Source: a virus. Taken from it: a DNA stretch of 64,000 nt. The position numbers and the translations under genes were made by a program. The notes under the pieces are model-generated. The model was not told where the DNA came from and did no database searches. It saw nothing but the letters and a program-made list of their open reading frames with translations. The DNA lies in the IMG/VR virus record IMGVR_UViG_3300011972_000003, positions 1-64,000 of that record; one strand, written 5' to 3'. This document shows, piece after piece, positions 1-64,000 of this stretch. Position 1 is the first letter of the stretch; every line of letters begins with the position of its first letter.

Positions 1-435
1 AAAAAGTAGAAATAAAATAAGCTAAACTTTCTTGGTTGATTTTTTTTTAGTTATATATTCAATTTAGGAGCGAAGTGTAACGTAGCGACGCTATAATAAT
101 ATTAATATATCCTTATAACATGGGTAGGTTTTAGATACAACTGGGAATCAACTACTTACAGAAATAACTCTCAGAAACCTATCTAAAATCAATTAAAATC
201 CCTTCTCTAATACAATCATACCAGTTAAATAGAGAAAGTGTCTGAAATGAGCTAAAAAGTACCTTAAATCAAATGTTAGTATTTTTAGGTGATTGGAAAA
301 AGCTAACTAGAATAGTTGACCGGCAAAAGTTCTGTGGAAATCCTTATAGGTGTAAAAAGAAGATTTTGGCCCGGTTTTTGCTATATCTTCTTAGGAGTTA
401 AAAATTATGTATAACCACTAAATCACCAATATATT

Positions 436-1839
436 ATGATAGCCATTTCTAATGATTTATTCAACAAGAAGCTAAGAGAAAATTCAGACAACATCCTAAA
501 CCAATTATTAGCTGGAGAAGGAATTAAAGATTTCACATTGGTATTCATCTCAAGTAATCCAGAAGAAGATGCTAAAAGATGTATGCCAGAAATCCTAAAA
601 CGTAACCCTAAGATTGTATATGAAAATTCTAAGGGGTACAGAAATCAAGACAAATTATCACCAAAAGGATTAGATCAGTTAGTTGACAAATATAACACAT
701 CTAACAACATTCTAATTTTTAAAGACTTCCTAGATTCAGTTAATGTTTATGATAGAGCTAAGTGTAGATTCCAAACATTGATGCACGAACTAAGAAGCAG
801 AAGATGTTCAGTTTTGGTTAATTATGATGTAGAAGAATTTAGAAGACAATCAGACAAAAACATAAACTGGTCATATAGAAAAGGAAAATCAGATGCAGCT
901 AAGAGGTTTCATATTGCCCTTAGAAATCCAGAGAATGCTTACATACTTAACTTGGAGACTGAGAGATACTTTAAAGGTTACGATCCAAGAAATTATAAAA
1001 GCAAGAGATTACCTGACATTAAGAAAGAAGCTGATGCGTATAGAGAAAAAGTTGTTCATTCAATAGAGGCACTTAAGTCGTTTATTAGAGATATGAGCTG
1101 CAACTTTACTATATTCGAACAACAAGACAAGGAGGGAATAGAGAAAGCTTATAACAAGAGACTAGGAACAGTTAATCTTAATATAGCAGGTCCTTGTGTT
1201 CAGTCAGATTTCTTTAAATATTCAAGTAGATCTAAAGCTGAGAAGTGGATGGATCCTAAGGAGTTTACTTTCAGGTCAGACGAAAATGGGAATATGATTG
1301 TACCTAAAGCTGTTCACTATAATTTAAGAAGTGCACCTAATTTTGACAGGAACAAAGTATGGATGGAAGAAGGCAAGACTTTCACTAGATACGCCTTTGA
1401 ACATGATGGGGTAACTCCTATTAACTTCCTCAAGACTCACATATACCTCTTTACTGGAATAATTACACCGAGTTTGCATGTAGATGTTGAACTAAACTTA
1501 GACCCTACCTGTGAATTATCTGGAAGGTATTACGAAAGGTATATCCAAATGCTCAACTATTATGAAGGAAGAGGTCATATCTATAGAACTCACGAAACAT
1601 CTAATATAGGATACGAGTTTATGGTTTTAGGTAAGATTTTTGACATGGGAGCTCAGTTAGATTTATCCTTCCAAACAATAGCTAGGTTAATCTTAGAGGA
1701 AGTAGGGGAAAAACCGCTTTTAGAGAGATTGAGAGAGGTTTTAGCAAATAAGAAAAAGAATCCAGAAAAGTTCCCTAGCTACGACATAAATGAACTTGTA
1801 GCAGCAAAACAAAAAGAACTAGAGAAATTAAAAAGATAA
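436..1839 (+). CDS. hypothetical protein (467 aa) upstream of the RNAP genes
   Basis: Long ORF in the same orientation and tightly packed with the following genes. No motif I recognise. Confidence 0.5.
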   Translation: MIAISNDLFNKKLRENSDNILNQLLAGEGIKDFTLVFISSNPEEDAKRCMPEILKRNPKIVYENSKGYRNQDKLSPKGLDQLVDKYNTSNNILIFKDFLDSVNVYDRAKCRFQTLMHELRSRRCSVLVNYDVEEFRRQSDKNINWSYRKGKSDAAKRFHIALRNPENAYILNLETERYFKGYDPRNYKSKRLPDIKKEADAYREKVVHSIEALKSFIRDMSCNFTIFEQQDKEGIEKAYNKRLGTVNLNIAGPCVQSDFFKYSSRSKAEKWMDPKEFTFRSDENGNMIVPKAVHYNLRSAPNFDRNKVWMEEGKTFTRYAFEHDGVTPINFLKTHIYLFTGIITPSLHVDVELNLDPTCELSGRYYERYIQMLNYYEGRGHIYRTHETSNIGYEFMVLGKIFDMGAQLDLSFQTIARLILEEVGEKPLLERLREVLANKKKNPEKFPSYDINELVAAKQKELEKLKR

Positions 1840-1851
1840 CATTATAAATAT

Positions 1852-2700
1852 ATGGAAGACACACAACAGGGCTCCTCAGGGGTGGATATAAGGTCTACTC
1901 GCTTGATGGAGGTGTACCAGCAGATTAGTTCAGAAGACTCAATTAACTCGATGACGCTGATCTTATCCTCATTTCAGCGGAATACGTCTTACAACAAAGT
2001 ACTCCGGGATATCGAATCTGTACTAAACATTAACGGGAAGAACAGAACGATTATCAAAGAGTGGGAAGAAGATCAGAATCAGGAAGTTGATGAGGAAGGG
2101 TTAGAAATTGAATCAAGAAACTCAGCTATTAAAATGGTAGAGTCAACAGATGATATTATAACCAGAATCTTAGTCGAGGAGGTCAATGAGTTTATTAAGG
2201 AAGTAGAACAAGTGAATACGCGACCAAATCTATTAAAAGCCCTCGTAGCTAAATTCCTGCAGTCTAACTTCTATTACAAGGAGAGTACACTGTATAAGCC
2301 TAAGGAGTATGAGCAGATTATTTTAGAGTTTAACAATTACCCTTCACAGTTTACCGATTTTTGGCAGACAGTTATAGAAAGGTTTGAAGCTAAATTCCCT
2401 AAATCAAAACTTATCACACTACTTAAGAGACAGAATAACTTAGCTTTAATTAGGATAACTCACAATATCACAGAGTACATATCCGCACCACCAGCTGAGA
2501 GAAAATTATTCAGTGAGATTAGGAAGGAGTATCAGAAAATAATAAACCCACCTCTTCCAATCATTCTCAAGGCTTTAAATATGAACAAAGGGACTTACGA
2601 GGATAATATTAATATAGTTACAGGGAAGTTAGTTGATAAATTAAATGACCCAGAATTGACTAAGAAGTTTAACCAGATAATTTTGAACTATGGGATATAA
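1852..2700 (+). CDS. hypothetical protein (282 aa)
   Basis: ORF whose end overlaps the start of the beta-prime-like gene by 11 nt. No recognisable motif. Confidence 0.5.
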   Translation: MEDTQQGSSGVDIRSTRLMEVYQQISSEDSINSMTLILSSFQRNTSYNKVLRDIESVLNINGKNRTIIKEWEEDQNQEVDEEGLEIESRNSAIKMVESTDDIITRILVEEVNEFIKEVEQVNTRPNLLKALVAKFLQSNFYYKESTLYKPKEYEQIILEFNNYPSQFTDFWQTVIERFEAKFPKSKLITLLKRQNNLALIRITHNITEYISAPPAERKLFSEIRKEYQKIINPPLPIILKALNMNKGTYEDNINIVTGKLVDKLNDPELTKKFNQIILNYGI

Positions 2701-5700
2701 GGCGGTATCAGACCAGCGAATATTAGAGTTAGCAAGAGGACAGCAAGTTACAACCTATAATGACTTTAACCTCAAGATAGGAGAAGCTAACTCAACAAAA
2801 CTTTCACCGATTAATGGAGGGCTTTATGACAAGAACTTTTTCGGCTCGGTTTTTAGAGATAGATGTAATTGTGGTAACTTAAAGAATAGAATTAATATCA
2901 CTTGTAACATCTGCTCTTCAACTGTACTGCCTTCTGATGATGAGGTTTACCGTTACGCTTACATAGATACAACGGTTTACTATTTACTCAGATACAAGGA
3001 GAAGAAATTTTTAGCCTTAGTTCAAGATATATTAGAAATCCCAAAAGGTACAAGAAATAAAATCGACTACCTCTGTTTGTGTAATTATAAGTATGACAAG
3101 AAGGAGAATAGTATAGTATCTTCACTTGAGTATGTTGGGAGCGAGATTTATACTTCACTAGAGGGTCTTATGGCTTTACTAGAGAAACACTACCCAGATA
3201 AATTCAAGGAAGCTCAGAACTATATCAACAAGTATATCATCGTATCTCCTATTTCTCAAAGACCTGTAGCAATTAGAACGGTTAATGGAAAGAAGGAGCT
3301 TGCGGTATCAGGAGAATCTGTCATTTATAAGAGTATCATCTATATGGTTGAAATGGTGAATACTGAGATGAATGCTAGAGGTATCCCACTGGTAGATAAA
3401 GTGATGTATAGAAACTTGCTTAGAAAATTCGTTGTATCTCAGATTATGGCAATGAGTAAGCTAAACAATCCATCTAAACAGAACTTTGCAAGAACCCAGC
3501 TGAAGAAGAGAATAACAAACTCAGCTAGGAACTACATTGTACCAGATATAACTTTAAAGGCTGACGAGGTTTCTATTCCAATTAAAGTAGCTTATGAGAT
3601 GTTTAAGACGGATTTCATAGAGTATCTTAGGGAGAAATACCAGATTAGTCCTTTAGATGCAGAAATGAGGTATATTGACTTTACAACTTACAAGACTTTA
3701 GATGACTTTAGAGGTTGGGTCACAGATAGAAGAGTTATTATCAACAGGGCTCCATCTCTACATAAAGGATCTATTGGCTGTTATAAGGTTGTACTGAACG
3801 ATAACTTTACAATGGGTCTTAATCCTCTTATTATTGAACCTTATGGAGCTGATTTTGACGGGGACTCTCTTTCAATAACAGCTGTACCTAAGGATTATAC
3901 AGAATATGTTGAACAGAGGATAGGACCAGAAGCTTTATACTATCAGGAGTCAAATCTTAAAACCCTGCTTACACCTTCTCACGAGTTTCTTTTAGGGCTT
4001 AACCTTGGAAGTAGAATTGAGATGGGACCTAAGCCTATTAAGATTACAGATTCCTCACAGATAGAAGAGCTTTTAAATGCGAACAAAATTAACTATAACA
4101 CACCTTTAGAGTATAACGGAAAGCTTACTTGTTATGGTAGGCTGCTTCTCTCAACATACATAAAGGGAAATATAGATGACTTAATAGGAGAAGGTATGCC
4201 AATCAATGCAAAGAATATTCTGGTTATTATGGAGTACATCTCAGTTAAGTCAGACAGGTTAGATATCATTCATAAACTAGCTTCTTTTGGTTCAGAGGTT
4301 GTTAGATTTAAAGGAGTAACTTCCCTGACACTTAACGAATTATACCTCGATCTGGATACTAGTTTACATAAGGAAATGGTGAGAATTAAGAATGATGAAA
4401 GCCTATCTCCACAGCTGAAACTAATTAGAATATCGGAGGCTTATAAGAACTTTACTGAACAAGCCAAGGATTCACTTACACCAGCTATTAAAGACAGATT
4501 AGAGAGTTCAAACAGGATTAAGATGAAGCAGGTTCTCGATCTATCTATCCCTAAAATTACTATATCAAATGAGGGGGTTATAGATGTGATGGAAACGAAT
4601 CTCTTGAATGGACTCTCACCCGATGATTACTACTCTGATGCAATAACAAACCGTAAAGTAGTAGGAATTAAGCAAGGAGGTGTAGGGGGTTCAGGATATT
4701 TAACTAGACAGCTGGTAACTATTGGTAAAGGATTTAAGTTTCAAGATAAAGATGCTCCTGGGAATAGTTACTTAGAGGCCCAGGCTTCGCCATACTATAA
4801 AGGAAGACTTACAATAGAAGGGTATGAAGTAACAGAGAAAGATTACGGGAAAACTGTTAAGCTGCCATCTTGTATATTTAATAAGGACACTAACCTATAT
4901 AGAAATCAAGTGTCACAATTATTAGACTATTATCAAGACAGTAACATTGGATTCTCATTCTCTACAACCTTAACAGAAGCGATGACCCAGTCTGTACTCT
5001 CCATTAAACACAACGCTACATTTAAGATGATTAACGAAGGGTTTATACATAGGGCTAAGGCAGATGGAGAACTAGTAGAAGTAACAGATACAACCTATAC
5101 AATTAAGTACGGGGAGGTAACAGAGACTTATCCAAAAAGCAAGGAGTTTATCGTGAATTTGTATAAGTTTAAGAAAGGTGAAGTTATTGGGTATATTCAT
5201 AAGCTTCTCTCTCCGACATATAAGTTTGAGGCGATTTCTAAGCTTATTGATACTTTCCTGATTTCACTAGGTAATAAGAACGCTAATAACAATATACAAC
5301 CATCCGTGAGTTATTCGCCGTATGAAGGTATTATTAGTTATCAATTCTTGCCTCGTAATAAAATCGGTGTGTATATAGGAGATGTCATGATTAATTCTCA
5401 ACACTTAGATACACCTACTCTTTACTATTACCCAGAAGGAGCTAGAGTACCTCGGCACGCTAAGATCTCCTCTGATGTAGTAAGTATGAATAAGTACAGC
5501 AATCCAGAATTAACAGGAGATGAAGCAGTTAGAGATAGATATATGGTTTTCAGACAACAATTCCTAGAAGCTAATGGTAATGTAACTGAAGATTTAATTG
5601 AATTCCTATACCGTATTTGTTCAGTTAATTTAGGAGGACAACTTACATATTCAGGAGTTAAGGGTGCATTTAAAGAACTTCCGGCTCTATCTAAGATTGC

Positions 5701-5812
5701 CTTTGGTTACGCTAATAAGACCTTAGATAATCTACTGGAGAATGAGGGATCGGAAAGAGAAGACCCGCTTGACATTATATTTAGAAGCCAATTAGAATAC
5801 AACAATTTATAA
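2690..5812 (+). CDS. DNA-directed RNA polymerase beta-prime-like subunit (1040 aa)
   Basis: N-terminal Zn-ribbon CNCGNLKNRINITCNICSS resembles the RpoC motif CxCGK...CxxCG. NRAPSLHKGSIGCY resembles NRAPTLHRLGIQAF. EPYGADFDGDSLSI matches the catalytic NADFDGD Mg-binding motif. Confidence 0.8.
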   Translation: MGYKAVSDQRILELARGQQVTTYNDFNLKIGEANSTKLSPINGGLYDKNFFGSVFRDRCNCGNLKNRINITCNICSSTVLPSDDEVYRYAYIDTTVYYLLRYKEKKFLALVQDILEIPKGTRNKIDYLCLCNYKYDKKENSIVSSLEYVGSEIYTSLEGLMALLEKHYPDKFKEAQNYINKYIIVSPISQRPVAIRTVNGKKELAVSGESVIYKSIIYMVEMVNTEMNARGIPLVDKVMYRNLLRKFVVSQIMAMSKLNNPSKQNFARTQLKKRITNSARNYIVPDITLKADEVSIPIKVAYEMFKTDFIEYLREKYQISPLDAEMRYIDFTTYKTLDDFRGWVTDRRVIINRAPSLHKGSIGCYKVVLNDNFTMGLNPLIIEPYGADFDGDSLSITAVPKDYTEYVEQRIGPEALYYQESNLKTLLTPSHEFLLGLNLGSRIEMGPKPIKITDSSQIEELLNANKINYNTPLEYNGKLTCYGRLLLSTYIKGNIDDLIGEGMPINAKNILVIMEYISVKSDRLDIIHKLASFGSEVVRFKGVTSLTLNELYLDLDTSLHKEMVRIKNDESLSPQLKLIRISEAYKNFTEQAKDSLTPAIKDRLESSNRIKMKQVLDLSIPKITISNEGVIDVMETNLLNGLSPDDYYSDAITNRKVVGIKQGGVGGSGYLTRQLVTIGKGFKFQDKDAPGNSYLEAQASPYYKGRLTIEGYEVTEKDYGKTVKLPSCIFNKDTNLYRNQVSQLLDYYQDSNIGFSFSTTLTEAMTQSVLSIKHNATFKMINEGFIHRAKADGELVEVTDTTYTIKYGEVTETYPKSKEFIVNLYKFKKGEVIGYIHKLLSPTYKFEAISKLIDTFLISLGNKNANNNIQPSVSYSPYEGIISYQFLPRNKIGVYIGDVMINSQHLDTPTLYYYPEGARVPRHAKISSDVVSMNKYSNPELTGDEAVRDRYMVFRQQFLEANGNVTEDLIEFLYRICSVNLGGQLTYSGVKGAFKELPALSKIAFGYANKTLDNLLENEGSEREDPLDIIFRSQLEYNNL

Positions 5813-5814
5813 CC

Positions 5815-6279
5815 ATGATTTCACTTTTTATAACACGAGATAATTTAATAGTTAATCAGTTTACTTATGAGGACGATGCAGATTTAGAACTATCTTTACC
5901 TGACGTCGTATCCAGCATAATAAACATAGACTTTACGCCTTCACAGTGGGAGAATTTAGACATACCTGCTATCAACACTATCTTAGAATTTCAAGGTTAT
6001 CAAGACCGACTGCATAAAGTTAATCTTGGAGCTGAGAATATAGATGAGAAGGAGGTAATACTATACAAGGAGAATAACACTCTAGTAGTAACTAAAGATG
6101 AGCTTGTTAATCACGTAAACCTCCTCTCTAAAGTAATTCCAGTAACTAAGGATATTTTGGAGTACTTTATTGAGATGAAACCGGATTACAAGAGATCAAC
6201 TATGAGAGGTCTGCTTGATATACTAAATAAGAACTATGGAATGAACTATATAATCCTAAACAACTATGGAGGAGCATAG
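5815..6279 (+). CDS. hypothetical protein (154 aa) between the beta-prime and beta genes
   Basis: ORF in an operon-like arrangement. No motif recognised. Confidence 0.45.
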   Translation: MISLFITRDNLIVNQFTYEDDADLELSLPDVVSSIINIDFTPSQWENLDIPAINTILEFQGYQDRLHKVNLGAENIDEKEVILYKENNTLVVTKDELVNHVNLLSKVIPVTKDILEYFIEMKPDYKRSTMRGLLDILNKNYGMNYIILNNYGGA

Positions 6280-6505
6280 ATTTAGTGTATGCAGGTTCTT
6301 AAGATGGGATGGATTCAACGTAGATAATTTTATTGAGGAGCTTAAGGGGGAGATAAAACAAGACTCCCTCAAGGTTTCCCCAAATGAGAGTGACCCTACG
6401 ATGATGGACTTAGAGGTTTCAATCCCGCCAGAACTTAGGCATACAGTAGAAAATATATTAAAGAAGTACACAAAAATATACACGTGGATCAATGAACAGC
6501 TATAA
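6266..6505 (+). CDS. hypothetical small protein (79 aa)
   Basis: Short ORF filling the gap between neighbouring genes, with overlapping stop and start codons on both sides. Confidence 0.3.
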   Translation: MEEHRFSVCRFLRWDGFNVDNFIEELKGEIKQDSLKVSPNESDPTMMDLEVSIPPELRHTVENILKKYTKIYTWINEQL

Positions 6506-8720
6506 TTTTTTCATAGAGAACAGACTCCCGGAAATATTAACATCTTACTATAACAGCCCATTAAATAAGAGAGGTTTTGAGGTGGTTAATATATCAGTCG
6601 TTCACCCAAAAGTAGAGTTATCAAGAGCAATAGAACTCGAGCAAACTTATAATTACGAACTTCTGCTAAGCTACACGAATAGAGAGACAGGAGAGATGCC
6701 AGAGCCTATTGTGATTGAAGTTCCTAAGATGGTTAACGATTCCTTTATTATCTTCGGGAAATACAAAACACCTACTTTAATGCTGGATAACGATAGAAAT
6801 GCTAGGTTTTATGAGACTCAGTTCGTTATTGATCCAGATAAGACCTTTAACTACGAAACAGGACTCTTCAAATATATAGACAGTGAGGGGAATGAAGTAG
6901 TGATTGATGTTAATGCTATAGAGGAGTTACCGGAAGAGGCTAGAAAGGTTGATAAGAGTATACTAAAGAAGATTGAAATTAAGTTTAACCTGGATAAGCC
7001 TATAAATGAACTAACTAAAGATCTACTCATTCAAGCTAAGGAGAGGTTCGCAGGTTATAATGACAAAGTCGAAGACCATATCCTAGACAAGAAGGTTTTA
7101 ACGGTTCAAGCTGGTTTAGTTAATTTCATAAAGAGTCACAAGAAAGAGATCTACACAAGAATAGCTTCAGATTTACCAAGGAGAGGGAAGATTTATGCTA
7201 GTGAGATGAACAAATATATCCGTAAGTTCTTTTCACATGGAGGTATGATCGATAATCCTTCTAAAGTAAACTCTCTGACATTCTCTGCGTTATCTAGAAG
7301 GATTAAACTTTCAGAGTACACAGAGTATAACAGAAGCTTAGTAGACATCATAGACCCAATTAGAACTCCAGAAAATGCCAATGCGAATATCGTGAATGAG
7401 CTTAATGTTTGTTCTGTTATAGATGAGGATGGTGGGATTTCAATAAGAGTTCACGAGTTAGATTTTAAACCAGTTGTCCTTTCGTATATTGATTATTTTG
7501 ATGCTTATATAATTGACAACCAGAGTGTAGACTACGTTAATAAGAAAATCAATCCTAAAGTTAAAGTAAGAAGGAGAGGAGAAGTAATTGGAGAGTATAA
7601 GTTATCTGAAGTGCCTAAACCGTGCTATATAGATGCTTCTGCTGATGATAAACTTTCTTATTCAACTAGAAGGATACCGATGATTAACTATACTGACTCA
7701 ATTAGGGTATCAATGGGAGGAAACATGAGTAACCAAGCTGTTGAACTTATAAACCCAGATGTACCAGCAGTTAGTTCAGGACATGATGATGGAGCTAAGT
7801 CTCACCCTTTAAATATCTATGCATTATCTTCAGGAGTAGTTGATTATAAGGATAGAAATGTAATTAAAATAAAGGATGAGAAGGGAAGGTCTGTTGAGTA
7901 TAGATCCCACTTAGTTAATTCTATGTATGACCTAAACGTTGTGGTAGATCCTAAGGTAGAAGTAGGTGATCATGTTAATATTGGGGATACGATCTTTGCA
8001 CCTAGGAATATAACCTCTGAGTTTAGATTAGGAAAGAACTGTAGAATAGCCTTCATGCTTCACGGTAATAACTATGAGGATGGGGTAATAATGGGTTCTC
8101 ACTTGATTCCTAAATTCGCTCACATTGCAGTTAAGGACTATATCTTCATTCTAAAACCTGAGTCTGAGCTTACTTCTATTATGGATCTAGGAAAGGCTGT
8201 AGAGGAAGATGAGCAGATACTTGGAGTTAATGAAAGGATGTCTACTGAGGATTTAGATTTCTTGGCTGGAGCTGTGGATTATGGTAGAGTAAGTAAGCTA
8301 AAGGGATTCTTCATGACGGAGGGTCTAAGAGTGCCTAAGGATTTTGGGAGGGGTTACTTTACAGATATTATAGTTCAGAAAGGGAATGTAGAATCAGATC
8401 CAAATACAGAGCAAGTTATTAATGAAGTATTTAAGAGGTATAAGGCAGCTAGAAAGGAGGTAGCAAATATTGGTGAAATTCCAGAGAGCTACTTAAACTT
8501 GCCAATGGAACAACCAGAACCTCCTCAAATAGATTACAAATACATGATTAAAGTTCGCTTATTACAGGTCAATGAACTCAAGGTAGGGAATAAGATAACA
8601 AATAGGTATGGAAGTAAAGGTCTATGCTCACAAATTATTCCTGAAGATGAGATGCCAAGAACAAAAGATGGGCAGTTGATTGATGTGATAATGAATGCGG
8701 ACAGCACCGTAAAGTCGACT
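6492..8720 (+). CDS. DNA-directed RNA polymerase beta-like subunit, exon 1
   Basis: EVPKMVNDSFIIFGKYKTPTLMLDNDRNARF resembles the beta N-terminal region [51 protein letters not shown] resembles GQNVLVAFMPWNGYNYEDS. The C-terminal NRYGSKGLCSQIIPEDEMPRTKDGQLIDVIMNADSTVKS resembles [36 protein letters not shown]. The reading frame then hits a stop while the homology continues in exon 2. Confidence 0.75.
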
Positions 8721-8974
8721 TGTTGCGGTGGGTAAACCTTGTGAATTGCTGGGATATCCTACATGTGGTGGTGAGGACAATCAGCAGCCCTTATGGGTTC
8801 AACGACTATCGAAACTGTAGTAAAGGAGTAGAGTACACTTAAGCGAGTGGAAGCGCAAGGATAGAGGGTTAAACCTTTATGTGATATAGTCTGAACGTCC
8901 TTAGAAATAGGGAGCTGGAGTAATTTCCGGGATAAGAAGTAGCGAGCTTATCTGAACATAATTGAGCAAGAAAG
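8721..8974 (+). ncRNA. group I self-splicing intron, no ORF, interrupting the RNAP beta gene (boundaries approximate, within about 10 nt)
   Basis: The coding homology of beta breaks at ..STVKST and resumes in frame at [11 protein letters not shown] (cf. MNIGQILETHLG). The intervening 254 nt contain P7/R-like GGGTTCAACGACTATCGAAA (8795..8814) and S-like GATATAGTCT (8883..8892). A U precedes the proposed 5' splice site and a G ends the intron. The element is homologous to the intron in the topoisomerase gene. Confidence 0.6.
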
Positions 8975-9589
8975 ATAGTTTCTCAGCTACTTGAACTAGG
9001 ATTATCTAACTTATCAAGAGCGATGTATGCCAAGTTTGATAAAGATAGAAACCCTAAAGTAATGAGAGATGAACTAAGTGACATAATAAACCCTAAACTA
9101 GCATCTTACAGTGATAAACAAATCTTAGAGTACCATGACAGCTTAAAAGATAAACAGATATACCCAATAGTAACAGGAAACTTTGCTAAGGATATATCGG
9201 CTAAGCTAAGAAAGTATTCAGATAAGTATAAAGTAAGTCTAGATGGGGAACACCTTTATACGAAATCAGGAAGACTCTACACAGAGAACAAGATTTTAGT
9301 AGGAGATATGTACCTTATGAAACTCTACCAACTACCAGAAAAAGGAGCTAAGGTAACTTCTGATAATATGAAAGGAAAGAGACCGGTACTTGGAGCTAAC
9401 TTTAGGAATGAGGGACAGAGTTTAGGAGAGATGGAGTTCTGGGCTTATTCAGCTAATGACCTCTCTGAACTTTTAACTTACAATAGAGATAGAACTAAAC
9501 TACAAGACTCGGCTAAATTCCTTACAGAGTTATTGAAGCTAGGGTTAGAGTTTGATGGGAATTTAAAGGACAAAAAACAGATTAAATAA
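8975..9589 (+). CDS. DNA-directed RNA polymerase beta-like subunit, exon 2
   Basis: [21 protein letters not shown] resembles [58 protein letters not shown] resembles [39 protein letters not shown]. The listed ORF starts at the Met at 9023, but the frame is open from 8966. Confidence 0.7.
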   Translation: [204 protein letters not shown]

Positions 9590-9590
9590 A

Positions 9591-9875
9591 ATGAGAGTAT
9601 TAAAATTTGGAGCTATGTGGTGTGATAAGTGCTCCGTATTGTCTAAGTTAATTAAAGAGTCAGACTTAGATTTACCTGAGATTGAAGAAATAGATTTGGA
9701 TGAAGAACCTGAACTAGCTGAGAAATATGGGGTTCAGACTTTACCTACTATTTGTTTTGTGGATGATCTAGGTAAACTCCTTAAGAAATCGGCAAGAGCA
9801 GCTGAGACTAAACAACCACTTACACCAGAGATCATTTTAAAGGAATATACTAAACTAAGAGAAGAACATGAGTAA
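9591..9875 (+). CDS. thioredoxin-like protein (94 aa)
   Basis: WCDKC (CxxC) active-site motif near the N-terminus. A cis-Pro region is seen at GVQTLPTICF. The size matches the Trx fold. Confidence 0.65.
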   Translation: MRVLKFGAMWCDKCSVLSKLIKESDLDLPEIEEIDLDEEPELAEKYGVQTLPTICFVDDLGKLLKKSARAAETKQPLTPEIILKEYTKLREEHE

Positions 9876-10116
9876 TCTAGAGTTAACAAGAATAAAGGTG
9901 CTGGTTAAGAGAGATACGATGGATACAACTTTCTTAACTGTAGAGGGGAATATAAAGGAAACTGGTACGATATTTGCAGTAGGAAAAGACTGTGAGCACT
10001 TACAACCTGGAGATAGAGTATGGCTAGGACACAGAACTGGAGTAAAGTTAAATTACGAAGGGGAAGAGGTAGAGCTTATGGATGAAGATGAGGTTTTAGG
10101 AAAGATATTAAGTTAG
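9868..10116 (+). CDS. co-chaperonin GroES/Cpn10 homologue (82 aa)
   Basis: RIKVLVKRDTMDT..TIFAVGKD..LQPGDRVWLGHRTGVKLNYEGEEVELMDEDEVLGKI aligns along the whole length with GroES [58 protein letters not shown]. Confidence 0.7.
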   Translation: MSNLELTRIKVLVKRDTMDTTFLTVEGNIKETGTIFAVGKDCEHLQPGDRVWLGHRTGVKLNYEGEEVELMDEDEVLGKILS

Positions 10117-10382
10117 TGATGATTCAGGTAGCATTAGTAGTAGCAGATTGGTGTAATGGTTGTCATAAAGTCCTTGAGAAAATAGAGGCATCCGACATCA
10201 ATCTTGACTACCTGAAAATAGCGGTCTTTGAGGAGAACTTAGAGCTGTGTAACCAAGCTGGAGTCAAATCAATCCCTACAGTCCTGTTTTTAAGCCATTC
10301 TGGGACACTTCTCGATCGGATTGACAGTGACATAACCCCAGAGAAAATAGAAGAAAAGTATAACAAATTAAAAGAAGAATAA
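10116..10382 (+). CDS. thioredoxin-like protein (88 aa)
   Basis: WCNGC CxxC motif. GVKSIPTVLFL matches the Trx cis-Pro region. Second Trx-fold gene, flanking GroES. Confidence 0.6.
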   Translation: MMIQVALVVADWCNGCHKVLEKIEASDINLDYLKIAVFEENLELCNQAGVKSIPTVLFLSHSGTLLDRIDSDITPEKIEEKYNKLKEE

Positions 10383-10383
10383 A

Positions 10384-10608
10384 ATGAAAAAAGGAATTAT
10401 CGCTACAGCATTTGCATTATTTGTACTAGTAAGCTGTAAAGACGAACAAAAAGAAACATTAATAACAGAAGAAGTAACGATTGAAGCTATTAAAAATGAC
10501 TCAGCTTACTTCTCTAATGGAACGTCTGCACCTCTTGAATTAGCAGGAACAGATGTAGCAGAAGGGGATGTGGTAGAGCTGAAGTATATTGTAAAGAAAA
10601 AGAAATAA
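10384..10608 (+). CDS. small lipoprotein (74 aa)
   Basis: Signal peptide with lipobox MKKGIIATAFALFVLVSC. Confidence 0.5.
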   Translation: MKKGIIATAFALFVLVSCKDEQKETLITEEVTIEAIKNDSAYFSNGTSAPLELAGTDVAEGDVVELKYIVKKKK

Positions 10609-10611
10609 TTT

Positions 10612-10959
10612 ATGAGGAAGGTAATTGCAGTTTTAGGGATCACTCTTAGTTCACTGGCTTATTCACAACAACAATATGCTTCTTACTATGGTGACAACTT
10701 TCATAACAGGAATACAGCATCAGGTAAAAGGTTAAATATTTATGGAGACCACTGTGCACATAAGACATACCCTTTTGGAACTAAACTTTTAATAACAAAC
10801 ACAAATACTGGAGCTACTGCCGTTTGTACTGTAATTGATAGAGGTCCGTTTGTAAAGAATAGAGTACTAGATCTTACAACGACAACTTTTAAGCAATTAG
10901 GTGGAAAACTCAGAGACGGCTTAATTCCAGTAACAGTTAAAGTTCATGAGCAAAGCTAA
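10612..10959 (+). CDS. RlpA-like double-psi beta-barrel (DPBB) protein with signal peptide
   Basis: ASYYGDNFHNRNTASGKRLN...AHKTYPFGTKLLITNTNTGATAVCTVIDRGPF matches the RlpA/DPBB signature ASWYG..FHG..TASGE...AAHKTLPFGT.V.VTN..NG.SV.VRVNDRGPF. Confidence 0.6.
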   Translation: MRKVIAVLGITLSSLAYSQQQYASYYGDNFHNRNTASGKRLNIYGDHCAHKTYPFGTKLLITNTNTGATAVCTVIDRGPFVKNRVLDLTTTTFKQLGGKLRDGLIPVTVKVHEQS

Positions 10960-11303
10960 CAAAATAGATATTCAAACCCTCTCTTGGAACCAGCATATTA
11001 GACACAGACCAGGCATGTACGTCTCGAATGTGGATAACCCGACTGTGATTCTAAGGGAGGTTATTGATAATGGAATAGATGAAGTTTTAGGAGGTTACGC
11101 TTCAAAGTTAGGATTTAAACAAGTAGGGGATTTCTTAATGGTATATGATAATGGTAGAGGTATGCCGATTAACCTTAAGAATGACCCAACTAATCCTAAA
11201 GTAAAAATAACCTCTGCCGAAATAGCCACCTCTCGTATGAATTCAGGTAGTAAGTATGAGAAGAATGAGGTCGCAACTGGCATGAATGGTGTGTCATTGA
11301 TTT
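10946..11303 (+). CDS. type II topoisomerase ATPase subunit (GyrB / T4 gp39-like), exon 1 (GHKL domain)
   Basis: HIRHRPGMYV resembles VRKRPGMYIG. REVIDNGIDE resembles YEVVDNSIDE. DNGRGMP resembles DNGRGIP. GMNGVSLI resembles GLHGVGVSVV. The frame hits a stop at 11309 while the NALS motif continues in the downstream exon frame. Confidence 0.7.
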
Positions 11304-11634
11304 TCAGTTAGTTACGCACTCCTCTAGGGAAACTTAGGGGTAATAAAGTCCAAGAACTGCTGGGATAAACTCGTTAAGTAGTAAGTACCAAAGTGTGACA
11401 ATCTTACTAATAGAGACAATCAGCAGCCTTTAGATTAACTAGGGGTTCAACGACTATCGAAAGGTTCGCCGAGTAGAGTACGCTATAAGTCAATAATGAT
11501 AGTGGAAGCATGGACTACCCTAACGTAAAGCCGAGGGTAAAGATATAGTCTAGCCTTAGTGGAGACACTGAGAAGTTCATAGGAGAACTGCATAGGTTTG
11601 ACGAGCCTGTGTGACTAAAAGCGAGGAACAAAAG
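11304..11634 (+). ncRNA. group I self-splicing intron, no ORF, in the topoisomerase II gene (boundaries approximate)
   Basis: Joining 11303 to 11635 reconstitutes GMNGVSLISSNALS (cf. GLHGVGVSVVNALS), with a U before the 5' splice site and a terminal G. The core contains GACAATCAGCAGCC (11415..11428), GGGGTTCAACGACTATCGAAA (11442..11462) and AAGATATAGTCT (11540..11551). These are the same blocks as in the RNAP beta intron. Confidence 0.6.
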
Positions 11635-13133
11635 CATCTAACGCTCTATCTTCAACTTATGTATTATGTTCAAAGGTTACAAAGGATAACTATAAAACCA
11701 GCATAAAGAAAGTAGAAGAAGCGTATAATAAGAATAAAGATGTTTACTACCTGATAGAGTTTAAAGAAGGGAATAAGGTTCGTGAAGATGTACTTAGTTT
11801 GGAGGAGATATTTAAAAAGTACAAGTTGAAAGTGAAGTTGGAGTTTAAACCTTCTACCCTCGTATTCTTTAAACCAGATTATACACTTATCCAATCACCT
11901 AACTATGAATTACCGCTTACAAACCTAGCTCTTGTTAAGTTAATTGTTAAGGAGACTACGAAGAAAGAGGTAGAGTATTTTATAGAAGGTAAGGAGGTTG
12001 AATATGAACTCTTTAAGTGCCCTCTAAATATGACAATAGGGAAAACCAGACTCTTAACAACCTTTGATTTTGATACAGATTTAACTAAGGGAGTATCTAA
12101 GGGATCAGTTAACTCACTTGTTGTTAATAGAGGTCTACATATAAGAGAGATGGAGAATGCTTTAAAGGAAGGGCTTAGAGTGACTTATAATTTAGATGAT
12201 GTTTATGTTCAGTTTGTTTTGAAAGGACTTAACTTATCTATAATACTCTTAGCTAATGAAGTAGGGTTCTCATCTCAAACTAAGGAAAATCTCACTCAAA
12301 TAGATGGTTGGGATAAAAGTTGTAGAGAGAAGTTAATTGAAGAGGTTACTAAGTTTTTAAAGAAGAATAAGGCTGAGTTTGAAGAGCATATTGAGAGAGT
12401 TAAGGAGTTTACCGCCTCTATGAACAAACTTAAAAATATGGACTTCATTAAATCTAAGGTTATCCTCTCTTCTGATATTCGTAAAAGTAAAGGAGGTAAA
12501 GAGATTAGTAAGCTTAGGGATTGCAGCACCAGTAATCGAGCGGATGCAGAACTTTATATCGTAGAGGGAGATTCGGCAGCAGGTTCAATTACATCAGCGA
12601 GAGATTCTAAAGTGCATGGAGTTTATCCGCTCAGAGGTAAGGTGCTGAACTGCCAGAATAAGTCTTTAGAGCAAGTATTAGAAAACAAAGAGATAAGAGA
12701 TTTAATTAACGCTATAGGTGCAGGGATTAAAGGGTATGAACTAAAAGAGAAGCCGAGATTTGGAAAGATTATAGTGGCTACTGATGCTGATGATGACGGT
12801 TATTCTATTCAAGCTTTAGTTCTAGGAGTATTTGGAGAGTATATGCCGCACTTAATTGAGAAAGGATATGTTTACTGTTTAGTTCCACCTCTATATAAGC
12901 AAGAAGGGAAGTATTATTATGACGGAGAGGAGAAAGGATTAAATAGGAATAAGAAGTTCACTCGATATAAAGGGCTTGGTACAATGAACTCTGAAGATGT
13001 AGAAGAAACGTTAATTAAGAATAAGAGGCTGAAACAAGTTACTTTGGATGACCTAGATTATGCTAAAGAAATCCTCGGTACAACTTCAGCTAAGTATGAC
13101 CTAATGAAAGAAGCTGGGATAATTTATGGCTAA
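11635..13133 (+). CDS. type II topoisomerase subunit, exon 2 (transducer + Toprim)
   Basis: Toprim motifs YIVEGDSAAGS (cf. EGDSAGGS) and IIVATDADDDGYSIQ (cf. IMTDADVDGSHI). The listed ORF starts at TTG at 11799, but the frame is open from 11619. Confidence 0.7.
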
Positions 13134-14445
13134 GAAGAATAATAAAGTAGTAACCGAGTCTATTGGAGATATAGTTTCATTCGGGTATACAGAGTTTGGG
13201 AAATACATTAATACATCAAGAGTGTTTCCTAGGCTTCTCGATGGACTTAAACCTTCCTATAGACGTGGTATTTATGCATCTTATTTAGGAGGAAAGGATT
13301 ATGCAAAGTCAGCTGAGGTTTTAGGTAATATGATGAAGTTCCACCCTCACTCTACAGATGGGACGTATGAATCACTGGCAAAGTTTACGCTCTGTGGTAT
13401 TTTAGAAGGAGAAGGGAGTTTTGGTAGAGCTGATATTCTAGGAGATTCTGATGGTCCAGCTGCTGCTCGTTATACCGCTATTAAAGTATCAAAGAAACTC
13501 AGAGCGATGATAGAGCCAGTGTTAGACCTCGTCCCATGGCAAGATAGTGAGGTGAATGGAAATATAAAAGAACCGTCATACCTTCCTACACCATTTCCGT
13601 TATCCTTCTTAGTTGATAGGGTTTCTGGATTAGGGATTGGAGTTTCAGCTATCTTACCAACGTTTTCTATGGAGAGTATGTATGAAGCTTATATAACTAA
13701 TGACCCTAAGAAGCTGAAGTATAGAACTAAGGGACTTAAGATTATAGCAAAAGATTCAGACTTAGATGCACTATGGAAAACAGGGAAAGGATATCTAACT
13801 TACCAGTATGCCAAAATAACAAAGGGAGATAGGGAAGTTCTTATAGAGGGTGACCCAAGTAGATTTCCTATTCAGTTAGATAAAGGTGGTAAGGGAGATG
13901 ACAAACTATTTATGCAGTATAGAGAAGAGGGAAGAATATTAATTGACAACCTCTCCGACAAAACAAAACCAGGACTTCTAAGAGTTTACCTTTCACCGGG
14001 AACTAGAGGAGTGGATATAGACTGGCTGCATAAATACCTAACAGAAAAAGCTACCCACAAGGAAACGTATATGATTAATGTTACTGATGGAGAGACTGTT
14101 AGAACTATAGGGATTAGAGAGTGGATAGATATAACTTACAATAATTACATAAACCTACTGAACTTAAACCGGGATAACAAATTAAAGAGCCTAGAGTTTA
14201 GTAAGAAAGTTTACCTAGCTATGCCTGAAGTGGTTAAAGTATTTCTAAAGGATACGAGTGTCACAAATGAGCAGCTGGCAAAGAAGACCAAAGTAGATTT
14301 AGAGATTATTAAAGTTATTATGTCTAAGCCTATAGGTACACTGAGAAAGACTGATTCAGAAGCTAAGATTAAAGAAATAGAAAAAGAAATAAAAGCACTG
14401 AAGAAGTTTAAAGCGGAAGAATTTATCAAAGAACACATATTTTAA
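13126..14445 (+). CDS. type II topoisomerase DNA breakage-reunion subunit (GyrA / T4 gp52-like)
   Basis: SRVFPRLLDGLKPSYRRGIY resembles RALPDVRDGLKPVHRRVLY. HPHSTDGTYESLAKFT...GSFGRADILGDSDGPAAARYTAIKVSK resembles [40 protein letters not shown], including the catalytic Tyr region. Confidence 0.7.
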   Translation: MAKKNNKVVTESIGDIVSFGYTEFGKYINTSRVFPRLLDGLKPSYRRGIYASYLGGKDYAKSAEVLGNMMKFHPHSTDGTYESLAKFTLCGILEGEGSFGRADILGDSDGPAAARYTAIKVSKKLRAMIEPVLDLVPWQDSEVNGNIKEPSYLPTPFPLSFLVDRVSGLGIGVSAILPTFSMESMYEAYITNDPKKLKYRTKGLKIIAKDSDLDALWKTGKGYLTYQYAKITKGDREVLIEGDPSRFPIQLDKGGKGDDKLFMQYREEGRILIDNLSDKTKPGLLRVYLSPGTRGVDIDWLHKYLTEKATHKETYMINVTDGETVRTIGIREWIDITYNNYINLLNLNRDNKLKSLEFSKKVYLAMPEVVKVFLKDTSVTNEQLAKKTKVDLEIIKVIMSKPIGTLRKTDSEAKIKEIEKEIKALKKFKAEEFIKEHIF

Positions 14446-14457
14446 TACACAACAATT

Positions 14458-14694
14458 ATGAGAGCATTACTTGAGGACATCTTATTAGAGAACGGTTGGA
14501 ACAAAGCAGATGGAGTAGTTAACAAATCAATCCGAATCAATGGAGTAGAAATTTGGGAAGCTGAATGGTTAGGAGGAGAGTTACTGGGAAGAGTGAATGG
14601 GAAGATTAGAAATATTGTTACACTGTTTGAAGAAATGAAGTTGAATAAGACTGTAGCAAGAGCCGCTTTTCTTAGTATATTGAGACCGGCTTAG
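14458..14694 (+). CDS. hypothetical small protein (78 aa)
   Basis: ORF only. Confidence 0.35.
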   Translation: MRALLEDILLENGWNKADGVVNKSIRINGVEIWEAEWLGGELLGRVNGKIRNIVTLFEEMKLNKTVARAAFLSILRPA

Positions 14695-14814
14695 GCTGTG
14701 GGGAAAACCTTATATATGAGAAGAGAACTACAGGAGAGTGTATTTGGCGGCATTTTCCTGTTCTTCTAATCTCACGTGTAAATCAAATAAGTATAACAAA
14801 AAAAAAACAACATT

Positions 14815-15231
14815 ATGAGCACAAACAGAAACAAAACAGGAAAATTAAACTTGAACGTACAAATGAAACAAGCTATCGATTTAAGTTTAGCTTCAGGAGT
14901 ACCAGTTTTATTCCTGTCAAATCCCGGATGTTTCACTGAGGATACCAAAGTTATAACTGACAAAGGGGAATTAACTTTTGGAGAACTTTTAGAGAGACAT
15001 AATCAAGGGGAAAAATTTAGTGTAGTTTCTTGGGATACAGAAGCTCAGCAAGAAATTAACCCAGCTATGAAGTCAGCGTTTATCACAAAAGAGGTGGATG
15101 AGCTTATTGAAGTAGAGTTAAGTAATGGAGAAGTTTATAGATGTACTCCTGATCACTTACACCTACTTGCTGACGGAAAGACTTGGGTAGCTGCTGAGGA
15201 ATTAACAGTAGGACAAGAAGTAAAGGGGTAG
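14815..15231 (+). CDS. MoxR-like AAA+ ATPase N-extein (38 aa) fused to a split-intein N-fragment (IntN, about 100 aa)
   Basis: GVPVLFLSNPG is the start of the Walker A motif. It is immediately followed by CFTEDTKVITDKGE (intein block A, Cys1 at 14929..14931) and ...YRCTPDHLHLL (block B, TxxH). The protein ends at a stop after about 100 intein residues, as split-intein IntN fragments do. Confidence 0.7.
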   Translation: MSTNRNKTGKLNLNVQMKQAIDLSLASGVPVLFLSNPGCFTEDTKVITDKGELTFGELLERHNQGEKFSVVSWDTEAQQEINPAMKSAFITKEVDELIEVELSNGEVYRCTPDHLHLLADGKTWVAAEELTVGQEVKG

Positions 15232-15237
15232 AAAATT

Positions 15238-16257
15238 ATGGAAGAGATTAGCAGACTTTTTTATGTGAATTTCAGTGTTAAAGATTTAGTAGAGTATACC
15301 GGTGGAGATCAGTTTATAGATTTATTTCTCCAAGCTAAAGGGTATAAAATCTACAACTTCTTTAATAACCTGACAAACCAGCACTACGTAGGGGATAATT
15401 CATCAACTATGCAGGAGCGTCTGTTTAACTCTCTATTCGGACATTTTACCTACTTAAGAGAACAAAGGGACTATGGTGTAGATGGGAAGTACTTAGATAT
15501 ATTAGAGTACGGGCCAGAGAACTTTTACATTAGAATCTTACCACCTATTAATGGACATACTTACGATCAAGAAAAAGATGAAGAAGTGTGGATTAGTAGG
15601 CTTAATGCTTTTGTAGGGGATTTAAATGAGCTTAACCTTCCGGGATACAATAGAAGTAGAACTGGAAAGGGAATTTATTTAAATGAACCTATAAGACATG
15701 AAAAGATTTGTGTAAAGGGTAAAGACGGGTGTTATAAATTCATTTTTCCAAGCGAGCTAACTGAAGAGTTTATAGAGGTTGATTCAAAGGAATTTTATTC
15801 AGAGATGGGGAAACGGGGTATGCAGACTCACAGGGAAAATGGAACACACGTATTTAACAAAGCTCACCAAGTAAAACTACAGAAAGCTGGACTTAAATCT
15901 CAAAAGGAAAATGGTACAGGAATCTACAGCCCAGAAGTTAGAGAGAAGGCTTTTTATAATAGTCGTAAATCTCTAAGGGAAAGGAAAGTAGGTAGCTGTC
16001 ACGATCCAGAGCTTCAGAAAAAGATTAGAGAGTATGCCACTAAGGTATCATTCTTTAATAGGCTCAATGAAAGTATCCAGTTAATCTATGATATGTTTTA
16101 CAGAGGGACGCCAATTAATGAGCAGAGTTATAATTACGTGAAAACAAACAAACACTTCTCGTATAAAAAACTTCTGGTAATCCCTAAAATTATACCCCTC
16201 ATCATAGTCAATAACTTAATAAATAATAACAACAGTACACATTATGGAATCAACTAA
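15238..16257 (+). CDS. free-standing ORF (339 aa) between the split-intein halves; candidate homing endonuclease (family not recognised)
   Basis: It lies exactly between the IntN and IntC genes. Its end overlaps the IntC start by 14 nt. No LAGLIDADG, HNH or GIY-YIG motif was recognised with confidence. Confidence 0.4.
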   Translation: MEEISRLFYVNFSVKDLVEYTGGDQFIDLFLQAKGYKIYNFFNNLTNQHYVGDNSSTMQERLFNSLFGHFTYLREQRDYGVDGKYLDILEYGPENFYIRILPPINGHTYDQEKDEEVWISRLNAFVGDLNELNLPGYNRSRTGKGIYLNEPIRHEKICVKGKDGCYKFIFPSELTEEFIEVDSKEFYSEMGKRGMQTHRENGTHVFNKAHQVKLQKAGLKSQKENGTGIYSPEVREKAFYNSRKSLRERKVGSCHDPELQKKIREYATKVSFFNRLNESIQLIYDMFYRGTPINEQSYNYVKTNKHFSYKKLLVIPKIIPLIIVNNLINNNNSTHYGIN

Positions 16258-17566
16258 AATAACAGTAAAAAGCATAAAAAGAATTAAATTAGAAGCACCA
16301 GTAAAAGTATATGATTTGGAAGTAGATCACCCGAGTCATAACTTTAAATTAGCCGCTGGGAACTTCGTGCATAACTGTGGGAAAACTACGATTGTGCAAA
16401 AATACGCCAAGGCTAATGGATATGGATATGTAGGAATTAACGGGGGTGAGTATTCTCCTGAAGATATCCTAGGTTTCCCAGTGAATCAGAATGGTGAAGC
16501 AGTAAACCTAAAGCCGGACTGGTTCAAGAAAGTGGAGGAAGAATCTGCTACTCATGAAAAGGTAATCTTATTTATTGACGAGTTAACTACCGCTTCTGAG
16601 TATGTACAGTCTCCGCTATTGAAGGTGATCTTTGATAGAATGGTGGGTCAGAGAAAGTTACCATCAAATGTAGAGATTATTTCTGCAGGTAACTATCAGG
16701 AGAATCTAGGGCAGAACTTTGACCTTATCTCTCCAATTATTAACAGATTCATGGTGTATAACTTAATATCTGTGACAAAGGAGGACTTCCAGTTGTTCCT
16801 AGACGCTGACTTCGCCGCTACAATAGACTTTAGAGAGTCACCAGATGAAGTAGAGGTTGATGAGAAAGTTATCCAAGAGGCACTTATGGACTTCATCGCG
16901 GCGAAAGGGCTTAGTCTAGATGTAATGAATAATACTGAGCTTTCTGATTTATATAGAGGGAGAAGTAGAGTATTCAACCCGCCAACATGGAGATCTGTAG
17001 GTAGACTTAAACCACTCCTACACGCCGCTGCTAAGAAAGGTCTATTAGGGTCTATGGTAACTAAAACTCTAGTAAATGGTCTAATTGGATTCCTACCTGA
17101 TAAAGAGCTTCAAGGTTCATTCAACGGAGATGTGGGAGAAACTCTAATAAATCTTCTAAAACAAAATCCAGCTCTATCTAATTTAATGAAGACTGCGGTA
17201 ACGTTTAAAGATGTTGAGTGGTTCTTAGATTCAAACATAGAGAAAGGAATTGATGAGGCTAAACTTCAAGAATTCTTAGAGATGTTTGATAAGGATAGTA
17301 AGATCTTAACCTTTGGTGAGGCTGAGAAACTGATTGATAACTTCTCCTCTAAACTATGGTCAATCAAGACTACTTACCTTAAACCTAAATTAGAGAACAA
17401 AGAGATTAAGCCAGCGGACAGTAAAGCTTATATTAGCAAGTTCTCAGAAGGTATTAACAAGGTGATTGATGTACTTGAGAAATTAGCCAAGAAAGATGAT
17501 ATTCACGAGCACAACATAGTTAAGAATAAGAGAAAGTCTGTTGAATCAGTTAATAGAATCGGGTAA
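16244..17566 (+). CDS. split-intein C-fragment (IntC, 44 aa) fused to the MoxR-like AAA+ ATPase C-extein
   Basis: KVYDLEVDHPSHNFKLAAGNFVHN matches intein blocks F and G (VYDLxV..HNF...hVHN), followed by the +1 Cys. CGKTT then completes the Walker A motif begun in the N-extein (SNPG|CGKTT). Walker B is at ILFIDELTTAS. IISAGNYQEN...LISPIINRF resembles the MoxR sensor and Arg-finger region. Confidence 0.75.
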   Translation: MESTKITVKSIKRIKLEAPVKVYDLEVDHPSHNFKLAAGNFVHNCGKTTIVQKYAKANGYGYVGINGGEYSPEDILGFPVNQNGEAVNLKPDWFKKVEEESATHEKVILFIDELTTASEYVQSPLLKVIFDRMVGQRKLPSNVEIISAGNYQENLGQNFDLISPIINRFMVYNLISVTKEDFQLFLDADFAATIDFRESPDEVEVDEKVIQEALMDFIAAKGLSLDVMNNTELSDLYRGRSRVFNPPTWRSVGRLKPLLHAAAKKGLLGSMVTKTLVNGLIGFLPDKELQGSFNGDVGETLINLLKQNPALSNLMKTAVTFKDVEWFLDSNIEKGIDEAKLQEFLEMFDKDSKILTFGEAEKLIDNFSSKLWSIKTTYLKPKLENKEIKPADSKAYISKFSEGINKVIDVLEKLAKKDDIHEHNIVKNKRKSVESVNRIG

Positions 17567-17568
17567 AC

Positions 17569-19101
17569 ATGAGAAAGGATTATGTAAAGAAAGTAGATGA
17601 GTTTAACAGCAAATACTACGTTAACTACATCTACGAAGACATCTCAGACAATTTAGATCCGAGTCACATGGGAGTTCCTATTGCTGGGTTAATTCAAAAG
17701 GATATAACTCACTGGAAACTTCTGATGAGGGAGAGCGTGTTTGAAGATAAGGAGAGTAAAATAAGAGAGAGTGTTATATATCATGAGTATGGACACGCTT
17801 TCTTTGCTCACCACCTCCTAGCTTATAAGGGTTTAAAGACTCTGGAGGGGATTATTAACAAACCGGATTATGTAGAAAGGATGGCCAAAATAAGCGGTCG
17901 TCCTAAAATCTACATAAAGGCTCTTCTATCTAACCAGCAGTTTATATTCAACCTTCTTAACATTGCTGCAGATTGTGAGATTAACTCTAAGATCTTAACT
18001 CTGGAGGATGTAGAAGCTATAGACCAGGCCTTTGAAGCTGACTCTATCCACCCATCTAAGTATGCATTCCTTGAGGGTAAAACTTATCTTGAGTACGTAG
18101 AAATGGTAGCTGAGTATCTAAACTTATTCCTACCACCAAAACAACAAGATCAACAGGGAGGCGGAGACGGACAACAGGGAGAAGGAGAAGGCGAAGGTGA
18201 TGGTCAAGGTGGAGGTTCTGGAGAATGGGATTTATCTGGAATGCCTGGCTCTGGTACTGGATCTAACTTTATTACACCTGACATGATCGAGAAAATGGTT
18301 GATGAAGGTTTGATAGATGAAGATGGGAACTTGACAGATAAAGGTAAGGAGCAGATGAAGGAGCTTAAGAGTTCTGGAGGTGAATCTAAAGAAGGTCAGG
18401 GAGAGTCTAGTGGAAATAATGGTGAAGATGGAGAACAAGAAGGTGGAGCAGGAAAGCCAGACCCTAGATTCCAAGATAATGGTAGAGGGAACTCAGGAGG
18501 AGCAGTACTAACTAGGAATACTCAGAATATCTTAAAGTCTATGGATGATTTGTTTAGAGACTTGAGAAATAAAGAGGTAACTAAAATGACTACTACAAGA
18601 AACCTATTTAAGAATCAATTAAGGGGTCGTAGTGGTAATATGTACGTTCCAGCTCTTAAGATGAACCCAGCTAAGGTAAAGGTTGAACAAATGACCTTCC
18701 TTGTTGATGTCTCCGGGTCTATGGATGAGCGTTCTATTTTCGGTATTATAAACGATATCGCAACTAGAGTGAAGAAGATAGGTCTAGATAGGGTTAGGCT
18801 TATTACATGGAATACTGGATTTGTACAAGACTTGATGATAAGAGATTTTGAGCCTAAGAGAGGTATGCTTCGTATTGGAGGTGGTACTGATCTAGCTAAA
18901 GGTTTAAAACATATCAGAGAGCTTGACGAAGGTGTTCCTATTGTAGTAATATCTGACCTTTGTGATGACATGAAAGCTTGGAATAGAGAGTTTGACAAAA
19001 TAAAAGATCCCAAGTATGTTGTTACTCTAGGACATGTAAATAAAAGTGACGTAAAAGCGATAAACAAGGATGTGAAAATCTTTGAGAGCGATTACGATTA
19101 A
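17569..19101 (+). CDS. von Willebrand factor A protein with N-terminal HExxH metallopeptidase-like domain (MoxR partner, DUF2201-like architecture)
   Basis: VIYHEYGHAFFAHH carries an HExxH motif. A Gly/Glu/Gln-rich low-complexity linker follows. FLVDVSGSMDERS is the MIDAS DxSGS motif, and ..GGGTDLAKGL matches vWA. Confidence 0.7.
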   Translation: MRKDYVKKVDEFNSKYYVNYIYEDISDNLDPSHMGVPIAGLIQKDITHWKLLMRESVFEDKESKIRESVIYHEYGHAFFAHHLLAYKGLKTLEGIINKPDYVERMAKISGRPKIYIKALLSNQQFIFNLLNIAADCEINSKILTLEDVEAIDQAFEADSIHPSKYAFLEGKTYLEYVEMVAEYLNLFLPPKQQDQQGGGDGQQGEGEGEGDGQGGGSGEWDLSGMPGSGTGSNFITPDMIEKMVDEGLIDEDGNLTDKGKEQMKELKSSGGESKEGQGESSGNNGEDGEQEGGAGKPDPRFQDNGRGNSGGAVLTRNTQNILKSMDDLFRDLRNKEVTKMTTTRNLFKNQLRGRSGNMYVPALKMNPAKVKVEQMTFLVDVSGSMDERSIFGIINDIATRVKKIGLDRVRLITWNTGFVQDLMIRDFEPKRGMLRIGGGTDLAKGLKHIRELDEGVPIVVISDLCDDMKAWNREFDKIKDPKYVVTLGHVNKSDVKAINKDVKIFESDYD

Positions 19102-19138
19102 ACAATAACTAACAAATCTTTAACTAACTATATAATTT

Positions 19139-20137
19139 ATGATTTTAAGTATCGACTGTGGGTACGGACACTTTAAGTACTGTATCTACGATGAAAAAAC
19201 AAGTAAAATTATTAAGTTAGATAAAGAGGTTACAGGTGTGATAGAGGTGCCAGAAGGAGATTCATCCATGGTTACCTCTGTTGCAACCTACCACCACTTC
19301 GATGGAAAAAGGTATTTAGTGGGTGAGCTGGCGACAAAACTAGACCGGCTCCCTATTGATACTTTAACTTACGAAGGATTCAAGGAGGTAGGACCAATAC
19401 TAATCTCTTATCTACTTAACAAATTCCAATCAGAAGGTATTGAAAAGATCGCTTTGGGGTTGACCCCCGTGATCTGGGATAAGCGTGAAGATTACAAAAG
19501 CTATATCTTAGAGAAACTTAATTTGCCTTCCGAAAAGATAGATATTCATGTTCAAGGTCTTTCAGGTCACGCTACTTATTCACAGTACGGACTAGATATA
19601 AACCCTGATGGAAAAATCTCTATGGAAGCTAAATCTGCTAACTATTTTGGACTGGACGTTGGGTTTAATACAATAGACACTTACCTTGTTTTAAATAACT
19701 CTCTCCTCGATTATGGGATTAAAGGGTTTGCAAATAAAGGTGTAGTTCTTGTAGCAAATAAAATTAAAACCCATATCTTTGAACACCTTGGAATCTCTAT
19801 AAATGATGTTGAAGCTAAGGAAGTGGTAACGATGGGAGGTTATAAGAAGAGAGGTAAGTTCCACGATTTATCAGACAAGATCACTGAGTTTATCGTAGAG
19901 TACCTAACTTCAACCTTCAATATGTTAGAGGAGGAGTATGGAGATCAGTTTAACAAAGTAGATAATATTCTTCTATTTGGTGGAGGAGCTGAGATAATTA
20001 AGATCTACATGGAGAAGTCAGACGTTATTAGAAAAACAATAGCTGACCTTTATGGAGATGAGTTCCTATTACTACCAAAAGATAAAGCAGAGTATTACAA
20101 CACAATCGGATATTCACTATTAAGCAGCAAGAAATAA
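19139..20137 (+). CDS. actin-like ATPase (ParM/Alp family)
   Basis: Phosphate-1 motif ILSIDCGYGHFKY. Phosphate-2 motif YFGLDVGFNTIDTYLV. Adenosine motif ILLFGGGAEII. C-terminal connect-2 motif IGYSLL. Confidence 0.6.
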   Translation: MILSIDCGYGHFKYCIYDEKTSKIIKLDKEVTGVIEVPEGDSSMVTSVATYHHFDGKRYLVGELATKLDRLPIDTLTYEGFKEVGPILISYLLNKFQSEGIEKIALGLTPVIWDKREDYKSYILEKLNLPSEKIDIHVQGLSGHATYSQYGLDINPDGKISMEAKSANYFGLDVGFNTIDTYLVLNNSLLDYGIKGFANKGVVLVANKIKTHIFEHLGISINDVEAKEVVTMGGYKKRGKFHDLSDKITEFIVEYLTSTFNMLEEEYGDQFNKVDNILLFGGGAEIIKIYMEKSDVIRKTIADLYGDEFLLLPKDKAEYYNTIGYSLLSSKK

Positions 20138-20138
20138 G

Positions 20139-20702
20139 ATGAAGACAGTAACATTTGTACACACCTCAGATGAATTAGTTTTAGAGGCAGTAAAGAAAGC
20201 ACTATCAGAAGGGTATGGTAAGGAGTTTGACAATATACTAATCACATCCGAAGAACTACCTGAACCTGAAGAGAATTTCCTAAAGACCCAGTGCATCCAG
20301 TTTCAAGTTAAGAGAGATGTAGAGGCTATGATTTCAGCTGATACTATTATAATTGACACAAACGACTGGAACCCTTATACTTGGTTTACTTTAGGAATGG
20401 CTTATAGAGTGGCTTGGCTTAAGAATAGAAAAGAGCTGATTACTGTTGGAGAGCATAGCATAAGTGAAATCCAAAAGTACCTAGAAGAGTGGAATGATGT
20501 ATATAAGAACTGGGTAAATGGAAATCCTGTAGAGTTTAAGTTTGATGTTAATAGAGCTTCAGATGTTCTTGCTTGGGTTAGACTTGGATACCTTTGGGGA
20601 GATGTAAATAATAACTACCATATTGTATCTAAACTTGTAGGAGACCCTCAGCCTAGTGACTATATTATTAAGTTCTTATCAACCGATGTAGCTTATGAAT
20701 AA
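20139..20702 (+). CDS. hypothetical protein (187 aa)
   Basis: ORF immediately downstream of the actin-like gene. A weak Rossmann-like pattern is present (ADTIIIDTNDW..TLGMAY). Confidence 0.45.
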   Translation: MKTVTFVHTSDELVLEAVKKALSEGYGKEFDNILITSEELPEPEENFLKTQCIQFQVKRDVEAMISADTIIIDTNDWNPYTWFTLGMAYRVAWLKNRKELITVGEHSISEIQKYLEEWNDVYKNWVNGNPVEFKFDVNRASDVLAWVRLGYLWGDVNNNYHIVSKLVGDPQPSDYIIKFLSTDVAYE

Positions 20703-21534
20703 TATGTTTGAGTTTCTGATTAAAAAGTTACATGTCATTAAGTTAGTTGTTTTAGCTCTCATTATTGCAGTAGTGTGGTATGGGTATAGGAGTATGGTGA
20801 GAGTAGAGCCTAACTATGAAGGTGTAATGATGTCTAACTTTGGAAGGAACGGGAAATCTGATTTTAATGTGGTAACAGGGAGACAATGGACTCTACTGCC
20901 TGGAACAAGATTATACCAAGTGCCTATGTTTGAGACTTCAGGGGATCCAGATCAGGTTACTATTTCAGCTAAAGATGCAGGAGTATTTACAGTTGACCCT
21001 TCTTACCAGTATCAGCCAATTAGAGGTAGAGGTGTAGATATTGTATTTAGTTATAAGCATCTTGGAGTGGAGGACCCTAAAGTTATGCTGGATAATGTAG
21101 AGGTCTCAATCTTAAACAAACTCGTAGTAAATGCCTATAGAGAAGAAGCTAGAGAGTATACTACAGATGGGCTGATGAATAACCTGAATGAGTTTGAAAA
21201 GAAAGTAGAGAATAGACTTAAGAAGGACTTTGAGGCTAAACACTTTCAACTAACCAATCTAACTTCTGGACTTAAACCTCCTAAATCAATGGAAGACGCT
21301 ATCGAAAGGAGAAACAACATGATCCTAGAGAAAGAGAAAGTTCAGAACGAGTTGGAGGTTTCTAAAATGAATCTGGAGAAAGCTAGGATAGAAGCTGAAA
21401 CAAATAAGGTTAAATCCAAAGGCCTAGATGAAAAGCTACTACAAGAAAAATGGATAGACGCTATTAGAGAGACTGAAAATAAGGTGATCATTACAGACGG
21501 AAAAGTCCCTGCACCTATAATTATAAAAGAGTAA
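20695..21534 (+). CDS. SPFH/Band-7 (prohibitin/HflK-like) membrane protein
   Basis: N-terminal TM segment LVVLALIIAVVWYGY. The SPFH-like core runs from GVMMSNFGR to HFQLTNLTSGLKPPKSMEDAIERRNN, which resembles GITLLDVNFQAARPPEEVKAAFDDAI. A C-terminal coiled coil follows. Confidence 0.6.
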   Translation: MNNMFEFLIKKLHVIKLVVLALIIAVVWYGYRSMVRVEPNYEGVMMSNFGRNGKSDFNVVTGRQWTLLPGTRLYQVPMFETSGDPDQVTISAKDAGVFTVDPSYQYQPIRGRGVDIVFSYKHLGVEDPKVMLDNVEVSILNKLVVNAYREEAREYTTDGLMNNLNEFEKKVENRLKKDFEAKHFQLTNLTSGLKPPKSMEDAIERRNNMILEKEKVQNELEVSKMNLEKARIEAETNKVKSKGLDEKLLQEKWIDAIRETENKVIITDGKVPAPIIIKE

Positions 21535-21542
21535 AGAAAAAG

Positions 21543-21728
21543 ATGAACAACCAGACTAAAATATATCTCCTACTGTTTGCCATAATCCTGAATATACTTC
21601 TCATTGGTTACGGTTTTAATTATCGGCCAGCAGTAGGAATGGTTGTCTTCGTTTTAGCAATATTAATCTGGAGTTATTTCCCTTATGACAAATATTTTAA
21701 CGAATGGAACAAACGGAAAGAAGAATAG
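21543..21728 (+). CDS. small two-TM membrane protein (61 aa)
   Basis: Two hydrophobic helices. It overlaps the next gene. Confidence 0.4.
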   Translation: MNNQTKIYLLLFAIILNILLIGYGFNYRPAVGMVVFVLAILIWSYFPYDKYFNEWNKRKEE

Positions 21729-22768
21729 TTGATCATTACGAGGATATAAAGTTTGACTTACACTACCCTCACTACTTCAGCTATAGTTACGTCGGTACCC
21801 CCATTACAGTTAGGTATAAGGAGGGACAGTTAATTAAATCCTCACCTATGGACAAAGAACTCACAGAAAGTTTACCTAAAGAAGTCAATCCCGCTATTAC
21901 AAGGTTAAAGTGTATGTTAGTGGAAAATAGGCTTGTTACAGGAGATTTTAGGGTTATTGTCTATGATATATCTGTGAACTCAAAATTAGGGGTTAAATAC
22001 GGATTCCTTGAGAGCCTAAGACCTATGAGTAATGATAAGTTTTGTGTAGGTGAAATATTTGGATTCCTCACTGACACACTTATAAAACCCACCATAGTTA
22101 AGATAAGAGATTGGGAAGGATTTGAAGCTCGTATAGATGGGTTATGGCACTTTGGAGAGGAAGAGTTTATTTACAGTCTTAAGGAGAGAAAACTATTAGA
22201 TGTAGAAGTAGAAGGACTTAGCGTAACTCTCCAGTACGACCACGAGAAAGATATGCTTATTCCTCACTTAAATATAGCTGGGGATAGGATTGGTGGTAAG
22301 TGGACTAGATTGGTAGAAGTTAAAGCGAATGACGTAGCTAAGAAAGGAGTAACCAAAGGGTGTAAGCTTATAGTAGATTGTAACGCTGACATTGTGAACA
22401 TACTAGAAAAGGGTGAACCTGAAGATATAGTATGTAAATGTGGAACTAAGCTTGGTAAAGAAGATGTTATAGGTAATTATTTCAAGTGTAGTAATGAAGA
22501 GTGTCAGCAAAGTTGTAACTCTCTTATGTCGATGTATATGGGGAGAACAATAGACTCTGAGTACTTCTTTAAGCTTCTAAGGCTGCCTAACTTTAAGTTC
22601 AAAACCCGAGTAAAAGAAACTTGGTGCCTCTCAGATCAATTAGCTATAAAAGATTTCGAGAGTTACCTTAGATATTTGAAACAAGGAACGAACTTAACAA
22701 AGGCACAAGAGAAAGCAATAGAAATAAACGCACTTAGATTGTATAACTTGCTAAATGATGATGATTAA
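21704..22768 (+). CDS. hypothetical protein with C-terminal Cys-rich zinc-ribbon-like motif
   Basis: CKCGTKLGK...CSNEECQQSC. Confidence 0.45.
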   Translation: MEQTERRIVDHYEDIKFDLHYPHYFSYSYVGTPITVRYKEGQLIKSSPMDKELTESLPKEVNPAITRLKCMLVENRLVTGDFRVIVYDISVNSKLGVKYGFLESLRPMSNDKFCVGEIFGFLTDTLIKPTIVKIRDWEGFEARIDGLWHFGEEEFIYSLKERKLLDVEVEGLSVTLQYDHEKDMLIPHLNIAGDRIGGKWTRLVEVKANDVAKKGVTKGCKLIVDCNADIVNILEKGEPEDIVCKCGTKLGKEDVIGNYFKCSNEECQQSCNSLMSMYMGRTIDSEYFFKLLRLPNFKFKTRVKETWCLSDQLAIKDFESYLRYLKQGTNLTKAQEKAIEINALRLYNLLNDDD

Positions 22769-23267
22769 ATTACCAGACATAGAACTTCCAGATAAGAATA
22801 TAGAACCGAGGGAGCTTGTAGATTACGCAATACACAAAGGTTTTAAAGTAGAGGTAGATGAGGATTCTTTTGAGGTTAAGTTAGTGTGTAATAAGGTAAC
22901 AGAAGTATATCTCCTAAACCCAATAATTAATAGATACAGCAAGATATATGTAGAGGGAGATGGGAAGCAGAGAGTTAGGTTTGCAAGTTTGTTTTACCTA
23001 GTAGATGCTCCTGTTATAGTCCTGTCTCATATGCTGTCTATTTTAATCTTAGGGATCTCTATCTTCTTATCAGGTAATATAGCAGGATTTAGTTTGATAG
23101 GGGTGGTGGTGATACTAGTTACTTTGGCAGATTACGGCTGGAGAAACCACAAGATGACTAGGGTAACTAAACCTCTATGGATCTATAAAAATTTGATGAT
23201 AAGTATTTCCCTGACATTAATTTGGATGAGTATACTTTTTAGAGCTGTAACAATAATAGAAATGTGA
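22755..23267 (+). CDS. membrane protein (C-terminal multi-TM)
   Basis: Hydrophobic segments LSHMLSILILGISIFLSG and LIGVVVILVTLADY. Confidence 0.45.
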   Translation: MMMIKLPDIELPDKNIEPRELVDYAIHKGFKVEVDEDSFEVKLVCNKVTEVYLLNPIINRYSKIYVEGDGKQRVRFASLFYLVDAPVIVLSHMLSILILGISIFLSGNIAGFSLIGVVVILVTLADYGWRNHKMTRVTKPLWIYKNLMISISLTLIWMSILFRAVTIIEM

Positions 23268-23268
23268 A

Positions 23269-23766
23269 ATGACAAAGATAATAATCAAAAAGAGGGAGGT
23301 ATTGCTTGGAGTAGTGAGCGTATCTTCAGAGGATTTTAGAGATGCTGATAAAGTTGATGCTCTAATTAAAAACAAACTACTCGATAAAATAAGTAAACAG
23401 ACTCCAACTTTTAGTACAATTCAGGAGTTATTCTTACACTATTGGAATGCTTATGGACTTGAAGTATTCCCGTTAGACATTGAAGGAGAATTAGAGCTTG
23501 TAGATGATATGACTTATGGGCTTGTTAGATTTCCACTAGATAATAACGGTATACAGAAAGGAATAATAAGACCATACCAAGCAGGAGGAGTAGCTGAATT
23601 AGGGAAAGTAGTATTAGATTATATGTATATCCCTTCAGAAGACTTTTTATCAGGTATTTCAGAGATGAGCTTAGATTTACCACTGAGAACTGCTGAGGTT
23701 GAGAATATGACTGAGTACTTAAGAACAAGAGGAGTAAATATAGAAATTGTGAACTACCATGAATAA
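23269..23766 (+). CDS. hypothetical protein (165 aa)
   Basis: ORF only. Confidence 0.4.
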   Translation: MTKIIIKKREVLLGVVSVSSEDFRDADKVDALIKNKLLDKISKQTPTFSTIQELFLHYWNAYGLEVFPLDIEGELELVDDMTYGLVRFPLDNNGIQKGIIRPYQAGGVAELGKVVLDYMYIPSEDFLSGISEMSLDLPLRTAEVENMTEYLRTRGVNIEIVNYHE

Positions 23767-24283
23767 GTATCTAATAATAAGCCACTATAACGGACTAGAA
23801 TCTGATGGGGCTATAATAAAGATTGAAGAAGGAGAATCTACATTAAACCACCTTATAGAGTACATTTCAGACAGGGAGGATTTAATGGGACAGACGAGAC
23901 CTTATATCGATGCATTCAAACTTAAGGAACTAGACGAGAGCGGAGCGTTTAACTCTATAACTCTTGCAATGGCTCCTTATGGTTTTCAAGTAGTATCTGT
24001 TAATTATGAAGGAGAGATTGAAGATGACAGAGAAGACAAATGGGTAGTAATCGATAATGAGAATAACGTAAAATTCATAACTACAGATAACATTGACCAA
24101 GAAGAGTTAGTGAAATTTGTTACTGTTATGTTGAGTTCTCTAAAGGTTTCTAAGACTATACTGAACAAAGAGGTGGAGAGAGTGAGAGCTAATAGTGACA
24201 TTCTTAACATCGATACACTTTCAGGATTAGGTATTATTAACTCTTTATTGTTTACTCATGGTTTTAGATCATTCTTTTGTTAG
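23759..24283 (+). CDS. hypothetical protein (174 aa)
   Basis: ORF only. Confidence 0.4.
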   Translation: MNKYLIISHYNGLESDGAIIKIEEGESTLNHLIEYISDREDLMGQTRPYIDAFKLKELDESGAFNSITLAMAPYGFQVVSVNYEGEIEDDREDKWVVIDNENNVKFITTDNIDQEELVKFVTVMLSSLKVSKTILNKEVERVRANSDILNIDTLSGLGIINSLLFTHGFRSFFC

Positions 24284-24674
24284 TGCAGCAGCCAAGATAG
24301 GAGATGGGTTATATGGTAAAGGGTTTTTGAGATTAGAGATTATAAATGGGCAGTATATGCTTGTAGGGGAAGGGGTTATAAACGTAGATCATCTTATCAG
24401 GAGGTTTACAAGAGTTAAGACAAGTAAAGCTGTTTTAGCTCCTAGTGATACCTTTGCTTTATATACAGGTCTTAAGAATCTCATTGACTATTATAACCTA
24501 AGCATGACAGACGGTAAATTCTCTAATGACCTACTGATAAATCCAACAGAAAAGGGAATGGAGGTTTATGCGTTCATGAAAGATAGAGTGGAATTAGTAT
24601 GCAAATTAGAGTTCTTTTCTTCGGAGAGTTCTTTTATGATGTGGTTACTAAAGAAGCTAGGTAAACTTGATTAA
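24258..24674 (+). CDS. hypothetical protein (138 aa)
   Basis: ORF only. Last gene of the plus-strand block. Confidence 0.4.
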   Translation: MVLDHSFVSAAAKIGDGLYGKGFLRLEIINGQYMLVGEGVINVDHLIRRFTRVKTSKAVLAPSDTFALYTGLKNLIDYYNLSMTDGKFSNDLLINPTEKGMEVYAFMKDRVELVCKLEFFSSESSFMMWLLKKLGKLD

Positions 24675-24689
24675 ATTAAAGACAAAAAT

Positions 24690-24748
24690 AGGGAGCAGCC
24701 CGGGGTTAAATTTCCTCAGGTTGCTCCCTTTAACTTTATTTTTTTTTT
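24690..24748. terminator. bidirectional intrinsic terminator between convergent gene blocks
   Basis: Hairpin AGGGAGCAgcc-[loop]-ggTTGCTCCCT (24690..24729) followed by TTAACTTTATTTTTTTTTT. It sits between the last plus-strand gene (ends 24674) and the endolysin stop (24753). Confidence 0.5.
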
Positions 24749-24752
24749 CGCC

Positions 24753-25235
24753 TTAGATGCTCACGTACGGCGTCTTTTGAACTTTATATTTGCTTTGTAG
24801 AGATGAAATAGTCTGTCCAAAAGTCTTCTGAAAGTGCGGCATATCTCTGAATCTCCAGTTTCCTCCCCATTCCCATCCATACTTCTTAAATATAGCAACA
24901 ATCTCTAGCCAATCAGCCACACCATCTTTATCTGAATCCATATTAGCGTCCCAACTTACCTTTGTTCCGTCTTTTGATAGTAAGCAGATATCGATAGCAA
25001 GACCGTAGTTATGATATGATTGACCTCCTCTTGCATTAGTTACGATAGATCCTTTTACAGTTCTGCCTTGTGCATAAAGTTTGTCTTGTTCTGCGTGCGT
25101 TCTAAGTGTATGAGTAAATCTTAAAGTGTAGTCACCAGTAAGTTTAGCTGATGCTTCTTCTAAGATTTGTTTTGCTTCTGTTCTCAATTTAGGATGTAGA
25201 AGCTCTATTCTTTGTAGTGATACTTTGTCTAACAT
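24753..25235 (-). CDS. endolysin, peptidase M15 (VanY / L-alanyl-D-glutamate peptidase-like)
   Basis: SYHNYGLAIDI matches SxHxxGxAxD, and DMPHFQ matches the zinc-ligand motifs of the LAS/M15 family. Confidence 0.75.
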   Translation of the reverse strand: MLDKVSLQRIELLHPKLRTEAKQILEEASAKLTGDYTLRFTHTLRTHAEQDKLYAQGRTVKGSIVTNARGGQSYHNYGLAIDICLLSKDGTKVSWDANMDSDKDGVADWLEIVAIFKKYGWEWGGNWRFRDMPHFQKTFGQTISSLQSKYKVQKTPYVSI

Positions 25236-25238
25236 TGA

Positions 25239-25820
25239 TTATAGGTATTTTTTGAATTTAGTCCTTATAACCCAGATACTTCCAGCAATAAGGATAAGTA
25301 TAATAAGAATCCACCAAGGGAAAGACCGATTATCTGCATCTACCTTCTTGACTCGCTCGTGGGATTTATTTTCCGTATCTTTCTTAATTTTAACTTCTCC
25401 TTGAGCCTTCTTATTTACTTTATTTAGGCTGTCTATTTTTCTTTCTTCTTTTGTCTCTACTGCTTTATCTGTGGTTTTATTAGAGTTTACATTAGAGATA
25501 GTTCCATTCTTTACTTTACCTTTATAGAGCTTATCATTAACATATACTTCAAATTCAGCTTCCTCATTCTCGTTAATTGGAGTAAAGTAGAATTCGTCCG
25601 TGTTAATAAGTTCTTTTAGGTTCACCACTTCTTTCTTCTCCTCTACAACTTTATTTTTAACTACTGCTGCAGAGTCTACTTTCATCGAGGATACTGAATC
25701 AACCTTTTCTACGATTTCTTCTTTCTTCTCCTCCTTAAGCACCTTACGAGTTCCACATGATGTTAGGGCTAAAAGTAAGGCTACCATTAAACTAAGATAA
25801 GTACACTTTTTCATTGTCAA
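25239..25820 (-). CDS. candidate unimolecular spanin (N-terminal lipoprotein signal + C-terminal TMD)
   Basis: Lipobox MTMKKCTYLSLMVALLLALTSC. C-terminal TM segment FPWWILIILILIAGSIWVI. Directly upstream of the endolysin. Confidence 0.5.
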   Translation of the reverse strand: MTMKKCTYLSLMVALLLALTSCGTRKVLKEEKKEEIVEKVDSVSSMKVDSAAVVKNKVVEEKKEVVNLKELINTDEFYFTPINENEEAEFEVYVNDKLYKGKVKNGTISNVNSNKTTDKAVETKEERKIDSLNKVNKKAQGEVKIKKDTENKSHERVKKVDADNRSFPWWILIILILIAGSIWVIRTKFKKYL

Positions 25821-26295
25821 CTATTATAAATTTTCGTATATGACCTAAATAATACTCCTCTAAGACTAAAATGTATCTAGAGTGTGTAGCTCCTGCAGTA
25901 AGATTATCTACCCCTTGTTTATGCTGATCTGGTAAATTGCTCTGTCTGTGGTCGTCTTTTTTAGGTATTTTATTTTTCACCATCTCCAGAGCCTTAAGAA
26001 ACTTTGAGAAATCTTGGTTAGCCAGCTTAGTTAGTTTCTGTTCTATTCCGGCTACGATTTTCTTTTGTTTGTAATGCTCCTTTTTGATTTCCTTGTTTAG
26101 TGAGTCGATCTTTGCTTGGTTATCTAGAATCTGCAAAACATCGTCTCTTACTTCCTTAGGTACTATTAGAGAGTCTCCATCTTTCATCACTAATACTACC
26201 TTGTCACCTTCTTTAACTTCTAATTCTTTGCTCGTATCTTGTGCACTGCTAGTAAACGGTAAACACATAAGTAGAGCCATTATATTTTTCCACAT
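25792..26295 (-). CDS. secreted or periplasmic protein (167 aa)
   Basis: Cleavable signal peptide MWKNIMALLMCLPFTSSAQD. Confidence 0.45.
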   Translation of the reverse strand: MWKNIMALLMCLPFTSSAQDTSKELEVKEGDKVVLVMKDGDSLIVPKEVRDDVLQILDNQAKIDSLNKEIKKEHYKQKKIVAGIEQKLTKLANQDFSKFLKALEMVKNKIPKKDDHRQSNLPDQHKQGVDNLTAGATHSRYILVLEEYYLGHIRKFIIVDNEKVYLS

Positions 26296-26299
26296 AAGC

Positions 26300-26710
26300 C
26301 TATTTAATTAATTTATTCACGTTAGTATCCACCTGTTCGTATTGATCTGTTATTTCTTTACTTTTCTCGAGTCCACCTTGTACATTCTCTATTTGGGTTG
26401 TTTGAGCTTGTTGTAGTCGGTGGATAAGTTTGATGTAGACCTCTAGCTCCTCGGCACAATCCTTCTTATCTAATTCTGCTATATGTTTATCCTTCTCTTT
26501 AAGTCTGTCTTCGTAGGTACCTTTGCCCCAAACTATAATACCTATGAGACAGATTACGAGAACAACTAGAAGCCACTTTTGAATATTGTCCGGAAGATCG
26601 ATACCACCTAAACCTTGATTGCTTAGTTCACCACCAGAAGATCTTTCATCTCCGTTTTCCTCTGGTATTTGGTATTCTTCTTCCATCATGTCGTTTTTAT
26701 ATTCTTTCAT
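26300..26710 (-). CDS. single-TM protein with periplasmic coiled coil (i-spanin-like or holin-associated)
   Basis: Acidic N-terminus. TM segment WLLVVLVICLIGIIVW. Coiled-coil C-terminal region. Confidence 0.4.
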   Translation of the reverse strand: MKEYKNDMMEEEYQIPEENGDERSSGGELSNQGLGGIDLPDNIQKWLLVVLVICLIGIIVWGKGTYEDRLKEKDKHIAELDKKDCAEELEVYIKLIHRLQQAQTTQIENVQGGLEKSKEITDQYEQVDTNVNKLIK

Positions 26711-26713
26711 TTC

Positions 26714-27271
26714 CTAATCTCTTACTTCTTTAGATTCATTTTCCTCACATATATTCTTTACGTCTAATCCTGCAACTCCTATGACTAAACTACCAGCTTT
26801 TCGTTTCCACTTATAGGTTACCTTCCCCTCCATCTCGTCTGTAAAAATCATATAATCCCTGTCAGAGCTTAGGAGTAATTTATCGTGAGCCACATACTTC
26901 TTTGCTGCCTCTTCCCCAAAAAGGTCAACATCAGATTTGTCTATTACGTCTGTTACGCCATACTCATGCTCAAAAGATTTATTAACGTAGATGTAGTAAC
27001 CTTGTTTATCCTTAAGCCAGTAAGAAAAGGGTGAGTCCCAAGATGAAGATTCTAAGAGGGTTAATAGTTTCTCCTTCTCAGACATCTCTTCCCTTAGACG
27101 TTCTACCTTATTGTTGAGCTTAGTGATATCGTGTCGTTGCATATTGATGATGTTGATATACTCGTTACTCTTACTTTGTTTAGTCTGTATGAGGTATTTA
27201 AATATATAACCTAAGAGTATACCTCCCCCTCCCGTTATTAAAATATTCACTAAGTCCATTTCGTTATTCAT
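26714..27271 (-). CDS. membrane protein with N-terminal TMD and large C-terminal domain (holin candidate, T4 T-like topology)
   Basis: TM segment LVNILITGGGGILLGYIFKYLI at residues about 8–30. Located in the lysis cassette. Confidence 0.35.
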   Translation of the reverse strand: MNNEMDLVNILITGGGGILLGYIFKYLIQTKQSKSNEYINIINMQRHDITKLNNKVERLREEMSEKEKLLTLLESSSWDSPFSYWLKDKQGYYIYVNKSFEHEYGVTDVIDKSDVDLFGEEAAKKYVAHDKLLLSSDRDYMIFTDEMEGKVTYKWKRKAGSLVIGVAGLDVKNICEENESKEVRD

Positions 27272-27324
27272 ATTTGGTTAGACAGGAGAGAGATTTTTGT
27301 TCTCCCTCTCGCTGTGCTTGTTGT

Positions 27325-30300
27325 TTATATTAGATCATCGTATTGGTTATCTAGTGGTCTACTTAGTTGTCTAAATCTAGCACCAATATTACTATCTCTA
27401 AAACTTGCATCTCCTCGACCAATTGGCCAAGAAATTCTTAAGTCGGCATTACTATATTGATTAGAGTCAGACCTAGGTGTACCAATCATAGTGAACGATC
27501 CATTAGGGTTAACTACATAAATACCTCCAAGAACTATATTTTCTTCGAAGTACTGAACAGGGGTTGAATTTAATCTCCACTCATTTACGTTAACAGTCTT
27601 GTAGTAACCACCGCCACCACCGATTCTATGGGATGGGTCTTTATATCCACCTCGGCCTGAACCTATTTCATCATACTCAGGTCGGTGAGGGGTTAAGCCA
27701 TCATCTTCACTATATCCTTCCCAAACTTTCTCCCAATCAACCCATACATGAGCTCGATGCAGAATATTCGTCAACTCTTCTAGGTAATCCGTACTAGATG
27801 TAATATCTTTAGTTAACTTCAGCTTACCGGTCTGAGGATCTCTTGTTAGGAACTTCTTGAATGCTTTAACGTGATCAAATTCCTCATCTTTCCAAGGCCA
27901 TCTTCCACTAATATTTAAGTAAGTGTCGTATTGAGCCCAATGTTGAGACGGCAATTTTAGAGGATTCGGAGTTCTACTGTAGTCATTTTCGTAATCCTTT
28001 AATGCGTTTTGGTAAGTAGTATAATCACTTCCGCCATTTATTCCAGAGTAGCTTAAGTCACCAGCTATTCTAGGGATTTCATCAGCTTCAACTGCAAAGT
28101 CTAAGAACTGTTTAAATCCAGACACATTTCTAAGTATCCACAGTTTTCCTGAACTCACCACTTGATTAGTTAATGGATTACTTAGAACAATCTCTGCCTT
28201 ACCATTCACTCTCTCATTAGTATCTGGATAACTCAAGTAAATAAGTCTATCATTAGGTCTAGATCCATTAATAACTCCCGCTATCTTACCTAAATAAGTT
28301 CCATCAGGCTGCTTAGTTAAAACTACATCCTTGAGGGTAGTTCTATTAGTTAAGTTAGCTAATTTAACTCCTACATCAGTTGTACCAGATATTGCATTAG
28401 TATTTGGAAGCGAAATTACATTCATCACGAACTTAATAGAGTCTGAATTAAACGGTGTGGATGGTTTAAATTTGAGAACTAAGTCCATTGAAGTAGTAAG
28501 AACTCTATTATCAAACAAGAACCAAGAACCTCTAGTACCTACTCCACTTCTGTTGGCTGGGACAGGTCTTACTTTTGTATCACCACCACCATAATGAATT
28601 TCTCTGTAAGTTAATCCGTAAGATCTTTCTGCAGGAATAAGGTCATATCTGAAGTCTCTCATATTAGTTAAGTCTAAGTATATTATATCCGTATACCTAA
28701 CATTCTTAACTCCATTAACTTCAACAGTATACATACCCCTAATTGCTAAGTTATTTGGATTAGATCTTCTAGTGATTAAGTAGTTCATGGTCATATCCTT
28801 AAGCTTAATACCTCCATCACTGCCGTATCTAAGGCTCCAAGGTACTAAAGCAGGGTTTTTACCATTCCACTGATTATCGAGATTGTTTCGGTCATCCATG
28901 TGAATAATCTCAAACCCAACGTCTTTAATTAATCCATTAGGGTCAACTGAATCATCATAAGATAATCCAAATCTAACTAAATTATTTTCCCCAATAACTT
29001 TAAATAGCGCGTTTCTATCTCTCCATTCCTGTTCATTTACCTTACCATTCGGCATTATATATCCCATCATGTTGGTTTGAAGTTGCTCCCACTCTTCTGA
29101 TGAACTTCCTGCACTTAAGTCATACGTCCACTCGGTCTTTTTAACGTCTTCATTGCTTGAGAATACTTTGAATCTCGCTTTAAATATCTTCGTAGCTCCA
29201 AAGAACAATAGACCTGCAGCATCCTCATTACCCATCAAGTTAACCAAGCTAATAACAAGTACCGCATTAGAATGTATCTTCAATTTAAACGACTTAATAG
29301 CAAGTAGAGGTACATTATTATAGTAAACATCTCCTCCTTGTGCATCTTTAGCTCTAGCTCTTACATCAAATCTAATCTCCTCAATATCTTTAGCATTATT
29401 AAGTTGAGCTGCTAATCCTACATAGTCAACTTTAACTTTATCTCCCTCAATCGTTATAAATGGTGCAAACTTTTGAGAGTCAGCTGGAAGGTTAACTATA
29501 GAATACTGAATCTTACTCTTATCAACTGCTCCCTGTACTTTTGGTTTTAACTCGTAAAGAACTGGAGCTGTAGGGTAAGCTTTGTACTCTTTATATGCTT
29601 TAGTGTAGTTTATATATTTATCTTCAACTGAGCTACTATCTTCCCAACTAATAGATTTAAACAAGTCCTTAAGGTTAATATTAGTTGTATAAGGGTCTGA
29701 CCAAGAGTTACTATCAAAGCCTATCTGGTCTGTATATATCCCTACTAATCTAATTGCTTGGTCTCCTGATAACTTCTTAAGGTCTACCAGCGAACTAATC
29801 CTCATCTTAATTGGAGTACCTACAGGATAAGCTTTATTAACTTGTAGCATCTCCTTAAGCTCTTTCGGTACTGTAGTAAACTTAACATGACTCGGAGTAA
29901 ACTTAAGATGTGCCCCTACGTAAAGAGTGTTAGGAGTTATTGTCATCTCGTAGTTATGGTTATTAGAGTCGTAGTTAAGGTCTATGGTATGCGCTACGTC
30001 TAAGATTTCAGGTTTTAAGATTCGTTTAAGGGTCACCTCTGTAGTTACAACGTTTGATGGTAATTCCTCTCCGTTATAGTCAGCAAAACCTTGAACCTTA
30101 ACCTCCATTGTCTCATTATCCTTAGCCTCTATATCCTGTTCAATGTGGTAGATTTTAGGGTTTTGAGCATCTTGAGTGAATCTTGGTGCACCTACTGCTG
30201 TCGCTCCAGTTACCACTAGTTTTTGCTTAAGTGTACCTGAATTGAATCTAATAGTCCCTGTTAAAGTTACGTTCTTATTAGGGTCAGTTGTTCTTCTTCC

Positions 30301-31605
30301 AATTACGAGTTTATCCATCTTAAGTAATGGTGGTATTCCTGCTAAAGCTACTGCATTCTTATCGATAACTATAGTGATACGCCCTCTCTTCTCTGAGTTT
30401 GCATTATATAGTTTAGAGTTAGGCTCATCTGTTGTATCTTTAAATATCGCAGGGAGCTTAGACTTATCGATTGTAGCTATTATATTTGTTGCATCTACTG
30501 TTACATTTATAGCGGTCTCAGGGATTTCTTTCCACTTACTATCATCCTCAGAGACAAACGCATTAGTGATAGAAGATATACCATGCCATTTTGAACCTAA
30601 GTTATGCGGAATCGTTACTGTAGTGTCTGAGAAGTTATTGATAGTGTAGATTCTAGTTATACTTCTATTATCCAAAACCTCCATCAATACCTCGTAGAAC
30701 TCCCTTAAAGATTTTGGTGTAACTACTGTCCCGTTTGTTCTTCTAAAAATTGGTATATCATTCTGGTTAACTGTACTCCAATCTGAGAAGTCCCCTATAT
30801 CCAGTTTCTTTAAATTCAGTACTCGCCCTTGTGTTGCAGCTAAGGCATCTCTAGAGTTTGTACTATTAAGGTGATCTACTACATTCCCAAACGACTTAAT
30901 AGAGGTAGTGAACGTAGCCATCATTTTCTCCATAATCCCTCTATAATCGTAAGGGTTACCACCTAAAACTTTCATATGGACTAGCTTGTTGGAATCCTCA
31001 AAGTAAGTCCCATTTCGATAAGCAGGTAAATTTTGAGCTACAGTGTCTAAGTAAGTATCTAGTGTAACTATAGTTGTAAGCTGCTCATCATCATAAGTTA
31101 TAGCAGCTCTATCCTCAGGTAGTAAGAATTTAGAGACGTCAACTGTTGGAGTATAGTACCCTTCCATTACAGCATCAGGAATATTAGCGTAAATACAAAT
31201 CTTAGCTACACTCCTTTCTGTAAATAGTTTACCTCCTGTTAATTCTTTGGATAGGAAAGCTGGTACATAATTACTAACTCCACTAGCTTTATATTTTATC
31301 AGAAACCCAACGAAGGACTTATTATAGAATCGATTAATGAACTCTAATTTGTAGTAGTCTCTGTCAATTCTATAAGCTGTAACTATATCTCCCGTCTCTC
31401 TAATTATATCGTTAAAAGACCCAGAAACTAACCTAAACTCATTCTCTACTTGTGCTGGTGTAGTTGATGAAGTTAAAGGTGTTCTGTTGGATGTTATATA
31501 GTCTACTTCAAGCCCTGTTAGTTTTATTTGGTTACCACTCTCCCTGTCTCGTTTAAATTGTAAGAAGGAAGAGGATGGTATTAATTTAATTTTATACTCG
31601 GTCAT
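27325..31605 (-). CDS. large distal tail or tail-fibre protein (1426 aa)
   Basis: Its size and its position at the distal end of the tail module. No catalytic motif seen. Confidence 0.5.
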   Translation of the reverse strand: MTEYKIKLIPSSSFLQFKRDRESGNQIKLTGLEVDYITSNRTPLTSSTTPAQVENEFRLVSGSFNDIIRETGDIVTAYRIDRDYYKLEFINRFYNKSFVGFLIKYKASGVSNYVPAFLSKELTGGKLFTERSVAKICIYANIPDAVMEGYYTPTVDVSKFLLPEDRAAITYDDEQLTTIVTLDTYLDTVAQNLPAYRNGTYFEDSNKLVHMKVLGGNPYDYRGIMEKMMATFTTSIKSFGNVVDHLNSTNSRDALAATQGRVLNLKKLDIGDFSDWSTVNQNDIPIFRRTNGTVVTPKSLREFYEVLMEVLDNRSITRIYTINNFSDTTVTIPHNLGSKWHGISSITNAFVSEDDSKWKEIPETAINVTVDATNIIATIDKSKLPAIFKDTTDEPNSKLYNANSEKRGRITIVIDKNAVALAGIPPLLKMDKLVIGRRTTDPNKNVTLTGTIRFNSGTLKQKLVVTGATAVGAPRFTQDAQNPKIYHIEQDIEAKDNETMEVKVQGFADYNGEELPSNVVTTEVTLKRILKPEILDVAHTIDLNYDSNNHNYEMTITPNTLYVGAHLKFTPSHVKFTTVPKELKEMLQVNKAYPVGTPIKMRISSLVDLKKLSGDQAIRLVGIYTDQIGFDSNSWSDPYTTNINLKDLFKSISWEDSSSVEDKYINYTKAYKEYKAYPTAPVLYELKPKVQGAVDKSKIQYSIVNLPADSQKFAPFITIEGDKVKVDYVGLAAQLNNAKDIEEIRFDVRARAKDAQGGDVYYNNVPLLAIKSFKLKIHSNAVLVISLVNLMGNEDAAGLLFFGATKIFKARFKVFSSNEDVKKTEWTYDLSAGSSSEEWEQLQTNMMGYIMPNGKVNEQEWRDRNALFKVIGENNLVRFGLSYDDSVDPNGLIKDVGFEIIHMDDRNNLDNQWNGKNPALVPWSLRYGSDGGIKLKDMTMNYLITRRSNPNNLAIRGMYTVEVNGVKNVRYTDIIYLDLTNMRDFRYDLIPAERSYGLTYREIHYGGGDTKVRPVPANRSGVGTRGSWFLFDNRVLTTSMDLVLKFKPSTPFNSDSIKFVMNVISLPNTNAISGTTDVGVKLANLTNRTTLKDVVLTKQPDGTYLGKIAGVINGSRPNDRLIYLSYPDTNERVNGKAEIVLSNPLTNQVVSSGKLWILRNVSGFKQFLDFAVEADEIPRIAGDLSYSGINGGSDYTTYQNALKDYENDYSRTPNPLKLPSQHWAQYDTYLNISGRWPWKDEEFDHVKAFKKFLTRDPQTGKLKLTKDITSSTDYLEELTNILHRAHVWVDWEKVWEGYSEDDGLTPHRPEYDEIGSGRGGYKDPSHRIGGGGGYYKTVNVNEWRLNSTPVQYFEENIVLGGIYVVNPNGSFTMIGTPRSDSNQYSNADLRISWPIGRGDASFRDSNIGARFRQLSRPLDNQYDDLI

Positions 31606-32948
31606 AACAGTTCTAATTTTATTTTACCATTAAGTTCGTCTCCTGTTTGTAAATAAAGTCTATGCCCTACTACTACAGGATTCTTTATGCTTTGATTTTC
31701 TTTTAATCTACTATGGGTGAATGGATCAGTATGTCCTAATTTTTCTACCAGCTGTTTCTTTTCTAGTATATACATCTGGTCAAAGTTAGGGTTGTCTATA
31801 TCAAAATAATCCACCATATCCTCATTCACTCTTAATATTATACTCTGGTCTAGGAACTTAAGCGTATCGTAATCATTCTTTGAAAATACCCTATAATTAT
31901 TAAACCCATTAATTACTAGTCTTAAGGTTTCTCTCCTATCTCCAAATATAAAAAATCCATTACAAATATCTACAAGTCTATAATCTTTTCCTAATTTGTG
32001 AGCGATTATCCTTGTATCTAGTTGTTCGTATATAGGAGTTAGTGAGCAGTTATATAATTGGTTTCCTTTGAATGATAAGATTTCTGACTGGTGGAGAACG
32101 TGCTTAACTTGAGGGTCATCCATTACTCCAATAAGCTTATGATCCAGTGTATATAGTTCCCGTCCTTTTGGGTAGAATCTAGAAGTTATAAGTTTTCTAT
32201 CTCCGGCTCCTAAAGTTACCTCTACAGACCCTCTACCTGAAGTTGTATCAATAGTTTCAAGGTCATCATACACACCAACAGTTATCCCAATATTCCCATT
32301 ACTTAATTCACTTACTGCATATACCTTCTGGTTGACAAAATCATACATCACCTCAGAGTTTTTATCTTTAAGTATGTATCTAGGGTATGGGTTATAACTA
32401 GCAATCATATCTTTATTTCTTAAGTGCAGCCCGTCAAAGTGTGTAGGCTTGTTCTTCTGATAGTAAAGGTCTAGGTCGTTATTGGTTACATCACTTCCAT
32501 AATAATACCTTTCAAATCTCTCTTTAGTTTCTCGTATTGTTAGTGATTTATATGGAGACTCTCTTTTATCATCAATTAAACTCTTATCAAACTCTAAACC
32601 TGAAAACAAAGGGAATAAATCCAGCTTAACTTCTCTCTTATCCGAAATCTTAGTTATTAGGACGTACTTCTCAACTTTGTATATCTTCAGTGGTGGGTTA
32701 ATGTAAATCCTAGAGAGAAATGAAGAAGTTTGGTCAGCGTAGTATTCTATAGCCGTTAAGTTTCTAATTCTCTCAGGATAAGGGATTTCTATGGTTGAGG
32801 TTATGATTAGAGTTTTATTCTCCCACCTCGTTTCTATATGCTCTTCAGTCCAAATATCCCCCTCCTCAAAAACCAACCTAGCAAATCTAAGGCTCCTGTT
32901 TAAGTCTTCTAAGGTCGTTGATGAACCTACTATCAGATTGTATATCAT
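31602..32948 (-). CDS. tail/baseplate structural protein (448 aa)
   Basis: ORF in the tail module with overlapping stop and start codons. Confidence 0.45.
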   Translation of the reverse strand: MIYNLIVGSSTTLEDLNRSLRFARLVFEEGDIWTEEHIETRWENKTLIITSTIEIPYPERIRNLTAIEYYADQTSSFLSRIYINPPLKIYKVEKYVLITKISDKREVKLDLFPLFSGLEFDKSLIDDKRESPYKSLTIRETKERFERYYYGSDVTNNDLDLYYQKNKPTHFDGLHLRNKDMIASYNPYPRYILKDKNSEVMYDFVNQKVYAVSELSNGNIGITVGVYDDLETIDTTSGRGSVEVTLGAGDRKLITSRFYPKGRELYTLDHKLIGVMDDPQVKHVLHQSEILSFKGNQLYNCSLTPIYEQLDTRIIAHKLGKDYRLVDICNGFFIFGDRRETLRLVINGFNNYRVFSKNDYDTLKFLDQSIILRVNEDMVDYFDIDNPNFDQMYILEKKQLVEKLGHTDPFTHSRLKENQSIKNPVVVGHRLYLQTGDELNGKIKLELL

Positions 32949-32955
32949 GTTCTTC

Positions 32956-33465
32956 TTAGTTCAAAATGTAAGCGTCTGTAATAAATATCTTCTTCTTAGG
33001 GTCTCTTGATTTAATATGCAACACTCCCTCAACAATAACAGCATCTACCCCAAAATCCTCAGGTAAGTCTATTATAATATTCTCTGTTTCCTCTGGGTGG
33101 TAGTAAATGTATATCGGTCTTGTTTCAGTAAGTTTAAATAAGTATAACCCCTCTCCTAGTCTAAATGTAGTAAAGTTGAAGTAAGTATTTTTTATATTAT
33201 TTAGCACTATTCTTGTTACATGCCCTAGTCTATTCAAGTAGTATTCAGCAGTTCTTAGAGTTTCTCCCACCCCGTAAAAAGTATTCTCCCACAAAGGTTT
33301 TAAAGTATCGTAATCTGAGTTCTCTATCTTCTGAATCTTTGTATCGTCTATAGGCTTAATTTTTGTCTTCTCTAGCTCTGGAAAATTAACTTTAGTAACA
33401 TAAGTGCCATAAACGTAAGGTCTTCTTGTAGGGTATATTAATTGTTCAAAATCTCGGTTAGCCAT
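32956..33465 (-). CDS. tail/baseplate protein (169 aa)
   Basis: ORF in the tail module. Confidence 0.4.
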   Translation of the reverse strand: MANRDFEQLIYPTRRPYVYGTYVTKVNFPELEKTKIKPIDDTKIQKIENSDYDTLKPLWENTFYGVGETLRTAEYYLNRLGHVTRIVLNNIKNTYFNFTTFRLGEGLYLFKLTETRPIYIYYHPEETENIIIDLPEDFGVDAVIVEGVLHIKSRDPKKKIFITDAYILN

Positions 33466-34291
33466 ATACTAAAATCTTCTTAATGTTCTCAGGTAGGGTT
33501 GTTATATCTTTTCTCGTTCCTGTTATAGACTTTTGAGTTGTCCCTTCCATGTAGATTAGGGTTATAAAATCATTAGGCTCTACATTCTCTATTCTGTCAT
33601 ACACTTTAAACCCTTTCTCTTTGGACATTATCGAGTTGGTGGTAGTATTCATAAAGTGTGCCATCTCGACTATAGAGTTTATCATGTAGTTTATTCTATT
33701 CGCCACCGGTAACACATTTGCTGCATTTAAGTGTACAACCTTCCATGGAGTCCAACCTGATACTACTCTATTAATAACTGGTGAATTGGATGTTCTTATT
33801 GCAAGGTATTCATCTGTTATAAGCTCCTGTACAATATAATCATCACTCCCTTCAATAACTCTTAAGTAACAAGTCTCACCTACCGGATTCTCTACTATAT
33901 TCAGCGGCATCTTTGGGTTTCTATATATCCCTGGGCTTGTTATTACCTCTAAATCAACTGAAGAAATATCTAAGCTGTCTCCTAGTTTTGTGTAGTGGTT
34001 AATTACCTGCCTTAGTATTCCTGCATTAAGTGGTCGCATGTCAGAGTAAGAGGAGGTCAAATATTCATCAAAAGTGTTTATCATTCCATCTGCTTCTCCT
34101 GTTAAATCATGCAAAGGTCTAAAATGCAGGAGGTTGTTTGGCAGGATAGTACCTAAGTCTTCTCTTGCCATATCTGAGTGACACCTGTAGGCTAATTCAT
34201 CATAGATCACAATATCCCCAATTTCATAGATGTGTTCAGGGTTGTAATCAAATAGTCCATAGTATCTTTTCTCACTTGTCTTTAATCTCAT
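33458..34291 (-). CDS. tail/baseplate protein (277 aa)
   Basis: ORF in the tail module. Confidence 0.4.
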   Translation of the reverse strand: MRLKTSEKRYYGLFDYNPEHIYEIGDIVIYDELAYRCHSDMAREDLGTILPNNLLHFRPLHDLTGEADGMINTFDEYLTSSYSDMRPLNAGILRQVINHYTKLGDSLDISSVDLEVITSPGIYRNPKMPLNIVENPVGETCYLRVIEGSDDYIVQELITDEYLAIRTSNSPVINRVVSGWTPWKVVHLNAANVLPVANRINYMINSIVEMAHFMNTTTNSIMSKEKGFKVYDRIENVEPNDFITLIYMEGTTQKSITGTRKDITTLPENIKKILVYG

Positions 34292-35135
34292 AGCTTCCTA
34301 TTTGTAGTGGGTGGTAAATGTTATTGTCAATTAGAGAGGTGATTTTAAGTTTTCCATATGTGAGAGTTATACCTTTAGGATACGATACCCCCCATCTCCA
34401 CTTATCATCAATCTTCTCTGTATTTTCTCTAGCTTCTACCGTTAATTTAAGTTCATTTCGTTTATCATAAAATCCCTGCTTGCTTGCCTTTATGTGATTA
34501 GCCTCTACTATCTTCTCTCTAAGGTAAGCTGATGACACCACTTCTTTCTTTAAAATTTCATCTCTACCTACTTTTACTACCGATGCAGATTTTAGAGCTT
34601 TATGGTAGTCTATTATATTATCATCATTCTGGAAGTTAGCGGATTGGATTCTTACTACTTTATAACTCTTCAGCTCCTCTCTCGCTCCCTTTGAATAATC
34701 CTCTATAACATACCTAAATAGTGGCTCATCCTTAGTTACCTCCTCTTCTTTGGTTGATTCTATTTCGTAAAGGGTAACTGTATGCTCATCGTTCTTTAAG
34801 TAGAGGTTTAGGATATAGTAGAACTTGTTAGGATCTGTAGAATGTGGAACTTGTATAAACTCAAAGCTCTCCTCCATAGAATCAGCTATATCTTGAGGGT
34901 TATCTAAAATTACTCCTTCTATATAACTCCCTTTTGTTTGGTCTAATGCTACTCTATCTAGTACACTTCTCCCTTCTAATCCGTATCTCGTTAAGTAAGT
35001 GTGGTAATCGATGAAGTAAGAAGTATCAACCCTCCTAAGTATTCTCGAAGTACCATCTGAAGCTGCAATGTGAATATAGTTAGCTCCGTGTAAGGGTTTG
35101 TCTGATTTTACGCTATAGTCTACTCCGTCTGCCAT
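34272..35135 (-). CDS. tail/baseplate protein (287 aa)
   Basis: ORF in the tail module. Confidence 0.4.
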   Translation of the reverse strand: MADGVDYSVKSDKPLHGANYIHIAASDGTSRILRRVDTSYFIDYHTYLTRYGLEGRSVLDRVALDQTKGSYIEGVILDNPQDIADSMEESFEFIQVPHSTDPNKFYYILNLYLKNDEHTVTLYEIESTKEEEVTKDEPLFRYVIEDYSKGAREELKSYKVVRIQSANFQNDDNIIDYHKALKSASVVKVGRDEILKKEVVSSAYLREKIVEANHIKASKQGFYDKRNELKLTVEARENTEKIDDKWRWGVSYPKGITLTYGKLKITSLIDNNIYHPLQIGSYEIKDK

Positions 35136-35668
35136 TGTATATTTGCTTCTATTCGTGTAAATTTATCTAGTAAAACTCTCGCTGTAGTATTATTCTCAAC
35201 CTCCAGTATATGTCTAAGCTCTTTAATAAGCATGTCTAAACTCGTAAAGTAAAGCTCAAAGTTAAGAAGGTCAGAGATAAGAGTAAGCAAGAGATCTAGG
35301 TTTGTTCCTTTGTATGTTACCTTGAAGTGAGCTTTTAGTTTCAACTGTTCTGGACTATATTCAAATCCATCAGGCTCAGTAAACTCAATGTGTAAATACT
35401 TCTCTATAATCTCTTTAACTCTATATGTCCCTTTTGAAGCTAAGAAGTCTGCCAGTATATAGTTAGTTGTTGGTTTGTCGTATTCTCCTAAAAGATCTAA
35501 ACACTCCATTAACTTTTGTACAGCAGGAACCTCAAAGCTCTTATCTATCGGTAGTTTACTTAGGGATAATAATAGTGACTCCCCTTCTTTAGTAAACCCA
35601 CCATATAACTTCAAAAAATCTTGGTAGAGCTTATAGTTCAGCAGTTCATTATCTAGTGGTAAAAGCAT
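35120..35668 (-). CDS. baseplate protein (182 aa, gpI-like by position)
   Basis: Position downstream of the J-like candidate. Confidence 0.35.
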   Translation of the reverse strand: MLLPLDNELLNYKLYQDFLKLYGGFTKEGESLLLSLSKLPIDKSFEVPAVQKLMECLDLLGEYDKPTTNYILADFLASKGTYRVKEIIEKYLHIEFTEPDGFEYSPEQLKLKAHFKVTYKGTNLDLLLTLISDLLNFELYFTSLDMLIKELRHILEVENNTTARVLLDKFTRIEANIQWQTE

Positions 35669-36998
35669 CTTGTTCTACGTTAATATTATGGTTAAATCTT
35701 ACAAACTTAGGTACAGCATTAGAAGTAAGGTCATTCAACTGTTCCATCTGTGCTCTAATTGCAGGGTCTATTGTTAAGGTTACATATTTTACACCCTCAA
35801 GTTTAGAAAGAGCAGAGTGTATATCATCTTGTCTTACTCCCTTTACAATCTTTCTCTCATAGGTCTTAAGTACTTCTCTAATCGATTCTTTTGTAATATG
35901 CTCAACTGAAAGGTAAGTCTTAACATCAATAAGTATAGGTACAACAAGTTCAATAGCAGGTGAAGCTGAAGGTATCTCTCCTAAGTAATAACTCCTATCT
36001 ATCTCAGTTTTAAAGTTATCCATCTCTACTCCAGAAACCTCTCCCACACCTTCTGATAATACGTAATAAATGTGTAGTCTGTTATTTGCTGCATTCCAAG
36101 TGTGTGAGGCGTCTGCTACTGAGGTTACTAAGGTTGCTCTAAATAAATCTACTATATCGGTATTACTCTTCATCACCCCATTTGAAAAGATCTGAGCCTT
36201 AGCATTGTATTCTATATCTCTGGCAACTTCTTTAGGTATAATAGGCTCAACTAATCTACAAGACTCAAACCTCATACCGTTAATCTGAATTGAAGCTGAT
36301 GAGTTAAGGATGGTTGATTCAAGGAGTTTAAAATCGTCAAAGAAAGGATAAGACTCTACCTCATATTTCTCTGCTGACTTAAACTGGTCTCTCTTATAAA
36401 TCCTAACCCCATAATCCTGAGTAGTAAGTGTAAAGAGTATATTGGAGTCCTTTCTGTCTATGTGGTTTTTAAAGACTCTTGTTGTGTCATAGTAAGTACT
36501 CGCTAAAGCATCTACCCTTCTAACTCTAATGTCTTCCGATAAACCTGTCTGTCCTAATTCAATATAAAAACCAGTCTCTCCTGAAAACTCCTCTACTTTC
36601 TTTCTCCCTCCAGCTACCATTACCTTAAGAGTCGTCAAATTATTTAAGTCTTCTATAACCTCCTTGTCTTCAGCTGAATATAAGTAGTAATCGCCACTCT
36701 CATATACAACATCCCCTATCTCGTAATTTTTAGCTTTAGTGGCATAGAATTTAACCTCAACAACTGGATTCTTCCCTCTATAAACTGAGTACATTCTATC
36801 CATTGCGTGTTGTATCTTAGAGGAGAGGAAGTTAGAGTTTGTAAGTGACTGTTCTTTTGTGTATTTAAGTAAGTTTAGTTCGCTTGTGTAAAGGGCATAA
36901 GCTATCATATTAGTAAGGATCGTAACGTGGTCTCCCTGTATTTGTAAATCTGATGCTAACTTCCCGATACTTGCTTTATAATCATCGATCGATCTCAT
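35649..36998 (-). CDS. baseplate wedge protein candidate (449 aa, gpJ/gp6-like by position and size)
   Basis: Position after the gpW-sized ORF. No motif confirmed. Confidence 0.4.
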   Translation of the reverse strand: MRSIDDYKASIGKLASDLQIQGDHVTILTNMIAYALYTSELNLLKYTKEQSLTNSNFLSSKIQHAMDRMYSVYRGKNPVVEVKFYATKAKNYEIGDVVYESGDYYLYSAEDKEVIEDLNNLTTLKVMVAGGRKKVEEFSGETGFYIELGQTGLSEDIRVRRVDALASTYYDTTRVFKNHIDRKDSNILFTLTTQDYGVRIYKRDQFKSAEKYEVESYPFFDDFKLLESTILNSSASIQINGMRFESCRLVEPIIPKEVARDIEYNAKAQIFSNGVMKSNTDIVDLFRATLVTSVADASHTWNAANNRLHIYYVLSEGVGEVSGVEMDNFKTEIDRSYYLGEIPSASPAIELVVPILIDVKTYLSVEHITKESIREVLKTYERKIVKGVRQDDIHSALSKLEGVKYVTLTIDPAIRAQMEQLNDLTSNAVPKFVRFNHNINVEQDAFTTR

Positions 36999-37299
36999 GT
37001 GTCTCTATATTATCTCCATTTGTTAAGGTTACTATAATTGTGCTCTCAGTCATATCTATTCCATCTACACTTAGGTTACATCCATTACGCTCATTGAAAA
37101 TATCGATAAACCTAATAATCCTCTGACCAATAAACTCCCTAGATGAAGAAAGGTCTAACCCGTCTACTATCTTGTTAAATCCAAAGTCATTATCTAGAGG
37201 GACTGACCAGCTGTTAATTTTAAGCTCTACCTCCATTGCATCTCTAATATAACTGAGCTTACTTGGTGCAAATGAGCCGTCTGATTGTAAGTATTTCAT
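36982..37299 (-). CDS. small baseplate protein (105 aa, gpW/gp25-like by size and position)
   Basis: Size and synteny only. Confidence 0.3.
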   Translation of the reverse strand: MKYLQSDGSFAPSKLSYIRDAMEVELKINSWSVPLDNDFGFNKIVDGLDLSSSREFIGQRIIRFIDIFNERNGCNLSVDGIDMTESTIIVTLTNGDNIETHEIDR

Positions 37300-37307
37300 A
37301 AGTTGTT

Positions 37308-38933
37308 CTAAGTGTTAAGTGCTTGTGACATCTGAGCTCCACCAAAGGCTGTACCAGGAATCGCAGACATAGCTGTTACTTTTACTCTGGTTTGAATTGC
37401 TTGGTAGGCTGTCTCCATTTTCTCTTTTACTGCATTTGTTAGGGACGTGATTTTATTAACTAACCATTCTTTTAACTGATCCATTTTCTTAGCAAACCAG
37501 TCGTTAAATTGATTGAAGAGCTTATCTGTAATTCCAGGAACATACTCCATCTCAATCTCTAAATCCTCATCTATACTCTTATCAATCTCCATAGTTAGTT
37601 TTACCATATCATTTAAGAGTATTAGTGGGTTCTTTAGTCTAGCATTAACCCCATCTCTTATCTTGTTTACATTCCCTTCAAAGTTCTTAGCTATTTCAAG
37701 TCCTCTAGCAGCTGTATTTAAGTATCCTTTTACGTTCCCTAAGTGTTCTTTATATGGTGAATCTGCTTTTAATAGAGTACCTACTGAAGCGGACAAATCT
37801 GTAGCTGTTCTAACATAAGCCGCAACCTCTCCTAGTTTAGTTCTCTTCTCTATGTTAGGTCCCATTTCATTAATAGCCTCTCCAATAGCTTCTGCCTGAT
37901 CTCTAAGTCCTGCATCTTCTGGCTTGTCTGCTGAGGTGTAAGTCTGAATGTACATGTTAATCTTAGTCCTCAGCTGTCTCATCTCTTGGTATTGAACGTC
38001 ATCTGGAGTGTTATCTGCTTCTAAATCTCCTAGTTTCTTTGTAGCTTCTAACCAATCGTACTTATCCCAGAGTGGTTTATAGATTTCTCCACCAGCAGTA
38101 AGTTTAGCATAAGTAGTTGGATTGAAAGTATTAAAACCTGCTGTATCCATTATCTCCTTAAGCTTACCTAGAACCTCTCTCCCTAAAGTAAAGTCTCTTG
38201 TAGCCATTCTTACCCTATCCTCTACAAACTCCAATCTTCTAACTTGAGCTACTAGATTCCTTTTCATATCACTATACTTAATTATATCGTTGTTATCTAA
38301 GTAAGGTTTATTATGATCAGGGTGTCCCATAGGTGGATTTCGAGTAGATGTATAATTCTCAGCTATAAAACTATTCTCAGCAGCCTCTAGAAGTTTATTA
38401 TAAGGATCTTTCATAGGTATCCCGTTGTGCATTTGCTTAGAGAAAGTAGCTGTCATTACGTTTTGCATATCTGTAGTGTAGCTTCCTATTTCATCTTCTA
38501 AAGCCGCACTAAGGTCTCTCTTCTCTGCATCAACTGAAGGTACTAGTGAAAAGATGTCTCCAAGTTGTACTCCATCTCTAGCTGCATTCTTTACTTGTTT
38601 GTAGTAGTTAAGCACAATAGCAGCATCTCTCATGTAAGCCACCGTCTGTTTCATCTCTGTCTGGTACTTCCTCTTAGCCTCTTGTATTTGATTCTTATAG
38701 TCCTTGATCATTTTCATTACAGAAGACCTTTGACGAGAGAAAAACCCTTGTGAAGCCGGAGAAACCGAACCTATACTTTGAGCAGACTTTTGCATAACAT
38801 CAGTAACGATTTGAGTAGCCATCCTTGTAACATCCTCAGTCGTTGGTATTGCTATAAAGTCCTTAACATCTGGCTTAGAGAATTGCTTTATAACAACATC
38901 AGGTATTTCGTATTCTAAAAAAGGTGTTCGCAT
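37308..38933 (-). CDS. baseplate/tail structural protein (541 aa)
   Basis: ORF in the tail module. Confidence 0.45.
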   Translation of the reverse strand: MRTPFLEYEIPDVVIKQFSKPDVKDFIAIPTTEDVTRMATQIVTDVMQKSAQSIGSVSPASQGFFSRQRSSVMKMIKDYKNQIQEAKRKYQTEMKQTVAYMRDAAIVLNYYKQVKNAARDGVQLGDIFSLVPSVDAEKRDLSAALEDEIGSYTTDMQNVMTATFSKQMHNGIPMKDPYNKLLEAAENSFIAENYTSTRNPPMGHPDHNKPYLDNNDIIKYSDMKRNLVAQVRRLEFVEDRVRMATRDFTLGREVLGKLKEIMDTAGFNTFNPTTYAKLTAGGEIYKPLWDKYDWLEATKKLGDLEADNTPDDVQYQEMRQLRTKINMYIQTYTSADKPEDAGLRDQAEAIGEAINEMGPNIEKRTKLGEVAAYVRTATDLSASVGTLLKADSPYKEHLGNVKGYLNTAARGLEIAKNFEGNVNKIRDGVNARLKNPLILLNDMVKLTMEIDKSIDEDLEIEMEYVPGITDKLFNQFNDWFAKKMDQLKEWLVNKITSLTNAVKEKMETAYQAIQTRVKVTAMSAIPGTAFGGAQMSQALNT

Positions 38934-38935
38934 AA

Positions 38936-39394
38936 TTATCGTTCTCTCATTAATCGTTCTAATTTACTTGCTGCATTATTTAAAAGTACCCTAGTTCTAA
39001 TATCAAGCACCTCTCCTCCTACTGTCTTAAGGGATACTACTGCTTGGATTAGAGACTTTATAACATCATACAGACTATCTTTCTCGTTGCTTATTGATAC
39101 TTTTCCATCTGGGTGAATCTCTACCTTTGTCCCGTTAGATCTAAAGCCGTTAAAAGGATTCTCACCATTAAACTTCTTCAGTGGTAGGTAGAGGAATACA
39201 TTATCTAGATTAGGGTTCATATTAAAAAGCACAACCTCATCATCTATAACTGGTGCATCGGTATGGTATAGAGGAAAGGCTAGTAGGTTCTCGTTAATTT
39301 CAGGTATATCTACTTTAACTACCCACTCATCTTTCTTATACTCCTTATTGTTAACCAGTTCTCTTACTCGTCCTAAATATATTAAGTTTCCCAT
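38936..39394 (-). CDS. baseplate spike/hub OB-fold protein candidate (gpV/gp5 N-terminal-like)
   Basis: GRVRELVNNKEYKKDEWVVKVDIPEINENLLAFPLY...VVLF follows the spike N-terminal OB-fold pattern. Confidence 0.35.
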   Translation of the reverse strand: MGNLIYLGRVRELVNNKEYKKDEWVVKVDIPEINENLLAFPLYHTDAPVIDDEVVLFNMNPNLDNVFLYLPLKKFNGENPFNGFRSNGTKVEIHPDGKVSISNEKDSLYDVIKSLIQAVVSLKTVGGEVLDIRTRVLLNNAASKLERLMRER

Positions 39395-39396
39395 TG

Positions 39397-40320
39397 TTAA
39401 TCGTATTTGCTAAGCACCATTGTAGTAAAAGCTCCCTTAGAATCAAATGTAAAACCCCTAGAAGTAACAAAAAATTCAGTGGCATTAGTAGGGTTTGATT
39501 CTGGATCTGCTAGGTTTATTTTATCTCCAAGTTTATAAGGAGGGATATTCTCGTATGTTCTTTTTAGTGATAATTTCGGTTCCATTCTACTTTTATAATT
39601 AGCGGATATGTTTTCTTCAAATGGCGAACCGTCCTTAGCTGTGTAACTTATAGATTTATCATACGCAACAATCCTAAAATACCTAAATGCTTTCTTGGAT
39701 GTTCTAGGTGGGTCAAACTGTTCATACTTTATCTTATTCTCATTCAAATCATTAACCCCTAAATCAATCGTAAAAGGCTTATAGTGAGGGTAGCTAGCGG
39801 GCTGAGCAGAAAAGGTAGTTATAACCATCCCATCCATAGAGAAACCATATAACACATCTTTTCCATACCCTAACATAAGTCTCTTTAAGCAATTGTAATC
39901 TGTCTCCCTAGTCTGTCTAAGCTCCATCTGGTTAATTGAAGACTCTACTTTCTTAGTTACCTTACCGGGATATAACCTCTTAATTGCAGTATTCATATCA
40001 TTCGCTAACAACCTAGACTGTATCTCATTTGTAAAGTAAGGGTCAGTAATAAGAAAAGTAAACAAAGCCATAGTGGAGTTCTGTTGTACGTTTGTTATAA
40101 AGACCTTGAAGTTACCCCTATAAGATGGAGTTTGAATTGTCATCTCTAAAGTTTTCCCTAAGTATTTTGAAGATTGAGATTTAGAAGAGGTAAGCATAGT
40201 AATCATTCCTTGTGGTAATTCTCCTCCCATAACTTCAGAAATCTCCATAAGTCGGAACTCCATTGTAGGGTCTTCTGAAAATTCATCTAGTCTAATTTGA
40301 TAGCGTGTGTGTGATACCAT
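39397..40320 (-). CDS. baseplate/tail protein (307 aa)
   Basis: ORF. Confidence 0.45.
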   Translation of the reverse strand: MVSHTRYQIRLDEFSEDPTMEFRLMEISEVMGGELPQGMITMLTSSKSQSSKYLGKTLEMTIQTPSYRGNFKVFITNVQQNSTMALFTFLITDPYFTNEIQSRLLANDMNTAIKRLYPGKVTKKVESSINQMELRQTRETDYNCLKRLMLGYGKDVLYGFSMDGMVITTFSAQPASYPHYKPFTIDLGVNDLNENKIKYEQFDPPRTSKKAFRYFRIVAYDKSISYTAKDGSPFEENISANYKSRMEPKLSLKRTYENIPPYKLGDKINLADPESNPTNATEFFVTSRGFTFDSKGAFTTMVLSKYD

Positions 40321-40637
40321 TAGATATTATTTAAGTTGAGTGTAAGTCTGTCGTAGGAGTCCCGGTTGAATATATTAACAAAGCTCCCTAAGTGTAAGTC
40401 TCTAACTGATTTGTTGTTGTATAATAGTAAAGCTTCTCCGTAATCCTGACTACCATAAATCTCATCGGAAATAAGGTCTAATCTATAAGGGTATTTTGTT
40501 ATTTGATAAGTCCCCATAGAAGGCAGGAAAGGAATGAATTTTAAAAGCTTAGAGTTAAAGACATCATAATCATTCTCTATATAATCCCCGACTCTTTTTG
40601 TTAGTAATCCCGAGGAGTTGACGTCTGGTACATACAT
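40320..40637 (-). CDS. tail protein (105 aa)
   Basis: ORF. Confidence 0.4.
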   Translation of the reverse strand: MYVPDVNSSGLLTKRVGDYIENDYDVFNSKLLKFIPFLPSMGTYQITKYPYRLDLISDEIYGSQDYGEALLLYNNKSVRDLHLGSFVNIFNRDSYDRLTLNLNNI

Positions 40638-40640
40638 AAG

Positions 40641-40856
40641 TTATCCGTTTTTAAGTTTATCGTTATAGAGTTCAATATAAATGTCTCTGTAGTGTTTTAA
40701 AGCTGTAATTTCAAGCTGTAACTCAACTAGCCTGGTGTCATTATTTGTAGCATCTGCAAGTTGAGCCTCTAAGTACTTCATTCTAATTTCTTCATCATAG
40801 GGAGTACTAACATCTACAGCGGTGAACTCTACCTTATCTTTATTTTCTTCTGCCAT
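40641..40856 (-). CDS. small acidic coiled-coil protein (71 aa)
   Basis: ORF. Confidence 0.35.
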   Translation of the reverse strand: MAEENKDKVEFTAVDVSTPYDEEIRMKYLEAQLADATNNDTRLVELQLEITALKHYRDIYIELYNDKLKNG

Positions 40857-40860
40857 ATGT

Positions 40861-42798
40861 TTAGTTTTGTTTTTGACCTAAGAAGTTATATAAAGGAGCC
40901 TCTAGTGCAGTTCTCTTTAATTCAAACTTATCCATAAACCCTTTCATTTGATTTTGATTTAGACTCTTGAAACCTGGATTAGATCGTTGCGCACTGTTAA
41001 TAGCCTCCATAGCATTCTTAGCTACATCTGAACTTCTGTCTAGTGCTGCTCTAAATGTTGCTGAGTTTTGACTTGAATCTATATTATAACCTTTTGAATC
41101 GTTCTTTAGTTTAGTCTCAGCTTTAGATATTTCCTTATTAACTCTCTCCTGCTCCTCATTAACTATCACGACTCTGTAATTCTGGTTATCTGGGTTTTTC
41201 TTCTTTGACCAATCTGTGAACACTCCCTTTCTTTTACCCTCTGGATCGAAACCTAGATTAGCAAACCTCTGATTCTCATCTTTCTCATTATGTCCATCTC
41301 TTCTTACATTTGGTTCAGCTTCCCATAATCTCACTGCTTTAAAGTTTGACAGGTATTGCTTAGTTCCGCCTTTATTAGATGCATCAGCGTTAGCCAGAGA
41401 CTCATCCCATAGTCCATAGATTCTACCACTACCTCCTAATGATCTTGCTATATCTCTTGAAGTAAATAAGGCAGCTGGAACAAAGGATATATCAGCTCTA
41501 ACCCAAAGAGGATAACCTTCTACTGTAACAAATTGAGAAACATCTATATCTACGTTCGAAACCAGCAAGTTATGTACAACCATGTGATTAGAGATGAAGA
41601 GAGATATAGTTCCTGGATGTGATTTATTGTTTCTAGTAGCCTCAGGGTCATATAAGTAACCGCCTGGAGGACCCATAAATTCCCAGTTCCCTTGTGTTAG
41701 TAAGTTCTTAGTTGTTCCTATTAAATCTAAAACTTTACCTGCTATTGAATTTGCTACTCCATCAGTTGTAACGTTATCCCCAGTCTTTTCTCCTTTAATA
41801 CTTACATTCAGCTTTGCCTCTACAACCTTTAAATCTCCCGGACTTACCTTTAAACCTTTTTGTTTCTTTAGATTTTCGTTTAATTTTTTGTTATAGTCTT
41901 CGATAGATCTTTTAGCGTTGGCAATAGCTTGAGTATTATCTTGATCTGGGTCACCTCCTTGTACTGCCTGTGTTCTTTGGAATTGTATATTTGTAGGATC
42001 TTCTAAGTACTTTAGGTTATTCTTAGCTTGCTCTAGACTATTCCTCAATTGCCTCTCTTCCATCTTAACATCCCAATAGTTTTTAGCTCCTTGTGGCCAA
42101 CTTGCGTCAGCTTTTAGACTTCCATCAGCAGCTAATTGTTTAACCGCAGTATTCTCTACCTCTTTCGTTAAACTCGCTACTGGTACCCCTAAGAAGTCGC
42201 CGAGAACATTATGAATAGCTGCTCTAGGATCTTTACCATACTTATCTGCTATTAAAAGAACTGAGAGTGTATTAGGGAAGTTTACTGAGGTGCCTTGATA
42301 AGTCTTAGCTGCTTCTGCATAATTGACTAACTTGTAACTAAGGGCTTTTAATTCCTCTCGCATTGAGTTGTCTATATTTTCAGCAGTCTTATCCATACCT
42401 ACCATCTCGAAGAAACTCTTAGCTAATCCTCCAAGACCTCTAACAGCTGATTCAACCCAACCATTATCATTACCTATAGCTCCAGTATCGATTCCGGTTT
42501 GAGAAGCTACAGTATCCTTAACACTATCTTTAGCCTCCCCCCATTCGTTAGTAGCTGAGAAAGTAATATCCCTAGTTAAGAATCCTCTAAGAAGCTCTAT
42601 TCCTCCACTACCTTTTCCTGTATGAGTTAATAGTGGGTTAGGCTTATTTCCCATTACATCTTGGTGCTTGGCTATCCTTACTGTAACGTGGTCTTGATTC
42701 ATAAGAGAGTCCCAGAACCAAGTAACTTTACCTTTAACTAGAGTTCTTTCACCAACTCGGCTATTTACTCGCTTTCCTGGATTATATACATTTCCCAT
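40861..42798 (-). CDS. tail/baseplate hub protein (645 aa)
   Basis: Position downstream of the tape-measure gene and the tail lysin. Confidence 0.5.
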   Translation of the reverse strand: MGNVYNPGKRVNSRVGERTLVKGKVTWFWDSLMNQDHVTVRIAKHQDVMGNKPNPLLTHTGKGSGGIELLRGFLTRDITFSATNEWGEAKDSVKDTVASQTGIDTGAIGNDNGWVESAVRGLGGLAKSFFEMVGMDKTAENIDNSMREELKALSYKLVNYAEAAKTYQGTSVNFPNTLSVLLIADKYGKDPRAAIHNVLGDFLGVPVASLTKEVENTAVKQLAADGSLKADASWPQGAKNYWDVKMEERQLRNSLEQAKNNLKYLEDPTNIQFQRTQAVQGGDPDQDNTQAIANAKRSIEDYNKKLNENLKKQKGLKVSPGDLKVVEAKLNVSIKGEKTGDNVTTDGVANSIAGKVLDLIGTTKNLLTQGNWEFMGPPGGYLYDPEATRNNKSHPGTISLFISNHMVVHNLLVSNVDIDVSQFVTVEGYPLWVRADISFVPAALFTSRDIARSLGGSGRIYGLWDESLANADASNKGGTKQYLSNFKAVRLWEAEPNVRRDGHNEKDENQRFANLGFDPEGKRKGVFTDWSKKKNPDNQNYRVVIVNEEQERVNKEISKAETKLKNDSKGYNIDSSQNSATFRAALDRSSDVAKNAMEAINSAQRSNPGFKSLNQNQMKGFMDKFELKRTALEAPLYNFLGQKQN

Positions 42799-42800
42799 AT

Positions 42801-44600
42801 CTATCTATAACTTGTTTGTGTTTTGAATGAATTAGTTTGAGTCACGGTGTTAATAGGTATATACTGATTTGGCATAGGCGGTAGTGGATTATAAGACTGT
42901 GGTGCATAAGATCTAGATATAGCTACAGGTTTCTTAGGTCCAAATCTAGGGTCAAGGTTTATGTAGTTTAATCGGTTATTTGCAGCTGAACTATCTTTAC
43001 CTACGTGATATGCTCCTGATGCACTTTTTACTGTAGCAGCATTAACGGCAGGGATAGTCTCATCAATAAAGTTTAATCCGTATTTTCTAAGTAGTGATTG
43101 TCCTTGAGATGAGTATAAAAACTCCTTAACTCCCGATGTAGAATTTGAATTAACTCCGTAGTCTATCGCTTCACCTGATCCGTGTCTAGATAGTTTTCCT
43201 CCTTTAGTAATTGAACCGGGCCTATAAGCGGAAGTAATCTTAGCCTCAGGTACATAGGATAATAACTCTTGGTGGAAATTAAGTAAGTCAGGTTTTAATC
43301 CATCTATTCTTGCTCCGCCTATTATACTACCCTTAAATTGAGGTGAATTCGTATCTACAGCAGCACCTTGAGAAAATTGAACATTGTCTATACCCATCTG
43401 AGCTTGCATAGGGTTTAGTGTAGGTTGTACCCCAAAGTCCATCTTAGAGAGTATTTCGTGTCTAGTTGTTTGTCTCATAGCCGCCCTTAGAATTGGATCT
43501 TTCAAATCTCTCTCCTTCCATTCATCTAACTTCTTAACTGTCACCTTCATGTTCTTGTCCATTAGGTTGTAGTTAGTGTTGAAGGTACTATAAAACATGC
43601 TAGGATACTTCTTTAATATCTTCATAGCATCTTCCTTAGGTAAATCTTGTACTACACCTGGAAGATTCTTTAAAGTTTCTACGTCTGAATATCTAGCTTC
43701 ATCTGCTCCTATACTTGAGATACTCTTCTTCCAATCTGCATTTCTAACTTTCATGAGGTTTCTATAGATTGTCTCGTAATTCTCATCTGTCTCCTCTGCT
43801 AGTTTCTGCTCCTGAACCGTTCTATACTGCTTTTTACTCTTATCGTTTAATCCTTTCTCTCTTTCTAATTCTTTATATCTTTTATCTAACGCTTCTGCTT
43901 CTGGGTCTACTTGTTTCTCAGGCTTTACTTGTTTCACTAAACCTAACTCGCCTGGTACTATTGGATCTGGAACTTTAGGCACTTCTAACTTCTCCAAATC
44001 GCTCATCGCTTCTCCTACTAGCGCTTTCTTTTCTCTAACTTCATGAACTGTCTTAGCCGTACCGATGAATCCTGAAAGCTCCTCATACGCTCCTTTAAGT
44101 AGACCAAAACCTTCAGTAACTCCAGTCTTAGTCATATCCCAAAGTTTCTCTGCTCCAAACATAAGAATCTCAGTCCCTACAATTGGAATAGCGTATAAGT
44201 ACTTGACAATTTTTAGTAGGAAGGGGTCTGAGGATTTAACTGAAGTAGCTTTGTCATATATCTTATATAACGACTTCAACTTCTTCCACGCCCCTTTATT
44301 TGTTGTATCCCATTCTATGTACATTGCAGCTATCTTCGCTCTAGTAACTCTCATTTGTCCCCAGAAAGTTTTATGAGCGTCAATAGGTGCACTAAAAGAG
44401 TCCTCAGGGTTAGTTGCTTTATACTCTGCATCAGCTAACTCTTGGTCTCCCTCAGCTTGAACCCTCCCCCAATCAACTGACTCTACTGGTTCACTTGAAA
44501 GGGCTGCCTGTTGCATTCTCTTAATTGAAGCATCAGACTCGGCTAGTTTATTTAAAATACTCGACATGGAAATGAGGATAATTATAAAAAGTTTTTGCAT
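42801..44600 (-). CDS. tail-associated peptidoglycan hydrolase with C-terminal M15-like (LAS) peptidase domain
   Basis: ITSAYRPGSITKGGKLSRHGSGEAIDYGV matches the M15_3 signature TSGYRS...SxHxxGxAxD. N-terminal signal-like segment. Confidence 0.55.
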   Translation of the reverse strand: MQKLFIIILISMSSILNKLAESDASIKRMQQAALSSEPVESVDWGRVQAEGDQELADAEYKATNPEDSFSAPIDAHKTFWGQMRVTRAKIAAMYIEWDTTNKGAWKKLKSLYKIYDKATSVKSSDPFLLKIVKYLYAIPIVGTEILMFGAEKLWDMTKTGVTEGFGLLKGAYEELSGFIGTAKTVHEVREKKALVGEAMSDLEKLEVPKVPDPIVPGELGLVKQVKPEKQVDPEAEALDKRYKELEREKGLNDKSKKQYRTVQEQKLAEETDENYETIYRNLMKVRNADWKKSISSIGADEARYSDVETLKNLPGVVQDLPKEDAMKILKKYPSMFYSTFNTNYNLMDKNMKVTVKKLDEWKERDLKDPILRAAMRQTTRHEILSKMDFGVQPTLNPMQAQMGIDNVQFSQGAAVDTNSPQFKGSIIGGARIDGLKPDLLNFHQELLSYVPEAKITSAYRPGSITKGGKLSRHGSGEAIDYGVNSNSTSGVKEFLYSSQGQSLLRKYGLNFIDETIPAVNAATVKSASGAYHVGKDSSAANNRLNYINLDPRFGPKKPVAISRSYAPQSYNPLPPMPNQYIPINTVTQTNSFKTQTSYR

Positions 44601-44611
44601 TTGATTAGTTT

Positions 44612-47575
44612 TTAGGCAGTAGCAGTCCTATTAGCTCTCTGACCTTTTTGTACTCCCTGACTATTTTTATCTTTTGGTTTTATGACATTATTGATTTCTG
44701 TTCTCTTCTCAACGTGGGTGGTGTTATTAGATACAATAGTGTTCCCTCCAGTTAAGCTTGGTGATACTCCTTTATTTTTAGATCCACCAGAAGCTGCCCT
44801 TTGAGCCGCCATAGTTCCAACATTAGCTATATCTTGAACTGCCTTAGCTATGAATCCTTTATGCGCACTCTTATCCATTTGAGGTTGTGACTGCCCCGCT
44901 GAATTAAGAGCTGTCTGAATAAAGTTAGTAGGACTAGGTATGCCAGCTATTCCAGCAAATCCACCACCTCCACCCAAAGGCTCAACTACTCCAAAATCTC
45001 TACCTTTCTTATCTAATATTCTATCTAGGTTTTGGTAAGTTTCAGCTACAGACAAAATTCTACCTTTCCCTCCTTCTCTTGCTAGTGCTTGGTTTAAGGT
45101 GAATTCATTTCCAACAAGAGCACCATTAGTTACAATCTCTCCCGGTGAAGTCTTAAGTTTAGAGAAGAATCTATTAGCTCCAGCTTCCCCTAACCAGTGG
45201 TCTAAGTAAGCCATTGCAGGTGAAGGTGGTAATCCCTCTCTAGCACTTCTTCTCTCTAGGTTATCCTTTACGAACTGAGCACCTATCAAAGCATTAGCCC
45301 TAGCATCTGACTGGTGAGCATTAGGTGGTATTCCGAATTTAGGTCCGTATTTCTTAAGTTGAGCTCTCCATGTAGCATCAATGAACTGGAATAAACCTGC
45401 AGCTGTAGCCTTAGCGTGTTTTACTGATGGTTTAAATCCTGATTCTGAAGCTGCCAATCTCATCATTAATCCCGGGTCAACTCCTACTGCTTGAGATGCT
45501 GCTAAGATTGTATTTCTATTTGCTTGGTATCCATCTCCGTTTGAAATTGGTATAGATGAATAACTCCCACCAGATCCCGGAAACAACAAATTCCCTGACA
45601 CATTACTAAACCCTCCAAAAGAACCATCATAGTATCCTCCCTGTGGTTGAGCATTAGGGTTATATCCAGAAGAGTAAGTAGAACTAAATCCTTGAGCTTG
45701 AGCCTTCTTATGATTCATTATCTGTTGAGACTCTGTAATTTCTCCTGGTGCAAATAATCTAACTCCAAAATCAGCAACCTTAGTAAAGAACCCTCTCGTA
45801 TCTCCACCTCCTTCATGTGCCTTTATCTGGTCATCTATATCATCAAGGGCTGTCATATCTATTGGTTTAGTAAGTTCTTTAATCTCATCCACCCCAATAT
45901 ACATAATAAACATATACCCTTCTTTCTTATCGACTTCTTTTATAACATCTGGAAGCTCTCTAATCAAAGTAAGTTCGTCAGGTCCCCACTCTTTTTCTTT
46001 AACTAATTCAGGTGTAAGGTTCTTGTTAACTAGGGATGCCCATAACCTCTTGTCCATTTTATTACCTTTGAACCTAGCTATAATCATCTCAATATCAATA
46101 ATCCCTGAACCTATAGACCATAAATCATAAGCAAGCATACCTACGTTAATCGCTAGACCTACTGGACCTGTTGCCATTACTGCTAACTTTTGTCCAGCCT
46201 TTACTGCAATCTTCTTAGCGATTCTACCTAGTACTCCAAGACCTAACTTTTGACCAATCTTTCCTATAATCTTAGTACCTGCTGATCTTAGTCCTGCTTG
46301 AGCCACTTTCTTACCTGCAATCTCAACGGCTTCTTCTGCGACTTCTTTAGTAACTCTCCCTGCTACTTTTCTACCTACAGCTGTCTTAACTCCACTTTGA
46401 ATAGCTTTCTCTGCCGCCTCCCTTGCTCCAGTTCTTCCTACTCCTTTAGCGGCTTGTTTTACGGATTGTTCCACAGCCTCAGCGGTTCCTTTAGCTGCAG
46501 CAGAAGTCATACCCTTAGCTGTACCTTTAGCAACTGCCTTAGCTCCTTCTTCCCCTAATTCTTCAGCAGCCTCTTTAGTTCCTTTACCTATGAGTTTATT
46601 GAGACCAGTAGCATTCTTAAGTTTTGTCCATTGATTCTTAGCCCATCCAGTTACACCAGCTTTCTCCAAGAGTTTTCCCCCTAGAGTCATAGCTCCTTCC
46701 ATCATTAAACCGGACACTATAGAACCCATAATACCCGATAAGAAGCCACCTCCGCCTCCACCTCCTCCAGAACCCCCTCGACCTCCAGCTCCACCGGCAT
46801 ACCCTTGATTTTGAAGAGCAGCCTGCATGTTTACTATGGTCTCAGCTTGTTTGATTCTTAGGAGTTCGAGTTCTTTGTTCATTACTTTAAACCCTCGGAC
46901 TGTAGCTTCATCATTATACCCAAGCTTAACTCCAGGTATCATATCAGCAGCTGCACTCTTAAGTTTATCCCCTCTATTAAGTAAGTATTTGGATCTGTAT
47001 TCTTGGTCTAACTTATCAACTTTAGATTCCAGCTTACTTATCCTAGCTCCATTTACATCAGGGTCGCTATATGCTTTCTGTTGGTTCTTAGCCGCATTTA
47101 ACTCCCCTACCGCATTACTTAGGTTAGTTACATCATTTAGTTGATCTTCATAACCTGTTTTACTTTGAGAGCTTGGAGGGTTTACATGGTTTATATCTAT
47201 TTCAGCTACATTACTATCACTATTAGAACTATCACTATCATTAGGAAAAGGCTCATTAGTGTGTTTGTTAGCCATTATCTTAGTCTCAACGAGGTTTAGC
47301 TTTCTAAGTTCTCTATCCCTCTCTGACTTAGTATTTAGGTATTGAGCATTTACTTCTCTTAACCTTTTTCGCATAACTGAAGGGTCTTGGGCTGGTCCTG
47401 CTTGTATCGTAGCTTGCATCTCTGCTCCGCCTCCTCCACCTGAATCACCTCCACCACCAAAGAGAGAACCTAAAGCCCTTTCTATGAGCGTATCTTTAAT
47501 GACATTAGGGAGAGCGCTCTTGATCCAGTTTCCAAATCCCTTAAGAGCTCCTTTTCCAAATAATCCTTTAAGCAT
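44612..47575 (-). CDS. tape measure protein with lytic transglycosylase (SLT) domain
   Basis: 987 aa with Gly-rich and Ala/Lys-rich repeats. SLT motif LAASESGFKPS...AAGLFQFIDATW. Position after the tube and chaperone genes. Confidence 0.7.
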   Translation of the reverse strand: MLKGLFGKGALKGFGNWIKSALPNVIKDTLIERALGSLFGGGGDSGGGGGAEMQATIQAGPAQDPSVMRKRLREVNAQYLNTKSERDRELRKLNLVETKIMANKHTNEPFPNDSDSSNSDSNVAEIDINHVNPPSSQSKTGYEDQLNDVTNLSNAVGELNAAKNQQKAYSDPDVNGARISKLESKVDKLDQEYRSKYLLNRGDKLKSAAADMIPGVKLGYNDEATVRGFKVMNKELELLRIKQAETIVNMQAALQNQGYAGGAGGRGGSGGGGGGGGFLSGIMGSIVSGLMMEGAMTLGGKLLEKAGVTGWAKNQWTKLKNATGLNKLIGKGTKEAAEELGEEGAKAVAKGTAKGMTSAAAKGTAEAVEQSVKQAAKGVGRTGAREAAEKAIQSGVKTAVGRKVAGRVTKEVAEEAVEIAGKKVAQAGLRSAGTKIIGKIGQKLGLGVLGRIAKKIAVKAGQKLAVMATGPVGLAINVGMLAYDLWSIGSGIIDIEMIIARFKGNKMDKRLWASLVNKNLTPELVKEKEWGPDELTLIRELPDVIKEVDKKEGYMFIMYIGVDEIKELTKPIDMTALDDIDDQIKAHEGGGDTRGFFTKVADFGVRLFAPGEITESQQIMNHKKAQAQGFSSTYSSGYNPNAQPQGGYYDGSFGGFSNVSGNLLFPGSGGSYSSIPISNGDGYQANRNTILAASQAVGVDPGLMMRLAASESGFKPSVKHAKATAAGLFQFIDATWRAQLKKYGPKFGIPPNAHQSDARANALIGAQFVKDNLERRSAREGLPPSPAMAYLDHWLGEAGANRFFSKLKTSPGEIVTNGALVGNEFTLNQALAREGGKGRILSVAETYQNLDRILDKKGRDFGVVEPLGGGGGFAGIAGIPSPTNFIQTALNSAGQSQPQMDKSAHKGFIAKAVQDIANVGTMAAQRAASGGSKNKGVSPSLTGGNTIVSNNTTHVEKRTEINNVIKPKDKNSQGVQKGQRANRTATA

Positions 47576-47583
47576 AGTCTATT

Positions 47584-47742
47584 TTACATATTAATCTTGA
47601 ATTGAGGGTAACTTAAATCCACCCCATCCGATTCTTTTAATCTCTTCTTATAGTCCTCATAAAATTTAACACAAGTAGAATAAAGGTAATCCTCTATGTT
47701 ATCGTACCTGGCTATCTTATTCAAAAAGTACTTGAGATTCAT
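47584..47742 (-). CDS. small ORF (52 aa) in the +1 frame overlapping the 3' end of the upstream gene; either an independent gene or the frameshift extension of an assembly chaperone
   Basis: An ATG at 47742..47740 opens a 52-codon frame that ends 8 nt before the tape-measure start. The frame is open a further 22 codons upstream, inside the 260-aa gene. Confidence 0.3.
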   Translation of the reverse strand: MNLKYFLNKIARYDNIEDYLYSTCVKFYEDYKKRLKESDGVDLSYPQFKINM

Positions 47743-48499
47743 TAGGTCGGAAGTGCCTGAGAAAGTCGGTAAAGAAGTTTTCAGTTATGGTTAGTACATC
47801 TATATTCGTTAGCTGTACTTGACCACAATTTACACACTTACACTCTACCGGTTCTATTCTACCAAAACACTTATCATCCAAATATATTAAGTTAGCAGCA
47901 CTCTCTCTACTTGCGTTATCCACCATATTTTGAACACCAGTAGGATTTGCAAACCATTCATCAAAGAGGCTGTATAATTTAATTTGTGCGAGTTTTATCT
48001 CTGGGTTGAATTTATATATCGTATCTAACACTGACAAAAATTCACCTATCGAAGGAACTCTGATTTTTCTCATCTCTCCCCCTATATTAATTTTACTTGG
48101 GATTCTATTCTCCTCACTATCAAAATCCTTAAAGTGAATCTGAGATAAGTTAAATGAGAATTGAGTTATTTGATCACAGCTATAACACTTAGTACTTGAA
48201 TTAAACTTTATGTCATCTGAGATCGTTATTGATTTTAGCATGAAGATTAAGTAGTCCATATCTAGCAAACTCACTTTATACAAATCTACTCCTGTACTAG
48301 CTAATAGATTAAGGTCTTTTCTGAGTTTAGCTATTGGGTTTATCTCCACGTTTTCGATATAATCCAGCAGTTGTTTAAAGGTTAGTGGTTTAATTTCTAT
48401 ATTTGTTCCACCTTCCCTTGAAAATAATCCTTTGCTGGGTAATTCTTGATTGCTTATATACATGATTTGTTGTGCTTTGAAAAATAAAAGGGCACTCAA
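47717..48499 (-). CDS. putative tail assembly protein (260 aa) with two CxxC pairs
   Basis: Position between the tube and tape-measure genes. CYSCDQ and CKCVNCGQ motifs. Confidence 0.4.
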   Translation of the reverse strand: MSALLFFKAQQIMYISNQELPSKGLFSREGGTNIEIKPLTFKQLLDYIENVEINPIAKLRKDLNLLASTGVDLYKVSLLDMDYLIFMLKSITISDDIKFNSSTKCYSCDQITQFSFNLSQIHFKDFDSEENRIPSKINIGGEMRKIRVPSIGEFLSVLDTIYKFNPEIKLAQIKLYSLFDEWFANPTGVQNMVDNASRESAANLIYLDDKCFGRIEPVECKCVNCGQVQLTNIDVLTITENFFTDFLRHFRPNESQVLFE

Positions 48500-48549
48500 C
48501 TAAGCTCTCACCCAATCAAGTACCCTCTGTATTAACTCTTAAATTCTAA

Positions 48550-49128
48550 TTATGAAGCAGTTCCGTCAGTAATTGGAACACTATTTCTTTGTCTTTCATA
48601 GTACTCGAACTGGAATTCTATGTCATACTCTCCACCGTTTGTTGTTGCATCCTGTCCAAAACTAGATTCCCCCATTTCTGAAGCAGTTGTCGGGAAGGCG
48701 TTATAGAATACTAGAGTCTTGATAACTTGTCTGTGAGTGTTATACTGTTTAAGCATTACCGTACAAGTTAAGTCTAGTTTTCTTCCAGTCTTCTTAGTTT
48801 CTTTCTCCATGATCTTGTCAGCCCAGTCGTTAAACATATACTGAATTGACATATCTTCTCTATCTATAAATCTCATGGAAAACGAACCATCTGCCTTATT
48901 AGAAGTAACTGGCTGGTAGATAGTGAACCCTCTAATTTGAGCTTCCATTCTATCTATTGAGTTATCTATTGACACATTGAAGTCAGTACATCTAATCAAT
49001 AGGTTCTCATCTGGCGGCATGTAAACCCCGGTAGGTCTATCAACAAAAGAAAACTCCCAAATATCTGTTCTAAGGAATTCTCTCCCGTTCTCTGCAATTT
49101 TCTGATACTTTAAAAAATCTAATGCCAT
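48550..49128 (-). CDS. tail tube protein (T4 gp19-like)
   Basis: GSFSMRFIDREDMSIQYMFNDW resembles FDDWTVTVMNDEAHDARQKFVDW. The C-terminal AFPTTASEMGESSFGQDATTNGGEYDIEFQFEYYE resembles GLWPTNVGELQLDWDSNNEIQTFEVTLALDYWE. Confidence 0.6.
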   Translation of the reverse strand: MALDFLKYQKIAENGREFLRTDIWEFSFVDRPTGVYMPPDENLLIRCTDFNVSIDNSIDRMEAQIRGFTIYQPVTSNKADGSFSMRFIDREDMSIQYMFNDWADKIMEKETKKTGRKLDLTCTVMLKQYNTHRQVIKTLVFYNAFPTTASEMGESSFGQDATTNGGEYDIEFQFEYYERQRNSVPITDGTAS

Positions 49129-49147
49129 CTCGTTATTTTGTTAATCT

Positions 49148-50881
49148 TTAGTTTCTATTTATTACCACATTTAAAAGCAAGACCTCGTTAATCATCTGAC
49201 TTAAAGTTACTTCTAGTTGAATCTCTGCTGAACCCATACGGTCATCATAGTTAAACCTATTAAGCACAATGTCATCTATTAAGTATATCTCGTCTCTTAG
49301 ATCTGTTGTCAGCTTTTGGATATATCTGTGAAGCTCTGTTTTCTTTGTTCCTAAAAATTGTTGCAGCCTTCTAAACTTTCTCTGTACCCTATTCATACTA
49401 AACCTGTAAGCTGGGTTCTCGTTTATTGTGCTGTAGTAATAGGAAATATAGTAGTTGTAACCATCGTATCTAATGTGGTTCATCCCTATTTCTTTAAACT
49501 TCTGGTATTCCTCTTCTGTGTATTGTTTTTCTATGTATATCTTCTCTTTTATAACTCCTGCATAGTCTGTTGTTAGTCTGTCGAAGAAAGCATAACTCGT
49601 AGGCAGCTCAACTCCATTCCTAACATAAGTCCCTATAGTATAAAAGATGTTGGTTGTATTTGAATAAGTCCTTGCTATATCCCTATTTAAAAGAACTAAG
49701 AACTGATTTTCCACAGAGACTTGGTGTAGCATGGATAAGATTCTAAGCTCAGGGTCAAAGAACTCGTCATAACTTAAGAAATCTATATCTATGTCCTCGT
49801 CTCCAAATAACTCTAAAGCTCTTAAATAGTCATCTGTAGTTTTCTCAGCTTCAATAAACCCTCCATCAAAAAAGTAAGTTCCGTCTGGTAAGGTTTTGTC
49901 TCTATCATGAAGAACTGGTAAGATGTGAGGGGAATCTTCTTTAAGCTGTAGAAATAAATCCTCTGTAGTTGTAAAGTTATATTCCTCTAATAGCTCATCA
50001 TCATAATAAACCTTACAATTACCTCCTTGAATCTGAATGTTTAATAAGTTTCCAAAGATTCCAGGTATAGTTGATGCAAAGTCCATAATCTTGTAAGGAG
50101 AAGCATAACTAGCTATAACATCCAGCTTATCATTGTAGTCTATATCAATCTCAATCGTTCCTGGAGTTAAGTTCCACTGTTCTATCTCATCTGAAAAGGT
50201 AAACTGGTAGAACATATCAAAATCCTCTTCCTCTTGTCCCGGCATTACTTTATACTGGGTGTAGGCTTCAATAACATTCTTTATACCTTCTCTAATTTGA
50301 GCTGTGGTTTTGTTTTGAATATTTACAGCTGTTCTAACTACATTAGGTCCAAAAGCTTCTGATCCTGTAATCCCATGTACTCCATCTTCAAAAGTAAGTA
50401 GAGTTATTGAGGCAGTCTCTGGGTTAAGTCCGGAAGGTATGAGTATATAGTCCTTAGCTGCGTTTAGTTTAGTTAAGTCTCCATAGTTAAGCCTGAACAC
50501 ATTAGTAAAATCTCTTATCTCAACATCCTCTAACTCCTTATCCTTATTTAAAGTTCGATCTACAGGCATTGAGTCTAGGTATTGAGGGTGAGTCTCCACT
50601 AAGTCTGTATAAACCGGGTCAGATATTCTTAAAGTAGCAAAGTTAGGTTCATCTTTATTTACCCTTACTGCTGCCACTTGATACCCCTTCTCAAACAAAA
50701 ACTTATACTTAGCTAAGCTCGTTACTCCATCATCAAACTCCCTCTTAAAAGTATCGTAATCAAAGTAAATTGTAGGATAGTCTCGACCTGATGAAGAGGG
50801 AACTACAACTCCTATAACTACTCCTAATTCTGGCTGTTGTGGTGGAGTTATACCTACTGAATTAATCTTTATAATACTCAT
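49148..50881 (-). CDS. tail sheath protein
   Basis: N-terminal INSVGITPPQQPELGVVIGVVVPSSSGRDYPTIYFDYDTFKREFDDG follows the sheath N-terminal pattern (PGV..E.D.S...VG.VG....P..ITS..EF...FG). It lies directly upstream of the tube gene. Confidence 0.6.
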   Translation of the reverse strand: MSIIKINSVGITPPQQPELGVVIGVVVPSSSGRDYPTIYFDYDTFKREFDDGVTSLAKYKFLFEKGYQVAAVRVNKDEPNFATLRISDPVYTDLVETHPQYLDSMPVDRTLNKDKELEDVEIRDFTNVFRLNYGDLTKLNAAKDYILIPSGLNPETASITLLTFEDGVHGITGSEAFGPNVVRTAVNIQNKTTAQIREGIKNVIEAYTQYKVMPGQEEEDFDMFYQFTFSDEIEQWNLTPGTIEIDIDYNDKLDVIASYASPYKIMDFASTIPGIFGNLLNIQIQGGNCKVYYDDELLEEYNFTTTEDLFLQLKEDSPHILPVLHDRDKTLPDGTYFFDGGFIEAEKTTDDYLRALELFGDEDIDIDFLSYDEFFDPELRILSMLHQVSVENQFLVLLNRDIARTYSNTTNIFYTIGTYVRNGVELPTSYAFFDRLTTDYAGVIKEKIYIEKQYTEEEYQKFKEIGMNHIRYDGYNYYISYYYSTINENPAYRFSMNRVQRKFRRLQQFLGTKKTELHRYIQKLTTDLRDEIYLIDDIVLNRFNYDDRMGSAEIQLEVTLSQMINEVLLLNVVINRN

Positions 50882-50885
50882 TTAA

Positions 50886-52628
50886 CTACTTTTTCTTTTT
50901 AGGCTTACTTACTGTTCCCTTCTTAGTTGGTTTCTTAGCTTTAGCGTTCTTATCTGTAGGCTTAGCTGCTTTCTTACTCTTACCTACAGGCTTTGGCTTA
51001 AATTTATCTTCAGTCTGTGGGTTTCCGTCCTTATCGTTAGTCTTTTTACGGAACTGTCTTGTGTATGCTTTAGATTGGTCGGACTCTTTTAATATAGATA
51101 CTACCTTGTCTTTGTTGAAATTAGTTATGAATCGGGTATTTAATTTATCTTTATCCCAGTGTCTTCCGTGTCCTTTACGCTGAATCTGCTCATAGAACTC
51201 ATCAGAACTTAATTGACCCACTATAGAGAATGTAACTGTCTTATTAATAGGAGAGTGAGATGATTCCCCTTCTAACCCTTCAGTCATATCTATTGGGTAT
51301 CCTATGTAAGCTTGATAGTATAACTCTTTTAAGTCCACATCAAGAAGCCATATCCCTATTATTGAGCAGCACTCTTTATAAGGTCTCACTCGGTTTTTGT
51401 AGAACATGAACTTTTTATACTTTGAGAGCCACGCCTTTACTGAATAAGTTGAATCCTCTACAAAGGTAGCCTCAAATCTCATATCTATCTTCTTGGTTGT
51501 AGGGATTGTAATTGAACTTCCCCCAAACATCTCCATTGAATCTGATAAGGTTTGTCCTGCATCTAATGACCAGTTTGTAATCGGAAGAACATCTATATCC
51601 CTCATCTCAAGTACTGGCACTCCTGTTCCCATTGGTTTTATCTGTACATCCCAAAGGTGAGTCGATGCAAGTTCCAATCTCCCTAGTCTTGATCTAAAAT
51701 AACCTTCGAATGGAGCTGGGTTGATTTCATTTATAGTAGCTTCTAATACTTTCTGGTTACTTGAATTAATACTATGCGCTACATCCTCATCATCAGTAAA
51801 AGGGTTATGGAATGTGTCAGTATCTTTGTTATACCCTAAAGCATCTACTGGAACCGGCGTATCGAAGTCTGTCTTTAAGTTAGAAGCATCAATTCCAGCC
51901 TGTTCTAGCATACTTTTATACTTGTCCACATTAGTTGCTGAGTTCCAAGTCGTACTGTTAGCTATCCCTGCTGATGGTTTCTTCTTAGGCATTTTAGGTC
52001 CACCATTCCAAGATTTTCCTTCTACTAAATTCTGTATTCCTTTTGATATCCCTAAAAACTCATCGGCAGTCTTATACGCACTGAGAAACTTGGGAGCAAA
52101 CTGAGCTAATAAATTCTGAGGTAAAAGTGATAGTATATTCCCTAGTCCCCATTTAGGATCATTCTCCCTTACTCTATCTAATATTTTTACTACATCTTTA
52201 AAGGCTGCACCTGAGATTAACATATTTTGAACCTCAGCAGCAACTCTAGCATCTCTTGTAGCTCTAATCCCATTGACTATCTGAACTACTTTATCTTTGT
52301 CATACTCAACATGTACTTTAGTTCTAGTGTCGATGTAAGGATTAAAGACTCCCACTATAGAGTTACCTACTGCATTCTCAAGTTTATTTAAAAAGTCTGA
52401 TATCTTACTATTCTTTAACACTTGATTTAGAGCCCTAAGAGTAGCCTTAACTTGAACCATGTCGGATTTAGTCCTTATCTGGTTAGGCAACATCTTTAAG
52501 GCCTGTGAAGCCCTCCCTATATCCCCAATGGTTCCACTAAGGTGTCTGAGAGGTGAAAGGAGCTTAGTTATAGTATCTTTTGCTCCACTATACCCCTTGC
52601 CTAATTGTAAATCACTAAGTAACGACAT
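50886..52628 (-). CDS. structural protein (580 aa) with Lys-rich C-terminal tail
   Basis: C-terminal KPKPVGKSKKAAKPTDKNAKAKKPTKKGTVSKPKKKK. Confidence 0.45.
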   Translation of the reverse strand: MSLLSDLQLGKGYSGAKDTITKLLSPLRHLSGTIGDIGRASQALKMLPNQIRTKSDMVQVKATLRALNQVLKNSKISDFLNKLENAVGNSIVGVFNPYIDTRTKVHVEYDKDKVVQIVNGIRATRDARVAAEVQNMLISGAAFKDVVKILDRVRENDPKWGLGNILSLLPQNLLAQFAPKFLSAYKTADEFLGISKGIQNLVEGKSWNGGPKMPKKKPSAGIANSTTWNSATNVDKYKSMLEQAGIDASNLKTDFDTPVPVDALGYNKDTDTFHNPFTDDEDVAHSINSSNQKVLEATINEINPAPFEGYFRSRLGRLELASTHLWDVQIKPMGTGVPVLEMRDIDVLPITNWSLDAGQTLSDSMEMFGGSSITIPTTKKIDMRFEATFVEDSTYSVKAWLSKYKKFMFYKNRVRPYKECCSIIGIWLLDVDLKELYYQAYIGYPIDMTEGLEGESSHSPINKTVTFSIVGQLSSDEFYEQIQRKGHGRHWDKDKLNTRFITNFNKDKVVSILKESDQSKAYTRQFRKKTNDKDGNPQTEDKFKPKPVGKSKKAAKPTDKNAKAKKPTKKGTVSKPKKKK

Positions 52629-52630
52629 AA

Positions 52631-53233
52631 TTATTTCCTGTTTTTGAATCCTCTAACTACCTTAACTGTTGGCGTATCTGTACCCTGCTCATTTGTCGGT
52701 AGTTCAAGTTTATCTTCTTTCTTTATTTCCTGCTCATTCATACTAGAGACGTGATCCTTTATTCCGATTAATCTATACTCAAAAATAACGTCCTCATAAG
52801 CTGTAACATCATTCACTATAAAGGAGTAAGTCTTTCCGAATCTATTAAAACTCACCTTATCCCCTAAATCAAGTATATTCTGGTTAAAGTAAATCATCAC
52901 CTCATCAGATTGGTTATTGTAGTATTTCTGAGCGTGTGACTTATTTATGATAAAGGTTTCTGTAAAAGTTTGCCATTCAGAATCCCTATCTAAATCATCA
53001 TGTGTAGCTACCTTTCCGTAAGTTTGGTTTATCATTTGGTCTCTGGAAGGAAGCTTTATTCTGTCTTTATTATCTTTATTTCTAAGTAAGCGTTCTACTG
53101 TGCAAAGAGTCCCGTAGAGTTTCATATAAAAAGGAAAGCTCTTGTACATTATCTTGAAGAACCTCCCTGTCATTTCATGGGCTCTATTTACAAAGTCATT
53201 ATTAACAACTGTCTCACTCATACTTTTATTCAT
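52631..53233 (-). CDS. hypothetical structural protein (200 aa)
   Basis: ORF preceded by the conserved upstream motif. Confidence 0.45.
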   Translation of the reverse strand: MNKSMSETVVNNDFVNRAHEMTGRFFKIMYKSFPFYMKLYGTLCTVERLLRNKDNKDRIKLPSRDQMINQTYGKVATHDDLDRDSEWQTFTETFIINKSHAQKYYNNQSDEVMIYFNQNILDLGDKVSFNRFGKTYSFIVNDVTAYEDVIFEYRLIGIKDHVSSMNEQEIKKEDKLELPTNEQGTDTPTVKVVRGFKNRK

Positions 53234-53246
53234 TTATGGGTTGGCC

Positions 53247-53271
53247 GAGGGAGATCTATTCAAAATCCCCC
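53247..53271 (-). promoter_or_regulatory. conserved late-gene upstream hairpin/promoter-like motif (instance 1)
   Basis: GAGGGAGATCTATTCAAAATCCCCC lies 13 nt upstream of the start of the 200-aa gene. Confidence 0.35.
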
Positions 53272-53319
53272 TGCGACACGAACTTAATAAAAAATCACAA
53301 CAATTATGAAAGCAACATG

Positions 53320-55212
53320 TTAGTTTGACGTTAGTGTAGATAATGGAAGCATCTTGGACACCACCGTAATCTTTCTAAGCGCTCTACCAACATATATATT
53401 TACTTCTACCATTAATTCACCATCACCCCAAACATTATTAGATTTATCCACTACAACGTCATATTTCTCAGGTGCATAAGTCTGATTCATAATAGTAGTT
53501 TTCATGTAGTAATCGATAGTAGCCTTAACGTCAAAAGCTGTACTCTCAACATCGTATCTACCTAAGAATTGCTCAAGAAGGAAGTCTAAATCCCAACCTA
53601 TTCTATTAGCCATTCTTACAATCCATTCTTCATTAAACAAACTCTGACCACCCTCTCCAGTTCTACAGTCATTAATTGAAGATATACCTCTAAACTTGTC
53701 GAACTTGATGGTGTTTATTTGTCCAGCTAAGAATTTCTCTCTGTCAGTCTTCTTAAATTGAGCTACTAATTCACCCACAGATACTTGACCATTAACGATT
53801 CCAAATACCGGTGCGAACTCTGAATTAGCTGACTTATTTCTTACAATAGCTTCAACATACTCAATACAAGGAGAAAGCTCTAGTGTCTTAATCCCAAAGT
53901 TGTATTTCATGTATGGAGCTAGTTTATAAGAGTTGAATGAATTAGATTGCTTGTACTCATTTACTATAGCATCTACTGTTGAATGGTTTGTAGTTTTAAC
54001 TGAGTGTAGTGCAAGTGCTTTAAGTTCTGCTGCTACTGAGTTCATTACTGACTGTAGGCCAACCTCACCTTCACCTGCATCCCATACAAAGTCAATTCTA
54101 TACCCTTCATCATACTCCAATAAATCTAGAATAGCTCTCTGTACTTTTGCACTTCTCTCTCCATCTACTGGTGCTGCATTTCCTCCTAATTTTTCGAACT
54201 CTGCTCTAACTGGGTCTGAAAATGCGAAAACTCTATCTGGATTACTTACAAGGACTTTCTCATCAGTCTGTGGATCTCCTTCTAGTTTTAGTCCGTTACT
54301 TATTGCGCTTACCCCTACTGGAGCTGGAGCAAGTTTAACCTCAGTTCTCGTTACATCTGCAATCGTGAACTCTGAACCTGCGTCTAACTGAGAATTAACT
54401 TTTAGAATGAATCTCTTGTTAGCCGGGTCTATAGAGTTAATTAAGAATTTAAGAGGTGTAGATGTAGTATTTGTAATTGCTGAACCTACCGGGGCTGTAG
54501 CCTTAAGTAACAATCTATATTTATCATCAATCGTCAACTTAGGTGCTGTAGGTAGTCCATCTGTATTAGCAAGACCTAGTGTAGTTTTAATGAATTCGTT
54601 TACATTTGCATGGTACTTATAAGCTAGGTAAAGAGTTAGTTCATTATTCTCTCCATACTTATATCCGTAAAGGTAAACTGATGAATCCTCTAATCCGTTA
54701 ATTAATTTGCTAATCTTCTCTTGGAAATCTAAACTTTGAACTGATACTGCTCCTACTTTAACTGCAGCTATCGTATCTAGTATTCTATCTTTTCCATCTA
54801 CTAAATAAGACTTCCCGTTATCTCCAACAGCAATAGAACCTTTATAATCTACTACCATTTTATTTCCGAAAAGCTTTGTATAACTGAACGCTCCTTGGTC
54901 TGCATTATACATTTTAGTTACAGCTTCCTCCATAGAACTACCTACTCTTGTTACTAATACTGAACTGTGAGCAAGCATAGCGTAAATATGGAAGAATGTA
55001 CTATCTAAATCTGAAACCAAATAATTCGCTCCATCTGGTCTATATTTTCTGAGGAGTTCTCTTTGGTTGTTTATCATTGTTATGCCGTAAGGGCCGTGGT
55101 CAGAAACTAAGGGAGCAGCTACTACTATCTTCCCGTTCTGATATCCTGATGTATCTGTAGTTGTCGCAGCTTGAATTCTGGACTCTACAAACGGTTCATA
55201 TATCTGACTCAT
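53320..55212 (-). CDS. major virion protein (630 aa; capsid or second sheath-like protein)
   Basis: Size and position. The N-terminus is loosely sheath-like. No decisive motif. Confidence 0.45.
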   Translation of the reverse strand: MSQIYEPFVESRIQAATTTDTSGYQNGKIVVAAPLVSDHGPYGITMINNQRELLRKYRPDGANYLVSDLDSTFFHIYAMLAHSSVLVTRVGSSMEEAVTKMYNADQGAFSYTKLFGNKMVVDYKGSIAVGDNGKSYLVDGKDRILDTIAAVKVGAVSVQSLDFQEKISKLINGLEDSSVYLYGYKYGENNELTLYLAYKYHANVNEFIKTTLGLANTDGLPTAPKLTIDDKYRLLLKATAPVGSAITNTTSTPLKFLINSIDPANKRFILKVNSQLDAGSEFTIADVTRTEVKLAPAPVGVSAISNGLKLEGDPQTDEKVLVSNPDRVFAFSDPVRAEFEKLGGNAAPVDGERSAKVQRAILDLLEYDEGYRIDFVWDAGEGEVGLQSVMNSVAAELKALALHSVKTTNHSTVDAIVNEYKQSNSFNSYKLAPYMKYNFGIKTLELSPCIEYVEAIVRNKSANSEFAPVFGIVNGQVSVGELVAQFKKTDREKFLAGQINTIKFDKFRGISSINDCRTGEGGQSLFNEEWIVRMANRIGWDLDFLLEQFLGRYDVESTAFDVKATIDYYMKTTIMNQTYAPEKYDVVVDKSNNVWGDGELMVEVNIYVGRALRKITVVSKMLPLSTLTSN

Positions 55213-55215
55213 ATT

Positions 55216-56391
55216 TTATTTAATTTCTTTTATCTCTGGTTGTTTACTCAATATTTTAACAATTTGGTCATAATCCTTATACTTTAAACTGAAGACATTG
55301 TCACTATCTACAGCATTCATTTCTTTTAGGTTTACTTCCTTGAATTTTACTAGATTGGTTATTTTCGAGATTACTACATCAGAGGGTTTGCAGTTATCCA
55401 TTATAATATCAAAGTGGACTCTACAATTAAAGTATAGCTGATGATAGTAATTATTCTCCTCGTCAGTAACCGCACTTTTATCTCCTAATTGACCTGATAT
55501 ATCTTCCCAAACTATAGCTACCTTAAATGGATTGTTGTTATAGTCAAATACATTAATAGAAGTCAAGTTGGAAATAATCTCTAAGTTTCTATACCGGTTC
55601 TTTATATCCATAGCTTTAGAGAGGGTTGTTGATTTTAATTTCCACTCTATAGATAAGTTTGCATCTGTGTGTCGCTTTAGTAGTGGAGTAACTCTTTTAG
55701 CTATAGGGTTATAATCGGCATTTTGAATAGAGTAACTTAGTACGTCAGGAACCTCTACTAATTCATCCTGGTCATCTAACTTTAAGGACTCGAAACCATG
55801 ATCATATAATTGCTCTAGAACTACCTTTTTAACTTGATACATAACTAAAGGCTCATCTATAACATAATTAGTATAGGTGTCTTTGTACTTAAATGCTCTA
55901 TGGTTTGGGAAGATATAATTAAGCCTCCTTCTACCCATTAAGCAGTTTGTTATATTAGCGAGTACTACGTCATCTTCCCCTTCAGTTATCTCTAAGAAAG
56001 GTATTGATTTAAGTAGTGTTATATAATCTTTGTACTCTATATTCTGGTTTATAAATAAGTCACACCTCTCTTCATTATAAAGGGCATAACTCTTATCCAA
56101 ATCGGTAAAAATAGTCTGGTTTAATATATACTCATTAACTACCAGCTTCTTTATATTTAGGTTGTTTATTTTATTTTGTGGATTATAGGTTGAAAGTAAG
56201 TCAGACTCTACAAGATCCTCTTCTGTAATCACTTCAAAAGGTAACTCAGTGTTTTTAGCTCCTTTAGTGAAGAAAATAACTAGTACTGAATTTGGTATAT
56301 CCTCTTCAACTTGAGTGACACCCGCCTCTATAAACTTAATGTAAGAGAGTGAAGTGGTTATCTTTAATCCGTTTACTACTAGTGTGTTCAT
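55216..56391 (-). CDS. head-region protein (391 aa)
   Basis: ORF preceded by the conserved upstream motif. Confidence 0.45.
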   Translation of the reverse strand: MNTLVVNGLKITTSLSYIKFIEAGVTQVEEDIPNSVLVIFFTKGAKNTELPFEVITEEDLVESDLLSTYNPQNKINNLNIKKLVVNEYILNQTIFTDLDKSYALYNEERCDLFINQNIEYKDYITLLKSIPFLEITEGEDDVVLANITNCLMGRRRLNYIFPNHRAFKYKDTYTNYVIDEPLVMYQVKKVVLEQLYDHGFESLKLDDQDELVEVPDVLSYSIQNADYNPIAKRVTPLLKRHTDANLSIEWKLKSTTLSKAMDIKNRYRNLEIISNLTSINVFDYNNNPFKVAIVWEDISGQLGDKSAVTDEENNYYHQLYFNCRVHFDIIMDNCKPSDVVISKITNLVKFKEVNLKEMNAVDSDNVFSLKYKDYDQIVKILSKQPEIKEIK

Positions 56392-56407
56392 ATATTCATT
56401 TTCATTT

Positions 56408-56433
56408 AGGGAGGGCTATCTTTCAAACCTCTC
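56408..56433 (-). promoter_or_regulatory. conserved late-gene upstream motif (instance 2)
   Basis: GGGAGGGCTATCTTTCAAACCTCTCC lies 17 nt upstream of the start of the 391-aa gene. Confidence 0.35.
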
Positions 56434-56448
56434 CACTTATATTTAAAA

Positions 56449-56880
56449 TCATGACCAGTCTTCGTCCGTGTAATTTGGTTGTTGAGTCTGGTGGTGTAAG
56501 TCAGTAATTCTAGAACCAGGGTGTTGTCTTTGGAAGAGTTGAGCATCTTGTATATAGTCAAATCTTCTGTGCCTCTCTAGTCCATTTTTAGGGTCAGAAT
56601 AAGTAACTTCAAATCTCTTGTTCTCAGTGGTTTTGCTTAATTGACTCCCTGCTTTTCCTCCTAATTTTCTACCTCCAATAAAACCACCTATTCCACCAAC
56701 TAAACCACCTGCTAATGCCCCTATCGCTTGACCTTTAAGAGATTTACCTCCTAATTGTCTTCCTATCGCCGCACCTGCACCAGCTCCAATCATTGCGCCA
56801 TAATTACCTCCTGTTTTTCTTCCGTAATATGCATGCTCTGATCTATATGCGTTAAATTTTTTTGTTATAATTATTCCCAT
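56449..56880 (-). CDS. glycine-zipper family protein (143 aa)
   Basis: N-terminus MGIIITKKF. GAMIGAGAGAAIG..ALAGGLVGGIGGFIGG repeats. Confidence 0.5.
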   Translation of the reverse strand: MGIIITKKFNAYRSEHAYYGRKTGGNYGAMIGAGAGAAIGRQLGGKSLKGQAIGALAGGLVGGIGGFIGGRKLGGKAGSQLSKTTENKRFEVTYSDPKNGLERHRRFDYIQDAQLFQRQHPGSRITDLHHQTQQPNYTDEDWS

Positions 56881-56886
56881 GAGTTT

Positions 56887-57132
56887 TTAATCTATTTGTT
56901 CAACGACTACATTACTATAACCCACCCTTTGAGATAATTCATTTGCTACCTCGTGGGCTCTCTTTCGTGTTCTAAAAAGCATATGGTAGACGTAATTATG
57001 ACCTCTCTTATCGAACCTTATTTGAAATCTATATCTATCTGGTTCTTCTTTTCTTGTGAGTCTGTCCAAAATCTTACTAGCCGCTACGCCAATTAGAATA
57101 GCTTTCAAATCACTACTCATAGGATATATCAA
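56887..57132 (-). CDS. hypothetical protein (81 aa)
   Basis: ORF. Confidence 0.4.
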   Translation of the reverse strand: MIYPMSSDLKAILIGVAASKILDRLTRKEEPDRYRFQIRFDKRGHNYVYHMLFRTRKRAHEVANELSQRVGYSNVVVEQID

Positions 57133-57631
57133 CTATACTTGCCTTATTATAACCTGGTGAAAGAGTAAAGTCAAATCCTAAAATATCCTTAATTCTAACA
57201 GCTATATCATTTTTCCATACTGCTGAGATAACTACTGATACTGGAAGCTGAACCCCTCTTCTAAGTAGTCGTGTAAGTGTTTTAATTAACTCCTTACTTT
57301 TCCCTTCATACTCCTCTGGGTCATCCATTACTTCTGCTGTAGCGTGGACATATTCAATCCCATCCGAGTGTCTTCTAATAAAGTAATCGTCTATGATGTG
57401 AGTGATGTTTCCAGAGTATAATAGTTCATCTCCTTCTCCAACAACTCCTCCTGTAGATTCTTTTCTGGATTGGTTTCTATTTAAATGTGTACTCCCTCCG
57501 TAAAAGTTTCTATTCTGTTTTCTTTCTTTATATCTCGGTGTGTTCTGATACTCTAGAAAACTCTGCTTAGGTATAATAGAACCATCTGCTGCAGGAGTAT
57601 CTAGAGGAAACAATCTTACTTCTATTTTCAT
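57113..57631 (-). CDS. hypothetical protein (172 aa)
   Basis: ORF. Confidence 0.4.
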   Translation of the reverse strand: MKIEVRLFPLDTPAADGSIIPKQSFLEYQNTPRYKERKQNRNFYGGSTHLNRNQSRKESTGGVVGEGDELLYSGNITHIIDDYFIRRHSDGIEYVHATAEVMDDPEEYEGKSKELIKTLTRLLRRGVQLPVSVVISAVWKNDIAVRIKDILGFDFTLSPGYNKASIVDISYE

Positions 57632-57632
57632 C

Positions 57633-58100
57633 TTAATTATTGCTTTTTATGGCGTTTAGTATTATTTCAGGTACTCTTTGGTAATCTTTTTGGAAGAACT
57701 TATTTACACTCTTAAGAACTCTGGTACCATCCTCTGACTTACTTAAATAATCCCAATAACCTGCTGATTTAAATTCACTAATCCAGTTATCCGGAGTAAG
57801 TCCATGTAGAGCTGTTTCTGAATCTCCTAACCACCATGAATCTTTTACTAAACTAATTTTCCCTGACTCTGAGTTTACTTTATATAATAGGCTTACGTTC
57901 AAAATATTATCAAACATCAGTAGCGCCTTAACGGCTGTAACGTCTCCAATAGTCTTCTGAATTATCTTAAAAACCCCATAATCAAGAATAACCTCACTGA
58001 ACGCTTCTGATACTGATTGAGGTTCATTTGGTGTATTTTTAAGTTCAGCTACACTATCCCAAAGTAAGCCGAACTGTCTAGTATCTATAATTAATCCCAT
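57633..58100 (-). CDS. MGLIIxTRQFGL-leader family protein (155 aa)
   Basis: N-terminus MGLIIDTRQFGLLW shared with 60041..60331. The C-terminus is homologous to the out-of-frame segment 59782..60039. Confidence 0.5.
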   Translation of the reverse strand: MGLIIDTRQFGLLWDSVAELKNTPNEPQSVSEAFSEVILDYGVFKIIQKTIGDVTAVKALLMFDNILNVSLLYKVNSESGKISLVKDSWWLGDSETALHGLTPDNWISEFKSAGYWDYLSKSEDGTRVLKSVNKFFQKDYQRVPEIILNAIKSNN

Positions 58101-58102
58101 GT

Positions 58103-58633
58103 TTATTTTCGTTTTCCAGGTTTTACAATTAATAGACCTCTAACAAATTTTCCAGCCTGATAATTATCTAGATCGTCTCCCATTTCTCTTAAAGTTCCAA
58201 TTGCGTAGGTATTATCAGAAATGTAAGTATCTTTGTGGAATTTTTTAGGTAGTATATTTCTAGTTTCTGCATTAACAACCCCCTCTCTCATTATTGTTGG
58301 AGTGTTTAAAAGAAGTCGATGTTTCATTACCTTAGCTTCACTCCCTCCGTTAAGCCCTTCTAAAAATGCTAATGTTGGCGCTACTTTCTTGAGTTTATCA
58401 TTTAATTGGCTAAGTCGCTTATTATGAAGTACATCGCCTTTTAATACCTTATCTCTGTGTCTTCCTTCATGTACAACTACGAATGGAATTTTAGCTCCCT
58501 TCTTAGTTAAGTATACATTTCCGTCATAATCCACCAGATCACTATTATTTGATTTTATATATTGGTAATCCCTTAGTTTGTCAGCTAATTCCTTATCTTC
58601 TAAGTTCTCCCAACTAGTTAATTTCTTAAACAT
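58103..58633 (-). CDS. hypothetical protein (176 aa)
   Basis: ORF. Confidence 0.45.
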   Translation of the reverse strand: MFKKLTSWENLEDKELADKLRDYQYIKSNNSDLVDYDGNVYLTKKGAKIPFVVVHEGRHRDKVLKGDVLHNKRLSQLNDKLKKVAPTLAFLEGLNGGSEAKVMKHRLLLNTPTIMREGVVNAETRNILPKKFHKDTYISDNTYAIGTLREMGDDLDNYQAGKFVRGLLIVKPGKRK

Positions 58634-59297
58634 AAATCTTACCGTGTGTTAGTCCCATATAAAACTGATCTAAACTTGTCTGTATCATTGAACTAGCCTC
58701 ATCTATACCATTAAACATTTGAACAGGTACGTCTGGGTATTCGAAGTTCTTCCTTAGTTGAGATATGAATTGTAAAGTCTCCATAAGGCAAGCATCTACA
58801 AACTTACTTACATGTCTTTCCTCTATAAAACCAATACAACTCTTAGGATCTAATTCTCCAGTTGGTTGTAAATAGTTAACATACATCGGTCTCATATAGG
58901 TAGCATTCATTAGGTATTCTCCCTCTGAAACTCCTGATAAGAAACCATCCTGATATATCCAATTACGAGATGAACCTAAAATACCATTAAGTGACCATAC
59001 TCTAGTCGGTATAAGTTCAACCTCTGAAATGCACATAGTATTCGGATTCCTAGCATATGTGTTAAAAGTGTTTATAAATTTATGTGGGTCGTTATTAATT
59101 TTTATTTTATTTAATCTGATGAGAGGTACTTGATAATGCCACTTCTCTAAAGCTACTGAATACAGCTCCACCCTCTGCTCATCTGGATTCTGGGTTCCTA
59201 CGATAGACAATAACTCATCCACAGAAGGTAGCATTAGAAGAGATGATCTCAAGTCTATTTTTCTCTTAAGTTCCGATAATAGTAGTACTTCTCCCAT
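58626..59297 (-). CDS. hypothetical protein (223 aa)
   Basis: ORF. Confidence 0.45.
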   Translation of the reverse strand: MGEVLLLSELKRKIDLRSSLLMLPSVDELLSIVGTQNPDEQRVELYSVALEKWHYQVPLIRLNKIKINNDPHKFINTFNTYARNPNTMCISEVELIPTRVWSLNGILGSSRNWIYQDGFLSGVSEGEYLMNATYMRPMYVNYLQPTGELDPKSCIGFIEERHVSKFVDACLMETLQFISQLRKNFEYPDVPVQMFNGIDEASSMIQTSLDQFYMGLTHGKIYV

Positions 59298-59301
59298 TTC
59301 T

Positions 59302-59763
59302 TTATTTCTTGTTTTTATTATTTCCTATAAGTAATCCCTTTTTATTAATCCTCTCATACTTCCATTTATACATAGTAGCCTCAAAGTCTTTTGTTCTGTA
59401 CTTATATTCTTTATCGTGATAGCCTGTTACTTTGATGGAATATTGATAATTTAACTTGACTGGCTCTAAGCTCCAAACCTCATCTGTTATTTCGCAATCT
59501 GGAACTTCTTCTGTAGTAGGTTTGTATATGTTAGCAGTTACCTTATATACATTATAGACTCTACCTAAGATATTCGCACTCATAGCAGCTAAACATCCCA
59601 TTATTGAAGTTGAAAGGCATACTCTCTTAGTTACATTATCTTCATATCCCCGCTCTGTTAGAAAGTTTTTAGGGACTCTTGGAATTAAAGTTTGTCCATC
59701 TAAATCCTCAGTTGATATGAAAAATACTTCCTTTCTAGTTGTAGGTCTTTTCACTTTATTCAT
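59302..59763 (-). CDS. hypothetical protein (153 aa)
   Basis: ORF. The conserved hairpin motif lies 9 nt upstream. Confidence 0.45.
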   Translation of the reverse strand: MNKVKRPTTRKEVFFISTEDLDGQTLIPRVPKNFLTERGYEDNVTKRVCLSTSIMGCLAAMSANILGRVYNVYKVTANIYKPTTEEVPDCEITDEVWSLEPVKLNYQYSIKVTGYHDKEYKYRTKDFEATMYKWKYERINKKGLLIGNNKNKK

Positions 59764-59772
59764 TTTAATTTA

Positions 59773-59799
59773 GGAGGAGATTTATTGTAGTCCCCTCTC
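59773..59799 (-). promoter_or_regulatory. conserved late-gene upstream motif (instance 3, inverted orientation)
   Basis: GGAGGAGATTTATTGTAGTCCCCTCTC lies 9 nt upstream of the start of the 153-aa gene. On the plus strand it resembles the reverse complement of the other instances. Confidence 0.3.
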
Positions 59800-60331
59800 T
59801 TGTTTGTATTGTTTGATTGTGTTTATTAAGAATATAGGCAAAGTTTTATTATAATCTTGCTTGAAAAACTTATCCATATCCTTTAAATCTTGCTTTCCGT
59901 ATTTATCTCCGTTTAGTGTCTGGTAGAGCGTAGTGTATTCATCGTACTCATTTGTAGCGTAACTATCTTCCTCTTCCTTCAGTCTATTTATCCAGTTTTG
60001 AGGAGTTACATTTTCTACAATATCTCCTTCAGCCCCAGCTTTAATACTTGCACTCTGTAACCCTGTATTGATAAGTTGAAGGGTTGATTAAGTAAGTAAC
60101 CCTAATATCAGTATAGTCAAATCCAGTTACTGTAGCTAAAACTATCTCATCGGCATTATATCTCTCCGCTATAACTCTATTTGTTGGACGTGGACCCTTA
60201 ATTGATTTAATCTTCTCGTCAAAATAAGTGTTAAGTAATCCTAATATATTGTGTGGCTTATCTTCTTTAGGCTTACTTGGAGAAAACCATGACATAAGCC
60301 CAAACTGTCTCGTACTAATTATTAATCCCAT
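59782..60331 (-). pseudogene. frameshifted paralogue of the 57633..58100 gene (pseudogene, sequencing error or recoding site)
   Basis: The 96-aa ORF 60041..60331 has the N-terminus MGLIISTRQFGL. In a different frame, 60087..59782 encodes ..VTPQNWINRLKEEEDSY..DMDKFFKQDYNKTLPIFLINTIKQY. This matches the C-terminus LTPDNWISEFKSAGYWDY..VNKFFQKDYQRVPEIILNAIKSNN of the intact paralogue. Confidence 0.45.
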
Positions 60332-60346
60332 TTTTGTTTTTTTTTG

Positions 60347-60682
60347 TTATAACTGTAGAGGTAGCTCATAATCATCAGGAGTCACTACAAAAGTTTTTCT
60401 CCCTTGACTATTTAAATACTCAGCTTGTTCCTCGGCTTCGGCTTTTGTATCAAATTCTTCTACTTCAGGTTTACCAGTTGCACTATCCGTTACAGTATAT
60501 GCTCCACCCAAAGCTTTAATCCATCCAATAGCTTCTTTGTGACTCTCCTTAACTGTTGTTCTAGGTTTCTTTAAGTATCCACCTACTCCACCTAGTATTG
60601 CACCGGCTACCATCCCTTTCTCGAAATGAGGTTCAACTCTGTATCTGGCTTTTGAAATTGCTGCATGAGCTAAGGATCCCAA
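60347..60682 (-). CDS. glycine-zipper family protein (111 aa from a TTG start; frame open to 60748)
   Basis: KGMVAGAILGGVGGYLKKP and FVVTPDDYE match the middle module of 60847..61797. No ATG is present, and the upstream in-frame extension also encodes GALGGAALG. Confidence 0.45.
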   Translation of the reverse strand: MGSLAHAAISKARYRVEPHFEKGMVAGAILGGVGGYLKKPRTTVKESHKEAIGWIKALGGAYTVTDSATGKPEVEEFDTKAEAEEQAEYLNSQGRKTFVVTPDDYELPLQL

Positions 60683-60807
60683 AGCAGCTCCACCTAAAGC
60701 TCCTTGTATTGAGTTTATTATTCGGTAGTCTTTTTCTTTGTTGGAGAATCAGTCTAGTAAATGTTCCTTACTTCTTATATTCATTATCTCTTATTCTTTT
60801 ATGAATA

Positions 60808-60830
60808 GGGAGACTATATTTCAAATCTCC
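60808..60830 (-). promoter_or_regulatory. conserved late-gene upstream motif (instance 4)
   Basis: GGGAGACTATATTTCAAATCTCC has a 5-bp stem (GGAGA/TCTCC) and a 12-nt loop. It lies between the stop of the 316-aa gene and the start of the 111-aa gene. Confidence 0.35.
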
Positions 60831-60846
60831 AATTTATTATTACATT

Positions 60847-61797
60847 CTAAGTAAGCATAGTTCTATTACTAGTTCTAGCTGCAATCTTAGCACCTTCTTT
60901 TAGTCCGTAGTTTCTACCGAGTTTTGAACCTCCATAAATACCAGCTGCACCTCCTAAAAGTCCTCCAATCGTTTGAAAAGATTTAACTCTCTTTGCGTAA
61001 GCCTCCTGTGCATCTCTTTCACTTGCTTCAGGGTGTTTAGATAAGTACTCTTTAATATAGGTGTCCTTGTTTTTCAATTTAGCAACTCCTTTTCCAGCTA
61101 AATATCCAACTCCAGTTCCAACAGCGGCTCCTCCAATAGAACCAACTCCTGCACCAAAATTCCCATAATGTTGCTTAACTGCCTTCATTCCAGCAACTCT
61201 AGCGTTTCTGGCTACTTTCGCTAACTCAGCATCAGTTTTAGGAGCAGTCCCACCCTTACTTTTATATTCATCAACATAAGCTTTTGCACCTTTACCAAAT
61301 ACTTCTAAATTTTTCTTATGTCCTAGGTCGATCAATCCAAACTGTCTATTACTAGCACCGCTAAAATCCTCAGGAGCCACTATAAAAGCTTTAATTCCTT
61401 TCAATTTAAAATCTGCAGCATCTTGTTTAGCTTCTTGTAAATTTCTAAAGCCTTTGTGGTAAACTTCTCCAGATGGAAGTGAAGCTATTACAAAGTACTG
61501 TCCCATTCCAGACAAAACTCCAGCTCCTATATTTCGGTTATCCTCTGCACTCACTTTAGGTTTAATCATGTACCCACCTAAAGCACCTAAAGCACCTCCA
61601 ATCAACATACCTTTTTTCGCGGATCTATTGATTCCATAATTAGCACCTGCGCCTAGTCCAGCACCAAGTAGCCCCATAGCAACTGCTTGACCAATTCTAT
61701 TATTCCCCTCAGTAGGAGTCGCTTTGTTTAACAGCCAATTTCTAGCATCGTCTTGGCTTTTTATTATTACAACTTTATCCATTATTTTTTTTTTCAT
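60847..61797 (-). CDS. glycine-zipper family protein, mosaic of two modules (316 aa)
   Basis: The middle part (KGMLIGGALGALGGYMIKP..AFIVAPEDFSG) resembles 60347..60682. The C-terminal part (KEYLSKHPEASERDAQEAYAKR..GGLLGGAAGIYGG) resembles the C-terminus of 62337..62714. Confidence 0.5.
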   Translation of the reverse strand: MKKKIMDKVVIIKSQDDARNWLLNKATPTEGNNRIGQAVAMGLLGAGLGAGANYGINRSAKKGMLIGGALGALGGYMIKPKVSAEDNRNIGAGVLSGMGQYFVIASLPSGEVYHKGFRNLQEAKQDAADFKLKGIKAFIVAPEDFSGASNRQFGLIDLGHKKNLEVFGKGAKAYVDEYKSKGGTAPKTDAELAKVARNARVAGMKAVKQHYGNFGAGVGSIGGAAVGTGVGYLAGKGVAKLKNKDTYIKEYLSKHPEASERDAQEAYAKRVKSFQTIGGLLGGAAGIYGGSKLGRNYGLKEGAKIAARTSNRTMLT

Positions 61798-61806
61798 TTT
61801 CAGTTA

Positions 61807-61829
61807 GGAGAGCTATATTTCAAGCCCTC
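61807..61829 (-). promoter_or_regulatory. conserved late-gene upstream motif (instance 5)
   Basis: GGAGAGCTATATTTCAAGCCCTC lies 10 nt upstream of the start of the 316-aa gene. Confidence 0.35.
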
Positions 61830-61836
61830 ACTTATT

Positions 61837-62313
61837 TTATCCGTTGATACCTGGGTGGTAGTTTTGAGGATTACTAGACGGCGCAGGAAGAGCAGCAGTT
61901 GCATTACCCCCTTTACCTCTTTGGAAACCTCTATATCCAGCACCTACGCCACCAGCTACAGCTCCTAAAGCTCCACCGATAGCTAATCTCTTTCTTTTAA
62001 TCTTGTTGTACTCAGCATCAATCTTTTCATCTGACCAATCTGGGTGAGCATCTCTAAGTCTACCTTTCAAACCTTTAAGTGTGATTCCTGCAATTCCTGC
62101 ACCTAGACCACCACCAAGCAAAGCTCCTGCAGCTCCTAATGCATATTTACCTGCTCCCGCTTTTTTACCTTCAGCTTTGTCGTATAGCCAGCTTTCGGCT
62201 TGTTTAGGGTATTTAGCTGCTTTTCCACCCCACTCTTTTACTTTATTCTTTGTTTTAGACCATCTGCTTTCTTTTTCTTCAGCGAATAGTCTTGTTTTAA
62301 ATGTTAATCCCAT
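61837..62313 (-). CDS. MGLxFxTRLF-leader glycine-zipper protein (158 aa)
   Basis: MGLTFKTRLFA. LKGLKGRLRDAHPDWSDEKIDAEYNKIKRKRLAIGGALGAVAGG is about 80% identical to the equivalent segment of 62726..63169. Confidence 0.5.
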   Translation of the reverse strand: MGLTFKTRLFAEEKESRWSKTKNKVKEWGGKAAKYPKQAESWLYDKAEGKKAGAGKYALGAAGALLGGGLGAGIAGITLKGLKGRLRDAHPDWSDEKIDAEYNKIKRKRLAIGGALGAVAGGVGAGYRGFQRGKGGNATAALPAPSSNPQNYHPGING

Positions 62314-62336
62314 TTTGTTAATTCTTTATTTTATTT

Positions 62337-62714
62337 TTAAAGGATAGTCTTCTCTAAATATCGCTTAGTTTTTACGATCTTATCTCCAGTCCTACTCCCT
62401 AAATTATAACCCTTAACTCCCCCAACTAATGCTCCAACTATAGTCCCAGTCTTATTATATATCGACCTCCTATTTTTGTAAGCTTTGTATGCATCGTAAC
62501 TATTGGATTCTGGATTTTTTAGTAGGTATTCTGAAATAAAGTCTTCCTCAGATGGAGTTAGTATTTTACCTATAAGTCTTCCACCTAAGTAACCGACTCC
62601 AGACCCAACTAATCCACCACTTATTAATCCCACGTTTTTAGATCCTTTAAGTATTTGGGAGTCTCCTGGTATATATTTACTTGAGAATAATTTGGTTCTA
62701 AATACTAACCCCAT
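62337..62714 (-). CDS. MGLxFxTKLF-leader glycine-zipper protein (125 aa)
   Basis: MGLVFRTKLFS. GGLVGSGVGYLGG. SEYLLKNPESNSYDAYKAYKNR module. Confidence 0.5.
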   Translation of the reverse strand: MGLVFRTKLFSSKYIPGDSQILKGSKNVGLISGGLVGSGVGYLGGRLIGKILTPSEEDFISEYLLKNPESNSYDAYKAYKNRRSIYNKTGTIVGALVGGVKGYNLGSRTGDKIVKTKRYLEKTIL

Positions 62715-62725
62715 ATTGTTATTTA

Positions 62726-63169
62726 TTACTTTTTCTTATTATAGAAGTCCATTGCATTTGGTGTATAAGTCTTCTTGTATTCTCTACCTTTCATATAACC
62801 TAGTCCACCTCCTGCTACAGCCCCTAGAGCCGCACCAATAGCTAATCTTTTCTTCTTAATTTTGTCGTATTCAGCTTGTACTTTTTCATCAGACCATTGA
62901 GGATTAGCTTCTCTCAATCTACCTTTAAGACCTCTAAGTGAAATTCCAGCAACACCTGCTCCAAGTCCACCTCCAGCTAAAGCACCAATACCAGTAAGAC
63001 CTACAAGTCCTCCATGCTTTTGTTTTTCCTCTAGAGATTTATATAAGCTTCTTCCTTTTGCATTTGCTGAAGCTGAAACTTTAGCTCCTTTGATTTTAGC
63101 TTTTTCTACTAATCTTCCTACTGCTCCTTTTTTCTTAGCGAACAGTCTAGTTTTGAAATATAATGACAT
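62726..63169 (-). CDS. MxLxFKTRLF-leader glycine-zipper protein (147 aa)
   Basis: MSLYFKTRLFA. Paralogue of 61837..62313. Confidence 0.5.
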   Translation of the reverse strand: MSLYFKTRLFAKKKGAVGRLVEKAKIKGAKVSASANAKGRSLYKSLEEKQKHGGLVGLTGIGALAGGGLGAGVAGISLRGLKGRLREANPQWSDEKVQAEYDKIKKKRLAIGAALGAVAGGGLGYMKGREYKKTYTPNAMDFYNKKK

Positions 63170-63200
63170 ATCTGTATATTTGTTTTTGTTTAGTTAATAT

Positions 63201-64000
63201 TTATAATTCTTCATCTAATTCTCTCATTCGATTGTAAGCAACTCTAGCTAAATCTTTTGTAGAGAATCCTTTGTACTCCGGCTGTTTCTTAAGGAGCTTA
63301 GTTAAATACGCAATCTTCTCAACCTCAGTCATATTTTTGTACTTAGCTAATTCTGTTTCTTTAGTTAGTATTGAAGTAAGCCAACCTCCAGCAGTAGCAG
63401 CTAAAGCGCCAGTTAAATAAGTTGAGTATGCGGTTGCGGTTTTATTTCTATACCCCTTAAGATCCTTACCTCCAGCATTTTTGTATAACTTATATCCTCG
63501 AATAGTTGCATCAGCTTCGTTATAAAGAGTTGGAGCATTAGCTAATAAAAACCCTCCACCTCCTCGAAGTCTATTAAACCACGAAGATTTCTTTCCTAAT
63601 ATTTTATCCTTAGCTAGAGTATTTCCTGCATGTATAGCGTTTCCAAAAGCAAGGGTATTAGATCCAATAAGGACAGGCATGTTTCTAGATCTTTGCATCA
63701 ATCTTCCAAAACTATTACCTCCATTCTCGATATTTCTGTGACCCATTTCATGAGCTAAAACCTTACTATTGTTTAACCCTTTAATATCGGTCATAAAAAC
63801 TTTATCCACATCTGGTCGGTAGTTTGGACCTATTATATTATCACTGCCTCCATAATTTCCCTTACCGAGCTCATTCATTAAGTTTTTGTAAGTTTGAGTA
63901 TCTGTTCTATTTACTCGATCGCCTAATAGCTTTTTATTTTCAAAATTAACAGCTTCCTTGGCTAACTTTTCCGCGATACTGCCTATTATTAAATTCTTGG
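63201..64000 (-). CDS. HExxH zinc-metallopeptidase-like protein, N-terminally truncated by the window edge
   Basis: VLAHEMGHRN. The frame stays open upstream of the listed Met to position 64000. The C-terminal region shares the YLTKLLKKQPEY module with the glycine-zipper family. Confidence 0.5.
   Translation of the reverse strand, partial: KNLIIGSIAEKLAKEAVNFENKKLLGDRVNRTDTQTYKNLMNELGKGNYGGSDNIIGPNYRPDVDKVFMTDIKGLNNSKVLAHEMGHRNIENGGNSFGRLMQRSRNMPVLIGSNTLAFGNAIHAGNTLAKDKILGKKSSWFNRLRGGGGFLLANAPTLYNEADATIRGYKLYKNAGGKDLKGYRNKTATAYSTYLTGALAATAGGWLTSILTKETELAKYKNMTEVEKIAYLTKLLKKQPEYKGFSTKDLARVAYNRMRELDEEL

Follow-up and report, generated by a model that had tools for sequence, protein, structure and literature searches.

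Gene content and organization of the locus

Three small consecutive genes were found on the plus strand between positions 9591 and 10382 of the window, that is, the whole 64-kb stretch of phage DNA that was analyzed. The first one (Trx1, 9591..9875) codes for a protein of 94 aa with the motif WCDKC at residues 10-14 (MRVLKFGAMWCDKC), the second (9868..10116) for a GroES/Cpn10-like protein of 82 aa, and the third (Trx2, 10119..10382) for a protein of 87 aa containing the motif ADWCNGC. For Trx2 an in-frame GTG at position 10116 provides an alternative start that would extend the product to 88 aa, the ATG at 10119 being the more likely one. A first-pass annotation had described the region as a Cpn10/GroES homologue flanked by two genes with the thioredoxin motifs WCDKC and WCNGC, their stop and start codons overlapping or abutting. 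The ORF check gave the same coordinates and motifs, the profile and structure searches the same identities, and the junctions are indeed tight: the end of Trx1 and the start of the GroES-like gene share 8 nt (ATGAGTAA), and the ATG of Trx2 is located 2 nt 3' of the GroES-like stop.

The phage is large and myovirus-like (genome size about 185 kb, G+C content 36%) and belongs to a lineage known only from metagenomes. The HMP-style sample numbers suggest human-associated sources. No match was found among the GenBank phages, either by megablast of positions 8000-13000 or by tblastn of the GroES-like protein and Trx1 (E 1e-3 for the thioredoxin search). The genes found 5' of the trio code for the RNA polymerase beta-prime and beta subunits, the stop of the latter being separated by 1 nt from the Trx1 start. 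On the 3' side there is a small lipoprotein gene that begins 1 nt after the Trx2 stop; next come the gene of a DPBB/RlpA-like protein, which is secreted, and two genes for type II topoisomerase. The mature part of the lipoprotein starts with the residues C-K-D-E. Group I introns split the RNA polymerase beta gene and a topoisomerase II gene, one on each side of the trio. Some near-identical phages have the topoisomerase intron, and others lack it. Tail and baseplate genes are found on the opposite strand, from 25 kb on.

The three genes had also been read as a single transcriptional unit. Co-transcription is plausible, as no terminator-like site was found between positions 5500 and 15500, and promoter-like sites were not in excess there. 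However, such a unit exceeds the trio. Junctions of 0-3 nt or overlaps run from the RNA polymerase beta gene past the trio to the lipoprotein, DPBB and topoisomerase II genes, so that the trio has no operon limits of its own. At most junctions along the entire plus-strand block (436-24674) the genes overlap or are a few bases apart; being the rule there, such junctions are no mark of the trio as a unit. The trio is thus likely co-transcribed, with the whole stretch 6492-14445 as the unit and not the three genes alone.

We also searched the window for possible partners of these proteins. Pfam searches of nearly all the sizeable ORFs revealed no ribonucleotide reductase, thioredoxin reductase, peroxiredoxin or GroEL in the 64 kb, and the comparison of ten large ORFs with PHROGs showed no thioredoxin client and no phage GroEL. 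No likeness to defence systems was detected by PADLOC.

The GroES-like protein

The GroES-like protein passed the cut-off of the Pfam family Cpn10 (PF00166) by a narrow margin (22.4 bits, cut-off 21.1), matched PHROG 3188 'co-chaperonin GroES' with an E value of 4e-6, and scored 23 bits with the NCBIfam GroES equivalog, missing its cut-off of 109. In a HMMER search of 1.8 billion representatives, its relatives were short Cpn10 proteins (83-92 aa) and tandem double Cpn10 proteins. When it was used as phmmer query, 26 matches were obtained at E<=1e-3, and the 17 that were retrieved were all Cpn10-like. The protein is rare, with only two clusters at 90% identity among 5.8 billion proteins. Its AlphaFold model had a pLDDT of 84.7 and a pTM of 0.74, the only uncertain residues being 22-25, which belong to the loop. 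The first-pass annotation had named a structural comparison as a check on the trio, and Foldseek with this model led to Cpn10: ranks 1 to 34 in the PDB were all Cpn10/GroES chains, including Cpn20 and T4 gp31, with TM values of about 0.7. Lower ranks included the same fold in non-chaperonin domains. The model and the profiles together place the product of the middle gene in the Cpn10/GroES fold and family.

The protein could be aligned over its full length with the 83-92-aa Cpn10 proteins and with E. coli GroES. In this alignment the roof beta-hairpin is absent from our protein and from all its 83-92-aa relatives. This loss does not decide its function, since gp31, CocO and several of the virome clusters show the same deletion (PMC5649160). 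The mobile-loop region between strands 1 and 2 has 16 residues (TMDTTFLTVEGNIKET) versus 22 in E. coli GroES, it has no conserved glycine ahead of the tripeptide, and the GroEL-binding tripeptide region reads F-L-T-V. With these three features the binding of GroEL is not assured. On the other hand, the family relative P0009 is located in a Cpn10-Cpn60-double-Cpn10 cluster, which ties this branch of the GroES family to chaperonin function.

By analogy with gp31, CocO and the numerous GroES genes found in viruses, we infer that the protein is a minimal viral co-chaperonin that would bind GroEL and form a heptameric lid on the host chaperonin during infection. Such a lid would bias the chaperonin toward phage proteins, for example the capsid protein. 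Viruses with a co-chaperonin gene and no chaperonin gene are common (PMC5649160). The protein might also have the fold and not work as a co-chaperonin, either blocking or retuning the host GroEL or having an unrelated role as a small beta-barrel. The short loop, its missing glycine and the threonine within an otherwise hydrophobic tripeptide would agree with this, as would the marginal sequence scores and the occurrence of the fold in domains such as the N-terminal one of alcohol dehydrogenase. Nevertheless, every one of the 34 top structural matches is a true Cpn10 chain, and the alignment with GroES extends over the full length and includes the position of the loop. In addition, the loop tripeptide contains a polar residue in 23% of the viral co-chaperonins (PMC5649160). 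The disorder of the model at residues 22-25 is what is expected of a mobile loop, and the gene is under strong purifying selection (pN/pS 0.06, see below). A role other than that of a co-chaperonin therefore appears unlikely to us.

Two paralogous thioredoxins

Trx1 matched Pfam PF00085 with an E value of 6.2e-9 (36.2 bits, above the cut-off of 23.5 bits). It also matched PHROG 22 and, in sequence searches, PDB thioredoxins (best E 3.5e-9). From these similarities a thioredoxin fold is predicted for it. Trx2 scored slightly under the Pfam cut-offs (22.2 vs 23.5 bits and 24.8 vs 27) and was similar to PHROG 22 'thioredoxin domain' (E 2.9e-6) and to PDB thioredoxins over residues 9-84 (E 1.3e-4, sequence search). 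Its AlphaFold model (pLDDT 93.8) has the topology beta-alpha-beta-alpha-beta-beta-alpha, and its 50 best PDB matches by Foldseek were all thioredoxins, so that the modelled fold of Trx2 is that of a thioredoxin. Other folds for the outer genes, or a GroES similarity below significance, had been named in the first-pass annotation as evidence against the trio. The profile, PDB and structure searches taken together keep the outer genes in the thioredoxin fold, and the Cpn10 score of the middle one is above the cut-off, though marginally. All three proteins missed the NCBIfam equivalog cut-offs by far, indicating that they are divergent members of their families and not orthologues of the cellular proteins.

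The active site of Trx1 is W10-C11-D-K-C14 and its cis-proline motif L51-P52-T53; those of Trx2 are W-C-N-G-C and I-P-T. Both proteins align with the classical thioredoxins from about residue 20 of the latter onward, indicating that the N-terminal strand and helix are missing. Neither of them has the canonical WCGPC motif or the five-stranded sheet with N-terminal beta1-alpha1. At what we take to be the position of Asp26 of E. coli thioredoxin there is a lysine in Trx1 and a leucine in Trx2. A periplasmic role with a signal peptide was considered for these thioredoxins and rejected, the CxxC being located at residue 11-12 and no hydrophobic leader preceding it.

The two thioredoxins had been described as distinct. 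A single family profile search joined them, and by BLASTP they are 33% identical (E 3e-14). This identity, the N-terminal truncation common to both and the similar C-terminal helix make them, by sequence, paralogues. Their diversity was different, with about 28-30 clusters at 90% identity for Trx2 and four for Trx1. The cysteines and the cis-proline were invariant in the about 30 Trx2 clusters and in the four of Trx1, among other positions that vary. The CDKC of Trx1 was conserved in its four clusters, and the Trx2 dipeptide between the cysteines, which in enzymes of the thioredoxin fold sets the redox potential, differed by strain (NG, GA, QG or PG).

Given the strict conservation of both cysteines and of the cis-proline, Trx1 and Trx2 are most likely redox-active, and they would act as disulfide reductases recharged by the host thioredoxin reductase. 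The textbook role of a phage thioredoxin is that of electron donor to ribonucleotide reductase or to other enzymes of nucleotide metabolism. A different possibility is that one or both have become non-catalytic polymerase subunits, Trx1 being linked to the RNA polymerase beta subunit and the GroES-like protein being an unrelated neighbour. There are precedents for this, since T7 DNA polymerase uses E. coli thioredoxin as its processivity factor, and the plastid RNA polymerase contains thioredoxin z (PAP10). The position of Trx1 so close to the RNA polymerase beta stop (1 nt here, 0 nt in the relative L046 described below) points in this direction. So do the neighbouring RNA polymerase beta-prime, beta and topoisomerase II genes, the absence of a classical thioredoxin client in the 64-kb window by Pfam, and the replacement of the presumed Asp26 equivalent. 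Against it, cysteines and cis-proline that stay invariant amid varying positions argue for redox chemistry. Moreover, in the nearest distinct lineage (L047, see below) the homologous genes have no thioredoxin near them, on a contig that does not include the RNA polymerase region. We consider a structural role in a polymerase quite improbable, and disulfide reduction the preferred function of both proteins.

Selection and distribution of the trio

Compared against 16 related contigs of IMG/VR, the window gave pN/pS values of 0.10 for Trx1, 0.06 for the GroES-like gene and 0.18 for Trx2, with pS of 0.23, 0.30 and 0.36, respectively. The neighbouring RNA polymerase gene gave a similar pN/pS (0.09). 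Such low ratios at a substantial synonymous divergence indicate that the three ORFs are real genes and not chance ORFs, and all of them were intact in every relative seen. The many allele clusters of Trx2 had raised the idea of positive selection on this gene, which was rejected given its pN/pS of 0.18.

The complete trio was found in 16 IMG/VR contigs and eight metagenome contigs, in all of which the GroES-like protein was 95-99% identical to that of the window. One further relative (L046, with a Trx1 80% identical) kept the order and the junctions, including the 8-nt overlap of Trx1 and the GroES-like gene, and there Trx1 starts 0 nt after the RNA polymerase beta stop. The nearest distinct lineage was represented by a contig of 4.7 kb (L047) whose GroES and topoisomerase II were 49% and 54% identical to those of the window. 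Its gene order is dUTPase, GroES, two ORFs with no CxxC motif and topoisomerase II. A custom HMM revealed no thioredoxin along these 4.7 kb, which do not include the RNA polymerase region. With a single, moderately distant outgroup on such a short contig, a loss of the thioredoxins in this lineage is indistinguishable from a gain in ours.

No thioredoxin-like ORF was found near six genes of the GroES family (L082, L083, L086, L087, L088 and L089), and no GroES near the two closest outside relatives of the thioredoxins (L084 and L085). Custom GroES and Trx HMMs detected neither gene around 19 distant topoisomerase II loci (L063-L081). A word-indexed protein search with the GroES-like protein and Trx1 recovered close relatives only, and the GroES-family member P0008 used as query found nothing in viral contigs. 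A search with a two-sequence GroES alignment yielded near-identical phages alone when run on metagenome contigs, had no match among 185,579 species genomes, and provided neither an intermediate lineage nor a hint of the host. The association of the three genes is confined to one genus-level group of phages of about 185 kb. The first-pass annotation had named conservation of the trio in related phages as a check, and this conservation was limited to the near-identical phages and L046, the thioredoxins being absent from L047.

These data bear directly on the suggestion of the same annotation that the trio might be a dedicated folding and redox system for virion proteins. In such a module the co-chaperonin and the two thioredoxins would fold, and manage the redox state of, cysteine-containing virion proteins as one translationally coupled unit. 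The overlapping or abutting junctions kept in L046, the purifying selection on the three genes and the presence of one protein family on both flanks of GroES are what a module of this kind would show. However, the order is not kept beyond one genus, the GroES gene of L047 has no thioredoxins, and GroES and thioredoxin were never found together in the eight other contexts or at the 19 distant topoisomerase II loci. The tight junctions, as shown above, are the rule throughout the plus-strand block. Besides, the genes around the trio serve transcription and replication, and the structural genes lie far away on the opposite strand. The annotation was right in that the trio is not a described module, since we found no description of it. 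In a published survey of viral chaperonin neighbourhoods the recurrent neighbours were GroEL, small heat-shock proteins, a kinesin-like protein and a head protein, and thioredoxin is never mentioned (PMC5649160). We regard a dedicated module as very unlikely, and the comparative data do not support a new chaperonin-redox system, giving no reason for one.

Proposed roles of the three genes

The reading that we favour, and hold to be moderately probable, is that of a gp31-like co-chaperonin working on the host GroEL next to two independent cytoplasmic disulfide reductases, their adjacency having arisen by duplication and local shuffling. The trio would then be three small accessory genes, most likely acting independently, located in a packed and probably polycistronic block of 8 kb (6492-14445), with the RNA polymerase beta gene on one side of the trio and the type II topoisomerase genes on the other. 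This block would consist of early or middle genes. The flanking of the GroES-like gene by the thioredoxins would have its origin in a gene duplication and in local shuffling of genes within one lineage, with no coupling between chaperonin and redox functions. Translational coupling from Trx1 to the GroES-like gene through the 8-nt overlap, which is kept in L046, would fit an equimolar co-production of both proteins. It is highly improbable that the trio is a true genus-specific unit, either for chaperonin-linked disulfide control or with the thioredoxins as accessory subunits of the phage's multisubunit RNA polymerase, the assembly of which would depend on the chaperonin; if it were, the variation of the Trx2 dipeptide would tune the redox potential or the partner specificity.

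Under the favoured reading of independent accessory genes, the trio looks like a set of divergent members of known families in an order that is peculiar to one phage genus. With it, the known accessory genes of phages gain a minimal GroES that is very divergent and two thioredoxins truncated at the N terminus, in a lineage of large phages that has almost no annotated relatives.

Comparison with known systems

Compared with cellular TrxA (PF00085), Trx1 and Trx2 share the W-C-x-x-C motif and the (I/L)-P-T cis-proline, and their best matches are true thioredoxins. They differ in the absence of beta1-alpha1, which reduces the fold to a minimal one of four strands (87-94 aa), in the loss of the equivalent of the buried Asp26 and in the dipeptide of the active site, which is GP in TrxA and DK in Trx1 or NG, GA, QG and PG in Trx2. 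Their scores are far under the NCBIfam equivalog cut-off. T4 NrdC and the phage thio- and glutaredoxins of PHROG 22 (nucleotide metabolism) resemble them as small CxxC proteins of about 87 aa with a minimal thioredoxin fold and in the setting of nucleic-acid genes. Different from NrdC, the sequences here are thioredoxin-like and not glutaredoxin-like, there are two paralogues, and the 64-kb window has no ribonucleotide reductase gene. With T7 gp5-TrxA and the plastid PAP10/TrxZ the likeness is that the Trx1 gene is found directly 3' of a polymerase subunit gene; here the link is purely positional, and the redox residues are strictly kept.

The GroES-like protein is comparable to T4 gp31, RB49 CocO and the GroES of marine viromes (PMC5649160), being a small GroES-fold protein of a large phage that has no roof hairpin and no GroEL gene in view, in this case in the 64-kb window read here. 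Like a quarter of the viral proteins, it has a loop tripeptide with a polar residue (PMC5649160). With its 82 aa it ranks among the shortest members, and the conserved glycine of the loop is missing from it. Its expected role is like that of gp31, the replacement of the host GroES on the host GroEL. It differs from gp31 in being recognisable as a Cpn10 by sequence, while gp31 matches it by structure only (Foldseek rank 31, 10% identity). The mobile loop of gp31 is longer than that of E. coli GroES, unlike the shorter one found here. If the GroES-like protein works with the host GroEL despite this short loop, the minimal requirements for a co-chaperonin would be narrowed.

Group I introns and candidate selfish elements

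The RNA polymerase beta gene that precedes the thioredoxin-GroES-thioredoxin trio is interrupted by a group I intron at 8711-8964 (plus strand), located within the conserved 'SRMNxGQxLE'-type region of this phage's multisubunit RNA polymerase beta. The Rfam model RF00028 matched 8701-8914 (E 5.9e-13), scoring 53.3 bits where the gathering threshold is 50; searches over wider regions missed this match, and it came up only in a search confined to the short stretch itself. Once 8711-8964 is taken out, the segments 6492-8710 and 8965-9589 form a single 947-aa ORF containing NADSTVARKIVSQLLELG, and the proposed intron boundaries obey the U/omega-G rule. The same gap is found in L046, a relative with the same trio order.

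A second group I intron was found on the plus strand in the GyrB-like topoisomerase II gene at 11293-11623, where RF00028 matched 11274-11572 with 63.3 bits (E 5.5e-15). Alignment with the intron-less allele of the related phage locus L048 showed an insertion of exactly 331 nt. Long identical core segments are common to both introns. Near-identical phages differ in whether they carry the topoisomerase intron. In four related loci (L048, L049, L050 and L059) the gene extends over 1854 nt, and L046 also has an uninterrupted gene. Nine other loci have a gene of about 2180 nt, and a third state of the gene is found in L056 and L060.

There are two further candidates. A free-standing ORF of 138 aa (14815-15231) resembles an intein splicing domain, although with a sub-threshold profile match (E 1.5e-6, 28.6 bits, below the 35.8-bit cut-off), and L046 carries a TnpB/Cas12f-like gene (11413-12267 of that locus) shortly downstream of its topoisomerase genes. 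Together with the two introns, the intein-like ORF and the TnpB/Cas12f-like gene suggest that this block is rich in selfish elements.

Diversity of the second thioredoxin

The second thioredoxin gene of the trio (Trx2, 10119-10382) and its relatives P0033-P0060 showed a diversity far above that of the neighbouring genes. At 90% identity, the phage population contained about 28 clusters of Trx2 versus 4 of the first thioredoxin and 2 of GroES. The dipeptide of the active site was polymorphic (CNGC, CGAC, CQGC and CPGC), whereas neither the cysteines nor the cis-proline varied among alleles. The overall pN/pS of Trx2 was 0.18, which gives no simple indication of positive selection; the alleles look recombinant.

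Exported proteins and other gene blocks

Directly after the trio there is a gene for a 74-aa lipoprotein (10384-10608, lipobox LVSC), followed by one coding for a secreted DPBB/RlpA-like protein of 115 aa (10612-10959; Pfam PF03330, E 1e-15). The predicted mature N-terminus of the lipoprotein, C-K-D-E, resembles the surface-lipoprotein export signal of Bacteroidota, and the two exported proteins may hint at a host from this group.

Farther downstream, the region 16244-21534 codes for an AAA ATPase, a VWA-domain protein, an actin-like (Alp7A/MreB-like) protein and an SPFH/Band 7 protein, an unusual gene set for a phage. In the presumed structural block (25000-64000, minus strand), ten large ORFs had no PHROG match, and the Pfam matches were limited to tail-fibre repeats, an SLT domain and a T4 baseplate protein. 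Coverage of this phage lineage in reference phage databases is very poor.

Double Cpn10 proteins elsewhere

In L087, a metagenomic contig carrying a relative of the GroES-like protein, genes for Cpn10, Cpn60 and a tandem double Cpn10 of 201 aa are found consecutively (1908-4552). Several further double Cpn10 proteins (173-201 aa) were among the GroES search matches listed. The double Cpn10 may be a Cpn20-like form; the contigs may or may not be viral.

Follow-up and report, generated by a model that had tools for sequence, protein, structure and literature searches.

Within a 64,000-nucleotide stretch of viral DNA (positions 1 to 64,000 of the IMG/VR record IMGVR_UViG_3300011972_000003; from here on, the window), the gene for a GyrB-like subunit of a type II topoisomerase comes out of the ORF list as two pieces (10946-11311 and a second one ending at 13133), which gene callers annotate as ORFs of 121 and 433 aa. 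The question raised by this locus is whether the gene is truly split or is interrupted by an insert that is removed before translation and, if so, how such an insert came to be there. We consider it very likely (probability of roughly 0.9) that positions 11293..11623 hold a td-like group I intron, representing one stage of an ordinary homing cycle.

The gene belongs to a + strand cluster that also includes RNA polymerase (RNAP) beta'-like (2690-5812) and beta-like genes, thioredoxins, a DPBB protein and the GyrA-like partner subunit (13126..14445, + strand; Pfam DNA_topoisoIV, 1.1e-29), which overlaps the end of the GyrB-like gene by 8 nt. An actin-like protein of the MreB/Alp7A family (19139..20137, +) and an SPFH/Band-7 protein (20695..21534, +) accompany the two multisubunit-RNAP-like genes in the window. 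The topoisomerase shares at most 33% amino acid identity with any protein in the phage collection. As far as sequence comparison goes, this is a phage with no close cultured relative, its DNA matches in that collection being confined to intron cores. Contigs of the lineage reach ca. 199 kb. The lineage appears to be undescribed, and in the literature we found no account of it nor of an intron at this GyrB site.

Intron boundaries and the predicted spliced topoisomerase

When the region was searched alone, the Rfam model Intron_gpI (RF00028) matched from 11274 to 11572 over its full length (model positions 1-253) with 63.3 bits (E=9e-16), the gathering score being 50 bits. There are no ORFs of at least 40 aa within 11293..11623 in the + strand ORF list, and read-through from exon 1 into the intron hits a TAG at 11309-11311. 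Copies identical to the window's intron occur in contigs from several independent samples.

The boundaries of the intron (331 nt, + strand) were set by comparison with an intron-less allele. A protein search with the spliced product proposed in the earlier note retrieved an uninterrupted 618-aa homologue (P0001), whose gene lies on contigs of as much as 186,568 bp and has 96% nucleotide identity to that of the window. Five related contigs (L001, L002, L070, L103, L111) lack the intron exactly. At the insertion site, the intron-less allele (P0001; L001, L002) reads ..AATGGAGT|GGGAACAAAAGCATCTAAC.. and encodes GMNGVGTKASNALS (..GMNGV|GTKASNALS); over a longer stretch the L001 DNA is AATGGAGT|GGGAACAAAAGCATC, and the empty site is also given as ..ATGAATGGAGTGGGAACAAAAGC.. 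in this contig. In the window, ..AATGGTGT is followed by the intron (GTCATTG...AAAAGCG) and then by AGGAACAAAAGC.. or, in the longer form, by an intron ending in TAAAAGCG and an exon 2 starting with AGGAACAAAAGCATC. Among the junctions compared, only the join of U11292 to A11624 reproduces the intron-less allele. The joined codons GGU GU|A GGA ACA AAA GCA read G-V-G-T-K-A, and the product has 618 aa, equal to P0001 in length and in its junction peptide (ATGMNGVGTKASNALSS). Group I chemistry calls for a U as the last base of the 5' exon and a G as that of the intron. Here the former is U11292, paired with G11316, and the latter, the terminal guanosine (omega-G), is G11623 (+ strand), as placed by the intron-less allele together with this rule; the true 3' end of the intron is ..UAAAAGCG|.

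The earlier note had located the intron at 11304..11634, that is, 11 nt too far downstream at both ends, a shift that keeps both the reading frame and the 618-aa length. Its junction (11303 joined to 11635), which was said to rebuild the G-loop, would instead give GVSLISSNALS (..GVSLISSNALSS), where "SLI" is intron read-through and "GTKA" is lost, and the 3' end that it reported (..CAAAAG|) is exon sequence. Mismatches to the intron-less allele amount to 81 nt with that junction versus 74 nt with 11292|11624, the extra ones clustering at the junction, and the corrected junction fits the GyrB consensus GxxGVG better. The former 5' site is also doubtful because inspection revealed no G in the intron's 5' part with which U11303 could pair. 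The placement of the insertion between the G-loop glycines and NALS was right, the site lying inside the ATP-lid G-loop. Other frame-compatible U...G junctions, enumerated by hand (11297|11635, 11301|11627, 11304|11627 and 11302|11622), do not yield the intron-less peptide. In this case, joining exons by motif gave a plausible yet wrong junction, and it took an intron-less allele to settle the boundaries.

Exon 1 (10946..11292, + strand), delimited from the ORF list, the alignment with P0001 and 13 other homologues and the L001 DNA, carries the GHKL N-box (EVIDNGIDE) and G1 box (DNGRGMP) as well as the beginning of the G2 box (GMNGV), to whose Val codon it contributes the first two bases. Exon 2 (11624..13133, + strand), placed by Pfam and by a product length equal to that of P0001, starts with A|GGA ACA AAA GCA TCT AAC, or (V)GTKASNALS..., and covers the transducer, Toprim and GyrB C-terminal domains. 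In the product, Toprim is matched by Pfam at 1.3e-13, and the weaker DNA_gyraseB_C and DNA_gyraseB matches are below their curated cut-offs. Annotation of the topoisomerase B subunit of this phage lineage should thus be one 618-aa protein, not one of 121 and one of 433 aa.

A td-like ribozyme and its covariation

That a group I intron sits in the gene of the type II topoisomerase B subunit, as the earlier note had claimed, is borne out by the fold as well as by the Rfam score. The P3-P8 and P4-P6 helices, a P7 with a bulged base and the P3 pseudoknot all form, and 84 out of 84 modelled base pairs are canonical in the window copy. In P1 (11288-11294/11314-11320, within the region 11288..11320), obtained from minimum free energy (MFE) folds of 11 variants, the exon bases GGUGU (11288-11292) are matched to an internal guide sequence, GCACU (11316-11320); the pair at the 5' splice site is U11292.G11316, and an intronic extension (11293-11315) is closed by a UUC loop. 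It is followed by the P2 hairpin (11321..11340), of 8 bp with a GAAA tetraloop and 97.7% of cells paired, and by the 5' strand of P3 (11347..11352), which pairs with 11511-11516 according to the Rfam alignment and family-wide compensatory changes. The P4-P5-P5a-P6 domain (11357..11445), drawn from the Rfam alignment and the pairing on the variants, comprises P4 (11357-63/11420-26), P5 (11370-72/11413-15), P5a (11379-85/11403-09), with four compensatory pairs among the variants, and P6 (11427-33/11439-45), which covaries family-wide and is the position of an ORF in relatives (seen in L135). The 5' strand of P7 (11450..11457) has C11451 bulged, 11450 and 11452-57 pairing with 11545-51; we take G11452-C11550 to be the guanosine-binding pair, by analogy with known group I introns. 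Between P7 and P3' lie P7.1 (11458-11468), which is short in the window copy, and P7.2 (11481-86/11499-504), which covaries family-wide. The segment 11511..11551 (Rfam alignment and variant pairing) holds the P3' strand, the P8 hairpin (11517-21/11534-38), J8/7 (AAAGAU) and the P7' strand (11545-51), and the peripheral hairpins P9 (11555-61/11566-72, with a GAGA loop), P9.1 and P9.2 extend over 11555..11612, the last two ending at 11612. All of these elements are on the + strand.

The architecture of this intron (P1, P2, P3-P8, P4-P6, P7 plus P7.1/P7.2, P9-P9.2) resembles that of T4 td (IA2-like); its helix order, which includes P7.1/P7.2 and P9.1/P9.2, would presumably be that of the td type (IA2) in the Michel-Westhof scheme. 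By inspection we found no convincing P10 pairing: the best candidate makes four of five pairs (exon +2..+6 GGAAC with GUUAC at 11311-11315) and the variants do not conserve it.

Eleven distinct natural variants of the intron were gathered from ENA, Logan and IMG/VR contigs and aligned with the hypervariable P1 loop removed, each P1 being folded separately. Exon GGNGU pairs with guide GCN'CU, with a U.G at the splice site, in 11/11 variants, and the five exon-guide pairs of P1 form in every one of the 11 MFE folds. The N/N' pair (exon position -3 with the guide) is U-A in six variants, A-U in four and C-G in one, N being the third, synonymous position of a Gly codon, and the +1 and +2 pairs of P1 covary as well. 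With the P1 loop removed, 99.3% of the 847 alignment cells pair, and seven pairs, three in P1 and four in P5a, changed on both sides; none of 500 shuffles reached this number and slid controls gave none. RNAalifold on 42 diverse family members found compensatory changes in P3, P6 and P7.2, and helices beyond these three were not recovered from this set: P4 and P7 are invariant in it as a result of its selection, and alignment gaps removed P8 and P9. In its co-evolution with a synonymous exon base, the guide sequence offers a clear case from nature of what established theory leads one to expect.

On this fold, we infer that the intron is spliced. It would be transcribed within the mRNA of the topoisomerase B subunit, where the 5' exon end GGUGU would pair with the guide GCACU; an external guanosine would attack after U11292, and the freed 5' exon would then attack after G11623. 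Joining of the exons (..GGU GU|A GGA ACA..) would restore the ATP-lid motif GMNGVGTKASNALS and the 618-aa protein, and unspliced RNA would yield only a 121-aa fragment ending at TAG 11309-11311.

Splicing would not take place if the insert were decayed and the gene were truly split, with the ATPase N-terminus and the remainder made as two polypeptides in the manner of T4 gp39/gp60. Split topoisomerases are indeed known in phages (PMC2988022), and the 121-aa and 433-aa ORFs are what gene callers report. However, the break falls inside the G2 ATP-lid motif, and the downstream ORFs (433/444 aa) start so far along that ca. 55 residues would be uncoded. Furthermore, the ribozyme is 98-100% conserved and the compensatory changes of P1 follow the synonymous exon base, which makes sense only if splicing is under selection. 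We consider a split gene hardly credible.

Kinship with the RNA polymerase intron

A second intron interrupts the RNAP beta-like gene of the window at 8711..8964 (+ strand, 254 nt; Rfam 53.2 bits, the RF00028 match spanning 8701-8914) and lacks both an ORF and P2. Its exons (6492-8710 and 8965-9589, + strand) join to a protein of 947 aa, as against the 6492-8735 and 9023-9589 of the ORF list, so the subunit should be annotated as 947 aa and not as 747 plus 188. The intron-less 947-aa allele of L004 and L005 reads ACCGT|TGCAAG, and the junction in the window is ACCGU|...AAUUG|AGCAAG. Its P1 is CACCGU|AA..UUGCGGUG, and it has a clean P10 of 5 bp (AGCAA/UUGUU). The intron-less alleles that the earlier note proposed to look for in related phages were hence found for both genes and define both insertion sites.

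An Rfam scan of the whole 64-kb window at the gathering threshold gave 0 matches, neither intron being reported, and one by E-value gave the topoisomerase intron only; both appear when short regions are searched. The empty scan is an artefact of the speed filters rather than evidence of absence, and Rfam scanning with default filters may therefore overlook introns such as these in a window of this size. With an nhmmer profile built from 120 family members we found exactly two introns in the window, with no third intron of the family.

The two introns had been described as homologous, closely related and without homing endonucleases, and their coexistence as implying spread within the genome by reverse splicing or recombination. 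They do belong to one intron family, and neither window copy carries an endonuclease. The shared exact blocks (14-19 nt) are also real: GGTTCAACGACTATCGAAA occurs at 8796 and 11444 and GACAATCAGCAGCC at 8776 and 11415, with a chance expectation of ~0. These blocks correspond to the conserved core (P4'/P6, J6/7-P7, P7.1-P7.2 and J8/7-P7'), and the pattern GACAATCAGCAGCC..GGTTCAACGACTATCG is found in at least 120 IMG/VR stretches. Since they are family-wide, they are no sign of a recent duplication. Close kinship is not what the rest of the sequence indicates. A global alignment has 193 identical positions in 357 columns; with 53% identity, each is the other's 34th relative out of 41 in the 42-member alignment, and blastn aligns 78 nt at 73%, about 70th among the family matches. 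Judged by these comparisons, both are ordinary members of a very large phage intron family.

The origin of one intron from the other within the genome, as close paralogues spread by reverse splicing or ectopic recombination, would account for their common family, the exact blocks, the lack of an ORF in both window copies and the likeness of their insertion contexts (GGTGT|AGGAACAAA versus ACCGT|AGCAAGAAA), in which 7 of the first 10 exon-2 bases are the same. Against it stand the low identity and the family-wide nature of the blocks, and also the structure of the RNAP intron, which lacks P2 and differs in the P5, P6, P8 and P9 regions. The guide sequences (GCACU in the topoisomerase intron versus GCGGUG) differ as well, in related genomes either intron is found without the other, and the topoisomerase intron has forms of its own with an endonuclease-like ORF. 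We regard such an origin as highly improbable. Spread within the genome is not implied, because the introns are distant and the blocks are family-wide; independent presence and absence, together with the ORF-bearing forms, points to ordinary homing at the DNA level and to recombination between co-infecting phages.

The sites themselves read ..GT|AGGAACAAAA (11624..11633) and ..GT|AGCAAGAAAG (8965..8974). Exon 2 of either gene opens with A if the intron is present and with G or T if the site is empty; possible reasons for the A are a requirement of splicing, a mark left by co-conversion, immunity to the endonuclease or chance. Elsewhere in IMG/VR, three stretches (L022, L024 and L040; 3300008150_000034, 3300019477_000057 and 3300006462_000047) hold four copies of the intron core within ca. 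2 kb, which suggests that several introns of this family interrupt their genes.

Relatives, candidate endonucleases and a proposed homing cycle

Both introns are present in the window and in L003, L006, L007, L015, L054 and L057. The five contigs with an empty topoisomerase site carry the RNAP intron only, and L004 and L005 carry the topoisomerase intron only, the RNAP intron being missing from these two and present in all other relatives. A genome lacking both introns was not seen among the related contigs compared. The topoisomerase site is empty in 5 loci, holds an intron in more than 15 and an ORF-bearing form in 7. Exon 2 starts with A (GTA, Val) in every intron-containing topoisomerase allele and with G or T in the empty ones. 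The intron body is 98-100% identical across lineages, and the 150-nt exon flanks are 94.7-98% identical to those of the window; the P1 loop varies in length, giving introns of 331, 330, 325 and 316 nt.

The genomes around these sites are mosaic, with 81-100% identity per 500 nt; over positions 900..21400 of the window, the values per 500 nt lie between ca. 59% and 100% for L001 and between 85% and 100% for L003 and L004, with low-identity islands at ca. 10000-10500 (small ORFs upstream of the topoisomerase gene) and ca. 14500. This pattern indicates that recombination is frequent in the population. Against L003, blocks of ca. 100% identity are centred on both introns. They may reflect recent exchange or co-conversion, and are no more than suggestive, given that mosaicism extends throughout the genomes.

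In L131 and L134-L139, the intron at the same topoisomerase site is ca. 1.04-1.1 kb long and carries an ORF of 241-269 aa. The ORF begins in the P6 loop and runs through P6', J6/7, P7 and P7.1, its stop lying inside GGAGUAGAGUAC, and therefore its last ca. 45 residues (..NISSSTTIETL..), the most conserved part of the protein, are encoded by the ribozyme core. Its product has two N-terminal zinc fingers and a GIY-YIG-like alpha/beta fold, with invariant Y126, K135, G137 and E185 that are compatible with a putative GIY-YIG catalytic Tyr/Arg/Glu motif. Searches against Pfam gave no GIY-YIG or T5orf172 match at E<=1, and those against PHROGs and PDB sequences gave nothing significant. The family amounts to 8 clusters in 5.8 billion proteins, and its ORF lies inside the topoisomerase intron in the two clusters looked up as well as in the contigs recovered by DNA pattern. 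The ORF evolves with a dN/dS of 0.17-0.37, and a nonsense-mutated version was found in two contigs from two samples. The window itself gave no HNH, GIY-YIG or LAGLIDADG domain that could belong to a free-standing endonuclease in a Pfam search of 56 ORFs. One window ORF of at least 100 aa matches the PHROGs family phrog_1314, "HNH endonuclease" (E=1.3e-16), a match that was not among the 20 window ORFs tested singly.

The site thus exists in four states (empty, ORF-less intron, intron with an intact ORF and intron with a nonsense-mutated ORF), and this is why we read the window's intron as a stage of an ordinary homing cycle. Without an endonuclease gene, the window copy is not autonomously mobile. 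It would pass between co-infecting relatives by homologous recombination, probably aided in trans by the endonuclease of ORF-carrying alleles; both the nuclease activity of that ORF and this route of spread are inferred. As a tentative extension of the homing cycle, which we think rather unlikely to be right in full, the ORF would represent a previously undescribed homing-endonuclease family, and the ORF-less copy would persist as a hitch-hiker mobilised in trans.

How the ORF-less and ORF-bearing forms are related bears on this point. The ORF lineages are deeply diverged (dS ~1.0) in a nearly identical flanking ribozyme, which suggests that ORF and ribozyme modules have separate histories, and in the ORF-less form P6 and P7.1 fold as compact hairpins with good pairing and are not simple deletion products of the ORF form. 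Both observations would fit an ancestral ORF-less intron that a GIY-YIG-like ORF invaded later ("collaborative homing"), the window copy not being derived by endonuclease loss. On the other hand, the nonsense-mutated ORF in two samples indicates that decay does occur, and ORF-bearing forms are found on all three P1/P5a backgrounds, one of them close to the window's: in L136 and L138 the 5' part of the intron differs from it by two substitutions, one P1-loop base and C11357T. In addition, the ORF clusters looked up lie only in the topoisomerase intron. We regard the ancestry of the ORF-less form as possible, although somewhat doubtful.

Among the closest known counterparts is the T4 td intron with I-TevI, of subgroup IA2, with a GIY-YIG homing endonuclease in P6a. 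The window copy differs in having no ORF and in its host gene, a topoisomerase II B subunit, and the ORF of its relatives differs in its N-terminal zinc fingers, in the lack of a GIY-YIG sequence motif detected in Pfam and in its C-terminal 45 aa encoded by the ribozyme core (P6'-J6/7-P7-P7.1); there is no DNA similarity outside the core motifs. The sole DNA matches in the phage collection are introns of Staphylococcus Twort-like/SEP1-like and Bacillus AR9/PBS1 phages, over 57-144 nt of core at 69-86% identity. As here, those introns are short, ORF-less, often several per genome and located in essential genes; the phages and genes are other ones, and the likeness is restricted to the conserved core. 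It is textbook knowledge that phages carry group I introns in essential genes, some of them with endonucleases and some without (PMC2988022).

An intron at another site of the same kind of gene is found in Vibrio phage 150E35-1 (OX241562.1), where an unannotated group I intron (L140, 1939..2283; RF00028, 81.4 bits) splits a GyrB-like topoisomerase IIA gene into two annotated CDSs. It is inserted before the Toprim part, in an unrelated phage with 30% amino acid identity. Two small "hypothetical proteins" are annotated over it on the opposite strand. In our window, a 138-aa ORF downstream of the topoisomerase genes (14815..15231, +), kept in all related contigs, has a sub-threshold Pfam match to Intein_splicing (Hint; E=1.5e-6, 28.6 bits versus a cut-off of 35.8) and a further match to a PHROG "DNA helicase" profile, at the C-terminal end of the latter. 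A split intein, an intein remnant and a free-standing Hint domain are possible readings.

A further parallel is gp210 of the jumbo phage PhiPA3, the endonuclease of an intron in an RNAP gene, which mediates competition between phages (Birkholz et al. 2024, PMC11620839). Both systems involve a large phage, multisubunit RNAP genes and a group I intron, and the target of gp210 is the allele without the intron in a co-infecting relative (PMC11620839). It differs in being an HNH enzyme that was tested experimentally; the RNAP intron described here, known from sequence, is ORF-less in the ca. 25 loci inspected, with no ORF-bearing form seen.

At this one site, the population data display the homing cycle stage by stage, as established theory predicts. 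If the ORF is indeed an endonuclease, its family would join two zinc fingers to a highly diverged GIY-YIG-like domain, with its last ca. 45 codons doubling as ribozyme core, and this candidate family without a Pfam assignment may merit biochemical work. The ORF-less window copy would then be immune to the ORF enzyme and moved in trans during co-infection, and the intron/endonuclease polymorphism would amount to competition between co-circulating strains of a ca. 185-kb phage, comparable to that of PhiPA3 gp210.

Follow-up and report, generated by a model that had tools for sequence, protein, structure and literature searches.

Gene content and arrangement of the locus

The locus lies at positions 14815 to 17566 of the window, the 64,000-nucleotide stretch of viral DNA that was analysed (IMG/VR record IMGVR_UViG_3300011972_000003, positions 1 to 64,000), and consists of three co-oriented genes on the + strand. 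Their coordinates, the lengths of the extein and intein segments, the 339 aa middle open reading frame and its overlap with the start of the third gene are as given in an earlier sequence-only reading of this DNA. Gene 1 (14815..15231) predicts 38 aa of an AAA+ ATPase (N-extein, 14815..14928; MSTN…VLFLSNPG) that stop halfway through the Walker A motif, followed by an N-terminal intein half, IntN (14929..15231), of 100 aa (CFTEDTKV…TPDHLHL…EVKG, 14929-15228) with a TAG stop codon at 15229-15231. A non-coding spacer of 6 nt (AAAATT, 15232..15237) separates this stop from the ATG of a free-standing gene (15238..16257) that predicts a 339 aa GIY-YIG homing endonuclease. Gene 3 (16244..17566) opens with the C-terminal intein half, IntC (16244..16375), whose 44 aa (VYDLEV…VHN) end in …VYDLEVDHPSHNFKLAAGNFVHN and include intein blocks F and G (VYDLEVDHPSHNF…NFVHN). 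It continues into a C-extein of 396 aa (16376..17566), which begins with CGKTT to complete Walker A and then contains the remaining AAA+ core and a helical region at the C-terminus. The endonuclease open reading frame and gene 3 share 14 nt, in different frames, and the ATG of IntC lies within this overlap. The downstream partner gene (17569..19101, + strand), which has a vWA-like C-terminal domain, is outside the mobile element and is included as context.

No terminator was found at the locus, where the 6 nt spacing is followed by the 14 nt overlap, and neither promoter nor hairpin signals stood out clearly. Some published fractured-gene loci have a hairpin in the 5′ part of the endonuclease gene (PMC2677866). 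The corresponding region of the window can fold into a stem that takes in the ATG region, with a minimum free energy of -12.3 kcal/mol and a z-score of -1.7, and 15 of 200 shuffled sequences fold equally well.

The split intein and the ATPase that it interrupts

Both intein halves, 14929..15228 and 16244..16375, pass the curated NCBIfam thresholds for intein splicing domains. TIGR01445 (intein_Nterm) scores 43.9 bits against IntN (cut-off 24.5) and spans residues 39-114 of gene 1, and TIGR01443 (intein_Cterm) scores 16.7 bits against IntC (cut-off 15.6). The predicted nucleophile, Cys39 of gene 1 (CFTEDTKV), directly follows the N-extein and is invariant in the family alignment, as are the block B residues T73-P-D-H76 (intein numbering, alignment A1). 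At the other end, the terminal His-Asn of IntC precedes the +1 Cys of the C-extein (NFVHN|CGKTT). Cys1, TxxH, the terminal HN and Cys+1 are all invariant across the intein family, distant members included. Compared with solved inteins, the fused halves match Pho RadA (E 6e-9) and NrdJ-1 (E 3e-7). The profile scores, these matches and the recurrence of the layout in other loci go well beyond chance. The halves also show charge complementarity, with a net charge of -12 for IntN and +2 for IntC (+4 over its first 22 aa).

In four homologs without the interruption, P0006-P0009, NPG[T/M/F/Y]GKTT runs continuously over the junction position. The N-extein aligns with the N-termini of these proteins (…IPVLIMGNPG|TGKTT). 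The nearest uninterrupted homologs share just 47-48% identity. The Pfam AAA match improves when the exteins are joined in silico: its score rises from 25.0 to 34.9 bits, and the match begins at profile position 1 instead of position 8. On sequence features, the window element is a class 1 intein with its break between Walker A residues 4 and 5 (S-N-P-G|C-G-K-T), and the earlier proposal of a split intein that cuts Walker A is upheld by the profile matches of both halves, the continuous homologs and the restored start of the AAA domain.

The spliced product exceeds the cut-offs for PF00004 (34.9 bits; cut-off 21.2) and AAA_5 (31.9; cut-off 22). Gene 3 alone matches Pfam AAA and AAA_5 as well as phrog_1297 ‘ATPase’ (E 4e-30), and its C-extein includes a Walker B motif (…ILFIDE). 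The initial description of a MoxR/vWA pair was retained for the AAA+ core, while the MoxR label is tentative: the MoxR-specific AAA_3 (PF07726) reaches 20.6 bits in the spliced product, below the cut-off of 27, and the homolog P0006 alone passes bpMoxR PF20030 (28.0; cut-off 27). The best PHROG, phrog_1297, is a generic ATPase family with further members in N4-like phages, some of them annotated as MoxR-like. For the gene at 17569-19101, the scores for VWA_CoxE (24.2 bits) and DUF2201 (19.3 bits) are both below the threshold of 26.4. In locus L023, the uninterrupted homolog P0007 is also followed by a partner gene of similar size.

The arrangement is very probably a fractured gene of a phage AAA+ ATPase, in which a class 1 intein would be translated as two separate halves and is accompanied by a free-standing gene of the I-TevI type of GIY-YIG endonuclease. 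The position of this gene would correspond to that of the endonuclease domain in bifunctional inteins. From this anatomy we infer each of the functional steps that follow. Co-transcription would include all three genes together with the vWA gene downstream, and three polypeptides would be made from the locus, with translation of the IntC–C-extein protein probably coupled to termination of the endonuclease reading frame. The acidic IntN and the basic N-terminus of IntC are predicted to associate and fold into a HINT domain. Splicing would then begin with an N-S acyl shift at Cys1 and continue with trans-thioesterification to Cys+1; the terminal Asn would next cyclise, and an S-N shift would follow. 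The expected product is a 434 aa ATPase with an intact P-loop (…SNPGCGKTT…) and the junction peptide …VPVLFLSNPGCGK. As neither fragment has a complete nucleotide-binding site, ATPase function is proposed to depend on splicing.

A different possibility is that the halves serve only to bring the ATPase fragments together, with no peptide bond formed, as in the split NrdA of Aeh1. Functional genes in pieces that do not involve splicing have precedent (discussed in PMC2677866; see also PMC3045599). However, the break falls inside the P-loop (NPG|CGKT), and approximately 144 intein residues would stay wedged in the nucleotide-binding site. Moreover, the four positions that are needed for chemistry only (Cys1, TxxH, the terminal HN and Cys+1) are the invariant ones, even in distant members. 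Association without splicing is considered very unlikely, and trans-splicing is the reading followed below.

The GIY-YIG endonuclease and variation at the cassette junctions

The sequence-only reading proposed the middle open reading frame as a candidate homing endonuclease, and it can now be assigned to the GIY-YIG type. The predicted catalytic domain covers residues ~35-140 (~15340-15657) and includes the motif K-I-Y39 … Y50-V-G52 as well as R61, H69, E115 and N138, so that all catalytic residues are present; Y39, Y50, G52, E115 and N138 are invariant in the endonuclease alignment A2. As a single sequence, the protein has no Pfam or PHROG match, and TIGR01453 gives E 2e-7 with 31.2 bits, below its cut-off of 56.05. 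A profile of the family matches the I-TevI catalytic domain 1LN0 with E 8e-15, and 4 of 15 aligned relatives match PF01541. An AF2 model has an overall pLDDT of 79.9, with values of 84-95 at residues 11-70 and 83-95 at residues 81-120. The top three Foldseek matches to it are I-TevI catalytic domains (probability 0.99-1.00, TMt 0.66-0.72), led by 1LN0 (probability 1.0, TMt 0.71), in keeping with a GIY-YIG alpha/beta fold. Judged from the profile and the model, the window endonuclease is a member of a divergent GIY-YIG subfamily.

The second part of the protein includes a helical repeat module at residues ~185-265 (~15790-16032). The module is common to proteins with either HNH_3 or GIY-YIG nuclease domains and is a probable DNA-binding domain; no NUMOD match was found in the window endonuclease. 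I-TevI of the T4 td intron (PDB 1LN0, 1MK0) shares the GIY-YIG catalytic residues and the plan of a separate C-terminal DNA-binding part. It differs in being intron-encoded and in having a zinc finger and a helix-turn-helix, whereas the window protein has the different helical repeat module shared with HNH_3 proteins. Unlike I-TevI, the window endonuclease also has an N-terminal extension of ~35 aa (…VKDLVEY…), which corresponds to the linker between IntN and the endonuclease in contiguous inteins.

The three-gene layout was found in 22 loci that were assembled independently, with different assemblers and from different samples, and the locus is complete in genomes of ~185 kb. All 21 loci in which IntN is covered encode exactly 100 aa of it before a stop, and the endonuclease reading frame is intact in all 22. 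The two junctions of the cassette are indel hot spots. In the relatives, the spacer between IntN and the endonuclease gene is 4, 5, 6 or 9 nt, which covers all three frame relations, and the overlap between the endonuclease and IntC is 10, 14, 16, 25 or 35 nt. The spacer is 1446 nt in L022, where a 1.4 kb insertion with a 447 aa TnpB-like gene separates the IntN gene from the endonuclease gene, with both intein halves and both exteins intact.

These data bear on the question of whether the 15229 stop and the shift of frame at 16244-16257 come from sequencing errors, or are bypassed by TAG read-through or frameshifting, so that the product is a contiguous GIY-YIG intein like that of P0013. IntN and the endonuclease share one frame in the window with only TAG-AAA-ATT between them, and a deletion of one nucleotide near 16255-16257 would be sufficient to fuse the endonuclease to IntC. 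Contiguous homologs do exist, and in a close relative, L006/P0035, the endonuclease and IntC form one in-frame fusion, with IntN separate. However, the stop after IntN is always present among the independent loci, and a shared layout with spacers that differ in length and frame is not what an assembly error would produce; the concern that the split could be an assembly error, raised at the outset, was not borne out. As the relatives cover all three frame relations, the separation of IntN from the endonuclease is real and no single recoding event could be conserved across them. The overlap with IntC varies similarly, and no tRNA or suppressor was found within the window. A contiguous intein could not tolerate the TnpB insertion of L022, which indicates that the halves are truly split. 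An artefact or recoding at the window locus is thus extremely unlikely.

Median pN/pS is lowest in the C-extein (0.06), followed by IntN (0.11) and the endonuclease (0.13), and by this measure all parts of the locus are under purifying selection. This stands against the locus being a decaying element, in which an endonuclease gene landed in a mini-intein and inactivated the ATPase to leave pseudogene remnants. Such decay might be suspected from the junctions that are prone to indels, and from the clade having no intein-less allele as a sign of active homing. The five coding segments are nevertheless intact in the 22 loci, with pN/pS of 0.06-0.13 at synonymous divergence of up to ~0.6, constraint on IntN is about equal to that on the AAA+ core, and every catalytic intein residue is conserved. 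The arrangement also persists across saturated lineages, with a dS of 2.2 in the C-terminal extein region between the window and L001. Decay is highly improbable.

Related cassettes and mobility

The same combination of IntN, GIY-YIG and IntC was also found in the P-loop of an unrelated phage helicase, represented by P0012, P0013 and P0019 from three contigs of three samples. These three are contiguous inteins in a single reading frame with an in-frame GIY-YIG domain. In tblastn, residues 184-568 of P0013 align collinearly with 14893-16131 of the window (E 6e-39). A further protein, P0036, has a mini-intein in the same helicase. No in-frame GIY-YIG intein was reported in the intein literature searched, where in-frame endonucleases are only LAGLIDADG and HNH and GIY-YIG is seen only in the split context. 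Bifunctional inteins of the PI-SceI and PI-PfuI type have a LAGLIDADG or HNH domain in frame; P0012, P0013 and P0019 follow the same HINT-N/endonuclease/HINT-C plan with a GIY-YIG nuclease instead. Their organization contrasts with the statement that GIY-YIG domains are not known inside inteins (PMC2677866).

It is about evenly balanced whether the IntN, GIY-YIG gene and IntC of the window are the split form of one mobile cassette, with the bifunctional GIY-YIG intein of P0012, P0013 and P0019 as its contiguous form. A cassette of this kind would behave as one evolutionary unit, passing between fused and split forms via small indels at its two junctions. Within the family, several apparent states of it occur side by side, namely the mini-intein of P0036, the contiguous GIY-YIG intein, the endonuclease–IntC fusion of L006/P0035, the full split of the window, and L022 with its TnpB. 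If all of these are functional, they would form a natural series for the gain and loss of intein endonuclease domains and for the origin of split inteins via indels of one or two nucleotides, and the cassette would have moved between an NTPase P-loop and that of another, unrelated NTPase.

In the proposed homing cycle, the endonuclease would cut intein-less ATPase alleles of co-infecting relatives near the P-loop codons. The putative target is the DNA of the fused extein junction, …TCAAATCCCGGA-TGTGGGAAAACT…, and recombinational repair would then copy the whole IntN–endonuclease–IntC cassette. Synonymous divergence of the endonuclease is lower than that of the flanks in 204 of 207 locus pairs (median ratio 0.46), and the comparison of the window with L002 gave a Fisher p of ~1e-9. 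Together with the presence of the cassette in a second host gene, this low divergence is an indirect sign of mobility. Causes other than recent exchange may also lower synonymous divergence in the endonuclease. No intein-less allele of the ATPase clade was found, as all 22 of 22 loci are occupied and show no presence/absence polymorphism, and degenerate empty-site patterns gave 0 matches in IMG/VR and JGI metagenome contigs. The presence/absence data thus show no sign of ongoing homing. An intact endonuclease kept in an apparently fixed element runs against the simple homing-cycle expectation of decay.

This retention could be explained if the split intein is functional and the GIY-YIG gene has been domesticated, being kept for another role such as cleavage of competing phage genomes (marker exclusion), operon regulation or simply provision of the start signals of IntC. 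The element seems to be fixed, as no allele without it was found, and purifying selection still acts on the endonuclease. The location of the IntC start codon inside the endonuclease reading frame also fits the suggestion that the invader supplies the start of the downstream gene (PMC2677866). Against this, the low synonymous divergence relative to both flanks fits recent exchange of the endonuclease gene between genomes, and a second host gene demonstrably carries the cassette. Domestication is a possible, though rather unlikely, explanation, and an endonuclease that serves cassette mobility is preferred.

Comparison with known split genes

The window arrangement is not new in kind. “Fractured genes” with GIY-YIG genes between split-intein halves, and with a 3′ overlap with the IntC gene, were described by Dassa et al. 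in 2009 (PMC2677866), and the layout is also known from AceL NrdHF (PMC7891396). The likeness to metagenomic fractured genes that had been recognised from the sequence thus extends to both the GIY-YIG gene and the overlap with the IntC start. The Dassa loci (gp41-1, NrdJ-1, IMPDH-1 and others) have the same gene order on one strand with a GIY-YIG or Vsr-like endonuclease, and the overlap of endonuclease and IntC is 6-69 bp in them and 14 bp in the window. The split at the canonical endonuclease-insertion point, phage origin and opposite charges of the halves are common to both. The differences are in the host and the sequence. Dassa hosts are gp41, IMPDH, DnaE, NrdA/J, ligase and terminase, and the AAA+ (MoxR-like) ATPase of the window is new for the fractured-gene arrangement. 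The window intein is also distant from the Dassa inteins, with E 3e-7 for NrdJ-1 and gp41-1 not reaching 0.01 by sequence. Unlike those loci, the window locus type is complete and was sampled 22 times, with junction polymorphism.

The cyanobacterial DnaE inteins (Ssp, Npu) are trans-splicing class 1 inteins that are split at the same structural position, with an IntN of ~100-123 aa and an IntC of ~36 aa, and are weak sequence matches to the window intein (E 5e-3 to 6e-3). The DnaE halves are far apart in the genome and have no associated endonuclease, unlike the window halves, which flank an intact endonuclease gene at a distance of ~1 kb from each other. AceL NrdHF is closer in organization, with a GIY-YIG putative endonuclease between the halves of a split intein on a phage-like metagenomic contig (PMC7891396), and its IntN of 98 aa and IntC of 48 aa are similar in size to the 100 and 44 aa of the window. 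However, it belongs to class 3 (Ala1, WCT) whereas the window intein is class 1 (Cys1, no WCT requirement), and the host gene and site differ.

In Aeromonas phage Aeh1, nrdA is split by the HNH gene mobE, and in T4-like phages gp43 is split by a GIY-YIG gene (PMC2677866; see also PMC3045599). As in the window, a free-standing endonuclease gene breaks up an essential phage gene, leaving two genes of the same orientation, but these cases lack an intein and the fragments assemble non-covalently. An intein-less case of the Aeh1 kind was also observed in L110, where the gene for the RNA polymerase beta-prime subunit is split at an active-site motif by a related endonuclease, P0020.

Gene anatomy and the intein halves

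The ATPase of the window is encoded by two genes separated by a further ORF, and all three lie exactly where the sequence-only reading had placed them. Gene 1 (positions 14815-15231) encodes 38 extein residues ending …VLFLSNPG, followed by 100 residues that begin CFTEDTKV and include TPDHLHL, and closes with a TAG stop codon. The middle ORF (15238-16257; 339 aa) starts 6 nt past gene 1. Gene 3 starts at 16244, within the last 14 nt of the middle ORF and in a different frame. Its product has 44 residues up to …VYDLEVDHPSHNFKLAAGNFVHN, and CGKTT and another 391 residues follow. The protein predicted to result from splicing is 434 aa long, with the junction …SGVPVLFLSNPG-CGK…. Gene callers annotate the two ATPase genes as separate hypothetical proteins, and the P-loop is hidden unless the intein is recognised.

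The junction is continuous in four homologs without an intein (P0006-P0009; 35-48% identical), which run through it as …NPG[T/M/F/Y]GKTT…, and this places the intein between residues 4 and 5 of Walker A. The Pfam AAA profile matches gene 3 alone with 25.0 bits from profile position 8 and the protein spliced in silico with 34.9 bits from position 1, and the AAA_5 score rises from 22.6 to 31.9 bits in the same comparison.

The terminal segments, IntN (100 aa) and IntC (44 aa), were searched against intein splicing profiles. IntN scored 43.9 bits against NCBIfam TIGR01445 (intein N-terminal splicing region; cut-off 24.5) and IntC scored 16.7 bits against TIGR01443 (cut-off 15.6), and both therefore pass. 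Together with the continuous homologs and the improved AAA match, these scores uphold the proposal, first made from sequence alone, of a split intein that cuts Walker A. Both halves also matched Pfam Intein_splicing, below threshold. Joined end to end, they matched the sequences of the solved Pho RadA intein (E 6e-9) and the NrdJ-1 split intein (E 3e-7) and, more weakly, DnaE, RecA and DnaX inteins; gp41-1 gave no sequence match at E 0.01. All class 1 splicing residues are present (Cys1, T73-x-x-H76, block F, the terminal His-Asn and Cys+1) and are invariant in an alignment with distant relatives. The net charge is -12 for IntN and +2 for IntC (+4 over its first 22 residues), and the halves are thus oppositely charged, like those of the natural split inteins for which this pattern has been described (PMC2677866). 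With Gly at -1 and Cys at +1, the element has all the parts of a natural class 1 split intein. Such an intein, functional in trans-splicing and accompanied by a GIY-YIG endonuclease, is very probably what the locus encodes. Judged by sequence, the two halves can reasonably be considered a candidate orthogonal trans-splicing pair, because their relation to the characterised pairs is only distant (NrdJ-1) or undetected (gp41-1), and approximately 20 natural variants are available for comparison.

The identity of the ATPase itself is less well defined. The name MoxR, used in the sequence-only reading, is plausible but weak: homolog P0006 passes the bpMoxR profile, the only protein to do so, but the AAA_3 match of the ATPase is below threshold. 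The downstream gene has a vWA match, also below threshold. Among PHROGs, the best match is to a generic ATPase family with members in N4-like phages as well, and the protein is only ∼30% identical to N4-like phage ATPases. A megablast search of window positions 14000-19200 against GenBank phages gave no match, and the genome is without a close cultured relative.

The three start codons (window 14806-14820, 15229-15243 and 16235-16249) share the context A(A/C)ATTATG(A/G), with A-rich sequence upstream and no clear Shine-Dalgarno motif. A G-rich run (AAGGGG) precedes the endonuclease start only, and a hairpin search at the three sites found a weak stem at that start (z -1.7) and nothing at the other two. 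A scan of 14400-17700 found no terminators, and promoter-like sites were fewer than in shuffled sequences, a result of little weight.

Conservation of the split arrangement

Assemblies in ENA, Logan and IMG/VR yielded 22 loci with the same ATPase, located on contigs of up to 185 kb and with extein identities of 64-100%. In every locus covering the region, IntN is exactly 100 aa long and is followed by a stop codon, and the endonuclease ORF is intact in all 22 (339-350 aa). The spacer ahead of the endonuclease ATG is 4, 5, 6 or 9 nt long, with all three frame relations represented, and the endonuclease and IntC overlap by 10, 14, 16, 25 or 35 nt. Read-through or frameshifting that would join the parts into one protein could not be conserved, because spacer lengths, overlap lengths and frames vary between loci. 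Assembly error, which the sequence-only reading had named as a way in which a single contiguous intein could come to look split, is likewise ruled out by the survey of junctions, since 22 loci share the layout with spacers that differ in length and frame.

In L022, an otherwise near-identical locus, a 447-aa TnpB-like gene (1455-2798; Cas12f1-like TNB and HTH_OrfB_IS605 matches) lies between the IntN and endonuclease genes. The remainder is intact, and the first residues of the endonuclease are replaced by a new N-terminus. A contiguous intein could not survive an insertion of this type.

Over ∼205 locus pairs, IntN has a median pN/pS of 0.11, the endonuclease one of 0.13 and the C-extein one of 0.06, and these low values indicate that all parts of the locus are maintained by selection. 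Synonymous divergence of the endonuclease gene is below that of its flanks in 204 of 207 pairs (median ratio 0.46); between the window and locus L002, pS is 0.107 in the endonuclease gene versus 0.34 (Fisher p ∼1e-9). Most simply, these genomes would have exchanged the endonuclease gene at a later date than the sequence around it.

All 22 loci of the ATPase clade are occupied, and degenerate patterns for the intein-less ATPase junction had no match in IMG/VR and JGI metagenome contigs. With no empty site found, active homing of the cassette (IntN, endonuclease and IntC) today is much less certain than a functional split intein. That the endonuclease has stayed intact although the element is apparently fixed may be due to targets that were not sampled or to a secondary role.

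The GIY-YIG endonuclease and its contiguous relatives

The middle ORF had been put forward as a candidate homing endonuclease. Searched alone, it had no match in Pfam or PHROGs and a sub-threshold match to TIGR01453 (group I intron endonuclease; E 2e-7). A word-indexed protein search returned a single homolog, and an exhaustive HMMER search, which was needed for distant relatives, returned 23. In the family alignment, Y39 of the GIY motif, Y50 and G52 of the YIG motif, E115 and N138 are invariant, and R61 and H69 are conserved. The family profile matches the I-TevI catalytic domain over its full length (E 8e-15), and I-TevI catalytic domains are also the top three Foldseek matches (TMt 0.66-0.72) of an AlphaFold model of the ORF (mean pLDDT 79.9). 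Profile and model thus both assign the candidate to the GIY-YIG type. Helical repeats at residues ∼185-265 recur in proteins with either an HNH_3 or a GIY-YIG nuclease domain and therefore form a shuffled nuclease-associated module, which probably binds DNA.

The nearest free-standing relatives, P0017 and P0020, are not located between intein halves. The P0017 gene follows an nrdB gene. The P0020 gene (contig L110, 1563-6238) lies between two ORFs, the first ending with …GYGADNF… before its stop and the second beginning MFDGDS…, with the appearance of an RNA polymerase beta-prime gene divided at its catalytic motif. No intein halves were detected around P0020, and L110 thus contains a gene fractured by an endonuclease gene alone.

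Three helicase-type proteins, from three contigs and three samples, carry a related insert within a single ORF: P0013 (L005, 6001-8778; 925 aa), P0019 (L101, 281-3076; 931 aa) and P0012 (L102, 1412-3853; 813 aa). The insert is at the helicase P-loop (…APPG/CF…VHN/CGKS…) and is collinear with the IntN, endonuclease and IntC of the window, with identities of 31-34%, 26-33% and 44-47%, respectively. In tblastn, P0013 residues 184-568 align with window 14893-16131 as one segment (E 6e-39). Pfam Intein_splicing covers the whole insert above threshold, and the confidently modelled β-rich termini of the 448-aa P0013 insert match 41 solved inteins at E ≤ 1e-3 (AlphaFold). Sequence and predicted structure identify these inserts as contiguous inteins in which a GIY-YIG domain lies in frame.

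Other large phages also have helicases of the P0013 family, most of them uninterrupted, and a search of the window found no helicase of this type. A helicase of the same family on a 306-kb viral contig (L107, 797-3499) is interrupted at this P-loop position by an intein that is different and larger (PPG/CMRGDT…SHN/CGKT), and its 3′ part appears to have broken off into a second ORF. When IMG/VR was searched with the family alignment for contiguous or split GIY-YIG cassettes, only the window's own clade was found, and the contiguous form is therefore rare or poorly sampled there. Other related inteins in IMG/VR contain another or no endonuclease domain, e.g. one of HNH type in L092.

Intermediate states were also detected. 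In P0035 (L006, 5001-7340; 779 aa), the endonuclease is fused in frame to IntC and the C-extein, and IntN is still a separate gene. This form has 87 member sequences and was present on three contigs of 50-200 kb, with L006 on a 185-kb contig from a close relative of the window phage. The C-terminus of the window endonuclease (…HYGIN, then the stop) aligns to …KYGIDNHKV… of the contiguous forms, and deleting one nucleotide near 16255-16257 would be expected to restore the endonuclease-IntC fusion. P0067 (468 aa), in which an N-extein ending …CECPTG and an IntN (CFTGDTKV…CTPDH) are fused in frame to a PF01541 GIY-YIG domain, may represent the opposite half-fused state in another P-loop protein, its 1959-nt contig being too short to judge. 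P0036 includes the helicase and intein of P0013 with the endonuclease domain absent, and its intein is therefore a mini-intein. Since fused, half-fused and split forms are all seen, both cassette junctions are indel hot spots at which fused and split states interchange.

A ribonucleotide reductase, P0037 (646 aa; 188-kb contig), contains two inteins, the first of which ends in a C-terminal block (FDIEVDHPSHNF…VFVHN) with 56% identity to the window IntC. P0037 may belong to the phage group of the window, and each genome would then probably have several related inteins.

Known and new features of the locus and its genome

Dassa et al. (2009) described 'fractured genes' with intervening endonuclease genes and stated that GIY-YIG domains were unknown inside inteins (PMC2677866), and AceL NrdHF is another published locus with a GIY-YIG gene (PMC7891396). 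The window locus shares every defining feature of the fractured genes, including endonuclease type and 3′ overlap. The arrangement is therefore of a known, published kind and cannot be counted as a new one; what is new in the window is the host protein. With such corrections, the observation made in the sequence-only reading is confirmed and its interpretation supported. Three features go beyond what was known: the cassette is a collinear homolog of contiguous GIY-YIG inteins, its states form a natural series, and one and the same cassette has passed between two unrelated NTPases at their P-loops.

The transfer fits the idea, from a 2025 survey, that inteins switch host genes via shared nucleotide-binding-site similarity. 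In that survey, in-frame intein endonucleases were of the LAGLIDADG and HNH families only, and indels were proposed to weld free-standing endonuclease genes into inteins. No report of in-frame GIY-YIG inteins was found in literature outside subscription journals, and the contiguous GIY-YIG inteins would be a third nuclease family inside inteins. The locus and its relatives provide matched split, half-fused and contiguous versions of one intein-endonuclease cassette. Cloned natural variants would put two long-standing proposals to a direct test: that split inteins arise when a free-standing endonuclease gene invades an intein and breaks it, and that indels can weld genes of this kind into inteins, where they become new endonuclease domains. 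The old question of how split inteins and the endonuclease domains of inteins originated thereby becomes open to experiment.

Elsewhere in the window, phage multisubunit RNA polymerase beta-like ORFs and an actin-like gene are found at 2690-5812, 6492-8735 and 19139-20137. The actin-like gene (MreB/Alp7A, 'partition protein') adjoins the ATPase-vWA pair. Together with a topoisomerase II gene and the ∼185-kb relatives, these predicted genes suggest that the phage is large and has genes of its own for transcription and segregation.

The topoisomerase II large-subunit gene (T4 gp39-like; 10946-13133) is interrupted by a group I intron (Rfam RF00028) on the plus strand at 11274-11572 (63.3 bits, gathering score 50, E 1e-15), which a whole-window gathering scan had missed. 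The exons of this gene account for the '121-aa' ORF (10946-11311) and the 'TTG-start 444-aa' ORF (11799-13133), both of which are fragments. The intron is polymorphic: it is absent in locus L003, where the 618-aa gene is uninterrupted, ORF-less in the window and L006, and larger in L002, where it includes a 263-aa ORF.

Follow-up and report, generated by a model that had tools for sequence, protein, structure and literature searches.

A divergent actin-like ATPase of the ParM/Alp type encoded by an uncultured phage with a genome of about 185 kb

The gene at positions 19139–20137 of the 64-kb stretch of phage DNA analyzed here (referred to as the window) encodes a genuine bacterial-actin ATPase of the ParM/Alp type, as judged from its fold, its family and its intact ATP site. 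The product, an actin-like protein (ALP), belongs to a rare and essentially phage-specific family, PHROG 691, which is already annotated and thus not new, and of which the window protein is a divergent member. In our judgment the protein probably, if far from assuredly, is a catalytically competent actin that forms an ATP-driven filament to organize the lytic cycle rather than to partition a plasmid.

The reading frame is found exactly as described in the original prediction, in position, strand and length (Table 1). It is preceded by a gap of 37 nt, and its GC content is ordinary relative to the rest of the window. The four motif strings quoted in that prediction are all found in the translation, and the fifth motif, which was not quoted, is connect 1 with Q139 and G140. 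Together with two RNase-H-like lobes, the five Bork motifs identify the protein as a member of the ASKHA fold in the alignments, the structure model and the fold searches alike. In the comparison of the family profile with PDB sequences, phosphate 1 aligns with “IDLGYGQIK” of pCBH ParM, while phosphate 2 and the adenosine motif align with “IIDLGGTTLD” and “VIGGGAELI”, respectively, of R1 ParM. Connect 1 is situated within the string “IHVQGLSGH” and aligns with “FPQGAGA” of pCBH ParM; here, Q139 is invariant in both alignments (A1 and A2), and G140 is invariant in A1 and nearly so in A2. By its position in the fold, Q139 corresponds to Gln137 of actin. The connect-2 string GYSLL comprises residues 324–328.

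Table 1. Positions in the window of the ALP gene, its actin-fold motifs and the adjoining downstream reading frame
Feature	Positions	Strand	Remarks
ALP gene (332-aa actin-like protein, ParM/Alp superfamily)	19139..20137	+	uninterrupted ORF, ATG start
Phosphate-1 motif IDCGYGHFK, residues 5–13	19151..19177	+	D6, G8, K13 invariant (alignments A1, A2)
Connect-1 / catalytic position, Q139-G140	19553..19558	+	invariant / near-invariant columns
Phosphate-2 motif LDVGFNTID, residues 172–180	19652..19678	+	D173, G175, D180 invariant; T178 nearly invariant
Adenosine motif FGGGAEI, residues 280–286	19976..19996	+	G281-G283 invariant (A1, A2)
Connect-2 region NTIGYSLL, residues 321–328	20099..20122	+	N321, G324 invariant (A1, A2)
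ORF187, 187 aa, begins 1 nt past the ALP stop	20139..20702	+	proposed partner, role unsupported

Sequence profiles place the protein in the ParM/Alp superfamily with scores well in excess of chance, i.e., it matches profiles of ALP families and is closer to these than to Hsp70, MreB or sugar kinases. Two Pfam families are matched, MreB-like_C (PF21522; 9e-12, 46.1 bits at a cut-off of 27.8) and Alp7A_like_C (PF22128; 1.7e-6, 28.3 bits at a cut-off of 22); ALP_N and ParM score under their own cut-offs, and the MreB/Mbl family profile gives no Pfam match, i.e., the protein is not assigned to MreB. The single match among the PHROGs is PHROG 691, named “partition protein” (7e-22), which spans residues 1–327 of ALP and positions 4–320 of the 329 in the profile; membership in this family is seen also from tblastn matches, at a coverage of at least 80%, to 36 phage records. 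The NCBIfam ParM equivalog PRK13917 yields 20.4 bits at a cut-off of 417, so that ALP does not qualify as an R1 ParM equivalog; the other faint match in NCBIfam is to PRTRC protein D. As a single-sequence query ALP matched none of the PDB chains, and a profile was required. The family profile, built from 12 homologues, matched bacterial actins only, with the phosphate-1, phosphate-2 and adenosine motifs in register: pCBH ParM (8e-7), R1 ParM (2e-6), Alp12 (5e-6) and AlfA (1e-3), followed by Dh-cParM1, Alp7A and CorM. Neither Hsp70 nor FtsA, PilM or sugar kinases were matched by ALP in Pfam, in NCBIfam or in the PDB profile search.

The structure model leads to the same assignment. The AlphaFold2 (AF2) model, built from a 23-sequence alignment, has a pLDDT of 89.1 and a pTM of 0.88, with low scores confined to a loop at residues 43–48, and it comprises the four subdomains of actin without any additional domain. 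Fold searches with this model returned hundreds of actin-fold matches. In the comparison with known structures, the highest score was obtained with pCBH ParM (26.8), followed by CorM (26.1), Dh-cParM1 (25.6), Ta0583 (25.5), BeeR (24.7), Alp7A (24.4) and Cbc-ParM (23.1). Hsp70-type domains (at most 22) and sugar kinases (at most 17) make up a second tier, and MreB and FtsA scored 21.9 and 20.3, respectively. Foldseek ranked the structures in identical order (pCBH ParM, 3e-16). The assignment to the ParM/Alp type that was originally made is thus borne out by sequence profiles, by a confident model and by fold searches; the alternative outcome named with it, in which sugar kinases or Hsp70-type proteins would head the ranking, did not materialize, as the top matches are ParM-type actins.

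These data also bear on the possibility that the protein is an actin-fold ATPase that does not polymerize, i.e., an Hsp70-like chaperone or a protein-binding regulator or scaffold such as FtsA, PilM or EutJ. We regard this reading as unlikely, because the profile matches are all to ALP families and none to the non-polymerizing ones listed above, because 332 residues make up a bare actin core without a substrate-binding domain, and because the structures nearest to the model are all filament formers.

The gene is under strong purifying selection. In a comparison with the orthologous block on a metagenome contig (L005) its dN/dS is 0.048, the lowest of the 11 genes of the block, and the protein retains 95% amino-acid identity at a dS of 0.48, as compared to 47–90% for its neighbors. 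Within this phage group, ALP is 94–99% identical across 16 IMG/VR contigs. On a larger scale, 23 homologues with identities down to 19% have the invariant residues D6, G8, K13, Q139, D173, G175, D180, G196, G201, G281–283, N321 and G324 in common; in the actin fold, these positions serve nucleotide binding and catalysis.

The family is represented in 36 of 50,697 GenBank phage records when the window protein serves as query, and in 39 when the Acinetobacter member does. All of these carriers are large lytic myoviruses with genomes of ~110–210 kb, namely Rhizobium Kleczkowskaviridae, Campylobacter Firehammervirus (CP220, CP21), several Vibrio phages, Ralstonia RP13, Acinetobacter Ab1-TPeters, Cobetia Carin-5 and Yersinia YerA41/GN1. 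Their proteins are already labeled “MreB-like ATPase” (e.g., in Rhizobium phage RHph_TM30), “partition protein” (e.g., in Acinetobacter Ab1-TPeters), “ParM/StbA family” or “ParM-like”. Homology to the window protein extends over the full length, as for CP220 gp066 and the proteins of RHph_TM30, RP13 and Ab1-TPeters (tblastn, 2e-31 to 9e-18), and the GenBank members resemble it in size (~310–335 aa), in their motifs, in being carried by large lytic myoviruses and, often, in the company of a multisubunit RNA polymerase. The window protein differs from them in that it is only 27–29% identical to every GenBank member and probably belongs to a phage of a Bacteroidota-type host. Because the Acinetobacter member is 36–48% identical to most other GenBank members, the window protein, together with its metagenomic relatives, is placed on a separate, deep branch.

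Closer relatives (43–95% identity) were found only in metagenomes. Among 1.84 billion cluster representatives, a match at E≤1e-3 was obtained for only 207, and one at E≤1e-30 for 19. A pattern-seeded search of 185,579 species representatives of bacterial and archaeal genomes gave no relative, and the 72,556 plasmids of PLSDB gave only three weak matches of at most 26% identity; this distribution argues against a role in plasmid partition. The BFVD library of viral structures holds about five ALP-like structures, e.g., gp506 of Bacillus phage G. The view originally held that phage actin homologues are rare thus stands with regard to frequency but not with regard to novelty, as the family is already annotated. 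We found no experimental work on any ALP of the PHROG 691 family in the searchable literature. A link of the family to the Campylobacter carrier state was considered and dropped, because no paper ties that state to the gene; the carriers found here are of the CP220/CP21 type.

The phage originates from human-associated metagenomes and, at the nucleotide level, matches no phage in GenBank. Of the 16 IMG/VR contigs that harbor the same block, the three longest are 184.7, 184.9 and 185.6 kb in length, from which a genome size of ~185 kb is deduced. None of the 58 gene starts displays a strong Shine-Dalgarno sequence, which suggests a Bacteroidota-type host. The ALP gene resides in a long, co-directional block on the plus strand, which also contains genes for RNA polymerase beta'/beta-like subunits of the multisubunit type, topoisomerase II, a MoxR-type AAA+ ATPase, a vWA protein and an SPFH protein; a block on the minus strand contains a peptidase M15 lysin and tail genes. 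The gene directly upstream of ALP encodes the vWA protein, a vWA-metallopeptidase with an N-terminal HExxH motif, which forms a pair with the MoxR-type AAA+ ATPase; the two match a chaperone pair known from T4-like jumbo phages (Iyer et al., PMC7824862). Most structural proteins of the window are without any family match, neither chimallin nor PhuZ was identified in the window, and a scan for promoters and terminators gave counts no higher than those in shuffled sequence. The Jug phages, i.e., huge phages of the gut that possess RpoC as well as introns and inteins (PMC12363816), were considered and set aside, because their GC content of 27–30% and genomes of 360–402 kb do not fit this phage; the citation on ParM in that paper could be traced to no statement on the ALP family.

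For the most part, phages that carry ALP also carry a related RNA polymerase of the multisubunit type, and the combination recurs in about nine divergent lineages. The two occur together in Rhizobium phages (10 records), the Vibrio phages 150E35-1, 1.031.O and Va2, Ralstonia RP13, Acinetobacter Ab1-TPeters, Cobetia Carin-5, Yersinia YerA41/GN1, the metagenome locus L008 and the window, and the genes are often separated by only a few kb. In the Campylobacter phages and in Vibrio phages of the phiKT1024 type, ALP is present and no polymerase match was detectable. The simplest reading is that vertical descent has preserved both genes over a long period within a deep clade of virulent phages, which fits a role in the lytic cycle better than plasmid partition; their co-occurrence may reflect nothing more than shared ancestry.

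A classical type II (ParMRC-like) system would require the phage to be maintained at low copy number, as a plasmid prophage or an episome, with ALP separating sister copies by means of a ParR-like adaptor that binds a centromere. This scenario gains credibility from the best structural and profile matches, which are to plasmid ParMs (pCBH, R1, pSK41), from the name “partition protein” that databases attach to family members, and from the carriage of ParM by plasmid prophages of Bacillus and Clostridium (PMC8026635, PMC5786514). The accessories of such a system were sought at the locus, where the reading frame downstream of ALP, ORF187, had been put forward as a partner or adaptor and a nearby centromere-like repeat had been suggested as a target for a search.

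The partner proposal was not supported. In the protein databases, ORF187 is represented by five homologue clusters among 5.8 billion proteins, all of which belong to this phage lineage. A comparison of 12 ALP loci (28–95% ALP identity), in which the neighboring genes were clustered all against all, showed that it is confined to the lineage of the window and L005; it is missing beside ALP relatives of 43–70% identity, i.e., it is absent from this position in L006, L008, L025, L026, L028, L029 and the GenBank phages. Its dN/dS of 0.36 is the highest in the block, and it retains 47% identity to its L005 counterpart where ALP keeps 95%. The protein is acidic (pI 4.7), matches no family in Pfam, PHROG or NCBIfam, carries no DNA-binding signature, and its AF2 model is unreliable (pLDDT 49). 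An adaptor function for this lineage-restricted, rapidly evolving protein was consequently rejected as unsupported. ORF187 shows a motif resemblance to a protein with a nucleoside-deoxyribosyltransferase (NDT) domain encoded near ALP in L028; an identity as an NDT-like protein was discarded (hhalign probability 1.2%, BLASTP E 0.014).

No neighbor is conserved across the family among the 12 loci. One sub-clade, in Rhizobium, Vibrio and Acinetobacter phages, has a small ORF directly upstream of ALP, and a second one, represented by L025 and L026, has a small ORF directly downstream; the window contains no equivalent of either. The search for a centromere revealed no direct-repeat or tandem array of this kind near the ALP gene or elsewhere in the 64-kb window of the ~185-kb genome. 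Positions 14000–25500 hold only weak families of direct repeats, in two or three copies that are 65–83% identical and kilobases apart, and no tandem array scored above 79 anywhere in the window or was found near the gene. With neither a ParR-like neighbor nor a repeat array, i.e., neither an adjacent DNA-binding adaptor nor a repeat centromere, the accessories of type II partition are absent from the ALP locus.

Several other observations weigh against partition. Instead of a low-copy plasmid the carrier is a phage, probably lytic, whose three longest contigs are all ~185 kb; the GenBank carriers are virulent phages, T4-like ones and other large lytic types. No integrase or repressor families were encountered among the scanned proteins of the window, and the large shortfall from the ParM equivalog cut-off as well as the absence of the family from the cellular genomes searched and its near absence from plasmids, discussed above, also count against this scenario. 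We consequently assign it a small probability, comparable to that of a non-polymerizing ATPase.

Less probable still is that ALP mimics the host cytoskeleton, where it would co-polymerize or compete with MreB or FtsA to arrest division or remodel the cell wall. The protein has no Pfam match to the MreB or FtsA families and is closer to ParM-type proteins in both sequence and structure, neither sequence nor model displays a terminal amphipathic helix or an added membrane-targeting segment, and the hosts of the family differ widely in the organization of their cell walls. A joint module of the MoxR AAA+ ATPase, the vWA-metallopeptidase, ALP and the SPFH protein, e.g., for membrane-associated virion assembly, is very improbable: the genes are contiguous and co-directional in the window, L005 and L009–L024, a vWA gene lies two genes upstream of the 70%-identical ALP in L026 and an SPFH gene lies 4 kb downstream in L006, but these loci are close relatives with inherited synteny, to which the link of the MoxR/vWA pair with ALP is limited, the neighbors are different in L008, L025, L028, L029 and all GenBank carriers, and the MoxR–vWA-peptidase pair has been described on its own in T4-like jumbo phages as a chaperone, predicted to act in virion assembly (Iyer et al., PMC7824862).

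A filament that organizes the lytic cycle, which is the function we favor, may be considered in the light of known cytomotive systems. In each of the plasmid systems among Alp7A/Alp7R, AlfA/AlfB, Alp12 and CorM/CorR, a dedicated adaptor gene adjoins that of the ATPase. Alp7A/Alp7R (pLS20), AlfA/AlfB (pLS32), Alp12, CorM/CorR, BeeR and Ta0583 are all less than 20% identical to the window protein. The plasmid ParMs pCBH ParM of Clostridium botulinum (6ixw/6izr) and R1 ParM (1mwm/4a62) are 14–18% identical to it. Unlike these ParMs, ALP is encoded by a phage, no ParR gene or parC repeats were found with it, and it has almost no plasmid relatives.

The best functional model is AlpC of the Corynebacterium glutamicum prophage CGP3, likewise a phage-encoded actin-like ATPase, with which ALP is compared here by description. 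AlpC forms filaments that move the CGP3 DNA, is tethered to the phage DNA via AlpA and is needed for efficient replication, not segregation (PMC4446434, PMC5539076). The CGP3 locus differs from that of the window by a co-transcribed upstream adaptor gene, alpA, and alpS repeats, neither of which was found at the ALP gene, and CGP3 is an integrated, cryptic temperate element, unlike the large lytic carriers of the ALP family. A further parallel is offered by the PhuZ tubulin spindle of nucleus-forming jumbo phages, an NTP-driven polymer that operates in lytic infection and whose phages encode multisubunit RNA polymerases (PMC4244570, PMC8314001). PhuZ belongs to a different superfamily (tubulin/FtsZ), and its likeness to ALP is one of analogy only.

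By analogy with these systems, a sequence of events may be outlined in which ATP-bound ALP monomers would assemble into dynamic filaments in the infected cell, and hydrolysis at the site made up of the invariant D6, Q139, D173 and the GGG triplet would drive filament turnover. The filaments could then move or anchor replicating phage DNA or sites of assembly, as modeled on AlpC and PhuZ, where the link between filament and cargo would be something other than a recognizable ParR-type adaptor encoded beside the ALP gene. Polymerization, cargo and timing are all proposed by analogy, as is the suggestion that ALP may position or segregate phage DNA.

What is known of phage cytoskeletons comes mostly from tubulins (PhuZ, TubZ) and a single prophage actin, AlpC. 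A bolder proposition, which we put forward only tentatively and consider doubtful, is that the family as a whole constitutes an actin-based counterpart of PhuZ, i.e., a polymer that has long been retained in a deep clade of virulent phages with their own multisubunit RNA polymerase, where it would organize lytic replication or assembly either without a ParR-type adaptor or with one that is not recognized. The window protein would then be the first example from phages whose Bacteroidota-type hosts live in the human microbiome.

The annotation as an actin-like ATPase is in itself routine and already present in databases, and the interest of the finding is modest; it would be higher only if the family proves to be an actin cytoskeleton of the lytic cycle. 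With the window, the family comes to include an abundant, uncultured phage of ~185 kb in human-associated samples, and the diverse alignment and the confident model can now be used to design mutants. The occurrence of a phage-only actin family under strong purifying selection, in large lytic phages of very different hosts and with no recognizable adaptor or centromere, points to an actin function in the lytic cycle that is yet to be characterized.

Upstream of the gene for the actin-like (ParM/Alp-type) ATPase (ALP) is a MoxR-type AAA+ gene with an intein in its P-loop (junctions …LSNPG/CFTEDTKV… and …GNFVHN/CGKTT…), and this intein is in turn spread over three ORFs. L005, a metagenome contig with a 95%-identical ALP, retains this arrangement, and each of the pieces is matched at full coverage in 16 IMG/VR contigs of the same phage group (L009-L024), suggesting not decay but a split intein ("fractured gene"). 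Upstream of its AAA+ gene, L005 carries an IS605 OrfB/TnpB-like gene (HTH_OrfB_IS605, Cas12f1-like_TNB; L005 1204-2526), for which no counterpart ORF is found at the corresponding window position. The vWA/CoxE-like protein encoded between the AAA+ gene and ALP harbors an HExxH motif near the N-terminus (HEYGH, residues 72-76) and a Gly/Glu/Asp-rich low-complexity linker; a MoxR/vWA-metallopeptidase pair has been described in jumbo phages of the T4-like type (PMC7824862), and the two genes match it.

Features of the ALP neighborhood and of related loci
Feature	Location	Strand	Remark
RNA polymerase beta-like, first ORF	window 6492-8735	+	phrog_24349
RNA polymerase beta-like, second ORF	window 9023-9589	+	phrog_24349; weak Rpb2_7 match
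Small WCxxC ORF	window 9591-9875	+	WCDKC
Small WCxxC ORF	window 10116-10382	+	WCNGC
Topoisomerase II large-subunit/GyrB-like, exon 1	window 10946-11311	+	weak HATPase_c match
Group I intron	window 11274-11572	+	Rfam RF00028, 63.3 bits (gathering score 50), E 5e-15
Topoisomerase II large-subunit/GyrB-like, remainder	window 11799-13133	+	
MoxR-type AAA+ gene with intein	window 14815-17566	+	
AAA+ N-extein and intein N-part	window 14815-15231	+	
Free-standing 339-aa ORF inside intein region	window 15238-16257	+	no family match
Intein C-part and AAA+ C-extein	window 16244-17566	+	
vWA/CoxE-like protein	window 17569-19101	+	
SPFH/Band 7 protein	window 20695-21534	+	Pfam 1.2e-12
KITxES…SINIxF small ORFs (conserved N-terminus)	L001 5678-5983; L003 5477-5887; L004 3288-3557		
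Helical ORF, 59-77 aa	L025 1434-1613; L026 3237-3470		directly downstream of ALP
Multisubunit RNA polymerase/ALP co-occurrence	GenBank phages; L003 1287-3743; L008 4735-7827; window 2690-5812		

On the downstream side, the SPFH/Band 7 protein, with a hydrophobic segment at the N-terminus and a coiled-coil-like region at the C-terminus, is 86% identical to its L005 counterpart, and a 62% homologue is found 4 kb downstream of ALP in L006, another ALP-bearing locus. The helical ORF is common to two relatives with an ALP identity of 67-70% (L025 and L026); in the window lineage its position is taken by a 187-aa ORF. The KITxES…SINIxF ORF (L001, L003, L004), a possible sub-clade-specific partner, immediately precedes ALP in the Rhizobium and Vibrio phages; in the Acinetobacter phage the distance is 2.4 kb. 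The window has no such ORF.

Further upstream, a topoisomerase II large-subunit/GyrB-like gene is split by a group I intron, detected only in a local E-value run and missed in the whole-window gathering run. Read from their translations, the two WCxxC ORFs are suggestive of thioredoxin/glutaredoxin-like proteins. The two phrog_24349 ORFs appear to be one split RNA polymerase beta-like gene; an Rfam search of the 288 nt between them gave no match. Some nine divergent lineages of phages carry both a member of the ALP family and a non-phiKZ-type phage multisubunit RNA polymerase, frequently with a few kb between the two genes.

In its virion module this phage is very distant from characterised phages: in window 27325-56391 (-), neither Pfam nor PHROGs gave a match for any of nine large ORFs (391-645 aa), and PHROGs, the one database used for it, gave none for a 1426-aa ORF of the same region. 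None of the 58 gene starts across the window is preceded by a strong Shine-Dalgarno sequence (20 nt before the start codon) and the whole window is devoid of tRNA genes, which suggests a Bacteroidota-type host; judged by their sample identifiers, the related contigs look human-associated.
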